From Schmidtea polychroa (lineage: Eukaryota): DNA of 64,000 nucleotides. Position numbers and translations under genes: made by a program. Numbering within the stretch: the first letter of the stretch is position 1; each line of letters starts with the position of its first letter. The stretch lies in the NCBI GenBank assembly GCA_044892525.1, contig CM097885.1:806001-870000 (forward strand), in the 5' to 3' direction. Below, piece by piece: positions 1-64,000 of this stretch. The notes beneath the pieces were generated by a model that did not search any database, had not been told where the DNA came from, and saw nothing but the letters and a program-made list of their open reading frames with translations.

Positions 1-740
1 TTAAATTTATGTGAATAATAAAATATATATTGTGAATTGTTTGACTTAGTTAATTAAAATGTGTTTTATCATTTAATTATTCATTTGTCCAATTAATTTA
101 GATAATTAGTTTCAAGTAAGAAATATTATTTTTGTGTTTATTTTATTTATTTATTTATTTTTTCCGAAATATTAATATCCAGTTTATCTAAAATTAACTC
201 AGCGTTTTATTTTATAATAAATTAAATAATTTCTAATTAAAATATATTCAAATTGAATAATTACTAATTAAAATTTTATTCAAATTGAAATATTATCGTT
301 ATAATTTACCTCTTGTTAGAATATAATGTAAATGTAAAATTAAAAAAAAAAATAAAATAAAAAATAAAAAATAAAAAATAAAAAAAAAATAAAAAAATAA
401 TAATAATAAATAAAATAATAAAATAATAAAATAATACTAAAATAAAAGCATAATAAAATAATTAATTAAGAAAATTAAAAAGAAAAAAAAATAAATAGAA
501 GTAATTAAATAAAATTAAAAAATAAATAAATTAATTAAAAAAAAAAAATAATAATAATAATAATAATAATTAAATAGCGTAAGTAATTAAAATAAAATAT
601 TAATAAACTAATAAATTAATTAAATGTAATAAATTAAAATAAAACATAATAAAATAAGTTATTAATAAAATTAAAATGAAAAAAAAAAAAAAAAAAAAAA
701 TTAAAAAGAAGTAATTAAATAAAATGTTAATTAAAAAAAA

Positions 741-818
741 ATGATTCGATTGACCTATATTTGATCTGGACATTGGGATGACCTTGAAAGTGTCCTGGAG
801 TCCTTACTATTCACTACT
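741..818 (-). repeat. Polinton-type terminal module ending ACTACT (5'-AGTAGT); copies at ~4210-4290, 9573-9645, 11545-11622, 16190-16267, 25888-25965, 31219-31290 and 33185-33262
   Basis: Shared ~75-nt core ATGATTC.ATTGACCTATATTTGA.CTGGACA...GACCTTGAAAGTG..GGAGTCCT. Confidence 0.7.
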
Positions 819-821
819 GTA

Positions 822-2340
822 GATATCACTGATGTTTTAAGTCATTACCTTTCAATGTTACTCCTTTTGCTTTTTAATTTCATCTTCACCTAACAAACTA
901 TAATATTATGGCATAAGAAAACCACATTCTTTATATTTAAGACCTTTATTCATATCTTTGAATTTTCAAATGACAGAATCAAGGTTCTTACTGTATAAGG
1001 GATGATTTGGGTTATAATTTCAAGTGTCTGGAAGGTTATCCCTAATCATCATACATTATTTAATAGTAAATTGTTCCTATAGTAATCAAAACTATTCATA
1101 AAATTGTTGTTGCTAAATCTTATTCAAATTTTACTTATAGGTTTCCTACCCATTTTTTAATAATAAATGTAAGGTTAAATCCTCTACAGCACCTAACAGT
1201 ATTACAAAATTACAAACTAAAATTTAATAAAACTTTTTAATAAATTTAATAAATTAAAACTTTGATTAGCATGCATCCAATCAAAATTTAATAAATGAAA
1301 GTATTTAATTATCTAAATTTAAAAAATGTCTAATAAAAATAGCACTAATATAAATAGAAAATAGTACATCTGTTATTGGAATGTCATGTAAACCTCCTGT
1401 TCATTACCTTCAATATAATATGTAATATTCGAAATATCCTATTGCTTATTCTTTTAAGGTATTTATTTTTAATTATCTCTATTGATTTTTGGTTGGAACA
1501 AGTTAATTTAAAAGCCTAATCAAAAGTCTATCAATATTGCTATGTTCAACAATGTCCTTGAATAAATTTACTGTATAAGGAATGATTTGGGTCATAATTT
1601 GAAGTGTCTAGTAGGTTATCTCTAATCATCACAGGTGAAAGAATATCAAGAGAAAAAATTTTAATTTCCAAGATTAATTGATATCAATGTCCCCCAGCAA
1701 CGATATTAATTATATTACAATATATTTTTGTAACTCTTCATGATGCAGCTGATATATTCTAAGTATCGATAGATCAAGTGCAGATTGTCCAATGTAACTT
1801 GGTCTATTTAAACATATAGAATCAGGATTTAACAATGCTGCTATTAAATTATCATCGATTTTTATTGATTTTTAAATGTAGGTTTTGATGTACACGAGAC
1901 TATAAAACTTCTTCCGCTTAACCTACTTATTTAATTATTTCAGTGATAGTGAAATGAATTTCTGTTATTTTATTAATTAACAAGCTACTTCCTTGTGATT
2001 TTTTAATACTTGTGATTTATACTTGTTATTTGTGAAATTCTTTTTTAGATTTTTTCATTTTTTCATTTTATTCCCTAATTTCTTCATCGAAAAATGTATC
2101 AGTTAAAGGTTTTGCATTATTATACGTAACCTTATTCGTTAATGATATATTAATTTATCTATTAGTGATTCAGGAAATATTATTTCTTTAATATTTAAGT
2201 CACTAGTGTTAATACTTAATATTTGGTGGTAACTCTTAAATCACTTAGAACAATTGGTAAATTTTCTCCTATTTGTATATTATTTAATAGTAAATTGTTC
2301 CTATAATAATCAAAGTTATTCATCAAATTGTTGTTGCTCA
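822..2340 (-). pseudogene. Scrambled, older pPolB fragments
   Basis: About 822-1045 KKAKGVTLKG region; about 1565-1960 CLNRPSYIGQSALDLS region; about 2060-2340 resembles the N-terminal region. Confidence 0.7.
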
Positions 2341-2480
2341 ATATTAGTCAAATTTTTAAAATTTTATAAAAAATTACAATCTAAAATTTAATAAAAACTT
2401 TTAGTAAATTTATTAAATTAAAACTTTAATTAGCATGCATCCAATCAAAATGAAAATATTTAATTATCTAAATTTAAAAA

Positions 2481-2905
2481 ATGTCTAATATAAATAGAAA
2501 ATAGTATATCTGTTATTGGTATGACATGTTAACCTCCTGTTCATTACCTTCAATATAATATGTAATATTTGAAATATCCTATTACTTATTCTTTTAAGGT
2601 ATTTATATTTCATTATCTATATTATTGATTTTTGGTAGGAACAAGTTAATTTAAAAGTCTATCAATTCAGTATTCAAATTGATATTATTTGGGATGAAAA
2701 TAGAAAATATCTTGGAGAAATTCTTCGATTAATTAATAAAGACAAGTATTTTAACTAAAAACTTTCATTTATCAACTGCGAAAAAGATTGTAAAATTAAG
2801 ATAGTTGAAGGTAAAAAATCTAAAATTCAGATACTTATTCAAAGACTCAAGATAAATGGAGTTATAAATAAACCAATTTGGAAAATTAAAAATGTCTATG
2901 AATAA
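2481..2905 (+). pseudogene. Decayed homolog of the 53705-54127 gene (copy at ~24159-24583; partial copy at ~1326-1530)
   Basis: KSINSVFK and KIQILIQ(R/G)LKINGVINKPIWKIKNVYE*. Confidence 0.6.
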
Positions 2906-4817
2906 ATTTATGAATAAAATTTGAGTTTTTTATTGTTATTTAAAATATATTTTAAAGAAATCTATAATTTGGTTTATAAAATTATTAGTTGTCTGTAAAG
3001 TTAATATTTGACTATAAAATTAAGATTTTTAATTTGTCTATAAAAGTTTAATGTGGACAATATATAATTAAAATACTCTAAAATTATCATAATAATTAAT
3101 AAAATGGAATAAAAAAAATTTTGCATAGGATATGCTCTTATAAAAAATTTTATCAATTCAAAAATATATGTAGCATAAGATAAATCATTTAAAAAAATTT
3201 AAATAAATTATAATATATAAAAAAATCCAATTAAAATATTTATAATTCAAAAATATATAGCATAAAATAAATCATTTAAAAAAAATGAATTAAAATTCAA
3301 AAAAATATATACATTTGTTTTCATCTTTTTCTTTCTTGTTTTTCTTGTGTTCATTTTTTTCATGAAAATTTTCTGTCAAAGTTTCATGAATATTTTAAGC
3401 TATATTTATCTAAAAAAAATTTTAAATTTAATTCTTTAACAAAAAGATTATATATTTACCATCGTTATGAAAGAGCTTTATTTCGCCAAAAATCCAGAAC
3501 ATATGAAAAATTAATGAATAAACAACAATAAAATACAAGGTACATGATATAAATCTTTATTTATAGTAAACGACAACGTCTAACTAAATGATCATAAGCA
3601 GATAAGCACGGAATACAGTTAAAGTAGTCGAATTCGTGGATTCGATAATGGTTCGACTTCCCAGAAACTACTACTATTCGCATCGGCAAAGAGAGTGTCC
3701 AGAAACCCTTTCTCCCAGCGTGTTCCTGCCACTGGGATTACCCGATATTTGCTAGACTTTTCATAGAGTTGCATAGGTTTCACGAAAGTATAGCATGAAG
3801 TGTACCACAGAGATGAATAGGGTTGTATAGTTTTTATTTAAAAAATAGATTAAATGAATGAAATTGAAAGGAAATGAAAAGTTTAATTAAAAAGGAAATT
3901 AAACAAAAACTAAGGTTGGTGGATTTTAAATATGAAGCAAATCAAGTATGGAGAAAAGTATTATGTAGTGTCCACATAATAATAATCAAGTTTTTTTTAC
4001 ATTTATTAAATGGAAGAGTCGTTTGGATTTGCAGTAAAATATAATAACGTTGACCCAAACATATTGATAAAAACAGCCGAACTTAAAAACCTAAATGAAT
4101 TTCAACAAGTAAAAACTGCATCTCCTAATAGGAATATGTACAAGCACCCTTAAAAGACTTAAATTAGATCCTAATTGTTCTAGTTTTTATAGATATGACA
4201 TTCCATTAGAATAGTATATAGTGAGGACTCCAGTGCACTTTCAAGGTCATGGAATATCAAGATCAAATATAGACCAATCGAATCATTTATTTTTTAAATT
4301 AACATTTTATTTAATTACTTCTTTTTAAATTTTTTCTTTTTAATTTTATTAATTAATTATTTTATTATGTTTTATTTTAATTTATTACATTTAATTAAAT
4401 TATTAGTTTATTAATATTTTATTTTAATTACTTACGCTATTTAATTATTATTATTATTATTATTTTTAAATAATTTATTTATTTTTTAATTTAAATTTTA
4501 TTTAATTACTTCTATTTAATTTTTTTTCTTTTAAATTTTCTTAAATAATTATTTTATTATGTTTTTATTTTAGTATTATTTAATTAATTTATTTATTATT
4601 ATTATTATTATTTTTTTTTAATTATACATTTACATTATATTCTAACAAGAGGTAAATTATAACAATAATATTTCAATTTCTAATTAAAATTTTATTCAAA
4701 TTGAATAATTACTAATTAAAATTTTATTCAAATTAAAATATTATTGTTATAATTTAACTTTTGTTAGAATATAATGTAAATGTAAAATTTAAAAAAAATA
4801 ATAATTTTAAAAAATAA

Positions 4818-5400
4818 AAGGTCAAGGTCAAGGTCAATGTCAAGGTCAAGGTCAAGGTCATTTTTTTTAAATAAGTGATCCTGAGGGCCCATACTTTTTT
4901 TCATCCCAAAGATTTATGTTCCCGCCAACAGATTTTATTGATCGATAGCTCATCGTAAAGCCCAGTGCAAGACCTTTAAGTTGAATTAAAGATTCCTATC
5001 ATCCGATGACTCATCATATTTTTAGAACAAAGACAATGACTCATTAAGGTAATTCTATTTTTAGTAATAAAGACATCCATTTTTAGTAACATTTGAATCT
5101 ATTTTTAGTAACATTTTTGAACAAAGACAATGATTTAACCGAGGACTCATCGTTTTTAGAACAATGAATCAGCCGGTGACTAATCAGATTTTAAGAACGA
5201 TGACTCATTCGATGACTCATCAAAATTTTAGAACAAAGACAAAGGCTCACCCAATGACTCATCACATTTTTAGAACGATGACTCTTCATAGTTTTAGAAC
5301 GATGATTCATACGGTGACTCATCATATTTTAAGAACAAATATAATGACTCATCATTATTTTAGAACGGTTACTCATTCGATGACTCGTCAAGGTCATTCT
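4818..5400 (+). repeat. (AAGGTC)n run followed by a TGACTCA(T) minisatellite (copy ~26496-27078)
   Basis: About 7 AAGGTC units at 4818-4860, then more than 10 (A/G)TGACTCAT-like units separated by TTTTAGAAC spacers. Confidence 0.8.
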
Positions 5401-5555
5401 ATTTTAAGTAACAAAAACATCATTTTTAGAAACATTTCGATCCGATGTTTAATTATCGATAATAATTTAATTTATCATTATTATTTGGAAAGATATTAAC
5501 CCCCGCGTGGAAGATGTTATTTTCAAAATTATTATTATTATTTTCAAAGTTCTAT

Positions 5556-5596
<41 letters not shown>

Positions 5597-6071
5597 TGCA
5601 ATTATTCATAAAACTTAATTTCTACATCAATTTCATGATTTTCAACATTTTCATCATTTGCATGAATATTTTAATAATTTTCAATATTTTTCAATATTTA
5701 TTTACTATTATTATTATTTTAAATTATTATTTTTACAGTTATTTTGAAAGTTTTTCATCTTATTATTATTAATATTTTCAAAGTTATTTTCAAAGAATTA
5801 TTATTATTATTTGCAAAGTTCTAATTATTATTTTTTTTAGAAGTTTCATTATTATTATTTACTTACATATTCATAAAACTTAATTTCTACGTCAATTTCA
5901 TGATTCTCAACTATTTCATCATTTGCATTTTTTAATAATTATCAATATTTTCATAATTTTCTACATTTTCAATATTTTCACGATTTTCATGATTTTCAAC
6001 ATTTTCATGATTATTTCAGGAACTTTTTCATCAAATATTGTTCAAAGTATTATTTTCAAAGTTTTAATCAA

Positions 6072-6138
<67 letters not shown>

Positions 6139-6185
6139 GAAAAACCTAAAATATTTTTTACACATACATACACAAATCATTAAAC

Positions 6186-6269
<84 letters not shown>

Positions 6270-6506
6270 GCAAATATTAGTCAAAAACATAAAATATTTT
6301 TACACACACACAACCCATTAACAGTTATTATTATCAATATTAGTGAAAACCTAAAATAATTTTTACACACTAAGTTATGGGGTAAAGAATTATTATATGT
6401 TTGCAGTATTCTGTGTTTTCCTTTACAAGAAATTTTTGATAAGGAGCGAATAATTCAATTTTACACATACATTCTATATACACATACATTGTTTAACATG
6501 GGTGTA

Positions 6507-6597
6507 TATACTCCTAGTCTATCCGACAAGATATTCTGTCCCCCTATGGGTATTGCTAGCAAGGGTACTACTCACATTCAACATGTCGCAAGGGTAT
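6507..6597 (+). repeat. 91-bp structured interspersed repeat (copies 8355-8445, 28149-28239, 30001-30091), possibly a Helentron/DINE-like end
   Basis: TATACTCC...CAAGGGTAT ends, with internal palindromes TTGCTAGCAA and CCC-TAT-GGG. Confidence 0.5.
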
Positions 6598-8530
6598 ATT
6601 AATTAAGGTTAGTAAATAAAACTTATAACACATACTATTTTTAATAATATTTAAACGATAAAAATCAAGACAAGAGAGGACAAGGCAAAGTTTATGCATT
6701 TAGTATTGCCAGGCCTAATGAGCAGTGACCAAATATCTGTGCCTGAAAGACACGGTGGATATTTGTTCGCGTCCACAAAGGTCGTGGAGTCAGAAGAACC
6801 TGGGCATTATAGTTTTCTGTACGGAACATTACGCCTAGCATGGGTAGTCAACTACCAGCACATTCGAAACGTATAATTTCAAAATACATGCGTCATTGGC
6901 ACTATAACCAAATTAATTAATGTTTTCACTAACACAAATATATATTTACAGAGGCCTCCCACTAGTTGGATTACAACCGCCCATCACGACGAACAGCTTC
7001 TAAATATATATTAATTAAGGGATAAAGAGGACCCACCCAACCCTATTATATTTAATTTACAAATTTTTCTCGCTCTTCTGCTGGTAATCTATCTCAAAAT
7101 TATTATCTCCATCGGGGCATTTGATATTGATTTCATGGAATACATCTCGCAAATTGGACGTATTTCATAGTTTCTGATGCTGCGTCAACTTTCATTGCTA
7201 ACATTTGTATTGCTTTAAAAGCAATTAATTTACATTATCTAACATTTTATCGTCACAGGCTTGATAAATTAGGCAACTGTTATTTGTGGTATACTTTATC
7301 AATATAATTTCTTATCAATTCCCACCATAAAACACAGATACCTAAATATAATATATATATATTTATGAATTAATTCATGTCTTACATTAATAATAATATT
7401 CTTCAGGAATGACGAGTACTTTACTTAATTGCTAAAACGTCGATTTTTTCCCATTTTTCTTGACATTTGTTGAAAGAAAGTTTACATAATTTAAGTCTGA
7501 TAAGTAAACATTCATGTTGAAGGACACCCACAATCAGCTAATTTATGTAAAAAATCCAGAACATAACTCCTTTAGTGTTTCACTATTTTTTCTGGTTCAT
7601 CTTCTTCATAATCATATAAATCATTTTCTTCATTACTAAGTAAAATAATTAAAATATTGTAGTAAATTCTTTATTTACTTACTTTATGGATACTAAAACG
7701 AAAGAAATAAAGTTATATCAAAAGTATATTTAAATAATTTAAATTTAAATAATTTAAATTTAGTCATTTAAATATATTTAAACAATTTAGTTATTTAGGC
7801 ATATTTAAACATTAATATTATTATATAGTATAATTTTATATAATTTTATATAATATTATAATTTTATATATTCTAAATTTAATAAATAAAATTAATTAAT
7901 TATAATTAATTAATAATTTAATAATAAAAAATTTATAATGAAGATTCTTTGAATTAAAAAATATTCTGTTAGTATTTCTAGGCAGAAAAAACGAATTCAA
8001 TAATTAAAATCTTAATTTTCAAGTTATATATTTAGGGTTGTGGCCAGAAGTTAATCGCCATCTAATCATTTGTTTTCAATTTCGCTTATTTTTGTTCAAA
8101 ACATTCAGGTGAGTTGTTATCTGAAAAGTTTCTTTGAGCTCAGTTTTGTTAAAACACTCACGGTATTTTTGAGGGACGTGACACTGGAAATAAATTAACA
8201 ATGAGTGGTCATCCATATATGTTGTTGGTCTGAGCAATCGATTTATTTTAGAAATAGGTATATTAAAAACATTTAAGGTATCATTCAGTAAAATAATATA
8301 GTATTTTTTAGTTAATTTATAAATAACAGTATTTTGATATATTAATAAAGACCATATACTCCGAGTTTATCCGACAAAATATTCTGTCCCCCTATGGGTA
8401 TTGCTAGCAAGGGTACTGGTCACATTCAACATGTCGCAAGAGTATGTTAATCAGTTAGAAATTCTTAGGTAATTTAGTGAGATGATCACAAATTCGTGAA
8501 TATTTTAAATGTAACTTTACACTTATGTCA

Positions 8531-9084
8531 AGCGACTAATTTATTGGTTAACTTTGTAGTCATTTAAAGCAAAACTTAATTTATTCATCTAATGTTCGTT
8601 ACAATAGTTATTAATATGAGAAAAATATGGTCATTATTCATTGATAATTTTAAATTCTTTATCATTTGTAGTAAATTTGATTGAGGCAAAAATAATTAAA
8701 GGAGTCATAATAGAAATATGGTTAGAAATAGAAATAATTTTAGACCTTAATTTACTTAATTGAAATTTTAGACCTTAATTTACTTAAGTTTAAAAATATA
8801 TACCATAATTTACTGTAATTGAAAAATTTGGACCATAATTTACTGTAATTTAATTTTTTAGAACCATAATTTACTGTAATTGAAAAATTCGAGCGACTAA
8901 TTTATTGGTTAACTTTGCAGTCATTTAAAGCAAAACTTAATTTATTCATCTAATGTTCGTTACAATAGTTAATAATATGAGAAAAATATGGTCATTATTC
9001 ATTGATAATTTTAAATTCTTTATCATTTGGAGTAAATTTGTTTGAGGCAAAAATAATTAAAGGAGTCATAATAGAAATATGGTT
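8531..9084 (+). repeat. ~190-bp direct duplication separated by a fold-back-arm fragment (copy ~30177-30730)
   Basis: AGCGACTAATTTATTGG...AGAAATATGGTTA occurs at 8531 and 8892. Confidence 0.75.
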
Positions 9085-9821
9085 ATCATTTAACCAATTA
9101 AGGGGCTTATTAGTTAGAAATATATATATTATAAAGTAACAATTATTTTCTAATTTAATTAGATGATCATTAGACGTAATATATCTTTGCGAGAAATTTA
9201 AAATGTTTGAGTAACCAAAACATGGATATTTTGTGCGATAAATTTTTGAATATTGGTTAATTTTGTTATTTTTAGTCATTTAAAATAATATTTAGCAAAG
9301 GTAATTTAGCAAAATATCGTTGTAAGATTTATCCACCCGATAACAATATTCCTTCAATAGATTAACTGATATTCAACCTATTTAATTTCTGGAAATATAA
9401 TTAAAATCATAAATTTTCTTCAATAAAGTTAAATCAAAAACGCAAGAGACGCTCAAGTAAATCAAGAATTAAAAAATAAACACATTGCAGAAACAGAATT
9501 TATATAAAGTCAAACCCTGACTCCTCAAACAGATTCAAGTCTAAATAAAATTCAATCAAAAGCAATAACACTAGTAAGTAGGACTCCAACCCACTTTCAA
9601 GGTCATGAAATATGTCCAGATCAAATATAGGTCAATTGAATCATTTATTTTTAAATTAACATTTTATTTATTTACTTCTTTTTAATTTTTTCTTTTTAAT
9701 TATATTAATTAATTATTTTATTTTGTTTTATTTTAATTACTTACTTTAGTTAATTTTTAATTTATTACATTAATTAATTTCTTAGTTTATTAATATTTTA
9801 TTTTAATTACTTACGCCATTT

Positions 9822-9968
<147 letters not shown>

Positions 9969-10574
9969 TTATTTTATTTATTTTTTTATTTTTTCTTAAA
10001 TTTTACATTTACATTATATTCTAAAAAGAGAGTTAATTATAACAATAATATTTCAATTTGTATAAAATTTTAATTAGTAATTATTCAATTTGAATAAAAT
10101 ATTTATTAGAAATTATTTAATTTATTATAAAATAAAACGCTGTGTTAATTTTAAATAAACTGGATATTAATTTTTTGGAAAAAATAAAAAAATAAAATAG
10201 TCTAAAAGGTTAAATTATGGTCTAAAATTTAAAATTTAAAAATTGAAAATTGAAAATTAAAAACTAAACTAATCAAACTAAATCAAACGCTATAACCTTA
10301 ATTCAAGAATTCACTAAAGTAGATCAGAAGATATTAATTATCAAAATGTAACAAAGACTCTGAAATTCATCAATTTCATCTAATGACCTGGTGATATTCA
10401 ATACCATTCTCAAGAATGCTAAAGTCGGGAATTCTTTGAATTTAACAATTTCATCTAACTATCCGGCGATATTCGATCCGATTCTATAAAGTATTTATCT
10501 TTGTAGTTGAATAAAAGTTTATTGTTGATTATAGTTTATCATTAATTATTTTTTTGTTAGGGGTGTTAAAGAAA

Positions 10575-11000
10575 ATACTTGACTGATTCATTTTTCTCAG
10601 ATAAAATTTGTTCTGTAATCGAGAAATTCAAGGATGAGAATAAAGGAAATCAATATAAAGAATGGGTGTTTCTTCGACCCAAGTGCTACTCACTCCAAGG
10701 CGATAAAACACTCTAAAAGCCAAAGGAATAAGACTTACAAACTCTAATCTTACACATGAAGCCTATAAAAAAGTGTATACTGATGGTGGAACAGTGAGCA
10801 TCCCACAAAAAAGAATAGGAAGTGTCAATCATCAGTTGTATACTTTCATGACAGAAAAACGAGCTCTCCAATGTTTGGACGATAAAAGGTATTGGTACAA
10901 TTGTAATGAAAGCTATGCCTACGGTCACTATAAGATTCGTCAAATGCATATTGCAACTGCTATGTCTAGAAATGAATGCAAATCGAAACAAGGACTTTAA
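10575..11000 (+). pseudogene. pPolB C-terminal fragment (copies at ~15220-15645 and ~32215-32640)
   Basis: KFKDENKGNQYKEWVFLRPKCYSL ... CLDDKRYW...SYAYGHY. Confidence 0.85.
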
Positions 11001-11622
11001 CAATTAAATTTATGTGAATAATAAAATATATATTGTGAATTATTTAACTTCGTTAATTAAAATATGTTTTATCATTTAATAATTCATTTGTCCAATTAAT
11101 TTAGATAATTAGTTTTAAGTAAGAATTATTATTTATCATGAAAAACTTTGCTTTGTTTTGAAAAATTAATGCCCATTTTATTTTAAATTAACACAGCTTT
11201 ATTTTATGATAATTACTAATTAAAATTTTATTCAAATTGAAATATTATTGTTACAATTTACACTCTTGTTAGAATATATTAAATGTAAATGTAAAATAAT
11301 AACAATAAAAAAAAATAATAATAATAATAAATAAATAAAAATTAAATTAAAAAAAAAATTAATTAAATAACGTAAGTAATTAAAATAAAATATTAATAAA
11401 TAATTAATTAATAAAATGTAATAAATTGAAAATTAACTAAAGTAATTAATTAAAACAAAAAACATAATAAAATAATTAAATAATAAATTTAAAAAAAAAA
11501 TTAAATAGAAGTAATTAAATAAATTTAAAAAAAAATAAATAGAAATGATTCTATTGACCTATATTTGACCTGGACATTGGGATGACCTTGAAAGTGTCCT
11601 GGAGTCCTCACTATATAGTACT

Positions 11623-13395
11623 AATTATAATCATAATTTTCTTTAATTTAACCCTTTATTTACTTAATTTAGCCCTTGTTTACCGAATATAGAAGTTTAA
11701 AATATAGACCATTGATTACTTTAATTTAAAAATGTATCCCTTAATTTACATAATTTCCATCTAAAATTATTTCAAAAAAATTTTTTTTCTAAAATTGTCA
11801 TTGAAAAATATTTCATAAAAGTTTTCATTTAAAATTTTCATTGAAAAATATTTCATAAAAATTTTTTTTAAAAATTATCTTAAAAATTATTTCATAAAAA
11901 TTTTCATTAAAAAATTTCAATTCTCAAACACCTTCTATTATTTTGTTAATAAATTTAAAATCTTACTTTAATTTGGTTATTACATTACTTATTTAAAAAT
12001 TATTACTTTAATTTACTTATTTAAAATATTTGACCATTGATTACTTAATTTAAAAATTTGGACCTTAATTAACTTTAATTTAATTTTTTAGAACCTTAAT
12101 TTACTTTAATTTTAAATTTTGACCCTTAATTAACTTTAATTCAAAATTTGGACCTTAATTTACTTTAATTGAAAATTTTAGACCTTAATTGAAAATTTTA
12201 GACCATAATTTACATGTAAAATTGTCATTGAAAAAAATTTCATTTCTCAGGCGCCGTTTAGTAGGTGGTTAGGTGCCCGCTTCAAATGCATGCCTTTTTT
12301 TTTGCTGCAACATTTGATTGCGCAATTGTTGCAACTTGTTTTTTTTTCTATTGAAAATTCTAGAAAAAAAAATAATCGTAGCTTACTGTACAGCAAAAAA
12401 AATGAGTTGCAACAATTGCGTAATCAAAATTTGCAGCAAAAAAAAAGTTGCCGCAGACCCCCTTTCCCCCCCCCCCCTAAAATTTTCAATTAGGGTCTAA
12501 AATTTTCAATTAAGTAATTAAGGTCCAAATTTTTTAATTACAGTAAATTATGGTTCTAAAAAATTAAATTATAGTAAATTATGGTCCAAATTTTACAATT
12601 ACAGTAAATTATGGTATATATTTTTAAACTTCAGTAAATGAAGGTCTAAAATTTCAATTAAGTAAATGAAGGTCTAAAATTTCAATTAAGTAAATTAAGG
12701 TCTAAATTTTCAATTAAGTAAATTATGGTCTAAAATTTAAAAGTAAAGTAAATTATGGTATATATTTTTAAACTTAAGTAAATTAAAGTCTAAAATTTCA
12801 ATTAAGTAAAGTAAGGTCTACAATTTTCAATTAAGGTCTTAAATTTTCAATTAAAGTAAATTAAGGTCCAAATTTTGAATTAAAGTTAATTAAGGGTCAA
12901 AATTTAAAATTAAAGTAAATTAAGGTTCTATAAAATTAAATTAAAGTTAATTAAGGTCCAAATTTTTAAATTAAGTAATCAATGGTCAAATATTTTAAAT
13001 AAGTAAATTAAAGTAATAATTTTTAAATAAGTAATGTAATAAGCAAATTAAAGTAAGATTTTAAATTTATTAACAAAATAATAGAAGGTGTTTGAGAATT
13101 GAAATTTTTGAATGAAAATTTTTATGAAATAATTTTTTAAGTAATTTTAGATGGAAATTTTTATAAAATAATTTTTAAGATAATTTTTAATGAAAATTTT
13201 TATGAAATATTTTTCAATGACAATTTTAGAAAAAAAATTTTTTTGAAATAATTTTAGATGGAAAATATTTAAATTAAGGGATACATTTTTAAATTAAAGT
13301 AATCAATGATCTATATTTTAAACTTCTATATTCGGTAAACAAGGACTATATTAAGTAAATAAAGGGTTAAATTAAAGAAAATTATGATTATAATT
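11623..13395. repeat. Fold-back structure with long inverted arms (shorter versions at 16268-17533 and 33263-34528)
   Basis: Starts AATTATAATCATAATTTTCTTTAATTTAACCC and ends with its reverse complement. The arms are built of AATTTACTTTAATT...GACC subrepeats. Confidence 0.85.
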
Positions 13396-16300
13396 ATAAT
13401 TAGATTTAAAGAATAATTGTCTTTTCATTTAAAACCATTTTAGAATAATATTTTTTATCAAAGTTCTTATCTTGATTTATTTAATTTTAATTGAAAGTAA
13501 TGACGAAATAGAGCGTGTTGTCTTCAATTTTAATGAATTAATTTGAAAGATTATTTAGATAAATTTTTGTGTTTAAGGTATTCCTTAGTAATTTTTTTTT
13601 AGAGTTGATGGTTTTTGTGAATTTTTATCATTTTCATGAATTTCATGTGGATAGAATGAATATTTAAAAATTTTAAGTTAGTTCTAAGATAAATTTAATT
13701 AATTTCTTGATAATTGGATGCATTTTTATTGATTGGTTTTTTAATTTTAAATAAAAATTATTTTTAATGACAGTTAGGTTAATAATCACGTGATAGGATA
13801 TGACTTTGTAATAATATTTTTTTTCATATATTTTCTAAGAATTTCATGTAGATTTATTTAAAAATTTAAAGTTTTAATGACGATTTTATTTGAATTTCTT
13901 GATAATTTGTTAAATTTTAAATAAAAATTAATTTTTTTTAATGACTGTTAGGTTAATAATTAAGTAATTGGTTTAATTTTAGATGACTTTGTAATGCATT
14001 TGACTAAATAATTTTTTTCAATAATTTTCTAAGAATATTAACACATTGATGAACTTTTTTGAAAAAAACATAAGCTAAGAAACCAGTTAACCTTATAAAG
14101 AACTTTAAATTTACTTGATAATTTACAGAAATAATATACAAAATTTAATTTACAGAAATAATTTACAAAATAATAATACAGAAATTTATGATTAAGTTTG
14201 CTTTTATGAACAATCAATATATATCATTTCTAGTTAGGTATTTGATAGGTGAAATATTTGTAGTAAATAATAAGTTTATTATGTCTTTGTTACATAACTC
14301 GACTTTAGCGTCAAAATGTGTTTTTAAAATAAATTTTAATTTTAAAATACCGCAATGTAATATATTAATTTTTTCCTAACCTTCTTTGATTTTGATTGGT
14401 TAGAATTTGTTACTATAAACAATAATAATCTATAAACAATAATAATCTATAAACAATAATCAATCATTAGTCAAATTTAACAAATAATTAACCTTTAAAA
14501 ATGAATTCTTTAATAGAAAACGTTATGAATGTTCGAGAAAAAATTCAGGAATTTGGCAAATTTTAATTTATTTATTAATTAATTTATTAATTAATTTAGA
14601 TAATATTAATGAAGACAATTTAAAATCTTTATTTTTTCTTAAATTTTACATTTACATTATATTCTAAAAAGAGAGTTAATTATAACAATAATATTTCAAT
14701 TTGTATATTATTTTAATTAGTAATTATTCAATTTGAATAAAATATTTATTAGAAATTATTTAATTTATTATAAAATAAAACGCTGTGTTAATTTTAAATA
14801 AACTGGATATTAATTTTTTGGAAAAAATAAATAAATAAAATAGTCTAAAAGGTTAAATTATGGTCTAACATTTAAAATTTAAAAATTGAAAATTGAAAAT
14901 TAAAAACTAAACTAATCAAACTAAATCAAACGCTATAACCTTAATTCAAGAATTCACTAAAGTAGATCAGAAGATATTAATTATCAAAATGTAACAAAGA
15001 CTCTGAAATTCATCAATTTCATCTAATGACCTGGTGATATTCAATACCATTCTCAAGAATGCTAAAGTCGGGAATTCTTTGAATTTAACAATTTCATCTA
15101 ACTATCCGGCGATATTCGATCCGATTCTATAAAGTATTTATCTTTGTAGTTGAATAAAAGTTTATTGTTGATTATAGTTTATCATTAATTATTTTTTTGT
15201 TAGGGGTGTTAAAGAAAATACTTGACTGATTCATTTTTCTCAGATAAAATTTGTTCTGTAATCGGGAAATTCAAGGATGAGAATAAAGGAAATCAATATA
15301 AAGAATTGGTGTTTCGTCGTCCCAAGTGCTACTCACTCCAAGGCGAATAAACACTCTAAAAGCCAAAGGAATAAGACTTACAAATTCTAATATCACCCAT
15401 GAAGCTTATAAAAAAAGTGTATACTGATGGTGGAACAGTGAGCATCCCATTAAAAAAGAATAGGAAGTGTCAATCATCAGTTGTATACTTTCATGACAGA
15501 AAAACGAGCTCTCCAATGTTTGGACGATAAAAGGTATTGGTACAATTGTAATGAAAGCTATGCCTACGGTCACTATAAGATTCGTCACATGCATATTGCA
15601 ACTTCTATGTCTAGAAATGAATGCAAATCGAAACAAGCACTTTAACAATTAAATTTATGTGAATAATAAAATATATATTGTGAATTATTTGACTTCGTTA
15701 ATTAAAATATGTTTTATCATTTAATAATTCATTTGTCCAATTTATCTAGATAATTAGTTTTAAGTAAGAATTATTATTTATCATGAAAAACTTTGCTTTG
15801 TTTTGAAAAATTAATGCCCATTTTATTTTAAATTAACACAGCTTTATTTTATGATAATTACTAATTAAAATTTTATTCAAATTGAAATATTATTGTTACA
15901 ATTTACACTCTTGTTAGAATATATTAAATGTAAATGTAAAATAATAACAATAAAAAAAAAATAATAATAATAATAAATAAATAAAAATTAAATTAAAAAA
16001 AAATTAATTAAATAACGTAAGTAATTAAAATAAAATATTAATAAATAATTAATTAATAAAATGTAATAAATTGAAAATTAACTAAAGTAATTAATTAAAA
16101 CAAAAAACATAATAAAATAATTAATTAATAAATTTAAAAAAAAAAATTAAATAGAAGTAATTAAATAAATTTAAAAAAAAATAATAGAAATGATTCTATT
16201 GACCTATATTTGACCTGGACATTGGGATGACCTTGAAAGTGTCCTGGAGTCCTCACTATATACTACTAATTATAATCATAATTTTCTTTAATTTAACCCT

Positions 16301-18632
16301 TTATTTACTTAATTTAGCCCTTGTTTACCGAATATAGAAGTTTAAAATGTAGACCATTGATTACTTTAATTTAAAAATGTATCCCTTAATTTACATAATT
16401 TCCATCTAAAATTATTTCAAAAAAATTTTTTTTCTAAAATTGTCATTGAAAAATATTTCATAAAAGTTTTCATTTAAAATTTTCATTGAAAAATATTTCA
16501 TAAAAATTTTTTTTAAAAATTATCTTAAAGATTATTCCATAAAAATTTCCATCTAAAATTACTTAAAAAATTATTTCATAAAAATTTTCATTAAAAAATT
16601 TCAATTCTCAAACACCTTCTATTATTTTGTTAATAAATTTAAAATCTTACTTTAATTTGCTTATTACATTACTTATTTAAAAATTATTACTTTAATTTAC
16701 TTATTTAAAATATTTGACCATTGATTACTTAATTTAAAAATTTGGACTTTAATTAACTTTAATTTAATTTTTTAGAACCTTAATTTACTTTAATTTTAAA
16801 TTTTGACCCTTAATTAACTTTAATTCAAAATTTGGACATTAATTGAAAATTTTAGACCATACTTTTCCATAAAATTGTCATTGAAAAAATTTTCATTTCT
16901 CAGGCGCCGTTTAGTAGGTGGTTAGGAGCCCGCTTCAAATGCAAGCCGTTTTTTTGCTGCAACATTTGATTGCGCAATTGTTGCAACTTGTTTTTTTTTC
17001 TATTGAAAATACTAGAAAAAAAATAATCGTAGCTTACTGTACAACAAAAAAATTGCGTAATCAAAATTTGCAGCAAAAAAAAAGTTGCCGCAGACCCCCT
17101 CCCCCCCCTAAAATTATCAATTAAGGTCTAAAATTTTCAATTAAGTAATTAAGGTCCAAATTTCTCAATTACAGTAAATTATGGTTCTAAAAAATTAAAT
17201 TACAGTAAATTATGGTCCAAATTTTCAAAAACAGTAAATTATGGTATATATTTTTAAACTTAAGTAAATTAAGGTCTAAAATTTATTAACAAAATAATAG
17301 AAGGTGTTTGAGAATTGAAATTTTTTAATGAAAATTTTTATGAAATATTTTTCAATGACAATTTTAGAAAAAAAATTTTTATGAAATAATTTTAGATGGA
17401 AATTATTTAAATTAAGGGATACATTTTTAAATTAAAGTAATCAATGATCTATATTTTAAACTTCTATATTCGGTAAACAAGGACTAAATTAAGTAAATAA
17501 AGGGTTAAATTAAAGAAAATTATGATTATAATTATAATTAGATTTAAAGAATAATTACCTTTTCATTTAACACTACAGTGTTAATTCTTACCATTTTAGA
17601 ATAATATTTTTTATCAAAGTTCTTATCTTGATTTATTTAATTTTAATTGAAAGTAATGACGAAATAGAGCGTGTTGTCTTCAATTTTAATGAATTAATTT
17701 GAAAGATTATTTAGATAAATATTTGTGTTTAAGGTATTCCTTAGTAATATTTTTTTTAGAGTTGATGGTTTTTGTGAATTTTTATCATTTTCATGAATTT
17801 CATGTGGATAGAATGAATATTTAAAAATTTTAAGTTAGTTCTAAGATAAATTTAATTAATTTCTTGATAATTGGATGCATTTTTATTGATTGGTTTTTTA
17901 ATTTTAAATAAAAATTATTTTTAATGACAGTTAGGTTAATAATCACGTGATAGGATATGACTTTGTAATAATATTTTTTTTCATATATTTTCTAAGAATT
18001 TCATGTAGATTTATTTAAAAATTTAAAGTTTTAATGACGATTTTAATTGAATTTCTTGATAATTTGTTAAATTTTAAATAAAAATTAATTTTTTTTTAAT
18101 GACTGTTAGGTGAATAATTAAGTAATTGGTTTAATTTTAGATGACTTTGTAATGCATTTGACTAAATAATTTTTTTCAATAATTTTCTAAGAATATTAAC
18201 ACATTGATGAACTTTTTTAAAAAAACATAAGCTAAGAAACCAGTTAACCTTATCAAGAACTTTAAATTTACTTGATAATTTACAGAAATAATATACAAAA
18301 TTTAATTTACAGAAATAATTTACAAAATAATAATACAGAAATTTATGATTAAGTTTGCTTTTATGAACAATCAATATATATCATCTCTAGTTAGGTATTT
18401 GATAGGTGAAATATTTGTAGTAAATAATAAGTTTATTATGTCTTTGTTACATAACTCGACTTTAGCGTCAAAATGTGTTTTTAAAATAAATTTTAATTTT
18501 AAAATACCGCAATGTAATATATTAATTTTTTCCTAACCTTCCTTGATTTTGATTGGTTAGAATTTGTTCAATAATAATCTATAAACAATAATCAATCATT
18601 AGTCACATTTAACAAATAATTAACCTTTAAAA

Positions 18633-20294
18633 ATGAATTCTTTAATAGAAAACGTTATGAATGTTCGAGAAAAAATTCAGGAATTTGGTAAATTTTAATT
18701 TATTTATTAATTAATTTATTAATTAATTTAGATAATATTAATGAAGACAATTTAAAATCGAAGATTAAAGGAAATTTGAAAAGAAAAAGTAAACATAATT
18801 TTTAATTTATTAATTTAATTAATTAATAATTTAGGTAATACGAATAAAGAGAAAAAATATGTCAATGTGTCAATAAATCGAAATGAAAATTTACAATGTA
18901 AGTATTGATTACTTTTTATAATTTAAAGGAAATTTAATATAATTTTTTATTTAAGTAAATGTTAATATTTTTAATTTAGTAAATTTTTATTTTTTAGTAA
19001 ATAAAATTTGTAAAATAATAATAATTTGCAAATTTTTGCGTAAACATTTATTAAAATCTTTCATTTAAATTATATATTTTTATTAAATTTTTATTTTATA
19101 GGTATACTTTATCCAAATTATTGTTCATCGAAAAAACATGATAATAATTGCCTTTCTATAATGGAGAATTATTACACGAAAAAATATTATAATAAAACTT
19201 ATTTTATATGTCCCGTATGTAAGACTAGTGACCCTGTAACATGTAGCGTTTTTTATAATAAACATAAAAATCATTTAGATAGGTTTAATTTTAAAAAAGA
19301 TAGTTTTTTTAAAAGACCCTCAACTATAGAAAAAAATAATACAAATAAAAAAATTAAATTAGATACTTCTTCTTTTGAATCCCAGGTCGGATTAGAGGTT
19401 GAATTCAATGATGGATTGGTTGTTGAATCCCAGGTCGGATTGCCTTTTGTTGAATCCAATGATGGATTGGTTGTTGAATCCCAGGTCGGATTGCCTTTTG
19501 TTGAATCCCAGGTCGGATTGGTTGTTGAATTCAATGAAGGATTATTCACTTCCTTTGATTCTTGGGATGGATTAAATATAATACAAATAGGTGGAAATGT
19601 ATCGACAATACAAAGAGATTTAAGAGGTACCCATCAAATATTAAGTTTAAATACTAGCGACTTAAATATAAAAGAAATAATATTTCCTGAACAACTAATA
19701 ATAAAATTACGAGATATTATTAACGAATTAGGATCCGTCAAAATTCAATTCGGAATAACAATTGAATTTGAAAAAGACGGGGAAATAAAGGATAATAATA
19801 TCTCCAATTACGCAAAACCTTTAACTGCATCATTTTTTGATCAAGGCATCAAGGAACTAAATGAGAAAATAACTAATATTACAAAGTTAGGAAGCAATTG
19901 GATTATAAAAAATATAACAGAAATCCACTTCACTATAACAAAAATAAGTAGGTTAAGTAGATTAAGTGGTAGGAGTTTCATTGAAACACCTACTTATCTA
20001 AAAAATAAATATTGTTTAATTAATATAAAAAACACTGATGATTCATGTTTTTTATATAGCATTTTAGCTATTTTAAAATATGATGAAGTTAGTAGTTATG
20101 CTAGAAATAGGATATCGAGTTATAATTTATCCGACTTAGTATATAACCCGTTAGAATTACCTATGAAATTTAAAGACATTAGGAAATTTGAATCTAAAAA
20201 TTCGGGTTTAATAATTAATGTTTTTTCATATGATAATAGCAAATAATTAACTGATAATTATGTATTAAAACATCCACATTTAGATATTATACAT
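18633..20294 (+). pseudogene. Spliced 5' half of a Polinton pPolB gene (exons 18633-18687, 18732-18788, 18835-18897, 19102-), truncated
   Basis: Three phase-1 GT-AG introns join in frame to the 361-aa ORF, which contains INIKNTDDSCF. The stop at 20244-20246 is a CAA codon in the inverted copy. Confidence 0.8.
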
Positions 20295-20319
20295 CCCAAA
20301 AACGCCATCGCTCTGATAG

Positions 20320-22447
20320 ACAACTTACCCGTAAAGGCAAAGAATTCAAAGTTTTGACTGCTTTAGCTAAAGAATCATTAACAAATTCATAAGAATCAAT
20401 TCTTTTGCCTAATTGCGCAATCAAAGAAATAAATTTTTCAGTCGTTATTGGGATGCAACCTTAAGTCTAAATTTTTAATTTATTTAATCCGTATTTAAGT
20501 ATATGATGCATATCGTATCCCTTCAAGTTGTGAAATACGATAGGCAAAATTTTATTTATTTTCTTATTTTTGTTACATGTGCTACAAGCTGCACCCAAAT
20601 ATTTCCCCGTAAAATGATCGTGATCTCTAACAGGATCAACGATAGATTTCATACAAAGATAACAAACAGATGCACTAACAAATTGACGTTGTTCAATTTT
20701 CGTTAATTTAATCATAGGTTTCCTACCCATTTTATAATAAAAAGGAAGAACCTTATTTAATACTATATCCTCTATAGCACTTAAAAAACTCTCGACGCAA
20801 TCTAAACCTATGAACTGTTGATAAGATTTAGATACGTCAAAGTTATTTACAAGTAAAAGACCAGCAGATATTGTCATGTGTCGTTGGAAATGAACATTAT
20901 CAGAAGGTAAAATAGCCTCAAAATCGGCATCAACTACAAAAGGAGGAGTTACTGTTTTCGACCAGTCAGTAAACTGCAATAATTTATTTTGAGGGAAAGT
21001 GTAAAGAGTTGTTCCTAATTGATTACGTTTACATAATATTTCATGTTTTTCCAGTGCGTGTTTGTACCTAAACATATTCAAACACCGATGGCACCATAAT
21101 GAAGGTATGCGTGTAGGACAACTAGTGTTGATACCACAATTCAGTAACCTTTTTAAATTACTTATAGCAACGTAATGGAAATTGTTTCCTTTATTTAAAA
21201 GTAGTAAATTAATTACAGTTCCATTTAAAACTTTGGAACGATGTATAATATCTAAATGTGGATGTTTTAATACATAATTATCAGTTAATTGTTTGCTATT
21301 ATCATATGAAAAAACATTAATTATTAAACCCGAATTTTTAGATTCAAATTTCCTAATGTCTTTTAATTTCATAGGTAATTCTAACGGGTCGTATACTAAG
21401 TGAGATAAATTATAACTCGATGTCCTATTTCTAGCATAACTACTAACTTCATCATATTTTAAAATAGCTAAAATGCTATATAAAAAACATGAATCATCAG
21501 TGTTTTTTATATTAATTAAACGATATTTATTTTTTAGATAAGTAGGTGTTTCAATGAAACTCCTACCACTTAATCTACTTAACCTACTTATTTTTGTTAT
21601 GGTGAAATGTATTTCAGTAATATTTTTATATTCCAACTGCTTCCTAACTCAGTAATATTAGTAATTTTCTCATTTAATTCTTTAATGCCTTCATCAAAAA
21701 ATGATGCAGTTAAAGGCTTTGCATAATTTGAGATATTATTAACCTTTATTTCCCCGTCTTTTTCAAATTCGATTGTTATTCCGAATTGAATTTTGACGGA
21801 GCCTTATTCGTTAATAATATCTCGTAATTTTATTATTAGTTGTTCAGGATATATTACTTCTTTTATATTTAAGTCGCTGTATTTAAGCTTAATATTTGAT
21901 GGGTACCCCTTAAATCTCTTTGTGCTGTCGGTACATTTCCACCTATTTGTATTATATTTAATCCATCCCAAGAATCAAAGGAAGTGAATAATCCATCATT
22001 GGATTCAACAACCAATCCGACCTGGGATTCAACAAAAGGCAATCCGACCTGGGATTCAACAACCAATCCATCATTGGATTCAACAAAAGGCAATCCGACC
22101 TGGGATTCAACAAAAGACAGTCCGTCCTGGAATTCAACCTCTAATCTGACCTGGGATTCAAAAGAAGAAGTATCTAATTTAATTTTTTTATTTGTATTAT
22201 TTTTTTCTATAGTTGAGGGTCTTTTAAAAACACTATCTTTTTTAAAATTAAACCTATCTAAATGATTTTTATGTTTATTATAAAAACGCTATATGTTACA
22301 GGGTCACTAGTCTTACATACGGGACATATAAAATAAGTTTTATTATAATATTTTTTCGTGTAATAATTCTCCATTATAGAATGGCAATTATTATCATGTT
22401 CTTTCGATGAACAATAATTTGGATAAAGTATACCTATAAAATAAAAA
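20320..22447 (-). pseudogene. pPolB fragment (N-terminus to exonuclease II), frameshifted
   Basis: ORFs 21869-22093 and 20467-21636 with VDADFE, DHDHFTG and HNLKGYD. Confidence 0.9.
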
Positions 22448-22448
22448 T

Positions 22449-24010
22449 TTAAATAACGTCATCGATATCGATATCATATTCTCCAAAATCTTCTCCAACA
22501 TCTTCAATAAATTCTTCCTTATCTTCTCCAACATTTTCATCAAATTCATCTCCAATAATTTCTCCAACATTTTCTCCAATATTTAATTCACTTAATCTTA
22601 CATGCCTATATGCAAGACTAGTATTTTTCCCCACCCAAACCCTTTTGTCATCTTTGTTAGTTAGTGCTATTTTATTATTTTTAATTGTAAAAATTTGATG
22701 ATTTTTGTTTGTTAATTTTGTTTGAGGAATCGAAAAAATTTGATTAGTTTTATAACAATCCAGGTATGACTGATGTTTTATGTCACTACCTTTCAATGTT
22801 ACACCTTTAGCCTTTTTTGTTTCTTCATCACCCAACAAGCTATAACACTTGGCTCTAAGAAAAACCCATTCCTTATATTTAAGACCTTTATTCTCGTCTT
22901 TGAACTATCCAATGACAGAATCAAGGTTCTTACTATATAAGGAATAACAACTTTTGTAATCGAAGTATGTAAAAAAATTTTTTCGAATCATTGCAGGTAA
23001 AAGAACCTCAAGTTTACAGTTAATGACTTCGAGGAAAAAAGAGTCTGTATCACCTGCAACGATATTAATTTTATTAACAAATTGATAAAAATCAATGAAT
23101 CTTAAGCTTATTTTGCCTAAATGCGCAATCAAAGAAATAAATTTTTCAGTCGTGATTGGGATGCAACCTAAAGTCCAATTTTTAAATTTGTTTAAACCAT
23201 ATTTAAGAATATGGTGCATATCGTATCTCTTCAAGTTGTGAAATACGATAGGCAAAATTTTATTTATTTTCCTATTTATGTTGCATGGGCTACAAGCTGC
23301 ACCCAAGTATTTCCCAGTAAAATGATCGTGATCTCTAACAGGATCGACGATACATTTCAAACAAAGGTAACAAACAGATGCACTAACAAATTGACGTTGT
23401 TCAATTTTTGTTAATTTCATCATAGGTTTGCTACCCATTTTATAATAAAAAGGATGAACCTTATTTAATGCTATATCCTCTATAGCACTTAAAAAACTCT
23501 CGACGCAATCTAAACCTATGAACTGTTGATAAGATTTAGATACGTCAAAGTTATTTACAAGTAAAAGACCAGCAGATATTGTCATGTGTCGTTGGAAATG
23601 AACATTATCAGAAGGTAAAATAGCCTCAAAATCGGCATCAACTACAAAAGGAGGAGTTACTGTTTTCGACCAGTCAGTAAACTGCAATAATTTATTTTGA
23701 GGGAAAGTGTAAAGAGTTGTTCCTAATTGATTACGTTTACATAATATTTCATGTTTTTCCAGTGCGTGTTTGTACCTAAACATATTCAAACACCGATGGC
23801 ACCATAATGAACGTATGCGTGTAGGACAACTAGTGTTGATACCACAATTCAGTAACCTATTTAAATTACTTATAGCAACGTAATGGAAATTGTTTCCTTT
23901 ATTTAAAAGTAGTAAATTAATTACAGTTCCATTTAAAACTGTTTTCGACCAGTCAGTAAACTGTAATAATTTATTTTGAGGGAAGGTGTAAAGAGTTGTT
24001 CCTAACTGAT
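22449..24010 (-). pseudogene. pPolB fragment with a large internal deletion and an acidic repeat C-terminal tail
   Basis: FIDFYQFVN is fused directly to KINIVAGDTDS. KKAKGV and DDKRVW are followed by GENVGE repeats. Confidence 0.9.
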
Positions 24011-27000
24011 TTTTTATGTGTTTAGTAATTGGAGATATTATTAACCTTAAATTACAATCTAAAATTTAATAAAAACTTTTAGTAAATTTATTAAATTAAA
24101 ACTTTAATTAGCATGCATCTAATCAAAATGAAAATATTTAATTATCTAAATTTAAAAAATGTCTAATATAAATAGAAAATAGTATATCTGTTATTGGTAT
24201 GACATGTTAACCTCCTGTTCATTACCTTCAATATAATATGTAATATTTGAAATATCCTATTACTTATTCTTTTAAGGTATTTATATTTCATTATCTATAT
24301 TATTGATTTTTGGTAGGAACAAGTTAATTTAAAAGTCTATCAATTCAGTATTCAAATTGATATTATTTGGGATGAAAATAGAAAATATCTTGGAGAAATT
24401 CTTCGATTAATTAATAAAGACAAGTATTTTAACTAAAAACTTTCATTTATCAACTGCGAAAAAGATTGTAAAATTAAGATAGTTGAAGGTAAAAAATCTA
24501 AAATTCAGATACTTATTCAAGGACTCAAGATAAATGGAGTTATAAATAAACCAATTTGGAAAATTAAAAATGTCTATGAATAAATTTATGAATAAAATTT
24601 GAGTTTTTTATTGTTATTTAAAATATATTTTAAAGAAATCTATAATTTGGTTTATAAAATTATTAGTTGTCTGTAAAGTTAATATTTGACTATAAAATTA
24701 AGATTTTTAATTTGTCTATAAAAGTTTAATGTGGACAATATATAATTAAAATACTCTAAAATTATCATAATAATTAATAAAATGGAATAAAAAAAATTTT
24801 GCATAGGATATGCTCTTATAAAAAATTTTATCAATTCAAAAATATATGTAGCATAAGATAAATCATTTAAAAAAATTTAAATAAATTATAATATATAAAA
24901 AAATCCAATTAAAATATTTATAATTCAAAAATATATAGCATAAAATAAATCATTTAAAAAAAATGAATTAAAATTCAAAAAAATATATACATTTGTTTTC
25001 ATCTTTTTCTTTCTTGTTTTTCTTGTGTTCATTTTTTTCATGAAAATTTTCTGTCAAAGTTTCATGAATATTTTAAGCTATATTTATCTAAAAAAAATTT
25101 TAAATTTAATTCTTTAACAAAAAGATTATATATTTACCATCGTTATGAAAGAGCTTTATTTCGCCAAAAATCCAGAACATATGAAAAATTAATGAATAAA
25201 CAACAATAAAATACAAGGTACATGATATAAATCTTTATTTATAGTAAACGACAACGTCTAACTAAATGATCATAAGCAGATAAGCACGGAATACAGTTAA
25301 AGTAGTCGAATTCGTGGATTCGATAATGGTTCGACTTCCCAGAAACTACTACTATTCGCATCGGCAAAGAGAGTGTCCAGAAACCCTTTCTCCCAGCGTG
25401 TTCCTGCCACTGGGATTACCCGATATTTGCTAGACTTTTCATAGAGTTGCATAGGTTTCACGAAAGTATAGCATGAAGTGTACCACAGAGATGAATAGGG
25501 TTGTATAGTTTTTATTTAAAAAATAGATTAAATGAATGAAATTGAAAGGAAATGAAAAGTTTAATTAAAAAGGAAATTAAACAAAAACTAAGGTTGGTGG
25601 ATTTTAAAGATGAAGCAAATCAAGTATGGAGAAAAGTATTATGTAGTGTCCACATAATAATAATCAAGTTTTTTTTACATTTATTAAATGGAAGAGTCGT
25701 TTGGATTTGCAGTAAAATATAATAACGTTGACCCAAACATATTGATAAAAACAGCCGAACTTAAAAACCTAAATGAATTTCAACAAGTAAAAACTGCATC
25801 TCCTAATAGGAATATGTACAAGCACCCTTAAAAGACTTAAATTAGATCCTAATTGTTCTAGTTTTTATAGATATGACATTCCATTAGAATAGTATATAGT
25901 GAGGACTCCAGTGCACTTTCAAGGTCATGGAATATCAAGATCAAATATAGACCAATCGAATCATTTATTTTTTAAATTAACATTTTATTTAATTACTTCT
26001 TTTTAAATTTTTTCTTTTTAATTTTATTAATTAATTATTTTATTATGTTTTATTTTAATTTATTACATTTAATTAAATTATTAGTTTATTAATATTTTAT
26101 TTTAATTACTTACGCTATTTAATTATTATTATTATTATTATTTTTAAATAATTTATTTATTTTTTAATTTAAATTTTATTTAATTACTTCTATTTAATTT
26201 TTTTTCTTTTAAATTTTCTTAAATAATTATTTTATTATGTTTTTATTTTAGTATTATTTAATTTATTTATTTATTATTATTATTATTATTTTTTTTTAAT
26301 TATACATTTACATTATATTCTAACAAGAGGTAAATTATAACAATAATATTTCAATTTCTAATTAAAATTTTATTCAAATTGAATAATTACTAATTAAAAT
26401 TTTATTCAAATTAAAATATTATTGTTATAATTTAACTTTTGTTAGAATATAATGTAAATGTAAAATTTAAAAAAAATAATAATTTTAAAAAATAAAAGGT
26501 CAAGGTCAAGGTCAATGTCAAGGTCAAGGTCAAGGTCATTTTTTTTAAATAAGTGATCCTGAGGGCCCATACTTTTTTTCATCCCAAAGATTTATGTTCC
26601 CGCCAACAGATTTTATTGATCGATAGCTCATCGTAAAGCCCAGTGCAAGACCTTTAAGTTGAATTAAAGATTCCTATCATCCGATGACTCATCATATTTT
26701 TAGAACAAAGACAATGACTCATTAAGGTAATTCTATTTTTAGTAATAAAGACATCCATTTTTAGTAACATTTGAATCTATTTTTAGTAACATTTTTGAAC
26801 AAAGACAATGATTTAACCGAGGACTCATCGTTTTTAGAACAATGAATCAGCCGGTGACTAATCAGATTTTAAGAACGATGACTCATTCGATGACTCATCA
26901 AAATTTTAGAACAAAGACAAAGGCTCACCCAATGACTCATCACATTTTTAGAACGATGACTCTTCATAGTTTTAGAACGATGATTCATACGGTGACTCAT

Positions 27001-27233
27001 CATATTTTAAGAACAAATAAAATGACTCATCATTATTTTAGAACGGTTACTCATTCGATGACTCGTCAAGGTCATTCTATTTTAAGTAACAAAAACATCA
27101 TTTTTAGAAACATTTCGATCCGATGTTTAATTATCGATAATAATTTAATTTATCATTATTATTTGGAAAGATATTAACCCCCGCGTGGAAGATGTTATTT
27201 TCAAAATTATTATTATTATTTTCAAAGTTCTAT

Positions 27234-27301
<68 letters not shown>

Positions 27302-27778
27302 TGCAATTATTCATAAAACTTAATTTCTACATCAATTTCATGATTTTCAACATTTTCATCATTTGCATGAATATTTTAATAATTTTCAATATTTTTCAAT
27401 ATTTATTTACTATTATTATTATTTTAAATTATTATTTTTACAGTTATTTTGAAAGTTTTTCATCTTATTATTATTAATATTTTCAAAGTTATTTTCAAAG
27501 AATTATTATTATTATTTGCAAAGTTCTAATTATTATTTTTTTTAGAAGTTTCATTATTATTATTTACTTACATATTCATAAAACTTAATTTCTACGTCAA
27601 TTTCATGATTCTCAACTATTTCATCATTTGCATTTTTTAATAATTATCAATATTTTCATAATTTTCTACATTTTCAATATTTTCACGATTTTCATGATTT
27701 TCAACATTTTCATGATTATTTCAGGAACTTTTTCATCAAATATTGTTCAAAGTATTATTTTCAAAGTTTTAATCAATA

Positions 27779-27819
<41 letters not shown>

Positions 27820-27866
27820 GAAAAACCTAAAATATTTTTTACACATACATACACAAATCATTAAAC

Positions 27867-27911
<45 letters not shown>

Positions 27912-30900
27912 GCAAATATTAGTCAAAAACATAAAATATTTTTACACACACACAACCCATTAACAGTTATTATTATCAATATTAGTGAAAACCTAAAATA
28001 ATTTTTACACACTAAGTTATGGGGTAGAGAATTATTATATGTTTGCAGTATTCTGTGTTTTCCTTTACAAGAAATTTTTGATAAGGAGCGAATAATTCAA
28101 TTTTACACATACATTCTATATACACATACATTGTTTAACATGGGTGTATATACTCCTAGTCTATCCGACAAGATATTCTGTCCCCCTATGGGTATTGCTA
28201 GCAAGGGTACTACTCACATTCAACATGTCGCAAGGGTATATTAATTAAGGTTAGTAAATAAAACTTATAACACATACTATTTTTAATAATATTTAAACGA
28301 TAAAAATCAAGACAAGAGAGGACAAGGCAAAGTTTATGCATTTAGTATTGCCAGGCCTAATGAGCAGTGACCAAATATCTGTGCCTGAAAGACACGGTGG
28401 ATATTTGTTCGCGTCCACAAAGGTCGTGGAGTCAGAAGAACCTGGGCATTATAGTTTTCTGTACGGAACATTACGCCTAGCATGGGTAGTCAACTACCAG
28501 CACATTCGAAACGTATAATTTCAAAATACATGCGTCATTGGCACTATAACCAAATTAATTAATGTTTTCACTAACACAAATATATATTTACAGAGGCCTC
28601 CCACTAGTTGGATTACAACCGCCCATCACGACGATCAGCTTCTAAATATATATTAATTAAGGGATAAAGAGGACCCACCCAACCCTATTATATTTAATTT
28701 ACAAATTTTTCTCGCTCTTCTGCTGGTAATCTATCTCAAAATTATTATCTCCATCGGGGCATTTGATATTGATTTCATGGAATACATCTCGCAAATTGGA
28801 CGTATTTCATAGTTTCTGATGCTGCGTCAACTTTCATTGCTAACATTTGTATTGCTTTAAAAGCAATTAATTTACATTATCTAACATTTTATCGTCACAG
28901 GCTTGATAAATTAGGCAACTGTTATTTGTGGTATACTTTATCAATATAATTTCTTATCAATTCCCACCATAAAACACAGATACCTAAATATAATATATAT
29001 ATATATATTTATGAATTAATTCATGTCTTACATTAATAATAATATTCTTCAGGAATGACGAGTACTTTACTTAATTGCTAAAACGTCGATTTTTTCCCAT
29101 TTTTCTTGACATTTGTTGAAAGAAAGTTTACATAATTTAAGTCTGATAAGTAAACATTCATGTTGAAGGACACCCACAATCAGCTAATTTATGTAAAAAA
29201 TCCAGAACATAACTCCTTTAGTGTTTCACTATTTTTTCTGGTTCATCTTCTTCATAATCATATAAATCATTTTCTTCATTACTAAGTAAAATAATTAAAA
29301 TATTGTAGTAAATTCTTTATTTACTTACTTTATGGATACTAAAACGAAAGAAATAAAGTTATATCAAAAGTATATTTAAATAATTTAAATTTAAATAATT
29401 TAAATTTAGTCATTTAAATATATTTAAACAATTTAGTTATTTAGGCATATTTAAACATTAATATTATTATATAGTATAATTTTATATAATTTTATATAAT
29501 ATTATAATTTTATATATTCTAAATTTAATAAATAAAATTAATTAATTATAATTAATTAATAATTTAATAATAAAAAATTTATAATGAAGATTCTTTGAAT
29601 TAAAAAATATTCTGTTAATATTTCCAGGCAGAAAAAACGAATTCAATAATTAAAATCTTAATTTTCAAGTTATATATTTAGGGTTGTGGCCAGAAGTTAA
29701 TCGCCATCTAATCATTTGTTTTCAATTTCGCTTATTTTTATTCAAAACATTCAGGTGAGTTGTTATCTGAAAAGTTTCTTTGAGCTCAGTTTTGTTAAAA
29801 CACTCACGGTATTTTTGAGGGACGTGACACTGGAAATAAATTAACAATGAGTGGTCATCCATATATGTTGTTGGTCTGAGCTATCGATTTATTTTAGAAA
29901 TAGGTATATTAAAAACATTTAAGGTATCATTCAGTAAAATAATATAGTATTTTTTAGTTAATTTATAAATAACAGTATTTTGATATATTAATAAAGACCA
30001 TATACTCCGAGTTTATCCGACAAAATATTCTGTCCCCCTATGGGTATTGCTAGCAAGGGTACTGGTCACATTCAACATGTCGCAAGAGTATGTTAATCAG
30101 TTAGAAATTCTTAGGTAATTTAGTGAGATGATCACAAATTCGTGAATATTTTAAATGTAACTTTACACTTATGTCAAGCGACTAATTTATTGGTTAACTT
30201 TGTAGTCATTTAAAGCAAAACTTAATTTATTCATCTAATGTTCGTTACAATAGTTATTAATATGAGAAAAATATGGTCATTATTCATTGATAATTTTAAA
30301 TTCTTTATCATTTGTAGTAAATTTGATTGAGGCAAAAATAATTAAAGGAGTCATAATAGAAATATGGTTAGAAATAGAAATAATTTTAGACCTTAATTTA
30401 CTTAATTGAAATTTTAGACCTTAATTTACTTAAGTTTAAAAATATATACCATAATTTACTGTAATTGAAAAATTTGGACCATAATTTACTGTAATTTAAT
30501 TTTTTAGAACCATAATTTACTGTAATTGAAAAATTCGAGCGACTAATTTATTGGTTAACTTTGCAGTCATTTAAAGCAAAACTTAATTTATTCATCTAAT
30601 GTTCGTTACAATAGTTAATAATATGAGAAAAATATGGTCATTATTCATTGATAATTTTAAATTCTTTATCATTTGGAGTAAATTTGTTTGAGGCAAAAAT
30701 AATTAAAGGAGTCATAATAGAAATATGGTTATCATTTAACCAATTAAGGGGCTTATTAGTTAGAAATATATATATTATAAAGTAACAATTATTTTCTAAT
30801 TTAATTAGATGATCATTAGACGTAATATATCTTTGCGAGAAATTTAAAATGTTTGAGTAACCAAAACATGGATATTTTGTGCGATAAATTTTTGAATATT

Positions 30901-31470
30901 GGTTAATTTTGTTATTTTTAGTCATTTAAAATAATATTTAGCAAAGGTAATTTAGCAAAATATCGTTGTAAGATTTATCCACCCGATAACAATATTCCTT
31001 CAATAGATTAACTGATATTCAACCTATTTAATTTCTGGAAATATAATTAAAATCATAAATTTCCTTCAATAAAGTTAAATCAAAAACGCAAGAGACGCTC
31101 AAGCAAATCAAGAATTAAAAAATAAACACATTGCAGAAACAGAATTTATATAAAGTCAAACCCTGACTCCTCAAACAGATTCAAGTCTAAATAAAATTCA
31201 ATCAAAAGCAATAACACTAGTAAGTAGGACTCCAACCCACTTTCAAGGTCATGAAATATGTCCAGATCAAATATAGGTCAATTGAATCATTTATTTTTAA
31301 ATTAACATTTTATTTATTTACTTCTTTTTAATTTTTTCTTTTTAATTATATTAATTAATTATTTTATTTTGTTTTATTTTAATTACTTACTTTAGTTAAT
31401 TTTTAATTTATTACATTAATTAATTTCTTAGTTTATTAATATTTTATTTTAATTACTTACGCCATTTAAA

Positions 31471-31579
<109 letters not shown>

Positions 31580-34500
31580 ATTATTATTATTATTAATATT
31601 ATTATTATTTATTTTATTTATTTTTTTATTTTTTCTTAAATTTTACATTTACATTATATTCTAAAAAGAGAGTTAATTATAACAATAATATTTCAATTTG
31701 TATAAAATTTTAATTAGTAATTATTCAATTTGAATAAAATATTTATTAGAAATTATTTAATTTATTATAAAATAAAACGCTGTGTTAATTTTAAATAAAC
31801 TGGATATTAATTTTTTGGAAAAAATAAAAAAATAAAATAGTCTAAAAGGTTAAATTATGGTCTAAAATTTAAAATTTTAAAATTGAAAATTGAAAATTAA
31901 AAACTAAACTAATCAAACTAAATCAAACGCTATAACCTTAATTCAAGAATTCACTAAAGTAGATCAGAAGATATTAATTATCAAAATGTAACAAAGACTC
32001 TGAAATTCATCAATTTCATCTAATGACCTGGTGATATTCAATACCATTCTCAAGAATGCTAAAGTCGGGAATTCTTTGAATTTAACAATTTCATCTAACT
32101 ATCCGGCGATATTCGATCCGATTCTATAAAGTATTTATCTTTGTAGTTGAATAAAAGTTTATTGTTGATTATAGTTTATCATTAATTATTTTTTTGTTAG
32201 GGGTGTTAAAGAAAATACTTGACTGATTCATTTTTCTCAGATAAAATTTGTTCTGTAATCGAGAAATTCAAGGATGAGAATAAAGGAAATCAATATAAAG
32301 AATGGGTGTTTCTTCGACCCAAGTGCTACTCACTCCAAGGCGATAAAACACTCTAAAAGCCAAAGGAATAAGACTTACAAACTCTAATCTTACACATGAA
32401 GCCTATAAAAAAGTGTATACTGATGGTGGAACAGTGAGCATCCCACAAAAAAGAATAGGAAGTGTCAATCATCAGTTGTATACTTTCATGACAGAAAAAC
32501 GAGCTCTCCAATGTTTGGACGATAAAAGGTATTGGTACAATTGTAATGAAAGCTATGCCTACGGTCACTATAAGATTCGTCAAATGCATATTGCAACTGC
32601 TATGTCTAGAAATGAATGCAAATCGAAACAAGGACTTTAACAATTAAATTTATGTGAATAATAAAATATATATTATGAATTATTTAACTTCGTTAATTAA
32701 AATATGTTTTATCATTTAATAATTCATTTGTCCAATTTATCTAGATAATTAGTTTTAAGTAAGAATTATTATTTATCATGAAAAACTTTGCTTTGTTTTG
32801 AAAAATTAATGCCCATTTTATTTTAAATTAACACAGCTTTATTTTATGATAATTACTAATTAAAATTTTATTCAAATTGAAATATTATTGTTACAATTTA
32901 CACTCTTGTTAGAATATATTAAATGTAAATGTAAAATAATAACAATAAAAAAAAAATAATAATAATAATAAATAAATAAAAATTAAATTAAAAAAAAATT
33001 AATTAAATAACGTAAGTAATTAAAATAAAATATTAATAAATAATTAATTAATAAAATGTAATAAATTGAAAATTAACTAAAGTAATTAATTAAAACAAAA
33101 AACATAATAAAATAATTAATTAATAAATTTAAAAAAAAAAATTAAATAGAAGTAATTAAATAAATTTAAAAAAAAATAATAGAAATGATTCTATTGACCT
33201 ATATTTGACCTGGACATTGGGATGACCTTGAAAGTGTCCTGGAGTCCTCACTATATACTACTAATTATAATCATAATTTTCTTTAATTTAACCCTTTATT
33301 TACTTAATTTAGCCCTTGTTTACCGAATATAGAAGTTTAAAATGTAGACCATTGATTACTTTAATTTAAAAATGTATCCCTTAATTTACATAATTTCCAT
33401 CTAAAATTATTTCAAAAAAATTTTTTTTCTAAAATTGTCATTGAAAAATATTTCATAAAAGTTTTCATTTAAAATTTTCATTGAAAAATATTTCATAAAA
33501 ATTTTTTTTAAAAATTATCTTAAAGATTATTCCATAAAAATTTCCATCTAAAATTACTTAAAAAATTATTTCATAAAAATTTTCATTAAAAAATTTCAAT
33601 TCTCAAACACCTTCTATTATTTTGTTAATAAATTTAAAATCTTACTTTAATTTGCTTATTACATTACTTATTTAAAAATTATTACTTTAATTTACTTATT
33701 TAAAATATTTGACCATTGATTACTTAATTTAAAAATTTGGACCTTAATTAACTTTAATTTAATTTTTTAGAACCTTAATTTACTTTAATTTTAAATTTTG
33801 ACCCTTAATTAACTTTAATTCAAAATTTGGACATTAATTGAAAATTTTAGACCATACTTTTCCATAAAATTGTCATTGAAAAAATTTTCATTTCTCAGGC
33901 GCCGTTTAGTAGGTGGTTAGGAGCCCGCTTCAAATGCAAGCCGTTTTTTTGCTGCAACATTTGATTGCGCAATTGTTGCAACTTGTTTTTTTTTCTATTG
34001 AAAATACTAGAAAAAAAATAATCGTAGCTTACTGTACAACAAAAAAATTGCGTAATCAAAATTTGCAGCAAAAAAAAAGTTGCCGCAGACCCCCTCCCCC
34101 CCCTAAAATTATCAATTAAGGTCTAAAATTTTCAATTAAGTAATTAAGGTCCAAATTTCTCAATTACAGTAAATTATGGTTCTAAAAAATTAAATTACAG
34201 TAAATTATGGTCCAAATTTTCAAAAACAGTAAATTATGGTATATATTTTTAAACTTAAGTAAATTAAGGTCTAAAATTTATTAACAAAATAATAGAAGGT
34301 GTTTGAGAATTGAAATTTTTTAATGAAAATTTTTATGAAATATTTTTCAATGACAATTTTAGAAAAAAAATTTTTATGAAATAATTTTAGATGGAAATTA
34401 TTTAAATTAAGGGATACATTTTTAAATTAAAGTAATCAATGATCTATATTTTAAACTTCTATATTCGGTAAACAAGGACTAAATTAAGTAAATAAAGGGT

Positions 34501-35627
34501 TAAATTAAAGAAAATTATGATTATAATTATAATTAGATTTAAAGAATAATTACCTTTTCATTTAACACTACAGTGTTAATTCTTACCATTTTAGAATAAT
34601 ATTTTTTATCAAAGTTCTTATCTTGATTTATTTAATTTTAATTGAAAGTAATGACGAAATAGAGCGTGTTGTCTTCAATTTTAATGAATTAATTTGAAAG
34701 ATTATTTAGATAAATATTTGTGTTTAAGGTATTCCTTAGTAATATTTTTTTTAGAGTTGATGGTTTTTGTGAATTTTTATCATTTTCATGAATTTCATGT
34801 GGATAGAATGAATATTTAAAAATTTTAAGTTAGTTCTAAGATAAATTTAATTAATTTCTTGATAATTGGATGCATTTTTATTGATTGGTTTTTTAATTTC
34901 AAATAAAAATTATTTTTAATGACAGTTAGGTTAATAATCACGTGATAGGATATGACTTTGTAATAATATTTTTTTTCATATATTTTCTAAGAATTTCATG
35001 TAGATTTATTTAAAAATTTAAAGTTTTAATGACGATTTTAATTGAATTTCTTGATAATTTGTTAAATTTTAAATAAAAATTAATTTTTTTTTAATGACTG
35101 TTAGGTGAATAATTAAGTAATTGGTTTAATTTTAGATGACTTTGTAATGCATTTGACTAAATAATTTTTTTCAATAATTTTCTAAGAATATTAACACATT
35201 GATGAACTTTTTTAAAAAAACATAAGCTAAGAAACCAGTTAACCTTATCAAGAACTTTAAATTTACTTGATAATTTACAGAAATAATATACAAAATTTAA
35301 TTTACAGAAATAATTTACAAAATAATAATACAGAAATTTATGATTAAGTTTGCTTTTATGAACAATCAATATATATCATCTCTAGTTAGGTATTTGATAG
35401 GTGAAATATTTGTAGTAAATAATAAGTTTATTATGTCTTTGTTACATAACTCGACTTTAGCGTCAAAATGTGTTTTTAAAATAAATTTTAATTTTAAAAT
35501 ACCGCAATGTAATATATTAATTTTTTCCTAACCTTCCTTGATTTTGATTGGTTAGAATTTGTTCAATAATAATCTATAAACAATAATCAATCATTAGTCA
35601 CATTTAACAAATAATTAACCTTTAAAA

Positions 35628-37289
35628 ATGAATTCTTTAATAGAAAACGTTATGAATGTTCGAGAAAAAATTCAGGAATTTGGTAAATTTTAATTTATTT
35701 ATTAATTAATTTATTAATTAATTTAGATAATATTAATGAAGACAATTTAAAATCGAAGATTAAAGGAAATTTGAAAAGAAAAAGTAAACATAATTTTTAA
35801 TTTATTAATTTAATTAATTAATAATTTAGGTAATACGAATAAAGAGAAAAAATATGTCAATGTGTCAATAAATCGAAATGAAAATTTACAATGTAAGTAT
35901 TGATTACTTTTTATAATTTAAAGGAAATTTAATATAATTTTTTATTTAAGTAAATGTTAATATTTTTAATTTAGTAAATTTTTATTTTTTAGTAAATAAA
36001 ATTTGTAAAATAATAATAATTTGCAAATTTTTGCGTAAACATTTATTAAAATCTTTCATTTAAATTATATATTTTTATTAAATTTTTATTTTATAGGTAT
36101 ACTTTATCCAAATTATTGTTCATCGAAAAAACATGATAATAATTGCCTTTCTATAATGGAGAATTATTACACGAAAAAATATTATAATAAAACTTATTTT
36201 ATATGTCCCGTATGTAAGACTAGTGACCCTGTAACATGTAGCGTTTTTTATAATAAACATAAAAATCATTTAGATAGGTTTAATTTTAAAAAAGATAGTT
36301 TTTTTAAAAGACCCTCAACTATAGAAAAAAATAATACAAATAAAAAAATTAAATTAGATACTTCTTCTTTTGAATCCCAGGTCGGATTAGAGGTTGAATT
36401 CAATGATGGATTGGTTGTTGAATCCCAGGTCGGATTGCCTTTTGTTGAATCCAATGATGGATTGGTTGTTGAATCCCAGGTCGGATTGCCTTTTGTTGAA
36501 TCCCAGGTCGGATTGGTTGTTGAATTCAATGAAGGATTATTCACTTCCTTTGATTCTTGGGATGGATTAAATATAATACAAATAGGTGGAAATGTATCGA
36601 CAATACAAAGAGATTTAAGAGGTACCCATCAAATATTAAGTTTAAATACTAGCGACTTAAATATAAAAGAAATAATATTTCCTGAACAACTAATAATAAA
36701 ATTACGAGATATTATTAACGAATTAGGATCCGTCAAAATTCAATTCGGAATAACAATTGAATTTGAAAAAGACGGGGAAATAAAGGATAATAATATCTCC
36801 AATTACGCAAAACCTTTAACTGCATCATTTTTTGATCAAGGCATCAAGGAACTAAATGAGAAAATAACTAATATTACAAAGTTAGGAAGCAATTGGATTA
36901 TAAAAAATATAACAGAAATCCACTTCACTATAACAAAAATAAGTAGGTTAAGTAGATTAAGTGGTAGGAGTTTCATTGAAACACCTACTTATCTAAAAAA
37001 TAAATATTGTTTAATTAATATAAAAAACACTGATGATTCATGTTTTTTATATAGCATTTCAGCTATTTTAAAATATGATGAAGTTAGTAGTTATGCTAGA
37101 AATAGGATATCGAGTTATAATTTATCCGACTTAGTATATAACCCGTTAGAATTACCTATGAAATTTAAAGACATTAGGAAATTTGAATCTAAAAATTCGG
37201 GTTTAATAATTAATGTTTTTTCATATGATAATAGCAAATAATTAACTGATAATTATGTATTAAAACATCCACATTTAGATATTATACAT
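35628..37289 (+). pseudogene. Duplicate of the spliced pPolB 5' half
   Basis: Offset +16995 from 18633-20294. Confidence 0.8.
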
Positions 37290-37314
37290 CCCAAAAACGC
37301 CATCGCTCTGATAG

Positions 37315-40300
37315 ACAACTTACCCGTAAAGGCAAAGAATTCAAAGTTTTGACTGCTTTAGCTAAAGAATCATTAACAAATTCATAAGAATCAATTCTTT
37401 TGCCTAATTGCGCAATCAAAGAAATAAATTTTTCAGTCGTTATTGGGATGCAACCTTAAGTCTAAATTTTTAATTTATTTAATCCGTATTTAAGTATATG
37501 ATGCATATCGTATCCCTTCAAGTTGTGAAATACGATAGGCAAAATTTTATTTATTTTCTTATTTTTGTTACATGTGCTACAAGCTGCACCCAAATATTTC
37601 CCCGTAAAATGATCGTGATCTCTAACAGGATCAACGATAGATTTCATACAAAGATAACAAACAGATGCACTAACAAATTGACGTTGTTCAATTTTCGTTA
37701 ATTTAATCATAGGTTTCCTACCCATTTTATAATAAAAAGGAAGAACCTTATTTAATACTATATCCTCTATAGCACTTAAAAAACTCTCGACGCAATCTAA
37801 ACCTATGAACTGTTGATAAGATTTAGATACGTCAAAGTTATTTACAAGTAAAAGACCAGCAGATATTGTCATGTGTCGTTGGAAATGAACATTATCAGAA
37901 GGTAAAATAGCCTCAAAATCGGCATCAACTACAAAAGGAGGAGTTACTGTTTTCGACCAGTCAGTAAACTGCAATAATTTATTTTGAGGGAAAGTGTAAA
38001 GAGTTGTTCCTAATTGATTACGTTTACATAATATTTCATGTTTTTCCAGTGCGTGTTTGTACCTAAACATATTCAAACACCGATGGCACCATAATGAAGG
38101 TATGCGTGTAGGACAACTAGTGTTGATACCACAATTCAGTAACCTTTTTAAATTACTTATAGCAACGTAATGGAAATTGTTTCCTTTATTTAAAAGTAGT
38201 AAATTAATTACAGTTCCATTTAAAACTTTGGAACGATGTATAATATCTAAATGTGGATGTTTTAATACATAATTATCAGTTAATTGTTTGCTATTATCAT
38301 ATGAAAAAACATTAATTATTAAACCCGAATTTTTAGATTCAAATTTCCTAATGTCTTTTAATTTCATAGGTAATTCTAACGGGTCGTATACTAAGTGAGA
38401 TAAATTATAACTCGATGTCCTATTTCTAGCATAACTACTAACTTCATCATATTTTAAAATAGCTAAAATGCTATATAAAAAACATGAATCATCAGTGTTT
38501 TTTATATTAATTAAACGATATTTATTTTTTAGATAAGTAGGTGTTTCAATGAAACTCCTACCACTTAATCTACTTAACCTACTTATTTTTGTTATGGTGA
38601 AATGTATTTCAGTAATATTTTTATATTCCAACTGCTTCCTAACTCAGTAATATTAGTAATTTTCTCATTTAATTCTTTAATGCCTTCATCAAAAAATGAT
38701 GCAGTTAAAGGCTTTGCATAATTTGAGATATTATTAACCTTTATTTCCCCGTCTTTTTCAAATTCGATTGTTATTCCGAATTGAATTTTGACGGAGCCTT
38801 ATTCGTTAATAATATCTCGTAATTTTATTATTAGTTGTTCAGGAAATATTACTTCTTTTATATTTAAGTCGCTGTATTTAAGCTTAATATTTGATGGGTA
38901 CCCCTTAAATCTCTTTGTGCTGTCGGTACATTTCCACCTATTTGTATTATATTTAATCCATCCCAAGAATCAAAGGAAGTGAATAATCCATCATTGGATT
39001 CAACAACCAATCCGACCTGGGATTCAACAAAAGGCAATCCGACCTGGGATTCAACAACCAATCCATCATTGGATTCAACAAAAGGCAATCCGACCTGGGA
39101 TTCAACAAAAGACAGTCCGTCCTGGAATTCAACCTCTAATCTGACCTGGGATTCAAAAGAAGAAGTATCTAATTTAATTTTTTTATTTGTATTATTTTTT
39201 TCTATAGTTGAGGGTCTTTTAAAAACACTATCTTTTTTAAAATTAAACCTATCTAAATGATTTTTATGTTTATTATAAAAACGCTATATGTTACAGGGTC
39301 ACTAGTCTTACATACGGGACATATAAAATAAGTTTTATTATAATATTTTTTCGTGTAATAATTCTCCATTATAGAATGGCAATTATTATCATGTTCTTTC
39401 GATGAACAATAATTTGGATAAAGTATACCTATAAAATAAAAATTTAAATAACGTCATCGATATCGATATCATATTCTCCAAAATCTTCTCCAACATCTTC
39501 AATAAATTCTTCCTTATCTTCTCCAACATTTTCATCAAATTCATCTCCAACAATTTCTCCAACATTTTCTCCAATAATTTCTCCAACATTTTCTCCAATA
39601 TTTAATTCACTTAATCTTACATGCCTATATGCAAGACTAGTATTTTTCCCCACCCAAACCCTTTTGTCATCTTTGTTAGTTAGTGCTATTTTATTATTTT
39701 TAATTGTAAAAATTTGATGATTTTTGTTTGTTAATTTTGTTTGAGGAATCGAAAAAATTTGATTAGTTTTATAACAATCCAGGTATGACTGATGTTTTAT
39801 GTCACTACCTTTCAATGTTACACCTTTAGCCTTTTTTGTTTCTTCATCACCCAACAAGCTATAACACTTGGCTCTAAGAAAAACCCATTCCTTATATTTA
39901 AGACCTTTATTCTCGTCTTTGAACTATCCAATGACAGAATCAAGGTTCTTACTATATAAGGAATAACAACTTTTGTAATCGAAGTATGTAAAAAAATTTT
40001 TTCGAATCATTGCAGGTAAAAGAACCTCAAGTTTACAGTTAATGACTTCGAGGAAAAAAGAGTCTGTATCACCTGCAACGATATTAATTTTATTAACAAA
40101 TTGATAAAAATCAATGAATCTTAAGCTTATTTTGCCTAAATGCGCAATCAAAGAAATAAATTTTTCAGTCGTGATTGGGATGCAACCTAAAGTCCAATTT
40201 TTAAATTTGTTTAAACCATATTTAAGAATATGGTGCATATCGTATCTCTTCAAGTTGTGAAATACGATAGGCAAAATTTTATTTATTTTCCTATTTATGT

Positions 40301-41030
40301 TGCATGGGCTACAAGCTGCACCCAAGTATTTCCCAGTAAAATGATCGTGATCTCTAACAGGATCGACGATACATTTCAAACAAAGGTAACAAACAGATGC
40401 ACTAACAAATTGACGTTGTTCAATTTTTGTTAATTTCATCATAGGTTTGCTACCCATTTTATAATAAAAAGGATGAACCTTATTTAATGCTATATCCTCT
40501 ATAGCACTTAAAAAACTCTCGACGCAATCTAAACCTATGAACTGTTGATAAGATTTAGATACGTCAAAGTTATTTACAAGTAAAAGACCAGCAGATATTG
40601 TCATGTGTCGTTGGAAATGAACATTATCAGAAGGTAAAATAGCCTCAAAATCGGCATCAACTACAAAAGGAGGAGTTACTGTTTTCGACCAGTCAGTAAA
40701 CTGCAATAATTTATTTTGAGGGAAAGTGTAAAGAGTTGTTCCTAATTGATTACGTTTACATAATATTTCATGTTTTTCCAGTGCGTGTTTGTACCTAAAC
40801 ATATTCAAACACCGATGGCACCATAATGAACGTATGCGTGTAGGACAACTAGTGTTGATACCACAATTCAGTAACCTATTTAAATTACTTATAGCAACGT
40901 AATGGAAATTGTTTCCTTTATTTAAAAGTAGTAAATTAATTACAGTTCCATTTAAAACTGTTTTCGACCAGTCAGTAAACTGTAATAATTTATTTTGAGG
41001 GAAGGTGTAAAGAGTTGTTCCTAACTGATT
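37315..41030 (-). pseudogene. Duplicated minus-strand pPolB fragments
   Basis: ORFs 37462-38631, 39444-39857 and 39924-40808 match those in copy 1. Confidence 0.9.
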
Positions 41031-41149
41031 TTTTATGTGTTTAGTTAATGTTTATATGTTTTATTATGTGTCAAGTTATTTTTATGTGTTTAGTTAATTT
41101 TTATGTGTTGTATAGTATTTGGTTGAAATAATAATATTATTATTAATCT

Positions 41150-41560
41150 ATAAAAAAAAATTTCATTAAAAAAATTTACTTAAAAAATTAATCCACTAAA
41201 ATTTTCGTTGAAAATTATCTTAAAAAATTTTTATTAAAGATTTTCATTAAAAAATTTCAATTCTTAATTACTGACTATTATTCCAACTTTTTGTTAATAA
41301 ATTTAAAAATCTTACTTTAATTTACTTATTACTTTAATTAAAAAATTTGAAACTTAATTTACTTATTTCAGCCCATTGATTACCAAATATATCTATTAAT
41401 TTACTTTAATTCAAAAATCTTAGCCCATAATTTACTATATTTCAATTTTTAGACCCTTAATTTACTGTAATTCAATTTTTGAACCATCATTTACTTTAAT
41501 TTTAAATTTAAGAACCATAATTTACTTTAGTTTAAAAATTTGAACCTTAATTAACTAATA
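41150..41560. repeat. Diverged copy of the fold-back arm / subterminal subrepeats
   Basis: AATTTACTTTAATT...(G)ACC units; similar to about 11870-12200. Confidence 0.6.
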
Positions 41561-42839
41561 AAAGTTAAATTATCATTTTCAATTAATATTTTACAAACAT
41601 AAAATTACAATATTTGAAATTCTAAATATCTCTATTAACATGTTTGCAATTAATTTTAAAAATACAAAAATTTTACAAAATTTTCAAATTGAATATTAAT
41701 TATTTTTTTAATTTGCATTTGATAATGTTTATTCTTAATAAGATTTTCCCATGAGAAAATTCATATTTGTTTAAATGCAAAACTTTAAATTTAATTCTAT
41801 AAAAAAAATTAATTTTCAAGACGTCTAAAAACTCTAGGACAAGAAGAAAATACAGTTTAGAAAGGTAGTGAGTTAATTTCCTAATGAATTACAGAAGGGT
41901 ATAGGACAAAGTTCCAGTTCTCTATTCTCAATTTATCATCAATCAGCAGCAACATTGACAAAGTTTATCTTAAACAAGCTGCAAATTTATATATAAAATT
42001 ACATAAAAATTGTTGATAAATTGTTAAAGTTTTAATAATATATTTCGAATAATAAAAATTTCCCTTGATAAAATTCTGAATATGAAATAAATATTAAAAA
42101 TTATATTAAAATTTAAAACTGTAAAAATTTTAAATTTTATTTATAAATTTCATTTTTAAATTGTTTTATTAATCAATTTATTAGAAAATAATCTTAATGA
42201 AGCATTTTAAGTATTATTTTAGTTTTAACTAATTTTTCTAAATTTTATTTAAATTTATTTTTGTAGTCGTTTATGATATGGAGGCCTTTAAGCAGTTAGT
42301 CTTAGTTAACGTAGCTCTCTTACAAATTACCTTTTACCTTGACTGCATTGATGGAGGTGCTACTTGTCATTAACCTACCTCATTCAGTTATCCATTTGTA
42401 TGCCGAATGTCCTTTACCGTCAAACTTCCTGTGGCTTCGTCATAATCGTTCTTATTGGTCTAACAATGTACCGCACTACGTCGATCCCTCTTATAAGGTT
42501 TCTGAATTTCAACATTTTTCTCTTATCATAACCCATTTTTGACTGCTTTGGTGACAACATCAGAGTGCCTTCTTTTATTTTTTACCTTTTTGCGATCTGA
42601 CCTTCACAGTGGATACATAAACATTTTCAGCAAAAGCCTCAGCGATATGTCCTTGTAATTTCATTTATTTCCATTTTCAGCGTAGATTAGACTAGTAATA
42701 TCTTGTAATTCTGAACACTTCTCATGCTTTCTTTCTTTATTTTCAATTTCTAGTTTATTATTTACATCCATCATTTTTATTTTTATTTTTATTCTGATAT
42801 TGCATTTATAATTTCTATGTAGGTAGTTTAATACCTAAA

Positions 42840-43990
42840 TCGGTATTCCATTACTAAAGGTTTAAGCGGTCCTCATACATGCATCCTACTTATCCCAGTT
42901 GGTGTATAAAATAAACTGCATTGATGAAGGTTCGAACCGTCATCGTTTTCTCTATTGCAGTCACTCATTTGTGTGGACCTTGTATTTCTTTGTCTTTTTT
43001 GCCAGATCCTCTATCTCAGTGGTAGATAGGCCAATAATCCTTAGTATTGTGCATATTTATCCCAATACCCTAAAGTATTTATTACAAGGACATGTAACGT
43101 GTGTTGTCGTTTATGGAGGTGTCCGATTTTCACTTGTTGTTCCACCGATTGTTCCACTTTACCAACTGTGCTTTAACAGCTTCGTACTCGGCCAGTGAGC
43201 TTATCCTTTCATCCCTGCACTCTTCAATTCGTCAATTCGCCTATCACGCTTCGCAAATAGAACCTCTGCTACATTCTTAAATTTAGTTCGCGCGTCACAG
43301 GCTATGCAATCCAACAGAATAGTGTTTTCGAGACAACCATCTACTTCTTTGAATCCTTTCTGTGCATTCGAACCCCAACGGCAACTACTTACTCTTGCCG
43401 CTAGTATCTTTTTAAGTGTCCCAGTTAAAACTGAGCACGCTCTTCCTCTATTTTTGAAGGCTTTCTTAAATCGTCATCCAAGCTAGTTCGCTGGTCATGT
43501 TTTCGGTTATTGGGAGTCATTTCCCAATATTTTTGATTTCAAGCTTTGGCTGGGTGCTTTGTTTTGCCTGTGTTTTAATAGAATGGGAATAGGTACCTTT
43601 TCTCGGAGAGATGCTTTTTCAGGAATGGTGTTGTTGAAGTGATGGACTCCTTCTCCTGGTAGTATTCCTCACTATATCTGCGTATGTTTTTGATGTAGCT
43701 TCTTTTGCATTCATTCTGTTTATTTCGTCTAAGTACCTAATGATATAGATAAATATTGGAACTGGGACATAATTTATTCATAATCTGAAGGCTTCAATGG
43801 TTATACGTCAGCTGCCTCCTGGCTTCTCTGATAAAGTTCTCTTTTTCTCTTTGGAATTGCCACCCATTTCTGCGCAGTGCTAGGAATCTTATATGGGAGT
43901 GATTCTCCTAAGCACTGGTAAACGGCGGGAGTTATATTGTAACGATTGTCATTGAATTCTCATTGAATTCTGAGGAGGCATTCCAAACAG
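42840..43990 (-). pseudogene. Decayed 5' region of a non-LTR element related to element 1
   Basis: About 43643-43816 is nearly identical to about 48819-48990, and about 43893-43932 matches about 48524-48565. The flanks are GC-richer with broken reading frames. Confidence 0.55.
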
Positions 43991-45276
43991 ATCGGGAAAG
44001 ATTTCGCAGTTATAGTAAAAAAAAAAAATCAAATTTTATTTTATGTAATTCACGGGCCACATGGCCAAGAAGGGGAGATCGATTCTCACCCTTATGAAAT
44101 CTACAGCTTTTATTCCAATAGTCCATGGATACCAGAGTTATTAACTCCAGTATCAAAACGTGGTTATCCCTGAAAACTTCAGTCAGGTTTGCTATGCGGG
44201 ATCCTTTCTGAAGCTCCTGGCACTTGAACATTCTCATTTATTTTTTTCAGGTAAACATCTTTGAGCAGAGTAGGAGATAAACATTGCTAATCATGAACAT
44301 GATCAGCCATGGCCCATACAGATGCATCTGGCATTCATTCGAAGGTTAGTTGATAAGGAGAGGCAGAGCAAGTCTATCCTCTGTCTGATGAGTATAGGTT
44401 TCCGTAGGTAGCAGTTGTTAGGAGAGGCACTTCACGCTTCTGTTTGATTAGTTTAAATGAGGTTATTGGCTCTAGAAAAGAAATTAGAAGCTTGGAGTAA
44501 GACGGTCAATATATTGTACATTATATTATAGTAAGGATTGGAAGGGATGGGTCGAAGGGAGAGGATGTTTTAAGGAATATGAGGTTATATTAGATATATA
44601 AACAACTAAAAAAGGTATTATCAGTGAGTATTATACATTGACCTACACTGATAATATACATACGCTTAGTTGCGTTTTCTTTTCTTTTTATTATTCCAAT
44701 TCTTTAGTACGGGTAGGGAAAATTTGTGTCGATAAACGTAATAATATGATAAGAATAGTAAATAAAAGTAATGAATGATAGTACCATTAATAATGATAGT
44801 AAAGAATAATAATAGTGATAATGATAAAAGAAAGAGATAATAAAAACAATAAGAAATAAAAACAATAATGATAATAGCGGCAACAATAATAACATAATAA
44901 CAGTAGGAAATAGTAGCAATATTAGTATATTATAATAGGAGTTTTGTGCTTTTTGTGATTAATTTAAGATTAAGGGGTTCCATATTGTTATTGTGATTTT
45001 TAATTTAAAAATATATATTAAGTTATCTTTATTTTATTTATTTAATAGTATAATAAAAACCATAATGTACAATATAGTTACCTCATAAGTACTTTTAATA
45101 ATAGGTTTTTACTAGTATATAATAAAGGATGTTCGTAAGTCAATGTCCAAGGAGGATTCTCTATGATTTAAATTAATTAATTATTATTGATTTGCATATA
45201 ATATAGCCATAGTGGACAATATAGATAAGATATTATGCATTTAGTACATATATATAAATAAGTAAGTATAAGGTTA

Positions 45277-48200
45277 TCAGTCATTAAGCAGGTGTTCTCT
45301 CAGAATGTGGTAACTACTAATCACGGCAGCTGTGCACGCTTTTCGTGCCAGTCCAACTATTTCGGATTATGATAGGCCTATTTTACTTAAGACTTGGTTG
45401 TTATTGCAATCCCATGACCCCAGAGTACCAATAACAAGGGCAGAGATAGTTGCTTTAGCCTTATGTGCCTTACCGATGTCAAGAGCCAAATTAGCATATT
45501 TGATGTAGTTATTTCTTGTCGCCATTTTAAAGTTCTCCCTTTGTTCATATGGGACCTTAATGTCAAGGATATGGATGTTATTATTTCTGGAGGATTTTAT
45601 AACTAAGTCAGGTTTAAGAGTCGATGTCACCCCTTGTGGTGTAATTTCAATGTCAAGATGAAAGTTTAGGTTTGAAAGGTAATCACAGACCGCTTCAAGA
45701 ACACGAGAGTGTTTATTTCTTCGCGCATTAATCTTCACCGGGCAATGGTTAAAGATATGAGCCTGTGTTTCAGGATGAGAGAAGCATTGTCGACAGAGTA
45801 TTGATTTTCCAGATTTGAGCCTATGAGGAGTGAAGTTGAGTTTTATGAGGTTATTACGAGCCTTGATAAGGAAGAAGAATTGAGCATCATTTAAAGTGTC
45901 CGTTTTCAGGAGGAAGTCAGCGGTGCTGCTATTAGTTATAGAGTTTGCAATATGACCTTGATAGGAAAGGGACATCCATTTTTCTGCATGAATGAGACCG
46001 ATAATGCTGTGTATGTATACCATATTTTCTACGGAGTAAGTCAGCTGATTTTCGAAATTTAGTGAAGATCGAGCGGGTTGGGAAAGATTTGGACGTGTTA
46101 CCATTAATCCAAGATAGAGCTGCTTCAAGGTTACCTTGACCGCGTGCAAGTGCAAGTTCGGAGAGGATGAGATTACGAAGAGGAAGATCAGAGGAATTTA
46201 ATGCACGTGCAAGGTGTACAATGCTCTGAATTAGGTACTCATCAATTGTAGCAGTGAGGCCGATTCCACCCATTTTAATGGAGGCGTATAAGAAATTATT
46301 ATTAATTTCAAGGAGTTTATCACCTAGAGAGAGTTTAATCAGTTTTCTAAATCTGTTGTCGAAGCCTTTTTGGGGAGTGCGATCCTTTATTATACTATCT
46401 TTATGGGAATCGAGGACATTATGAAGAATTTCACAGTTACGAAAGGGAAATATAAGTCGTGAGTGGATGAAGATTTTGATAGCATTTATCTTTTGAGAAG
46501 GGTGAAGATGTGAGTTTAATATTTTTTCGGAGTCTTTAATAGCAAGATTAAGAGGTTCATCAATGTTATGCCTTTTTGTACAAGAGAAATCAACTCCAAG
46601 ATATCTGTAGAAGTTAGAGTCATCCACCTTAGGGATAGTTTCGTCGTAAAGTTTAATCGGGTGGTAGTTAAACTTATCATCAAGGTGAAAGTAGCCAGAT
46701 TTTGAGGGTTTGAATTTAAGATTAGCCTGTGAAGCTAGGCGGACAGTTTCAAGAAGAGCGGATGTAATTGAGGAGTATGAGTTAGAAATCAGTACGATGT
46801 CATCGGCGTACGCTAGAATACCTACATTCATATTGCCAAATAAAAAACGGTGCGAGATTAAGATATTTTTAAGAATATAATCAATAGAAAGACAAAAGAG
46901 AGTCATTGAAAGTGGGCATCCTTGTTTAACCCCTTTCAGAATAGGAACAGTCTGCGAAAGTTCTCCTTCACAGTCGAAGATCGTTTTAACATTTTCGTAC
47001 ATGTTATTAATAAGTTTAATGGTGTTAGGATCAAGGCCCATTGTAGATAAGGTGTGCCAGATAAGGTCATGTAGTACAGAGCTAAAGGCGTCAGTGATGT
47101 CCAGCCATATAATATGAAGGTCTGTCTTGTTACGTAAAGAAGCAAGCGCATCCATCGGGGGCACCGATTGCTTTCTGATTATTAGAAATGAGGTTACCCT
47201 GCTTAATCCAACCAAGAAGTCTGTTATTAAGGAGTGATGAGAAGATGCGGTATGCTGTATTCATAACAGAGATTGGTCTCCACGAACTAGCCTCATGGCT
47301 TGTCTCGTTCTTACCAGATTTAAGTATCAGTTTTGTACGAAAGGTTTTCCATTTAGAGGGACAGATGGAGTTTCTTTGGATGTTGTTGCATAAGGATAAT
47401 ATAAGTTCAAGGTCAGGTGAGATTTTCTTCCAGTTAGCAAGAGTGATAAGATCTAATCCTGGAGCAGTGTTATCAAGATTTGAAAAGATGTATTTTATTT
47501 CGTCAATGTCAAAAGGGGTTGAAGAGTAGTGGTGTTATAGGGCTTAATATTGATGGAAGAAGGGCTATCAGTTGGGTATTTAGATTTAACTGTCTGCAAT
47601 GATGCGAGTCGGCCGGAGGCCGGCGAGCTGAGTGTTTTCTCGTGTTTAAATTACAATTAGAATTAATTAATCTATAGTCATTATCATAAATTAATTTGCT
47701 ATTCTTATTATTTAGATTAGAGATATTGCCACTTAAATTACAATTAGGGTTATTTAATATATAGTTACAATTTAAATTATAATCATCATTAGTTAAATTA
47801 CTATTCTCATTAATTAAATTAAAATCGTTGCAATTTACTTTACAATTTGAATAATTCAAGTTATAATCGCTATAGAAATTTTGATTATAATTACCTTTAT
47901 TTCTATTATTTATAATGTGAATCCTACGAGCTGGGCAGAAGGATTTCCACGAGGCATTGAATAGGTCTTTGGGTGTTTCGTCTGTAGTCCTAGCTTCTTT
48001 ATTTCCATTATTAAGAGTGTGAATCCTACGATCAGGGCATAAGGATTTCCATGAGGCTTTAGATAGGTCTTTGAATGTTTCGTCCGTAGTCTCAGATTCA
48101 CTGTAAAGAGGTCTGGCAGGATGGGCATTACTGTTCAGGTCTGAGGAAGCATTCGCATATTTGTTCGAGATCTTCCTAGCAGGACAAAGTCTGCTGTTCA

Positions 48201-48990
48201 TCATTTCACGAGTGTTCGGTGTCATGGTTTTAGGAGCGTTTCTTCCAAGTCCGTCAGGAGGAGCTGTAGTAGGATTATGGATTCCAGTTCTAGAAGGGAA
48301 ATTAGATTTTGTAACATAAGGGTTTTTCTTATCAGTATCTCCAGGATTGGAGCTTCTTCCATCCATAGCTGCTTCATTGGTGTAGACGGCCGATTTCTGC
48401 CCAGTGCTATTAATGATATATAGCAGTATTTCTGCTAAGCACTGGGTAACGGCGGGTAACAAGTAATTGAAAGGATTTAGATTTTGAAGATGCATTATAA
48501 AAATTTTTTCTGCTATGAATGTTATATAGGAGTGATTCTCCTAAGCACTGGGAAACGGCGGGAGTAATCTTTTGACAATTTAAATAATTAGTGTACATTA
48601 AAGAAAGATTTTTGAGGTAAAAAGGGGTGCAGTTAAGGCTAGAGATTATCAAGATTAGTATTTGATGAGGCACTGCTCGATAGTTGGACATCATCGCAGT
48701 CTTCATCATCAAGATCACAGGTATTAGTTTTATTGGTAGGAGGGTTTAAGTAAAAAGGAGTATTATTATCCATAGTGTCCGACGAAGCTTTAAGGACTGG
48801 AGTGATAGGAGTTGTAGCTGGACTCCTTCTCCTGGTAGTATTCCTCACTATATCTGCGTATGTTTTTGATGTAGCTTCTTTTGCATTCATTCTGTTTATT
48901 TCGTCTAAGTACCTAGGATATAGATAAATATTGGAACTGGGGCATAATTTACTCATAATCCGAAGGCTTCAATGGTTATACGTCAGCTGC
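45277..48990 (-). mobile_element. Degenerate R2-superfamily (RLE) non-LTR retrotransposon, element 1
   Basis: RT motifs APGLD, WRPIS, GVKQGCPLS, LAYADD and YRYLG. CCHC finger CRQC...HIFNHC. Endonuclease KPDLV...LDIKV. Several frameshifts and stops. Confidence 0.92.
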
Positions 48991-49379
48991 TTCTGAAAGA
49001 GTAATTCCCGTCATCGGGGCTCGTATTAGCTGTATAGTTTATTAATCTTTCCGGCATTATTCTATTCGGTATCCTTTGGGCAATCTATTTCGTGCTCGCG
49101 TGTATTGTATGGTTTATTGGCATCAGTGTTTTCATCTTTCCGGCATTATTCTATTCGGCATCCTTTGGGCAATCTATTCGGGGCTCGCTTGTATTGTAAA
49201 GTTTCCTCCACTTTTAATCTTTCCGTCATATTTCATCGTATTATAAGACATAACGCCATCATTTATTAGTGGAAAGTCAAGACAAGTCACATAAAAACAG
49301 TAAAAATTTAAAACTAGAAAAGCCATCACGATGCAGAAGTAAAAAATAAAAATTAAAAAAACCATCACAAGGCACGGTT

Positions 49380-51478
49380 AATAAAAAGTTAGTAAAAAGC
49401 CATCACAAGGCACAGTAAGTAATATGGGTAAAAAGACCACATGATTATCACAAACATAACAGTATAAATGAGTACACAAGTAATCGTAGTAATAATTATA
49501 GTAATTATAGTACTTAGTAAATAGTAATAATTATAGTAATTATATTAGTTATAGTAATAATAGTACCATCCCGAGGTATAATAAGAATAGGATCATTATG
49601 CTAAAAACAAATAAAGTAGTAGATGTTAGTAGATATAGTCGGTATCAAATTACAGTATATATAGATAATTATATACAATAGGATATTATACAGGCAAATA
49701 GTAAAAAATTCATTCTATATTGTGTTAAGTATATGGTCCATGTAAATTTTATAGCTAGCTATTACTGCTGTTTTTATGCATTTTTTTGCAAGTGCGTGTA
49801 TTTCCTTATCAGTGAGGCCTATCTGGGTAAGGTGTTTGTCGTTTTCAGTGTCCCACGTGCCCAGAGTTCCTACTATTAAAGCGGATAAGGTCGTTTTGGT
49901 TTTATTAATTTTACCGGTCTCTAGGGCAAGGCTCATATACTTATCACGGTTATTATTGCGTGCGAGTTCAAAATTCTCAAGCTGGTCATAAGGGACTTTT
50001 ATATCTAATAAATGAATTTTATAATTAGGTCAGGTCTAAGTGTGGTGTTTACTCCTGGTGGCGCTCTCTCTACATCAACATCGAATTGTTTGGATATTAG
50101 GTATTCTAGTGTTGTATCCAATACATGATTGTGTTTATTTCTCCTTGCATTTTGGGTGTGTGTGCAGTGATTAAAGATATGTGCATGTGTTTCCCAGTCT
50201 ATCTTACATAGTCTACATAATATATTTTGATTTTCCTTGTGTCTATTTATACTATAATTTAGACTGAGACTATTATTACGGGCTTTAATTATTGGTTGTC
50301 AGTTAATGTATGCTCTTTGATAAGGTATGCTGCTAACTTATTATTTCCTATTGTTTTTGCAATATGTCCCTGATGAACCATATTGTGCCATTGCTCAGCA
50401 TACCATTTGCTAGTAATTGTGTGTAGTGCAGATGATGTAGAGCTCATATTTTCGTTATTTATATAATTTATTTCGTTATTATAATTAATTTCAAGATTAA
50501 AAAGTCCCTTAATTATTATTATTTTACAGGTAATGTTAAATTTTTCGCGTATTCTTTTGGCGGAATCCCTAAATTTAGAAAAAAATAGTAATGGTGCCAC
50601 TAATATCACCAGTAATGTCAGTGTTTAACCAGTCAAGTGCTTTATTAATATTAATATCTTTGTTGTGATGTCTAAACTTAACAGTTTCAATTAATTCATG
50701 TACTATAAAATCTCTCATTTTAGTATCTGTGGAGTTTAATATTTTAATTAAGTATGTAATGCTTTGTATTAAATATTCGTCGATAGTTGGTGTGATTCCT
50801 AAGCCTCCTCGAGAGCAACTCGCATAAATGAAATCATTATTCATATTCTGGTGTATGTCTTGTAGTGCGTTCTTAATCAGTCTTTTAATTTTCTGGTCAA
50901 AGCCAAGTTGTTTATCGAGTTGTTGAACTACTCGAGTTCTATTGCAATCCAGCACCATATGGTTTATTTTACATGTGCGAAACGGAAAAATAAATCGCGA
51001 GTGTATAAAAGTCTTATATGGATGGAGTTGTTGTGCTGGATGTAAGTTTGAGGTGAATATCTTTTCAGATTCGGCCAATGCCTTATTTAATATGTCATCT
51101 ATGCTATGCTTACTCTTTTCACCGAATCTTACTCCTAAGTATCTATATATATTATCTTTATCAATTATGGGTATTATTTCATTATAGATCGTTAGTGGTA
51201 TGTCAGAATGATTTTTATGGATCTGGAAGTAACCGCATTTACTAGGTCGAAATTTTAATTTGGTCTTATAAGTCAGTTTAGTTATATGTTCTAATATCAT
51301 CCTAATGTTTTCTCTTGACTCAGATATTAGAACAATGTCGTCAGCATACGCCAATATGCTGACATTGTATTGTTTATATATTAGTGGGAATTTATCAAAT
51401 ATGTCTCAAAGAATAAAGTCTATTGCTAGGCAAAATAATGTCATTGACATAGGGCAACCCTGCTTAACTCCGTTATAT
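49380..51478 (-). mobile_element. 5'-truncated degenerate RLE non-LTR retrotransposon, element 2 (distinct subfamily) with 3' UTR
   Basis: GVKQGCPMS, AYADD, YRYLG, a CCHC finger at about 50160-50220 and the C-terminus SALIVGTLGTWD. Colinear with element 1 but clearly divergent from it. Confidence 0.9.
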
Positions 51479-51599
51479 GGGATCCGGATAAAACACCGAT
51501 ACAAAAAACTCGAAATTCTAACTTCGAAAACAAAAACACCGAAAAATATAATTTCGAAATGCAAAAACATCGAAAAATAAAATATCGAAAACATAAACA
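51479..51599 (+). mobile_element. Short DNA-transposon-like terminus (GGGATCCGG... with CGAAA subrepeats)
   Basis: Interrupts the RT at YNGVKQG and contains 6 CGAAA motifs. It is itself cut at the Polinton terminus. Superfamily not determined. Confidence 0.35.
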
Positions 51600-52070
51600 A
51601 GTAGGTAGAAGTGAGCCCACGATGACTCATCGGCAAGGTCAACTTAAGGTCATAGAAAATTTTGAGGTCAACTTAAGGTCAAATTTTAAGGTCAATGTCA
51701 TTTTCAGGACAGTTTAAGGTCAATTTCAGCCATTTTAAGGTCAAACTCTGAGGTCAAAGTCGATTTTAGGCCATTTTAAGGTCAAATTTTGAGGTCAAAG
51801 TCGATTTTAGGCTATTTTAAGGTCAACTTCTGAGGCCAAAGTCTAATTTTTCCAAATTTTAAGGTCATAGAAAATTTTAAGGTCAACCCCCCTACCCCCT
51901 ACCCCTATTTTTAAGGTCATAGAAAATTTTAAGGTCAACCCCCCTACCCCCTACCCCTATTTTTAAGGTCATAGAAAATTTTAAGGTCATAGAAAATTTT
52001 AAGGTCAACCCCCCTACCCCCTACCCCTAATTTTAAGGTCAAATCAAGGTCAAAAATTAAAAATTTTCTA
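51600..52070 (+). repeat. Putative left terminal inverted repeat with (T)AAGGTCA subrepeats and three CCCCCCTACCCCCTACCCCT blocks
   Basis: 5'-AGTAG start. About 20 AAGGTC(A)-type units. The first 16-21 nt match other termini in the window in motif and spacing. The partner TIR and TSD are outside the window. Confidence 0.65.
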
Positions 52071-52466
52071 AGTCCATTTAACGAATTACTTTATAGAAAA
52101 TTTTCAAAGTCAAAACACGTTTTAATACTACGTTTGCAAATGTCTTTGTTACTCGTGCATTTGCATTGCAAATGTCTTTGTTACTCATGCACTTGTATTG
52201 CATATGTCTTTGTATTACACACCTTAAGGATAGAAAAATATTTCTAAGCGAGATCTAAAGTGAATGTGTGTAAAGGGCAATAAATAAGGGTAAAATCAAA
52301 ATTTTTTAAGAAAATACATGTAATTTGATTAAAATTTATGAAAACTATATATATATATTTGTTTTATTTTGGTCAGATAATCTATGTGTGTCTGTATATG
52401 AAAACATTGATAAGGAGCAATAAATATCAAATCAAATCTCTTATGTTTTACATATAACTATATTAA

Positions 52467-52500
52467 CCAATCAGAATCATAACCAGTATTAGTATAAATA
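52467..52500 (+). promoter_or_regulatory. CCAAT box plus TATA box upstream of the Bcl-2-like gene
   Basis: CCAATCAGAATCAT at 52467-52480 and TATAAATA at 52493-52500, about 30 nt before ATG 52528. The same 14-mer recurs at 54936-54949. Confidence 0.55.
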
Positions 52501-52527
52501 AAACAGAATATTTAAAATTAATGTACA

Positions 52528-52833
52528 ATGTCAAAATCAAATTTTGCAGAAAATATCTTAAAAGGTTTGGTTAATGAGAATATCGCACAAGCCTCAGTTT
52601 CCTAGTTAAACAAACTGAGAAAATCATTGAGGGAAACCATGTCGACTACCAAACCATGCTTGATATAGAATGCCTGGAGACGAAGAAATTTTATTTCAAT
52701 AGGATTTTCGATTGTCTATTCGACGACCAAATGAAGTGGACCAGAATAATCATAGGTTTTACCTATATGAAGATTATTATAGAAAAAGGTCTATACGATG
52801 TTGACCATTATTATCTGTGGTCTCAAGAAGTAA

Positions 52834-52908
<75 letters not shown>

Positions 52909-53094
52909 TTGTAGATAGTCAAATCCAAGTTTTCGCCATGGATCGATGCCAATGGTGGATGGCACACACTAGTCGAACTTGCCCAGAACGCACAAGAAAT
53001 AGAGCAAGCCAAAGCAAAAGTCAAAAGTTATATGCGATTAGCCTTGGGAGTTGTTGTAATATATGTAATGTTTAAATATTTAAATAAAAGTTAA
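52528..53094 (+). CDS. Bcl-2 family protein; two exons (intron 52830-52914); probable 1-nt frameshift near 52577
   Basis: Exon 1 ...RIFDCLFDDQMKWTRIIIGF... is BH1-like. Phase-0 intron GAA|GTAAAT...TTTGTAG. Exon 2 IVKSKFSPWIDANGGWHTL (BH2) ... LALGVVVIYVMFKYLNKS* (tail anchor). The ATG at 52528 is one frame off from the 52578-52829 reading frame. Confidence 0.85.
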
Positions 53095-53136
53095 TGTTGT
53101 TATTTATAAATATTATACTTTAAATATACACTCAAA

Positions 53137-53540
53137 CTAAAATTTATTAACACATTCACATTCATCATCTCCGCATTTCATAACATTTTCAACGATATGA
53201 TCTATACAATCGTTATATACACGCGGTTCGGTATACTTAATATTTTCAGTTATATAATCCGTAAATTCCTCCTTAGGTTCATCAATTTCTTGAATGATTT
53301 CCTCGTCATCTTCTTGTGTGTTTCCTTCATTAATTTGTTCTGTTATTTCCTCATCAGTTTCATCAAATCTTGAATCTTCACTCTCGGCTACCCAGTCTAT
53401 ATTTAATGCATTTGAAACAGATAATATATCCTCCATTTTTACACCAGATATTTCTGCTAATTTTGCCAACAAAAAGTTGATTAAATGTTCTAAACAATAA
53501 ATAATTCGATCATTAACTAACCATATTAGCCTTTTTCTAA
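53137..53540 (-). CDS. Hypothetical acidic protein; 5' end unresolved (possibly spliced or decayed)
   Basis: 111-aa E/D-rich ORF ending KCGDDECECVNKF. The frame stays open a little upstream of the track start, with no ATG. Confidence 0.45.
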
Positions 53541-53704
53541 CGTCATTATTAACACTTTAAAACTATAATGTAAGTTTGTTTATAGATTGTCTTTTTTAAA
53601 GTTTGCATGTATTTTGCATTGATATTGCAATTTCCTGGTTAAGTAAATGAAAAACAAATAGGACAAAATACATTTATTAAAAACAATAAATATAGCAACA
53701 TTTA

Positions 53705-54127
53705 TTAAAATAGCTGTGAAAGTCTAGCAGACATAATTTTCCAAATTGGAGAATACACATCATTATTATCAACTTTATATCCCTGGATTGCTATTGTTAT
53801 ATACCAATTTTCGTTTTCTTTAAAGCTGATTTCATCAAAGGAATCATAAAATCTTGCATATCGGTTGTTGAACCATGCATGTTGATTACATGATAGATTT
53901 GCATCCAACCGTTTGAAAACCTCATCAATAGATTTAACATCTATCATTGAAAGTGTGCCGGATAAGAATTGAAATTGAGTAGAAATTAGCTTGATCGGTG
54001 ACACAAATTTCATATTGATTTCTTCTTTTAAAAAATACATTTTGTAGTCGTGGAACATTTGAACAGGTTGTACAAGTTCTGCAACAACAACCTTTGGTTT
54101 TTCTGTGCTTGATATTTTCTTGGTCAT
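53705..54127 (-). CDS. Conserved Polinton accessory protein, possibly an OB-fold ssDNA-binding protein
   Basis: 140-aa ORF with an upstream TATA (54161-54170, minus strand). A decayed homolog at 2481-2905 shares KSIxxVFK and IQ(G)xKI...PIWKI. The SSB call is an inference from the beta-rich C-terminus. Confidence 0.65.
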   Translation of the reverse strand: MTKKISSTEKPKVVVAELVQPVQMFHDYKMYFLKEEINMKFVSPIKLISTQFQFLSGTLSMIDVKSIDEVFKRLDANLSCNQHAWFNNRYARFYDSFDEISFKENENWYITIAIQGYKVDNNDVYSPIWKIMSARLSQLF

Positions 54128-54314
54128 CCTGAATTATGATTGAATTGTAATGGTACAGGGTTTTTATACATATGACTATTGTTTATAAACCAATCAAATT
54201 GCAGTATGTCTTTGTTTTAATTACATTCAAAATGCATTGATGTTGCATTGTCATATGTTATATGTGTCATATTATTATTTTTATTGCTTTATTACTTTCA
54301 AACTAATTTCATTA

Positions 54315-54376
<62 letters not shown>

Positions 54377-54447
54377 CTTATTTATATTTCTATTACTATT
54401 TACTAAAAAGAAAAAAAATAAAACAACAAATAGTTAAACATAAAAAT

Positions 54448-54865
54448 TTATTTGGATAAAATTTGACAAAAATGATAATTACGAAGTGTCTTTACCAAAG
54501 ACCATTCGACATATCTCTGGTAGCGGAAATTGCAACAGCTACATCCCAAAATGCAAGGGTATTCTGCTTTCACTTCCTTCATTGTTCTTCCAATCTTCAC
54601 ATCCCAGAGAAATGTATTGATAATATCGAAAATCCAGATTCTGGTTTCATTGTAAATTAAATCTGGGATTATTGCAACATCTCGATCTTTGAGAATATCA
54701 TACAATTGCGGGTAATAAAAATACAATCTTTCCAGTATTATTGCATGATATTCATCTGTAAATAATACTAATATGATAAATACAATTAATATTAAAAAAT
54801 TTAAATTTACCATAATGTTCATGTTCTTTCATGGCAGCTATAGCTGAACTTTGAATATTATACAT
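54448..54865 (-). CDS. Hypothetical 120-aa Cys-containing protein; two exons (intron 54756-54810)
   Basis: ATG at 54865 gives MYNIQSSAIAAMKEHEHY, then G|GTAAAT...TTTACAG|AT joins in frame to DEYHAIILERLY...CILGCSCCNFRY. Confidence 0.6.
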
Positions 54866-55003
54866 GGTTTAAAAATGATAACTAAACCCAAAACATTTTG
54901 TTATAAATAATCATCATCAGCCAATTAGATTTCGACCAATCAGAATCATGCATTTCAGTTGCATCGAATTTGCAATCACATGATTTTTTTTTTTTTTAAA
55001 TTA

Positions 55004-55456
55004 TTAATTTAGTGATAATAAAAAATTTAAAAATTCTTTTCCTTCAATTATTGATTTAATTTCAGATATGATATTATCAACTATACATTTGTAATCAATA
55101 TTTTTTATTCCAAGAATTACTATCTTACCACTAGCGAATATATTTACACACATAGGGTTATATTTTATATATCTCAAAGCTGGAAATAATTCTGGTTCGT
55201 AAACACATGGTATTAATTTAGCCAATTCATTTAAATTACAAGAAAAACCCATATAGGAAGTTACGGTTATCGATTGTATTTTTAAATCATAAACATTATA
55301 TTCACTAGCTTTGATTATTTCCTTACACCCCATAATTCTACATTTACCAGTTTTGAAATATATTATGGGATATTTTTTACTTCTATTGATAAGTTGTTGT
55401 GGTTTCCCCATTTTTGATACATCAGATTTTGCTCTGTAATTTATATTTGAAAGCAT
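55004..55456 (-). CDS. TATA-binding protein (TBP)-like protein
   Basis: Two TBP repeats: IYFKTGKCRIMG, and KIQSITVT...NLNELA...YEPELFPALRY...NIFASGKIVILG. Confidence 0.85.
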   Translation of the reverse strand: MLSNINYRAKSDVSKMGKPQQLINRSKKYPIIYFKTGKCRIMGCKEIIKASEYNVYDLKIQSITVTSYMGFSCNLNELAKLIPCVYEPELFPALRYIKYNPMCVNIFASGKIVILGIKNIDYKCIVDNIISEIKSIIEGKEFLNFLLSLN

Positions 55457-55481
55457 TTTAATGAAATAATTATAAAACTCA

Positions 55482-55522
<41 letters not shown>

Positions 55523-55585
55523 TTTAAAACGGAGTTCATTTAAATTATCAATATAAACAATAATTATGTAGTTTAAATTTAAAAA

Positions 55586-56223
55586 ATGAAATTACGAAAT
55601 GATGCAGTATACCAAATCGTTGGTCCAAGCGGTAGCGGAAAAACATTATTTGTTTGTAAAATACTAAAATCAAATTTATTCAAAACAAAATTCAACAATA
55701 TTTATTGGCATAGGGGCGCCGACGAAGAACATGGATTGGCGCAATCAAGTTTCTGTCAGTTGAAAAACATGAAAATAGTAAAGGGATTTGATAAAAACTG
55801 GTCCAGTCGGTTGAAGAAAGGTGATGTCATCATTATCGATGATTTATACCAAGAAGCCAATAAAGAAAAAGATTTTAATAATTTATTCACAAAAATCAGC
55901 AGACATGTCGGTGTAACAGTTATTTTCATAACACAAAATCTATTTCATCAAGGTGGTGCACATCGTACACGTAATTTAAATGTACAATATTTAGTTATTT
56001 TCAAGAATCCTAGAGATGCAACTGTCATTGATTTTCTTGGACGACAAGCATACCCTAATAACCGTAATTTTCTTATCAGTGCATTTCAAGATGCTACTAA
56101 AATACCGCTGGATATATATTTCTTGATTTCACACAACAATGTCCTGATGATTTACGGGTAAAAACTGATATTTTCAACCCAAAAGGTGCCATGGTTTATA
56201 AACAAAATTCAAAACAAAGTTGA
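55586..56223 (+). CDS. A32/FtsK-like genome-packaging ATPase; frameshift near 56105
   Basis: Walker A GPSGSGKT, Walker B IIIDD, ISRH and ITQN motifs. The expected C-terminus GYIFLDFTQQCPDDLRVKTDIF continues in another frame to TGA at 56221-56223. Confidence 0.92.
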
Positions 56224-56235
56224 AACATATAAAAC

Positions 56236-56724
56236 ATGTTTTCAAAAACAAGGATAACAAGGAAGAAAGAACCAAAAATTCCACCAACCACTAGTTATAC
56301 TCCATCTAAAGAACTTGTTACTGAAAATTTTCCTGCAAAAAATCTTATTTCGAAAAATCCTAAACCTAAACCTAACCGTAAAACCAGTAAGAAATTAAAA
56401 GTTGTTAAAAATCATCGGAGTTTCCCGTTTTTTAATACATTGTTAAAGGCACCGAGTATAAAAAGAATGAATATTTTGCAATCATTTCCAAATTTTGTTG
56501 TCGATGATTTACTCGATATTATACTTAAAGTAGTCAAAGGCAAGATTAAAATCAGTAAATCCAAAAAGCATATATTGGGTAAACATAGGAAACCTTTGTT
56601 ATCATTAGTAAATAATAAAAATCGTAAACAAATGAGAAAAATTATATATAAACAACAAGGCGGATTTATTGGTGCATTGATACCTTTGGCATTATCATTA
56701 TTAGGTGGAGTAACACAGTCATAA
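56236..56724 (+). CDS. Basic virion core protein (adenovirus pX/pVII-like), putative protease substrate
   Basis: 162 aa, K/R-rich. Ends QQGG|FIGALIPLALSLLGG, a di-glycine adenain-type cleavage motif followed by a hydrophobic tail. Confidence 0.7.
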   Translation: MFSKTRITRKKEPKIPPTTSYTPSKELVTENFPAKNLISKNPKPKPNRKTSKKLKVVKNHRSFPFFNTLLKAPSIKRMNILQSFPNFVVDDLLDIILKVVKGKIKISKSKKHILGKHRKPLLSLVNNKNRKQMRKIIYKQQGGFIGALIPLALSLLGGVTQS

Positions 56725-56785
56725 ACAATGGGAGCTAATCCTTCATTACCTGACATTAAATTTAATATTAAATCTTCTTGTTGTA

Positions 56786-57173
56786 ATGGAGAAGATTTGG
56801 ACAAACCCAGAAGACGAAGCGGGTTTCGGTGGAGTCGCAAAATTAAAGACAAGAGTTCCAAATTCGAAAAAGGAAACCCAGAAGTGGTTATCAGACCAGC
56901 TTGCGTACAGTTTGAACAAACCAATGCAGAAACGATTCCCAACAAGAACATATAAAACATTTGGAATAAACGATTTATGGCAAATGGATTTGATGGAGAT
57001 GATACCATATTCAAAAATTAACAATGGTTATAAATATATTTTAACATGTATTGATGTATTCAGTCGGTTTGCCCGAGCGATTCCAGTCAAGGCAAAATCT
57101 GCAGATAAAATGTCCAAAGCTATTAATAATTTATTTAAAAAAGGACATCCTAATAACTTGCAAACAGATTTAG

Positions 57174-57232
<59 letters not shown>

Positions 57233-57871
57233 TTTTATTTTTTAGGTAAAGAATTCTACAACAGTAAAGTCAAGCAAATCCTCAATAAACTGAAAATAAA
57301 CCATTACTCAGTATATTCTCAATACAAAGCAGCTTATGTTGAAAGATTTAACCGAACATTGAGAGATAGATTAAAGAAATTATTTGTGCATCAAGGTAAT
57401 AAAAAATGGGTAAATGTTTTACCAAAAATAATAACCAGTTATAATCATTCATCACATCGAGGACTGAATGGATTAAGACCGATTGATATCACTTCAAAAA
57501 CATTCTATTCTAAAAAACATGTAAAAATTGCAAAACCTAAATATAAAGTAGGTGACCATGTTAGAATTAGTAAAATTAGTGCATCACCATTTATAAAAAA
57601 TTTTGATACAAATTGGAGTGATGAAGTCCTTGTAATTTTGAAAATAAATACTAGCCAGAGTCCTGTAATGTATGTCATTAAAGACAATGATAATAATGTT
57701 GTACAAGGAAAATTTTATGAGCAAGAATTACAAGTTATTCCTCCTCCAAAAGTATTTAGAATTCAAAAAATATTGAAAACTAAAAAGGTCGGCAAGGATA
57801 AACAATACTATGTCAAATGGCATGGATATCAAAACCCATCATGGATATCAGAAAAAGACCTAGTAAAGTGA
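56786..57871 (+). CDS. Retroviral-like (RVE) integrase with C-terminal chromodomain; intron 57174-57245
   Basis: Motifs WQMDL, IDVFSR, QTDLG^KEF and VERFNRT. Chromodomain FRIQKIL...QYYVKWHGY...SWI. The poly-Ile run in the ORF track is a 72-nt GT-AG intron. Confidence 0.95.
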
Positions 57872-58884
57872 ATTTCTATACTATTTTACCAAGCAATAGC
57901 TGCCCATTAATTCATCCGGACAATCAAGCCAGCAAATTCATGGTCAATCTCCAGAATCCGATTTCTTTAAATGGTGACTGGGAAGTTGCACTGCAAGATT
58001 TTACATTCGTGTACAACACATTCCCATTTTATAGTCAATGTAAGATTGATTTCAAAAAGAATGTTCTGAAAACATGTAGCGGTATCTTTGTCATCAGTAA
58101 TTATGATAAAACATATCATATTCCAAATCAAATATTAGATCAGCATTGCTATATATTTTACAAGGATGGATTAAATATCAGTTGTGATTTTAAACCATTT
58201 ACAATAACATTCGAAACTATTGAAGATGCCAAACGAATGGGTTGCAATAAGTTGAAAAATGATGTTATGGAAACAGAATATTTATTACGTTTTGATCTAT
58301 TTGAAGCAAACAGTTTAATGAAAGAAGAAATCAAAATATCAGTGTCGTATAATAATGAAGTTGAGAAATCATTCACCTTTGCTGACGAATTATATATTGA
58401 TAAACTTGATGTGTTACTTAAATATTTAAAGTACAATTGTTCACACATATTTAAAAGTTTGGACATTGTGAAAGATTTGCTGTTTACTTTCAGTTTGAAT
58501 GATGAAATTTGCGAAGTTACATTTGATAAAAATTTGACAAATACACTTGGATTAGAGAAGCAAAAATATCGAGGAAAAGCTGATGGTATACGTAAACCAA
58601 GAATACTTGAACATCATCAACAAATGTTCATATATACTAATATTATTGAGCCCATAATTGTTGGTGATTCCAGTGTTCCTCTATTGAAATCGGTATGGAT
58701 TGGAAAATATGAACACGATGAAGTTGTCAATATAAATATCGATAATCCCATGTATTTACCAATTGCAAGCTCATGTATAAACAATATAGAAATAAATATT
58801 CGTGACGATAGTGGAAACCTTATAAACTTTCCAAAAGATTCGAAAACTTATTTGACATTACATTTTCGTAAAGTAGATGGCTAA
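57868..58884 (+). CDS. Minor capsid protein (penton, single jelly-roll)
   Basis: N-terminus FYTILPSNS...NQASKF...L.GDWEVAL and C-terminus IYTNIIEP...PLL...YLP...IEINIRD...LTLHFR. The conserved start position reads GTG and overlaps the integrase stop. Confidence 0.9.
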   Translation: MNFYTILPSNSCPLIHPDNQASKFMVNLQNPISLNGDWEVALQDFTFVYNTFPFYSQCKIDFKKNVLKTCSGIFVISNYDKTYHIPNQILDQHCYIFYKDGLNISCDFKPFTITFETIEDAKRMGCNKLKNDVMETEYLLRFDLFEANSLMKEEIKISVSYNNEVEKSFTFADELYIDKLDVLLKYLKYNCSHIFKSLDIVKDLLFTFSLNDEICEVTFDKNLTNTLGLEKQKYRGKADGIRKPRILEHHQQMFIYTNIIEPIIVGDSSVPLLKSVWIGKYEHDEVVNINIDNPMYLPIASSCINNIEINIRDDSGNLINFPKDSKTYLTLHFRKVDG

Positions 58885-59239
58885 TTCTGATATTATTAGT
58901 ATGTATAGTGATAGCCAATCTGGCGGTGAATTACCATACTTCGTTGGTAAACAGTACGGATCAGGATGGCTAAAAACAATTGGGAGATTTGCACTTCCTA
59001 TTCTTAAACGTATTGGTAGTTTTGGTATGAAAACTGCAAAAGATGTAATTGTGAATGAACAGAAAATATTACCATCCCTAAAATCAAATGCTTTATCTGA
59101 ATTAGGGAAGGTTCTACCAAGTGTTGCTGGTATGTTTCAAAAAGAGTCAGTCCCTGAATATGTTCCAAAACGTAAAAGACATGGAATATCGCGTATAAAC
59201 AAACGAATGAAAGGACATGGAACTATATTTGCAAAATGA
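58877..59239 (+). CDS. Small core / membrane-active virion protein
   Basis: QSGG and QYGSG motifs, then an amphipathic helix WLKTIGRFALPILKRIG and a basic tail. Lies between the two capsid genes. Confidence 0.75.
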   Translation: MANSDIISMYSDSQSGGELPYFVGKQYGSGWLKTIGRFALPILKRIGSFGMKTAKDVIVNEQKILPSLKSNALSELGKVLPSVAGMFQKESVPEYVPKRKRHGISRINKRMKGHGTIFAK

Positions 59240-60456
59240 TTTGTGGTAAATCCGAATTATGTATATTTGATAGACCATCGCCTCAAGCGGTAATAGAATT
59301 TGGCGCCTTTGAGGAAGTTTTTCCTATGAATTCAATTACCGATAGTAGAAATGATATCGAGTTTTATATTAATGGTTCGCAAACTGAATATTTAGATTTG
59401 AACGATACATTATTGACTATTCAGATAAAGGTTGTAGATAAAGATAGAAAGGTTTTGGATGCCAATGCAGATGTAATACCGAACAATTTCCTGTTTCATA
59501 CTCTTTTTAAAGATGCAGTGTTGGGATTTAATAATATCAAGATTGAGGGTGGAAATAATACATTCATTCACAAGGCTTTGATAGAAACTATTTTAAATTA
59601 CAATTCTGATACTAAAAATACCTGTCTTACACCTATGGGTTATGCAGCAACAGATGATGAAAGAAAAAAGTGGGTTAAAGGCTCAAAAATATTCACTATG
59701 TGCTCATCATTACAACTCGACTTTATGGATCAACCGAAATATTTACTTCCTGGAGTTAATGTACATATTAGACTGAAAAGATCAGATTCTGCATTATCTC
59801 TTACTAGTGCAGGTGCACCAATATGTCAATTAGTTGATGCAAAATTATTGGTGAGAAGAGTTCGAGTGGACCCCTCAGTATTAGCTGGTCATCAATTGGG
59901 TCTTAATTCAAAACATGCAATTTATCCATTAAAGACAAAGGAAATTGTACAATTCGCTATTGCTAAAGGTGCTTCATCATTCTATAAAGAACAAATATTT
60001 GGTGACAGAAGAATGCCTAATTTTATCCTGATAACATTTCAAAGTGAAACTCAATATAACGGATCATATACTACATCCAGCTCAATTTTCAAAACCTTTG
60101 GTGTTACATCATTGACTTTGTCTAAAAATACCGATTATAGAGAAACATATACTCAAGATTTCGAAAGAGATAATTACTGTGCTACATATATGCAGAGTAT
60201 TGTTAGAAATTTGGGTTATTTAGATAAAAACTTAAATTGTGGAATAACTCATGAAGAATTTAAAACCAAATACCCATTTTTTACATTTGTTTTAGCCCCC
60301 GATTTTGATTTAAATCAGAGTCAATTACCACAAAACGGGAATTTACGACTGGATATAAAGTTTGCAAGAGCCATTACTGAACCGGTACATGTTATTATAT
60401 ATGGAGTATTTGAAAATGAAGTTCAAATTACTGCAAATAGAACTGTGCTAGTATAA
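59236..60456 (+). CDS. Major capsid protein (double jelly-roll, hexon-like)
   Basis: 406 aa with KSELCIF, YLDLNDTLL, QPKYLLPGV and GNLRLDIKF motifs typical of Polinton major capsid proteins. ATGA overlap with the upstream gene. Confidence 0.93.
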   Translation: MICGKSELCIFDRPSPQAVIEFGAFEEVFPMNSITDSRNDIEFYINGSQTEYLDLNDTLLTIQIKVVDKDRKVLDANADVIPNNFLFHTLFKDAVLGFNNIKIEGGNNTFIHKALIETILNYNSDTKNTCLTPMGYAATDDERKKWVKGSKIFTMCSSLQLDFMDQPKYLLPGVNVHIRLKRSDSALSLTSAGAPICQLVDAKLLVRRVRVDPSVLAGHQLGLNSKHAIYPLKTKEIVQFAIAKGASSFYKEQIFGDRRMPNFILITFQSETQYNGSYTTSSSIFKTFGVTSLTLSKNTDYRETYTQDFERDNYCATYMQSIVRNLGYLDKNLNCGITHEEFKTKYPFFTFVLAPDFDLNQSQLPQNGNLRLDIKFARAITEPVHVIIYGVFENEVQITANRTVLV

Positions 60457-60485
60457 ATGTGTGAATAAATCTAGATACATTTGTC

Positions 60486-60864
60486 ATGGAGTAAGTTTTC
60501 TTTAAACTAATAAAATTATTATGTTAGTTCTATTCAGATAAATCGAATTGGTACTCAAATATTAGGTAAAGAGTTTGTTGGAGTGTACCCACTAGACAAA
60601 ATCCCCTATTTAGATGTGAATCAAGCCATAATTGTCAACACAGATTCGTCTACTCTGGGTGGAGAACATTGGATTGCAGTCTATGTGAAGCCGAATAAAA
60701 TATATGTTTTCGATCCAATGGGATTTTACTATCCAGCCCTATTGATCAAAAAGCTATCAACTATTGGTCAAGTTGATTACAATAAAATTCGGTTTCAACA
60801 TCCATTAACAAATACTTGTGGACAACATTGTCTAGCTTGGCTAATGTATAAACATCTTTGTTAA
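60486..60864 (+). CDS. Adenain-like maturation cysteine protease; intron 60491-60527
   Basis: ATG GA|GTAAGT...CTAAT...TTAG|T splices to MDSIQINRIGTQILGKEFVGVY. Catalytic motifs GEHW, FDPMG and Q...CGQHC; 113 aa. Confidence 0.9.
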
Positions 60865-60994
60865 ATAAATGTATTGTAAAAAATGTTGTGTTACTTTATT
60901 TAAACAAAGTCGTTACTGAATTATGTATAATAAATGTAAAATATATATATATATATATATATATATTTTGAGCCTTGAATTTATTAATAATATT

Positions 60995-61183
<189 letters not shown>

Positions 61184-61398
61184 CGTTTCTCAACAATAAA
61201 TGCAATCAATATTTGCAGTCCTAAAGAGGACGTATACACATTCACAATAAAATATTTAGGACTCAAAAGAGAACCAATGCAATAAAAATAAACATAATTA
61301 TGAGAACCAATATGCATTAAAAGGACAATTATATTGGTTACAACAAGTGCCATTACAAAAGTTACAAATGAATCATTATATTGGTGGTTCGTTCTCAT
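61184..61398 (-). CDS. Possible small hydrophobic protein running into a microsatellite
   Basis: About 72 non-repetitive, hydrophobic codons after an ATG just downstream of pPolB. No recognisable motif. Confidence 0.25.
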
Positions 61399-61512
61399 CT
61401 GTTTTCAAAACTGTTCAGAAACTGTCAAAACTGGAGAAACTGTACAGAAACTAAAATAAAAATAAAAATATTTTTAAAAATAAAACGGATAAATCATTAC
61501 CATTAATCATTA

Positions 61513-64000
61513 TCATTCGTCTGCAGATGATTCATCAAGAGGCAAAATATTATTTAATTCATTATCTAAAATATTATAATGCCCATATGCGAAGCTCTTG
61601 TTCTCTTCAACCCAAACCCTTTTATCATCGTTATTTGTAAGTTCTAAATGTAAATAATTGATGGTTTCGTGTACCAAACCGGGATTGATTCACCTTCGGT
61701 ATATGCATTCCAAGATAACAATCCACATACGATTGATGTGTGATTTCTGTTCCCTTTAATGATACACCTTTGGCTTTATTTATAGTATCATTATCACTAG
61801 TTAGCAAACTATAGCATTTGGGTCTGAGGAATACCCATTCTTGATATGATTTGCCTTTGTTTTCGTCCTTGAATTTCCCAATTACAGAATCCAAATTTCG
61901 TGAATATAATGGATCTGTAGGATCGTAGTTGCTGGTGTCTAACAATCCGTCAGCAATCATTGCAGGAAGTAATTGTGATCGCAATTTGACATATTTACAT
62001 TCGAGGAAGAATGAGTCTGTATCCCCGGCTATGATATTTATTTGGCAATCGAACTGTGCTCGATATTTTGACAGTTCAATATATTGTAGTTCATACATTC
62101 TAAGTTTAGATAAGTCTAGCACTGTTTGACCAATGTAGCTAGGCCTATCTAAACAAACTACATCTTTATTCAGCAAAAGGGCAATCAAATCATCAGCAAT
62201 TTTAATTGAACGTCTAAATGTTGGCTTTGAAGTGTATTTAACCAATTTTTCGGCATTGTTGCACAATCTCAGATTTATTCTTTTCTTCAGATTCTCCACT
62301 GTCTTGCCGTAAACACTATTATTTAAAAGTTTATAAAAATCTCTATCTAAACTATTTTGTGATTCAGCTCGAAGTTGGGTATTTGTGTTGATATAATCCT
62401 TCAATATCGGCTTTTGTGTAAATTTTATTGCCCGATGTATATTGGTGACTTCCACTCCAAGGGCCATATATAATTTCAAAAGTCTCCAATGAATAACATA
62501 ATTAGTTTTCGCATGATGGGTTAATAATAATTTTGGTATATTTGAATCTGGTGGACACATTTTCTCTGCTGCGACTGGGAAATCATCTAATAGGTCGTGG
62601 ATATTTGACGGTATGACTAAATCAACTTCCAATGTGTATCCATAAGTTAAATTTTCTAGTTTGGAACTAATACAGTCAACTAAAATGGATAATAATTCCA
62701 CTTCATTATATATCCACTCAAAATCGCTACATGGCAAGTATTGGCTTAACGCCCACCCATACAGGTTGTTTATATCGATATAAAGCAACTCTGTTTCATC
62801 ATCTGTTACTGCGAAGTGTTTATTTACAAATGTGAGACCACCACGGATCCCACCCTCGAAGAAATTATACATCTCCATGTCCATCAGTAATTCCACTGGT
62901 TCTTCTAAGGTCATGAGCGCAGATGCCCAAGACATTCCAGGGATTCCAAAAAAATTGAGTGGCTCGAGTCCATTATGTGCTTTTGATCTTGCTCGAAATT
63001 GTTGGAAGAAATCGGCAAGTAAAAACACATCAAGTTTTAAATAAATTTGTAAATAATCCATTAGAGTTTCGCAACTTGTTTCTTGCCATATTTGTTGCGC
63101 TATTATATACTCTTCATTTGTAACGCCTTCCCAAATAGCGGGCAATTCATATGTTGTTTCTAATATTTCCTCACTTGTGGCAAAATCATAAGGAAAAATT
63201 CCTTTGTTGTTTATGATGGTTCCAGTATTGAATACTGAACGGGTCAAAGGCAATTCGTTCAATGTTTTTACTGCATTATGTAATGAAGTATTGACAAACT
63301 GATATGAGTCAATAAATCTTATTGTAAATTTACCCAGCCATGCTATCAATGTTAAAAATTTCTCTGTGCTTGTTGGTATGCAGCTGAGACTCCAATGATG
63401 AAATTGATTGAGCCCATATTTCAAAATGTGATGTAGATCATACCCTTTCAGATTATGAAATACGATGGGTAATGTTTCTCTGATTTTCCTTTGTTGATTG
63501 CATACATTGCATGAGGCTCCGAGATATTTGCCAGTGAAATGATCATGGTCTTTCACTTTCTCTGGCATTGGCTTTTTGCACAAGTAACAATTGACAACTG
63601 TGTGGAATTGCAGCTTTTCCTGATTTGTCAAAAATTTCATTTGACAATGCCCACTTGTCTTATAATAAACCTTCACTATATTGTTGACAATATTTTCTAC
63701 ATCCATCAGAAATCTGTATACACAATCTGGTCCAATAAAATGACTATATTTCGTTGACCCAGTAAAATTATTTACCAGTAACAGCCCCGCTGCTATAGGT
63801 AAATGTTTTTGGTGTTGTCTTTCATCAAGAGGTAAAACAGCTTCGAAGTCAGCATATATAACAAAAGGCGGAGTTACCATTTTTGACCAGTCATTAAATT
63901 TTAAATCTGAGTTTTCTGGCAACGTGTATAATGTTGTGCCCAATTGGTTTTTCTTGCATAAAGCTACATGCCTGTCAAAAGCATCTTCTCTTCTAAAACC
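61513..64000 (-). CDS. Protein-primed DNA polymerase B (5' part outside window); frameshift near 61640
   Basis: Exonuclease motifs IYADFE, HNLKGYD and YLKLD. EndoVII-like insert CYLC...DHDHFTG...CNVCN. Polymerase motifs YIDINNLYG, KLLNNSVYGK and AGDTDS. The tail LTNNDDKRVW...AYGHY is in a shifted frame ending at 61513. Confidence 0.96.

Follow-up and report, generated by a model that had tools for sequence, protein, structure and literature searches.

A mini-TBP and a YATAAAC box as a candidate early-to-late promoter switch in a Maverick of Schmidtea polychroa

The 64,000-nucleotide stretch of Schmidtea polychroa DNA analysed here (the window) carries a Maverick/Polinton whose genes appear, judging by their upstream regions, to be divided between two promoter classes: class I, combining CCAAT with a TATA-type element, and class II, defined by the box YATAAAC. 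We consider it likely that YATAAAC is read by the element's own mini-TBP, following host-driven expression of accessory genes. For the family at large we lean, by a narrow preference, towards the view that animal Mavericks of a widespread lineage possess the smallest known viral Pol II switch, made of a TBP with a rebuilt half-saddle and a private YATAAAC box, alone or with an SSB-like neighbour; the late programme would then begin once host NF-Y/TATA promoters had switched on the early cassette.

The element and its structural genes

The element is 17,454 bp long, is flanked by a 6-bp target duplication and contains the following features outside its accessory cassette.

51594..51599, no strand: left target-site duplication, 6 bp; the second copy is outside the window, at window-equivalent 69054-69059
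51600..52426, no strand: left terminal inverted repeat (TIR) of the Maverick; element ends AG...CT
Window-equivalent 68165-69053: right TIR, beyond the window
55586..56220, plus strand: A32-like packaging ATPase (Pox_A32, E 7.8e-7)
56197..56724, plus strand: class II box at 56197 and basic 162-aa ORF (orf162) at 56236-56724
56720..56955, plus strand: class II box CATAAAC at 56720 and small 75-aa ORF at 56728-56955
56786-57871, plus strand: rve integrase with chromodomain (rve, E 9.7e-8); in-frame intron 57174-57245
57797..58884, plus strand: variant box (ATAAAC, 57798) and putative penton, named by gene order
58776..59239, plus strand: class II boxes at 58776 and 58821 and 120-aa ORF (orf120) at 58877-59239
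59194..60456, plus strand: class II box at 59194 and putative major capsid protein (MCP) at 59236-60456, named by size, order and conservation
60452..60864, plus strand: TATAAAT box, which overlaps the stop codon of the capsid gene, followed by the adenain-like protease (start at 60486; intron at 60491-60527)
61631..64000, minus strand: protein-primed DNA polymerase B (PolB), continuing to window-equivalent 65533 (PF03175, E 1.4e-28)

Several Maverick/Polinton hallmarks are present: TIRs ending AG...CT, the 6-bp duplication, PolB, rve integrase, ATPase and adenain (Peptidase_C5 in Pfam, E 2.3e-7). The putative capsid (406 aa) and penton (355 aa), candidates for the double and single jelly-roll capsid proteins expected in this group, have a conserved order and no Pfam match, and no phospholipase was matched among the ORFs scanned against Pfam. 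The examined copy is damaged, with frameshifts in the ATPase (near 56110) and in exon 1 of the Bcl-2-like gene (near 52590), and the splice donor of its acidic gene is non-canonical.

The available text of Starrett et al. 2021 (PMC8502044) attributes the same TIRs, 6-bp target duplication, pfam03175 PolB, rve integrase, A32/FtsK ATPase and adenain to adintoviruses, and the examined element has the pfam03175-class PolB that marks alpha adintoviruses, a group also characterised by an N-terminal OTU domain and a PLA2X-type virion module. Bcl2 homologues, the label 'SSDBP' and module swaps between PolB and virion genes are already reported there; within that text, TBP occurs only as a legend label, in figures of non-animal MELD viruses, and the word 'promoter' is absent. 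In contrast to adintoviruses, the examined element has no Oncoid/LxCxE gene.

The accessory cassette

As originally predicted, five accessory genes lie between the terminus and the structural block, here delimited by the left TIR (51600-52426) and the ATPase (55586); introns occur in three of them.

52528..53094, plus strand: Bcl-2-like gene; exon 1 52528-52829, intron 52830-52914, exon 2 52915-53094
53137..53546, minus strand: acidic orphan gene, 32% D+E; inferred exon 1 53531-53546, intron 53457-53530, exon 2 53137-53456
53705..54127, minus strand: conserved SSB-like gene, 140 aa; possible OB-fold single-stranded-DNA-binding protein, its identity unsupported by databases
54448..54865, minus strand: small Cys orphan gene; inferred exon 1 54811-54865, intron 54756-54810, exon 2 54448-54755
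55004..55456, minus strand: mini-TBP, 150 aa (154 in most sibling copies); Pfam TBP, E 2.8e-15

The gene labels proposed earlier fared unevenly: the TBP fold is borne out by a predicted model, but 'Cys-rich' does not suit a protein with just 5 Cys per 101 residues of exon 2, and 'SSB-like' lacks significant database support. A Bcl-2 homologue is weakly supported: BH1- and BH2-like words and a hydrophobic tail can be recognised by eye, Pfam Bcl-2 (PF00452) is the best match, below cut-off, in all four exon-1 sequences scanned (E 0.0035-0.028), and the only PDB matches are to Bcl-2-related A1 (E 0.26-0.48). Among the cassette genes, host control is plausible for this one alone. The SSB-like family has 217 relatives, and its identity as an SSB is a guess based on sequence pattern and on its acidic tails. 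Profile searches of PDB, Pfam and PHROG returned no significant match; the T7 gp2.5-type SSB (PF21265) was matched by 1 of 37 members (E 0.048), itself from a weakly linked subgroup, and is absent among the 25 families listed for the 127-member profile. Comparison of the family profile with this divergent subgroup gave a probability of 1%, the single-sequence fold was unusable (pLDDT 33) and Atlas models were blank or of low confidence. The small Cys gene carries a CxxGCSCC-like word, has no stops in 25 full-length copies of exon 2 and lacks a Pfam match.

Pol II-type processing is suggested by the splicing of the homologous Bcl-2 intron in two likely-RNA runs (X1 and X2) and by a poly(A) tail 30 nt past the stop of the SSB-like gene (X2). 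Among the likely-RNA reads no splice joint was found for the introns of the acidic and Cys genes; one contig runs unspliced across the inferred intron of the acidic gene, and in 17 of 28 copies the frame through that intron contains stops. Values of dN/dS are 0.32 for Bcl-2-like exon 2, 0.26 for the acidic gene and 0.17 for the SSB-like gene; no sequence pair of Bcl-2 exon 1 or Cys exon 2 cleared the dS filter.

The cassette is modular. A synteny comparison had been proposed earlier as a check. Of 38 genomic stretches in the host genome, 20 contain Bcl-2 and 26 contain Cys, and both genes are lost or relocated among subfamilies; in 80 distant TBP-bearing loci, many of them short, no homologue of the Bcl-2, acidic or Cys gene was found. 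The usual neighbour of the TBP gene in these loci is the SSB-like gene (37/80), and the position of the TBP gene relative to the terminus varies.

Class I promoters

52465..52500, plus strand: class I promoter of the Bcl-2-like gene; CCAAT at 52467 (-61), TATAAATA at 52493 (-35)
54161..54197, minus strand: class I promoter of the SSB-like gene; TATAAAAA at 54168-54161 (-41), reversed CCAAT at 54190 (-67)
54902..54949, minus strand: class I promoter of the Cys gene; TATTTATA at 54909-54902 (-44), reversed CCAAT at 54921 (-60) and 54936 (-75)
55457..55585, no strand: divergent promoter region serving mini-TBP in one direction (TA-type TATA) and the ATPase in the other (TATAAAC at 55552)

The CCAAT+TATA arrangement that had been assigned to three genes is confirmed for the Bcl-2-like and SSB-like genes and modified for the Cys gene, whose gene-strand box, TATTTATA, is non-canonical. 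The arrangement persists at all three genes in diverged subfamilies: spacing is near-equal in all seven distinct Bcl-2-like upstream sequences listed, and CCAAT precedes the SSB-like gene at 32 of 33 starts, with none before ATPase, capsid, acidic gene or TBP in the 38 stretches. In NF-Y CCAAT promoters, an RCCAATCR core lies about 60-100 nt upstream of the start site (PMC11802806); the class I core, about 45-60 nt from inferred start sites, falls at the near edge of that range.

The 14-mer CCAATCAGAATCAT is indeed exact at 52467 and 54936, its only two copies in the window. Among 300 shuffles of the cassette, 9 produced an exact 14-mer repeat having four or more G/C, and 86 an exact 14-mer repeat of whatever composition. 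The core ACCAATCA is the stronger signal: it occurs three times, whereas shuffles average 0.15 copies and never exceed 2, and it is missing from the element's remaining 13.5 kb. As to motif enrichment across family members, another suggested check, the promoter arrangement is retained in diverged subfamilies but the exact 14-mer is not, with one mismatch at the Bcl-2 site of another subfamily.

The acidic and TBP-like genes lack CCAAT. In the examined copy, the TA-type TATA of mini-TBP is widened to a TA repeat (55481-55522); upstream of the TBP gene in distant loci, canonical TATAWAWR occurs in 26/55 (shuffle 5.7), CCAATC in 8/55 (shuffle 1.8) and YATAAAC in 0/55.

The class II box

53578..53584, minus strand: class II box TATAAAC of the acidic gene (-38)

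The structural genes are packed as first described, with start/stop overlaps of penton/orf120 at 58877-58884 and orf120/MCP at 59236-59239, but they are not devoid of promoters: each packed gene carries its own YATAAAC-type box, mostly about 35 nt before the start. The protease of the examined element has a canonical TATAAAT, and a class II box also stands near the window's PolB. In 38 stretches of the host genome, YATAAAC precedes ATPase in 37/38, capsid in 30/30 and acidic gene in 33/33 cases, TBP in 0/37 and SSB in 0/33. Across the distant loci, which were chosen by TBP and may share hosts or studies, the 100 nt before non-redundant core-gene starts contain ATAAAC in 61 cases of 73, where shuffles give 7.1 (by gene, ATPase 22/22, capsid 9/9, penton 9/11, integrase 8/14, orf162 5/7, orf120 4/5, protease 4/5); SSB upstream regions are uninformative there because introns precede the chosen Met. 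The preceding base is Y in 58 of the 61 cases, and 20 of 23 ATPase matches lie at -31 to -49. Because the structural genes' own box is common to distant relatives, two regulatory classes are supported at the sequence level, and on firmer grounds than those first given. YATAAAC is, by its codon usage, under DNA-level constraint: in upstream coding sequence, Ile-Asn is spelled ATAAAC in 23/38 instances near gene ends versus 9/77 in gene bodies (p 1e-7).

These boxes also bear on the original prediction that the five genes form one host-control module, resembling an adenovirus early region, set against a late module. The adenovirus region (E1A, E1B-19K, E2A DBP) resembles the cassette in its terminal position, its Bcl-2-like gene and its spliced Pol II units; a Bcl-2-like gene adjoining the terminus, CCAAT+TATA at three genes, purifying selection on the measurable cassette genes and overlapping structural genes all fit such a module. 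None of the five genes, however, has an adenovirus Pfam match or an LxCxE Rb-binding motif, Bcl-2 and Cys genes move or vanish among subfamilies, TBP lies elsewhere in distant elements, and every structural gene has its own box. To our knowledge, adenoviruses encode no TBP. Mixed promoter classes within the cassette weaken this reading further, and we hold it to be improbable. The early/late division survives as two promoter classes, but not along the cassette boundary, given the late-type box of the acidic gene. The true viral lifestyle first read from this arrangement is conjectural. YATAAAC may thus mark TBP-dependent rather than strictly late genes.

The ATAAACA sequence resembles a forkhead site. 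A host factor (canonical TBP, a TBP paralogue or a forkhead protein) might read YATAAAC, with mini-TBP acting as a TFIIB decoy, repressor or origin-binding factor. The host genome holds a TBP and several TBP-like loci, TATAAAC is one base off consensus, and, by the title of PDB 1qn3, cellular TBP can bind a C at that box position. Against this reading, the usual forkhead word GTAAACA is unenriched (1/22), ATAAAC is strand-specific (reverse strand 0/22 for ATPase), the box sits where a TATA box would, the CATAAAC variants (21/61) are poor canonical TATA, and the DNA-facing residues of mini-TBP are invariant. YATAAAC is also missing before all 18 genes of three insect-type relatives without detected TBP, whose ATPases have a canonical TATA at -45 to -50, although these are three partial contigs from one other lineage and TBP presence is confounded with ancestry. 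Searches for a closer control gave no TBP-less member of the same lineage in IMG/VR scans with capsid, ATPase and PolB; a single locus, TBP-bearing, in prokaryote genomes; no match in a phage collection; and, in the host genome searched with a distant capsid, only subfamilies of the same element, nine of ten examined having TBP and the tenth being rearranged. TBP residues show no visible co-variation with the base that precedes ATAAAC. We regard a host reader as unlikely, yet the most serious competitor to mini-TBP.

Mini-TBP as candidate reader

The mini-TBP family comprises 122 relatives. The AlphaFold model (pLDDT 95.6) confirms, as a prediction, a two-repeat TBP saddle, matching 2z8u with Z 12.7 over 137 aligned residues (rmsd 2.8), and the same saddle is found in cellular TBP (PF00352; 2z8u, 1ytb, 1cdw) as well as in TBPs of giant viruses; against TBP structures, Z is about 12 and rmsd 2.4-3.0 for 135-140 residues. 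Compared with cellular TBP, it is about 40 residues shorter, its first repeat lacks helices (absent in the model, gapped in the profile alignment; helix 2 deleted), and N6, R40, M42, S62, R95, C103 and N105 are family-specific invariants. F34, F91, F107, E89, S62, R95 and N105 are invariant in 77 sequences. Cellular TBP has four intercalating phenylalanines; the equivalents of three are F34, F91 and F107, while the fourth falls in the remodelled part. In cellular TBP, TFIIB and the box's 5' half are bound by the C-terminal repeat, which carries the EPELF stirrup, and the N-terminal repeat faces the 3' half. Mini-TBP retains the former and has remodelled the latter, and YATAAAC departs from TATAWAW in its 3' half. 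The remodelled repeat would face the divergent half of the box.

Virophage promoter motifs are common to their helper virus. The class II box could likewise mimic the late promoter of a co-infecting helper that transcribes the structural genes; promoter motifs of virophages and Polinton-like viruses are a topic of several papers, and the nearest viral folds of mini-TBP are giant-virus TBPs. GT-AG introns in the integrase and protease genes point instead to nuclear polymerase II, the element encodes its own TBP, and no helper is known, making this reading highly improbable.

A parallel to a self-encoded reader lies in beta- and gamma-herpesviruses, whose TBP mimics (BcRF1, ORF24, UL87) read TATT late promoters, according to the available text of PMC4893493 and PMC7498053. 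In both systems a virus-encoded protein has the TBP fold, structural genes carry a non-canonical variant of TATA, and early genes (in the Maverick, presumably early ones) have host-type elements upstream. The herpesvirus protein is a large one that brings in polymerase II by way of its own N-terminal domain; it needs five partners and is homologous to mini-TBP in fold only; mini-TBP, by contrast, consists wholly of a 150-aa saddle with no extra N-terminal domain, is nearer cellular TBP in sequence and keeps the EPELF stirrup. The box varies at its 3' end (AAC) in the Maverick and at base 4 in herpesviruses. The Maverick would work like a herpesvirus-type TBP system and is not a member of it.

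Proposed switch and implications

In the switch that we propose, class I genes would be started by NF-Y and TFIID of the host; their products would include a Bcl-2-like brake on apoptosis, an SSB-like protein that probably helps replication, and mini-TBP, which would then occupy YATAAAC and bring in TFIIB and polymerase II from the host. Class II genes would be late because they are switched on by mini-TBP, itself presumably a class I product. The flagged region would be a switch plus interchangeable cargo rather than an adenovirus E1-like unit. Herpesviruses need six proteins for this task, and no partner was found in the Maverick, an observation that speaks against the switch. No Maverick TBP-promoter pair was found in the literature searched, including the available text of PMC11071308, PMC11296320, PMC11131425, PMC10748475 and bioRxiv 2026.06.19.733378, subscription papers, Repbase and figures lying outside its scope.

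With a cognate factor-and-box pair, gene switching in Mavericks can be tested using a single small protein and a motif of 7 bases, and YATAAAC serves as a marker for gene starts and late genes across the family. If the proposal is true, mini-TBP is a natural TBP with altered box specificity, and a small element has a built-in early-to-late switch. No virions have been seen for Mavericks, according to the available text of bioRxiv 10.64898/2026.06.19.733378; a selected early/late cascade, if true, would lend indirect support to a lytic, particle-forming phase.

The element and its surroundings

The cassette resides in an integrated Maverick/Polinton, a known kind of element, which is 17,454 bp long, is flanked by a 6-bp target duplication and extends to the right past the window.

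51600: left end of the element
51600-52426: left TIR
Window-equivalent 68165-69053: right TIR

An A32 ATPase, an rve integrase with a chromodomain, adenain and a pfam03175 PolB were identified as core genes, and two further ORFs are probably penton and capsid, judging from size and gene order. The insertion lies within a non-LTR retrotransposon (RVT_1 match), whose reverse transcriptase-bearing sequence, at 45367-51599 and in locus L021, is split by the Maverick; a probable MULE transposase ORF, recognized by eye, lies immediately right of the element. The family is large, since a TBP search of the genome returned at least 150 scored matches, every listed one at least 92% identical. The window copy is damaged, with frameshifts in Bcl-2 exon 1 near 52590 (the same exon is open in 8 of 11 matched copies) and in the ATPase near 56110, and a non-canonical splice donor in the acidic gene. 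Many copies are non-autonomous derivatives, with internal deletions or rearrangements in L033, L034, L026, L029 and others.

PolB of the window copy is on the minus strand (61631-64000). Most other fetched subfamilies of this genome carry a different, plus-strand PolB, ~60% identical to it and located beside virion genes 85-97% identical to those of the window copy, which indicates a replication-module swap. Duplicated pieces of another Polinton-like PolB (endonuclease VII matches) occupy 19161-23783 and 36156-40802; they hold internal inverted repeats and belong to a 17-kb segmental duplication. By raw counts, the left TIR contains 17 AAGGTCA words, which resemble nuclear-receptor half-sites, one AP-1-like TGACTCA and one octamer word, while the TIR of another subfamily has arrays of TGACTCA. 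GT-AG introns occur in the integrase (57174-57245, in frame and translating as poly-Ile), the Bcl-2-like gene (52830-52914) and the protease (60491-60527), with expanded (ATT)n repeats in the first two. A conserved 75-aa ORF with a Met-Gly start (56728-56955) overlaps the integrase start, and several distant loci have comparable MG...CC words ahead of their integrase; as a guess, its product is possibly myristoylated.

Accessory genes and modularity of the cassette

The Bcl-2-like gene has two exons. PF00452 was the top match for all four scanned exon-1 sequences, yet under the cut-off (E 0.0035-0.028), and a PDB search matched exclusively Bcl-2-related A1. A sibling copy has a homologous GT-AG intron of 46 nt, which is spliced out of contigs from X1 and X2, two read runs of one study presumed to be RNA. 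The acidic gene is an orphan with a putative short first exon; its intron frame is interrupted by stops in 17 of 28 copies, and one X2 contig reads through the proposed intron unspliced. The SSB-like family comprises 217 proteins and is represented at 37 of the 80 distant loci that carry TBP; in X2 the gene is polyadenylated 30 nt past the stop codon. Fold and family searches gave a single match, to the T7 SSB model (E 0.048), within a weakly linked subgroup, and nothing further. The small Cys gene is a two-exon orphan whose exon 2 is free of stops in all 25 full-length copies. In pairwise comparisons with diverged copies, the pairs being non-independent, dN/dS was 0.32 for Bcl-2 exon 2 (11 pairs), 0.26 for acidic (22), 0.17 for SSB-like (23), 0.19 for TBP (2), 0.10 for ATPase (21) and 0.08 for capsid (18).

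The cassette is modular: TBP and the SSB-like gene form a conserved unit, and the five-gene terminal block does not. Of 38 genomic stretches, 28 picked via TBP and 10 via capsid, 37 have TBP, 35 the SSB-like gene, 33 the acidic gene, 26 Cys and 20 Bcl-2. In one copy, Bcl-2 adjoins the right TIR. Homologues of Bcl-2, acidic and Cys were found in 0 of 80 metagenomic TBP loci, weak evidence of absence given that many of these loci span only 1-3 kb. The ATPase is present in 29 of these 80, and TBP adjoins it in many. In L091 and L098, TBP has PolB on one side and the ATPase on the other; in L067, L073, L079 and L082 it follows the capsid gene. Cargo recognized by eye in distant TBP-bearing elements includes ORFs resembling a ubiquitin-conjugating E2 (L046:225-719) and a dual-specificity phosphatase (L048:4008-4316), and a leucine-rich-repeat ORF (L081:1918-3327).

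Class I promoters

The proposed CCAAT and TATA arrangement at three genes was confirmed, as was the exact 14-mer at 52467 and 54936, a kind of repeat seen in 9 of 300 shuffles. As a shared motif, the core ACCAATCA stands, with three occurrences against 0.15 expected and none elsewhere in the element, whereas the 14-mer itself varies among subfamilies. Each of the three cores lies 61-75 nt upstream of a start codon and is accompanied by a TATA-type box in the range -35 to -44, and the boxes persist in subfamilies with Bcl-2 exon 2 dS of 1.6-2.2. In this genome, CCAAT precedes 32 of 33 SSB starts and no ATPase, capsid, acidic or TBP start. In 55 non-redundant regions upstream of distant TBP genes, canonical TATA occurs in 26, where shuffles give 5.7, and CCAATC in 8, where they give 1.8. 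We assume the consensus flanking CCAAT to be of NF-Y type. NF-Y is the likely reader of these boxes (PMC11802806). Other subfamilies, represented by L127 and L137 on C1 (around 6.2 Mb and 80.8 Mb), carry an extra multi-intron accessory gene between protease and PolB; its promoter combines a pair of reversed CCAAT boxes with one TATA box and so follows the class I design.

Class II promoters

Alignment of upstream regions revealed the YATAAAC box. In non-redundant distant loci, ATAAAC lies upstream of 61 of 73 core genes, where shuffles give 7.1. By gene, the counts are 22/22 for ATPase (the non-redundant part of 26 that have upstream sequence), 9/9 for capsid, 9/11 for penton, 8/14 for integrase, 5/7 for orf162, 4/5 for orf120 and 4/5 for protease. 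It is confined to the sense strand, mainly at -31 to -49 for ATPase and frequently more distal for integrase and capsid. Boxes overlapping the upstream gene are maintained through codon choice, Ile-Asn being encoded as ATAAAC in 23 of 38 terminal cases but in 9 of 77 when internal (p 1e-7).

Acidic, ATPase, orf162, integrase, orf120 and capsid genes of the window: class II box
Penton of the window: G variant of the box
Protease of the window: TATAAAT in place of YATAAAC

Both promoter classes recur across family members; the acidic gene carries a class II box. The original observation was mostly right and its adenovirus analogy wrong in detail; a cassette acting as an adenovirus-like early region is improbable.

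In three partial IMG/VR relatives in which TBP was not detected, the box was found in 0 of 18 genes, a small set in which TBP absence is confounded with lineage and which leaves out L173, almost a duplicate of L174, and the more distant element L177. Their ATPases are preceded by canonical TATA, and they carry a phospholipase-type module (labeled by eye). That a host factor reads YATAAAC is a minority possibility, which we consider unlikely.

The mini-TBP and the proposed switch

The mini-TBP matches PF00352 (E 2.8e-15) and has 122 relatives, most of 140-170 aa. Its predicted model (pLDDT 95.6) aligns with archaeal TBP at Z 12.7 across residues 1-138, and both model and profile alignment place the first repeat without its helices. 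In one subfamily (L163, L165), TBP is just ~60% identical to that of the window and the adjoining ATPase 93-94% identical, indicating exchange of the TBP-Cys segment with the YATAAAC box unaltered.

The family has two conserved motif classes and a TBP-fold protein whose DNA-face residues are invariant among relatives. On these sequence grounds, we somewhat favor a feed-forward switch in which host factors would start transcription of class I genes and the mini-TBP gene, and the mini-TBP would then read YATAAAC at class II genes. In keeping with such a switch, the TBP gene never bears the box (0 of 55 non-redundant distant loci). By the contact geometry of TBP structures, the C-terminal repeat, which is intact, and the EPELF stirrup would grip the TATA half and TFIIB, and the AAC half would fall to the N-terminal repeat, which is rebuilt. 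The presence of introns and poly(A) points to nuclear polymerase II; an explanation by a helper virus is very improbable.

The available text of Starrett et al. (PMC8502044) reports Bcl2 homologues in adintoviruses, labels SSDBP on adintovirus maps, names TBP solely in figure legends for non-animal MELD viruses and leaves promoters undiscussed. The herpesvirus TATT/viral-TBP system (PMC4893493, PMC7498053) is a working analogue of the Maverick pair; protein size, partners and box all differ. Literature searches did not find a mini-TBP/YATAAAC pair described in Mavericks. What is new here, in an element of known kind, is the pairing of two promoter classes with a mini-TBP that the element itself encodes, and this design is open to direct testing.

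Follow-up and report, generated by a model that had tools for sequence, protein, structure and literature searches.

A probable spliced Bcl-2-family gene in a Polinton of Schmidtea polychroa

Introduction

Bcl-2-like sequences have been described in two classes of mobile elements. For Polinton-class elements, section 3.2 of Starrett et al. (2021, Virus Evol 7:veaa055, PMC8502044) states that adintoviruses encode Bcl2 and IAP homologues, and in the maps of Supplementary Fig. S2 of the same paper a Bcl2 label stands next to 'Astyanax tetra cavefish' and 'Steinernema roundworm'. A search of part of that supplement for the words Schmidtea, planarian and TBP found none of them. The Burro giant Gypsy-type retrotransposons of planarians carry a BCL2-like domain (Grohme et al. 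2018, cited in Arkhipova & Yushenova 2019, PMC6431247).

Here we describe a Bcl-2-like gene at the left end of a Polinton in a 64,000-nucleotide stretch of Schmidtea polychroa DNA, hereafter the window. We consider it probable that this locus represents a spliced Bcl-2-family gene maintained by selection as cargo of the element. A first-pass annotation was not aware of such a gene as standard Polinton cargo, which overrated its novelty, since the sections of PMC8502044 named above had already put adintovirus Bcl2 homologues in print.

The host element

Polintons, as Kapitonov and Jurka are said to have defined them in 2006, have long terminal inverted repeats (TIRs), a 6-bp target-site duplication (TSD) and 5'-AG..CT-3' ends. 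All three terminal features are present in the element studied here, which is 17.45 kb long and lies at window positions 51600-69053, with its right end beyond the window end. Its TIRs are about 830-890 bp long, and the right one is found past the window at 68165-69053 (L029); aligned with each other, the repeats pair 51599-52426 with 69054-68165. The ends read 5'-AG..CT-3', and TAAACA flanks the element on both sides as a 6-bp TSD. The stretch 51600-69053 is an integrated Polinton/Maverick, a virus-like DNA transposon. Apart from the Bcl-2-like gene, it has the following features:

51594..51599, no strand: left 6-bp TSD, TAAACA; its mate lies immediately past the right end, at 69054-69059 (window-extended)
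51600..52426, no strand: left TIR, starting 5'-AG, with internal tandem repeats at about 51716-52041
53137..53556, minus strand: acidic ORF of 139 codons with a C-terminal ..CGDDxCECVN motif; no Pfam family
53705..54133, minus strand: ORF of 142 codons, no family; 32% identity to an ORF adjoining the intronless Bcl-2 gene of a second Polinton lineage
55004..55591, minus strand: ORF encoding one TBP repeat (PF00352, E 6.3e-15)
55583..56161, plus strand: A32/FtsK-like packaging ATPase (PF04665, 29.3 bits, cut-off 22.8)
56714..57871, plus strand: retrovirus-like integrase (rve PF00665, E 1.2e-7, plus weak rve_3 and chromodomain matches)
59176..60456, plus strand: candidate double jelly-roll (DJR) major capsid protein, from language-model look-alikes with very high scores
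61634..64000 and on to 65533, minus strand: protein-primed family-B DNA polymerase (pPolB; PF03175, E 1.4e-28) with an Endonuclease VII-like domain, 1300 codons over its full length

The rve match, at 32.4 bits, falls 0.2 bits short of its curated cut-off (32.6), and the integrase was counted as present. The look-alikes of the candidate capsid ORF include a cluster named for a DJR-like domain, which we treat as a lead only, and neither the capsid nor the protease ORF was identified by a Pfam or PDB sequence match. Searches of the element's ORFs against Pfam, the PDB and with the language model identified no adenovirus-like hexon, penton or adenain, the virion proteins that, together with an adintovirus-class PolB, mark the Adintoviridae proposed by Starrett et al. 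(2021). Among the papers listed by one literature search, no title or abstract opening dealt with a Polinton-encoded TBP. The 139-codon acidic ORF adjoins the Bcl-2-like gene in other subfamilies as well (L030, L031, L037).

In 19 further copies the homology begins at the position equivalent to about 51600 and takes in the Bcl-2-like gene every time, so that the gene lies inside the element boundaries in all 20 copies examined.

Structure of the Bcl-2-like gene

The gene consists of two exons (101 + 59 codons) and starts in the region 41 nt inside the left TIR. All its features are on the plus strand:

52467..52471, plus strand: CCAAT box, 61 nt 5' of the ATG
52493..52498, plus strand: TATAAA box, 35 nt 5' of the ATG
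52528..52829, plus strand: exon 1, with the ATG at 52528; helices alpha1-alpha5 with BH1 (..MKWTR..), then the N-terminal half of alpha6
52830..52914, plus strand: phase-0 GT..AG intron of 85 nt (GTAAAT...TTGTAG), an almost pure (ATT)n microsatellite
52915..53094, plus strand: exon 2, with the rest of alpha6, then BH2 (PWIDANGGW), a linker helix, the C-terminal tail anchor and the stop
53083..53088, plus strand: AATAAA, overlapping the last codons; in the same place in 6/6 subfamily representatives

The first-pass annotation had placed the gene just inside the TIR behind CCAAT and TATA boxes and had joined two frames across an 85-nt phase-0 intron. This arrangement is present in the sequence as claimed: the ATG, the intron and both frames were recovered, the boxes lie at -61 and -35, and the gene is just inside the left TIR because the inner edge of the latter is at 52426. 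Both boxes recur elsewhere. Among seven other loci, CCAAT is found at -57 to -72 in six (L012, L030, L031, L034, L037 and L032) and is absent from L035, and TATAAA is found at -33 to -37 in L012, L030, L031, L034 and L037 and is absent from L035 and L032.

The open frame 52578-52829 includes ..LFDDQMKWTRII.., and the second frame, 52915-53091, starts with IVKSKFSPWIDANGGW and is followed by the stop codon 53092-53094. The hydrophobic stretch near its C-terminus, LALGVVVIYVMFK, has a Kyte-Doolittle mean of 2.29 over 13 residues; R and K border the stretch, and 6 residues follow. Every subfamily retains the tail anchor. We also considered exon 2 as a separate gene and rejected this: its first two thirds contain no start codon, and in every Bcl-2 protein its alignment follows on directly from that of exon 1.

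The window's own copy is a pseudogene, inactivated by a 1-nt frameshift. Its exon 1 has 302 nt, while 15 of 19 sister copies have 303 nt, and relative to all 15 of these one base is missing at about 52590 (52588-52591). The frame then meets a premature TAG at 52603-52605. A frameshift had been suspected near 52577; its existence stands, and its position has to be moved to the one given here.

Homology to the Bcl-2 family and predicted fold

The protein was compared with known families at the level of Pfam domains (curated cut-off of PF00452, 31.4 bits). Exon 1 alone matches only the Bcl-2 family, PF00452 (E 0.011, 16.7-17.7 bits). The read-through of the window subfamily, which includes a 29-residue poly-Ile insert, matches in two stretches with 24.1 bits (E 5.5e-5), under the cut-off. 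Sister subfamilies, read through introns of 45 and 51 nt with X at the TAG, reach 34.6 bits (E 2.9e-8) and 33.1 bits, and the intronless Polinton paralogue L032 reaches 32.7 bits, above the cut-off. In read-through form, then, the sisters pass the Pfam cut-off and the window subfamily, with its poly-Ile insert, stays below it; the identity of the window subfamily to passing members is 63-72%. No other Bcl-2-like Pfam family matched exon 1, the window read-through or the sister read-throughs.

A family profile gave Bcl-xL in the PDB at E 1.8e-7, in an alignment that spans BH1 to BH2 across the exon junction, and all 60 PDB matches listed for it belong to the Bcl-2 family. Against 1.84 billion proteins it found 21 matches at E <= 1e-3, and 19 of the 20 that are not part of the query pass the PF00452 cut-off. 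Its E-values against Bcl-2 proteins reach 1e-7 to 1e-20. BH1 and BH2 align to those of Bcl-xL in the same order in a single HMM alignment. BH2 is PWIDANGGW. BH1 is atypical, as had been noted from the letters alone: in KWTR the W and R of NWGR are kept, with N replaced by K and G by T. The glycine of NWGR is required for Bax binding by Bcl-2. With the single protein P0005 as query, a search for related loci gave one, which lies on a 129.5-kb IMG/VR contig; no Polinton was among the results.

The fold was modelled on L030, a sister subfamily 72% identical to the window subfamily in exon 1. The AlphaFold2 model of its read-through has pLDDT 85.7 and pTM 0.75, and the top Foldseek rows with this model are all Bcl-xL, Bcl-2 or Bcl-w at the highest probability, an outcome in line with the identity first proposed. 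VIA-align superposed the model on Bcl-xL over 123 residues with rmsd 2.3 A and Z 13.1; by the tool's own note, chance alone can bring helical bundles close to Z 13. Because the alignment behind the model contained true Bcl-2 proteins, the matches in fold and in sequence do not count as independent evidence. The read-through of the window subfamily itself (L011, 12-row alignment, 29-residue poly-Ile insert) gave pLDDT 57.4; this model was discarded, the poly-Ile insert being its most confident part. From the L030 model, the product is predicted to have the Bcl-2 helical fold around a central hairpin.

The family profile, Pfam on the sisters and LALGVVVIYVMFK all agree with the original assignment to the Bcl-2 family with BH1, BH2 and a tail anchor. 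The protein is a cellular-type Bcl-2, PF00452 being its only Pfam match.

Conservation of the intron and selection on the exons

How well has the two-exon gene been kept among its copies? The intron boundaries GTAA(A/T)T..TTGTAG are kept in 20/20 copies, while intron length ranges from 61 to 157 nt. This length is 1 mod 3 in 19/20 copies, and the sole intron of 3n length ends in an in-frame TAG. Other subfamilies have introns of 44, 44, 45 and 51 nt at the same codon, and the position is common to six subfamilies while length and sequence change. In an alignment with 18 library Bcl-2 proteins and L032, the intron, when read through, is an insertion without counterpart. L032, the intronless paralogue from the second Polinton lineage, is colinear across the exon junction. 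These patterns make it very probable that the intron is spliced. A search of sequencing runs found none recorded as RNA that contains the stretch. Four sets of contigs (X1, X2, X3 and X6) gave no joint at 52829^52915, all of them breaking at the microsatellite, a result that is neutral as to expression and splicing. The (ATT)n run arose by secondary expansion inside an ancestral intron of about 44 nt and is not a separate device.

This intron has a practical consequence. A search of a 5.8-billion-protein collection with exon 1 gave two matches only, both of them exon 1 with read-through into the intron. Both come from short ENA contigs and are not independent species evidence, because one of the two is almost the same as a subfamily found in the genome studied here. 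The microsatellite-filled intron hides the gene from ORF-based callers, and the protein collection holds exon-1 fragments only.

Between subfamilies, omega is 0.03-0.11 for exon 1, where dS is saturated, and 0.11-0.42 for exon 2. Both frames are conserved as protein across subfamilies whose synonymous sites are saturated. By these ratios, purifying selection acts on both exons. Intact copies in sister Polintons had been named as a check, and they exist: 10 of the 20 copies are open, and the other 10 have a frameshift or stop.

Function and alternative explanations

The Bcl-2-like gene is an accessory gene of the element and appears to be driven by a CCAAT/TATA promoter of its own, a short way inside the left terminal repeat. 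The host spliceosome would have to remove one short phase-0 intron, and the product would be a tail-anchored protein of about 160 residues that shares its fold and its BH1/BH2 signatures with cellular Bcl-2 proteins. Its C-terminal anchor may insert it in the mitochondrial outer membrane or the ER, where its groove may bind BH3-bearing host death proteins. Host-cell death would then be blocked, and the cell in which the element replicates would stay alive. We lean slightly towards a pro-survival role, the Bcl-2 family including killers too; that blocking apoptosis would serve the viral life cycle we infer from the family.

A more radical doubt concerns the gene itself, whose frames could be decayed remnants or chance ORFs with a mere microsatellite between them and no functional spliced protein. 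The frameshift in the window copy and the damage in half of the 20 copies agree with this. Nevertheless, the protein conservation of both frames at saturated synonymous sites, the constant intron site with GT..AG in every copy despite varying length and sequence, the intronless paralogue that bridges the junction and the strength of the profile matches to Bcl-2 proteins all argue against it, as does the genome-wide picture: of at least 150 exon-1 matches, 150 were scored and 124 have no stop. We regard decay or chance as very improbable.

If the spliced Bcl-2-family gene is accepted, two other functions have to be weighed against protection of the host cell. The protein could be a pro-death member of the Bax/Bak/Bok type, which would release particles by permeabilising mitochondria at a late stage of replication, or would kill the cell altruistically on induction of the element. 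The Bcl-2 fold is common to killers and protectors, the tail anchor is compatible with both classes, Bax is among the PDB profile matches (E 7.5e-6), and a grouper iridovirus 'Bak protein' is among the viral fold matches. On the other hand, the best matches in sequence and fold are the pro-survival proteins Bcl-xL, Bcl-2 and Bcl-w, and helix 2 shows no canonical BH3 (L-x3-G-D) in the alignment with the 18 library Bcl-2 proteins and L032. Effectors need BH3 for oligomerisation, and the characterised viral Bcl-2 homologues are mostly inhibitors. A killer is thus unlikely in our estimation. We give slightly less credence still to a non-apoptotic job of the fold, either a block of innate-immune signalling, as in poxviral Bcl-2-like proteins, or control of autophagy through Beclin. 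The departure of BH1 from the consensus, which goes further in paralogues (ICWSK in L032, IKWSQ in P0005), suggests a groove unlike that of canonical BH3 receptors. Against this stand the retention of BH2, of the W and R of BH1 and of the tail anchor, which poxviral signalling inhibitors to our knowledge do not have, and the match to the cellular profile PF00452 with no match to any other Bcl-2-like Pfam family.

Origin and significance

If the gene descends from a Bcl-2 gene of its host, then we can ask whether the capture was recent. A phylogeny against host Bcl-2 genes had been suggested as a check. The five Bcl-2 genes that score best in the same genome occupy the other half of the tree, away from the Polinton gene, and the Polinton profile scores at most 21 bits on these five. 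Recent capture of one of them was rejected on these grounds.

Outside Polintons, the closest relative is a lone Bcl-2-like gene (G000:C1:268.54 Mb).

A broader reading is possible, though we do not think it likely: the Bcl-2 homologue would be a long-kept core gene of the whole Polinton radiation and not occasional cargo, the gene at C1:268.54 Mb would be a donor lineage or a domesticated Polinton gene, and together with the unrelated Burro retroelements it would point to cell-death control as a general need of mobile elements. Behind this reading stand six or more subfamilies that have the intron and a second lineage that does not, with saturated synonymous sites and omega of 0.03-0.4. If it is true, mobile elements need cell-death control in an animal that renews soma and germ line from stem cells.

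Some consequences concern the genome as a whole. Hundreds of Bcl-2-like matches in it come from mobile elements (Polintons and Burro-like retroelements), not from host death machinery. The locus documents an apoptosis regulator on a Polinton with its putative promoter, predicted intron and tail anchor, copy-number scale and selection signature, and it offers a testable handle on a simple question: Do Polintons act as viruses that need the host cell alive?

Comparison with known systems

Cellular Bcl-xL and Bcl-2 resemble the Polinton protein in the helical fold, in the order and spacing of BH1 and BH2 and in the C-terminal tail anchor. The differences are that identity is just 14-20%, that KWTR stands here in place of NWGR, and that the Polinton protein lacks both a BH4 match and a long alpha1-alpha2 loop. 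In animal Bcl-2 genes the conserved intron follows the GGW of BH2, whereas the intron of the present gene is in alpha6, about 10 codons before BH2.

The best matches in a viral structure library are Bcl-2 homologues of large DNA viruses: Felid gammaherpesvirus F9 (E 1.1e-3), an Armadillidium iridescent virus BCL2-like protein (5e-3) and ASFV (A179L, 6.7e-2). Cellular Bcl-xL is matched better than these herpesvirus, iridovirus and ASFV proteins. Their carriers belong to a different virus class, whereas here the carrier is a 17-kb integrating element.

Adenovirus E1B-19K is a small anti-apoptotic protein, and adenoviruses and Polintons are related through the capsid and polymerase lineage. The parallel with E1B-19K drawn in the first-pass annotation holds at the functional level only. 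Kinship in sequence or fold was not borne out, as neither exon 1 nor the window read-through has an E1B-19K Pfam match at E <= 10, and the E1B small T-antigen model comes at rank 31 in the viral fold library, with a low probability and TM 0.32.

Burro is a second class of mobile element with a Bcl-2-like module, and it too occurs in the present genome, where ORFs of about 3000 codons match PF00452 at about 29 bits in many copies. One excised Burro-like ORF (L041) has a Bcl-2 match of 26.9 bits and, after it, a viral fusion glycoprotein domain, a domain order that agrees with the description of Burro given in PMC6431247. In Burro the domain lies inside a polyprotein; the Polinton gene is free-standing, with a predicted tail anchor and a putative promoter of its own. 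The Polinton profile scores the Burro domain at 13.4 bits only.

The closest counterpart is the adintovirus Bcl2. As described in PMC8502044, it is, like the present gene, a Bcl-2-homologous accessory gene of animal Polinton-class elements. The account of it in section 3.2 and the supplementary maps consists of one sentence and map labels and gives no intron, copy number, selection or structure. Unlike that account, the present gene is predicted to be spliced and occurs, within a single genome, in six or more subfamilies and in a further Polinton lineage that is more distant. A Bcl-2 gene in a Polinton-class element was thus already known, and the present gene adds a new example.

Gene structure and carrier element

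The first-pass annotation described a spliced Bcl-2-family gene in a Polinton. Its two open frames, parted by 85 nt, are found both in the sequence and in the frame reading. The gene and two neighbouring frames are laid out as follows.

52528, + strand: start codon ATG (sequence)
52578-52829, + strand: exon-1 open frame with LFDDQMKWTRII (frame reading)
52830-52914, + strand: interruption GTAAAT...TTGTAG, 85 nt, nearly pure (ATT)n (sequence)
52915-53091, + strand: second frame, starting IVKSKFSPWIDANGGW (frame reading)
45367-47260, - strand: reverse-transcriptase ORF (RVT_1, E 6.6e-23)
50575-51405, - strand: reverse-transcriptase ORF (RVT_1, E 8e-8)

The CCAAT and TATAAA boxes reported earlier lie 61 and 35 nt before the ATG, and this promoter begins 41 nt inward of the left terminal repeat. 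The second frame has a C-terminal hydrophobic run, LALGVVVIYVMFK (Kyte-Doolittle mean 2.29), with basic residues on either side, and its last codons are overlapped by AATAAA. In the window copy the frame set by the ATG is one base out of step with the one that opens at 52578. Compared with 15 sister copies having a 303-nt exon 1, this copy has one base fewer at about 52588-52591, a loss that leads into a premature TAG at 52603-52605, and therefore it is a pseudogene. The frameshift noticed at first is real, but its position was given as near 52577, about 13 nt off.

The carrier spans 51600-69053 (17,454 bp), begins with AG, finishes with CT and has TAAACA on both flanks. Similarity to other copies in the genome begins at about 51600, and the left 830 bp (51599-52426) recur inverted at 68165-69054, past the window end. 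Its genes include one for a protein-primed PolB, 1300 codons long (PF03175, E 1.4e-28), one for an A32-like ATPase and one for an rve integrase, which falls just below the cut-off (32.4 bits against 32.6) and also matches chromodomain and rve_3 weakly. Since the terminal inverted repeats, AG..CT ends, TAAACA target-site duplication, PolB, integrase and ATPase are hallmarks of the group, the carrier is a Polinton/Maverick; the rule for duplication and termini reportedly goes back to Kapitonov and Jurka in 2006. A 426-codon ORF is a candidate double jelly-roll capsid protein, as a lead only: its language-model look-alikes include such capsid clusters, and Pfam and PDB sequence searches gave no match to it. 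No penton, hexon or adenain, by which the narrower Adintoviridae would be told, was recognised among the carrier's ORFs.

Another gene of the carrier (window 55004-55591, - strand) codes for a protein in which the TBP repeat occurs once (PF00352, E 6.3e-15), while the TBP of cells has two repeats. A homologue occurs in a second Polinton lineage (L039:894-1361, + strand; 48% identity, E 2e-14). No Polinton-encoded TATA-binding protein was apparent in the literature searched by titles and abstract beginnings. The left terminal repeat itself contains, at 51716-52041, tandem repeats of an approximately 52-bp unit, whose number differs among element copies. About 2.6 kb separate the PolB start from the right terminal repeat (65534-68164, in the continuation L029 past the window end). 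They hold only one ORF of at least 90 codons, within the repeat; this stretch may contain short or spliced genes. The adintovirus paper (Starrett et al., PMC8502044) puts 'Oncoid' genes upstream of PolB.

Immediately left of the insertion site, the two reverse-transcriptase ORFs are retrotransposon remnants. Farther away, window 19044-24065 and 36039-41051 each hold a set of large ORFs, nearly identical in the two places and 16,995 bp apart (400, 393, about 151-159 and 375-386 codons). The appearance is that of a tandem duplication, or of another large element present twice. In the scan of the first set, two ORFs showed a weak resemblance to Endonuclease VII (E 1e-4 to 7e-4).

Copies in the genome and the nature of the interruption

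When the animal's own assembly (781 Mb) was searched at the DNA level, at least 65 matches came from the 40 candidates scored, out of 1591 at first look. An open exon 1 used as protein query gave at least 150 (150 scored out of 2366 candidates), each with E < 1e-42 and 67-100% identity; 124 of the 150 are stop-free within the match. We compared closely the best 20 DNA copies, the window copy among them. Both exons are open (101 + 59 codons) in ten, so the intact copies that had been sought in sister Polintons do exist. The other ten are damaged by frameshifts or stops at differing sites, and the break of the window copy recurs in none of the others.

At least eight gene-region copies lie on one chromosome arm at G000:C1:15.61-16.10 Mb. 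Their spacing of about 58 kb, and one in-frame TAA in exon 1 of seven of them, suggest a segmental tandem array amplifying an already broken copy.

In all 20 copies the interruption keeps its borders, GTAA(A/T)T and TTGTAG, while its length steps by ATT from 61 to 157 nt. This length is 1 mod 3 in 19 copies, and the sole 3n case (87 nt) closes with an in-frame TAG. Four sister subfamilies (L030, L031, L034, L037), whose representatives show 63-72% protein identity, have GT..AG interruptions of 45, 51, 44 and 44 nt at the same codon, three of them wholly free of the microsatellite. The ancestral intron was therefore short and ordinary, and (ATT)n expanded in it later, in two subfamilies. Across subfamilies the lengths cover all three residue classes mod 3, hence exon 2 is readable only after removal. 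Purifying selection acts on both exons (omega between subfamilies 0.03-0.11 for exon 1 and 0.11-0.42 for exon 2, with synonymous sites saturated or almost so).

The junction was also aligned with 18 library Bcl-2 proteins and an intronless paralogue, L032. There the read-through intron stands alone as an insertion to which no other row has a counterpart, and the exons abut gap-free. L032, with 144 residues and a Pfam Bcl-2 score of 32.7 bits, runs colinearly through the junction and is surrounded by Polinton genes of the second lineage, which shares with the window element 66% identity in PolB, 77% in the capsid-like ORF, 70% in integrase and 48% in the TBP-like ORF. None of the sequencing runs that contain the stretch is recorded as RNA, and every contig placed on it stops at the microsatellite. 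Taken comparatively, the case for a putative intron is strong.

Homology to the Bcl-2 family

For exon 1 by itself, PF00452 is the sole Pfam match (E 0.011 in the window copy, 0.005 in an open copy). The sister subfamilies, with their shorter introns read through, pass the Pfam cut-off of 31.4 bits (34.6 and 33.1 bits), and their loci also surface in a six-frame scan of the genome. The 3n-intron copy of the window subfamily, with X at the TAG, stays below it: 24.1 bits (E 5.5e-5), split over two stretches.

The proposed match through BH1 and BH2 was borne out by a profile of 12 family sequences. Against all PDB sequences it found 146 at E <= 1, the best 60 all being Bcl-2-family chains: Bcl-xL (1.8e-7), Bax (7.5e-6), and also Bcl-2 and A1. 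The alignment starts before BH1, ends past BH2 and bridges the exon junction. Among 1.84 billion representative proteins the profile found 21 at E <= 1e-3, one of them in the query. Of the other 20, 19 clear the PF00452 cut-off and a 1016-residue protein does not.

AlphaFold gave a poor model for the read-through of the window subfamily (pLDDT 57), so this check holds for the sister subfamily L030 (29-row alignment, pLDDT 85.7, pTM 0.75). Searched against the PDB with Foldseek, the L030 model has only Bcl-xL, Bcl-2 and Bcl-w in its top rows, with probability 1.00, E values down to 6.6e-4 and a target-based TM of at most 0.74. VIA-align gave Z 13.1 (rmsd 2.3 A, 123 residues), a value which, as the tool cautions, chance can bring to helical bundles. 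Because of this, and because real Bcl-2 proteins were included in the AlphaFold alignment, the predicted fold corroborates the sequence evidence but is not independent of it.

Relatives and origin

Scored with the Polinton profile, the genome's five best host-like Bcl-2 ORFs reach at most 21 bits, a Burro-type polyprotein segment 13.4 bits and the library protein P0005 90 bits. A lone intronless ORF of 152 residues, L045:354-809 (+) at G000:C1:268.54 Mb, reaches 88.7 bits (Pfam 46 bits) and is the nearest relative of the gene in this genome outside Polintons. No Polinton genes were found within 10 kb of it; it is either a donor lineage or a domesticated copy. A Bcl-2-like stretch with 31% identity to P0005 also occurs in a large uncultivated viral genome (L040:3206-3457, IMG/VR contig of 129.5 kb).

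In the maximum-likelihood tree (29 rows, 174 columns) three intron-bearing rows form one clade (100/100), which joins L032, L045, P0005 and the library protein P0007 at an unstarred node (93/84). This group falls inside a starred half of the tree, which has 12 rows (97/92). The phylogeny proposed earlier is informative as far as the five host-like genes lie outside that half, which rules out recent capture of one of them. Because the tree has several long branches, and long-branch joins are flagged in it by the tool, it is used for this purpose only.

Possible function

The gene is a Bcl-2-family homologue with conserved promoter and poly(A) signals, intron site, tail anchor and fixed Polinton position. 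The host would remove the intron by splicing, and the predicted protein would anchor either in the outer membrane of mitochondria or in the ER and sequester BH3-bearing death proteins, so that the cell might be kept alive during element replication or particle making.

Three weak arguments lean towards such a pro-survival role, which we somewhat favour: pro-survival proteins supply the best matches, helix 2 shows no visible L-x3-G-D BH3 motif in the junction alignment, and viral Bcl-2 homologues are, to our knowledge, mostly inhibitors. All three stand against a pro-death role, which seems unlikely. BH1 reads KWTR instead of NWGR. The arginine, which pairs with the BH3 aspartate, is retained, but the glycine, required for Bax binding by Bcl-2, is replaced by threonine, and this speaks against an ordinary groove. 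That the protein acts outside apoptosis is quite improbable. The observation of a spliced Bcl-2-family gene in a Polinton is confirmed, and the reading first given to it is supported.

Comparison with known elements

Literature listings for adintovirus, Polinton/Maverick, planarian, Schmidtea and Bcl-2 yielded no paper on a planarian Polinton Bcl-2. The kind of cargo is already in print: Starrett et al. (PMC8502044) report Bcl2 and IAP homologues in adintoviruses, and their Supplementary Fig. S2 has Bcl2 labels beside cavefish and Steinernema maps. The present gene is an unusually well-resolved example of it. What is new is the spliced gene structure, the scale (several subfamilies, 150 or more scored copies), the signature of selection, and the presence alongside of a second Bcl-2-bearing element class and a lone genomic relative, L045.

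To the second class belong many ORFs of about 3000 codons, which in the six-frame scan match PF00452 at about 29 bits, and the piece L041 (G000:C1:6418385-6419863), where a Bcl-2 match of 26.9 bits is followed by a Monjiviricetes-type fusion-glycoprotein domain (E 4.8e-8); these scores of 26.9-29 bits are below the Pfam cut-off. They fit the published description of giant planarian Burro retroelements with BCL2-like and BIR motifs (Arkhipova & Yushenova 2019, PMC6431247), a fit which suggests that the animal is itself a planarian. Two unrelated element classes in one genome thus bear Bcl-2-like modules. The gene had been likened to adenovirus E1B-19K. In the viral structure library, however, the E1B protein ranked 31st (probability 0.12), and the best rows were the Bcl-2 homologues of herpesvirus, iridovirus and ASFV.
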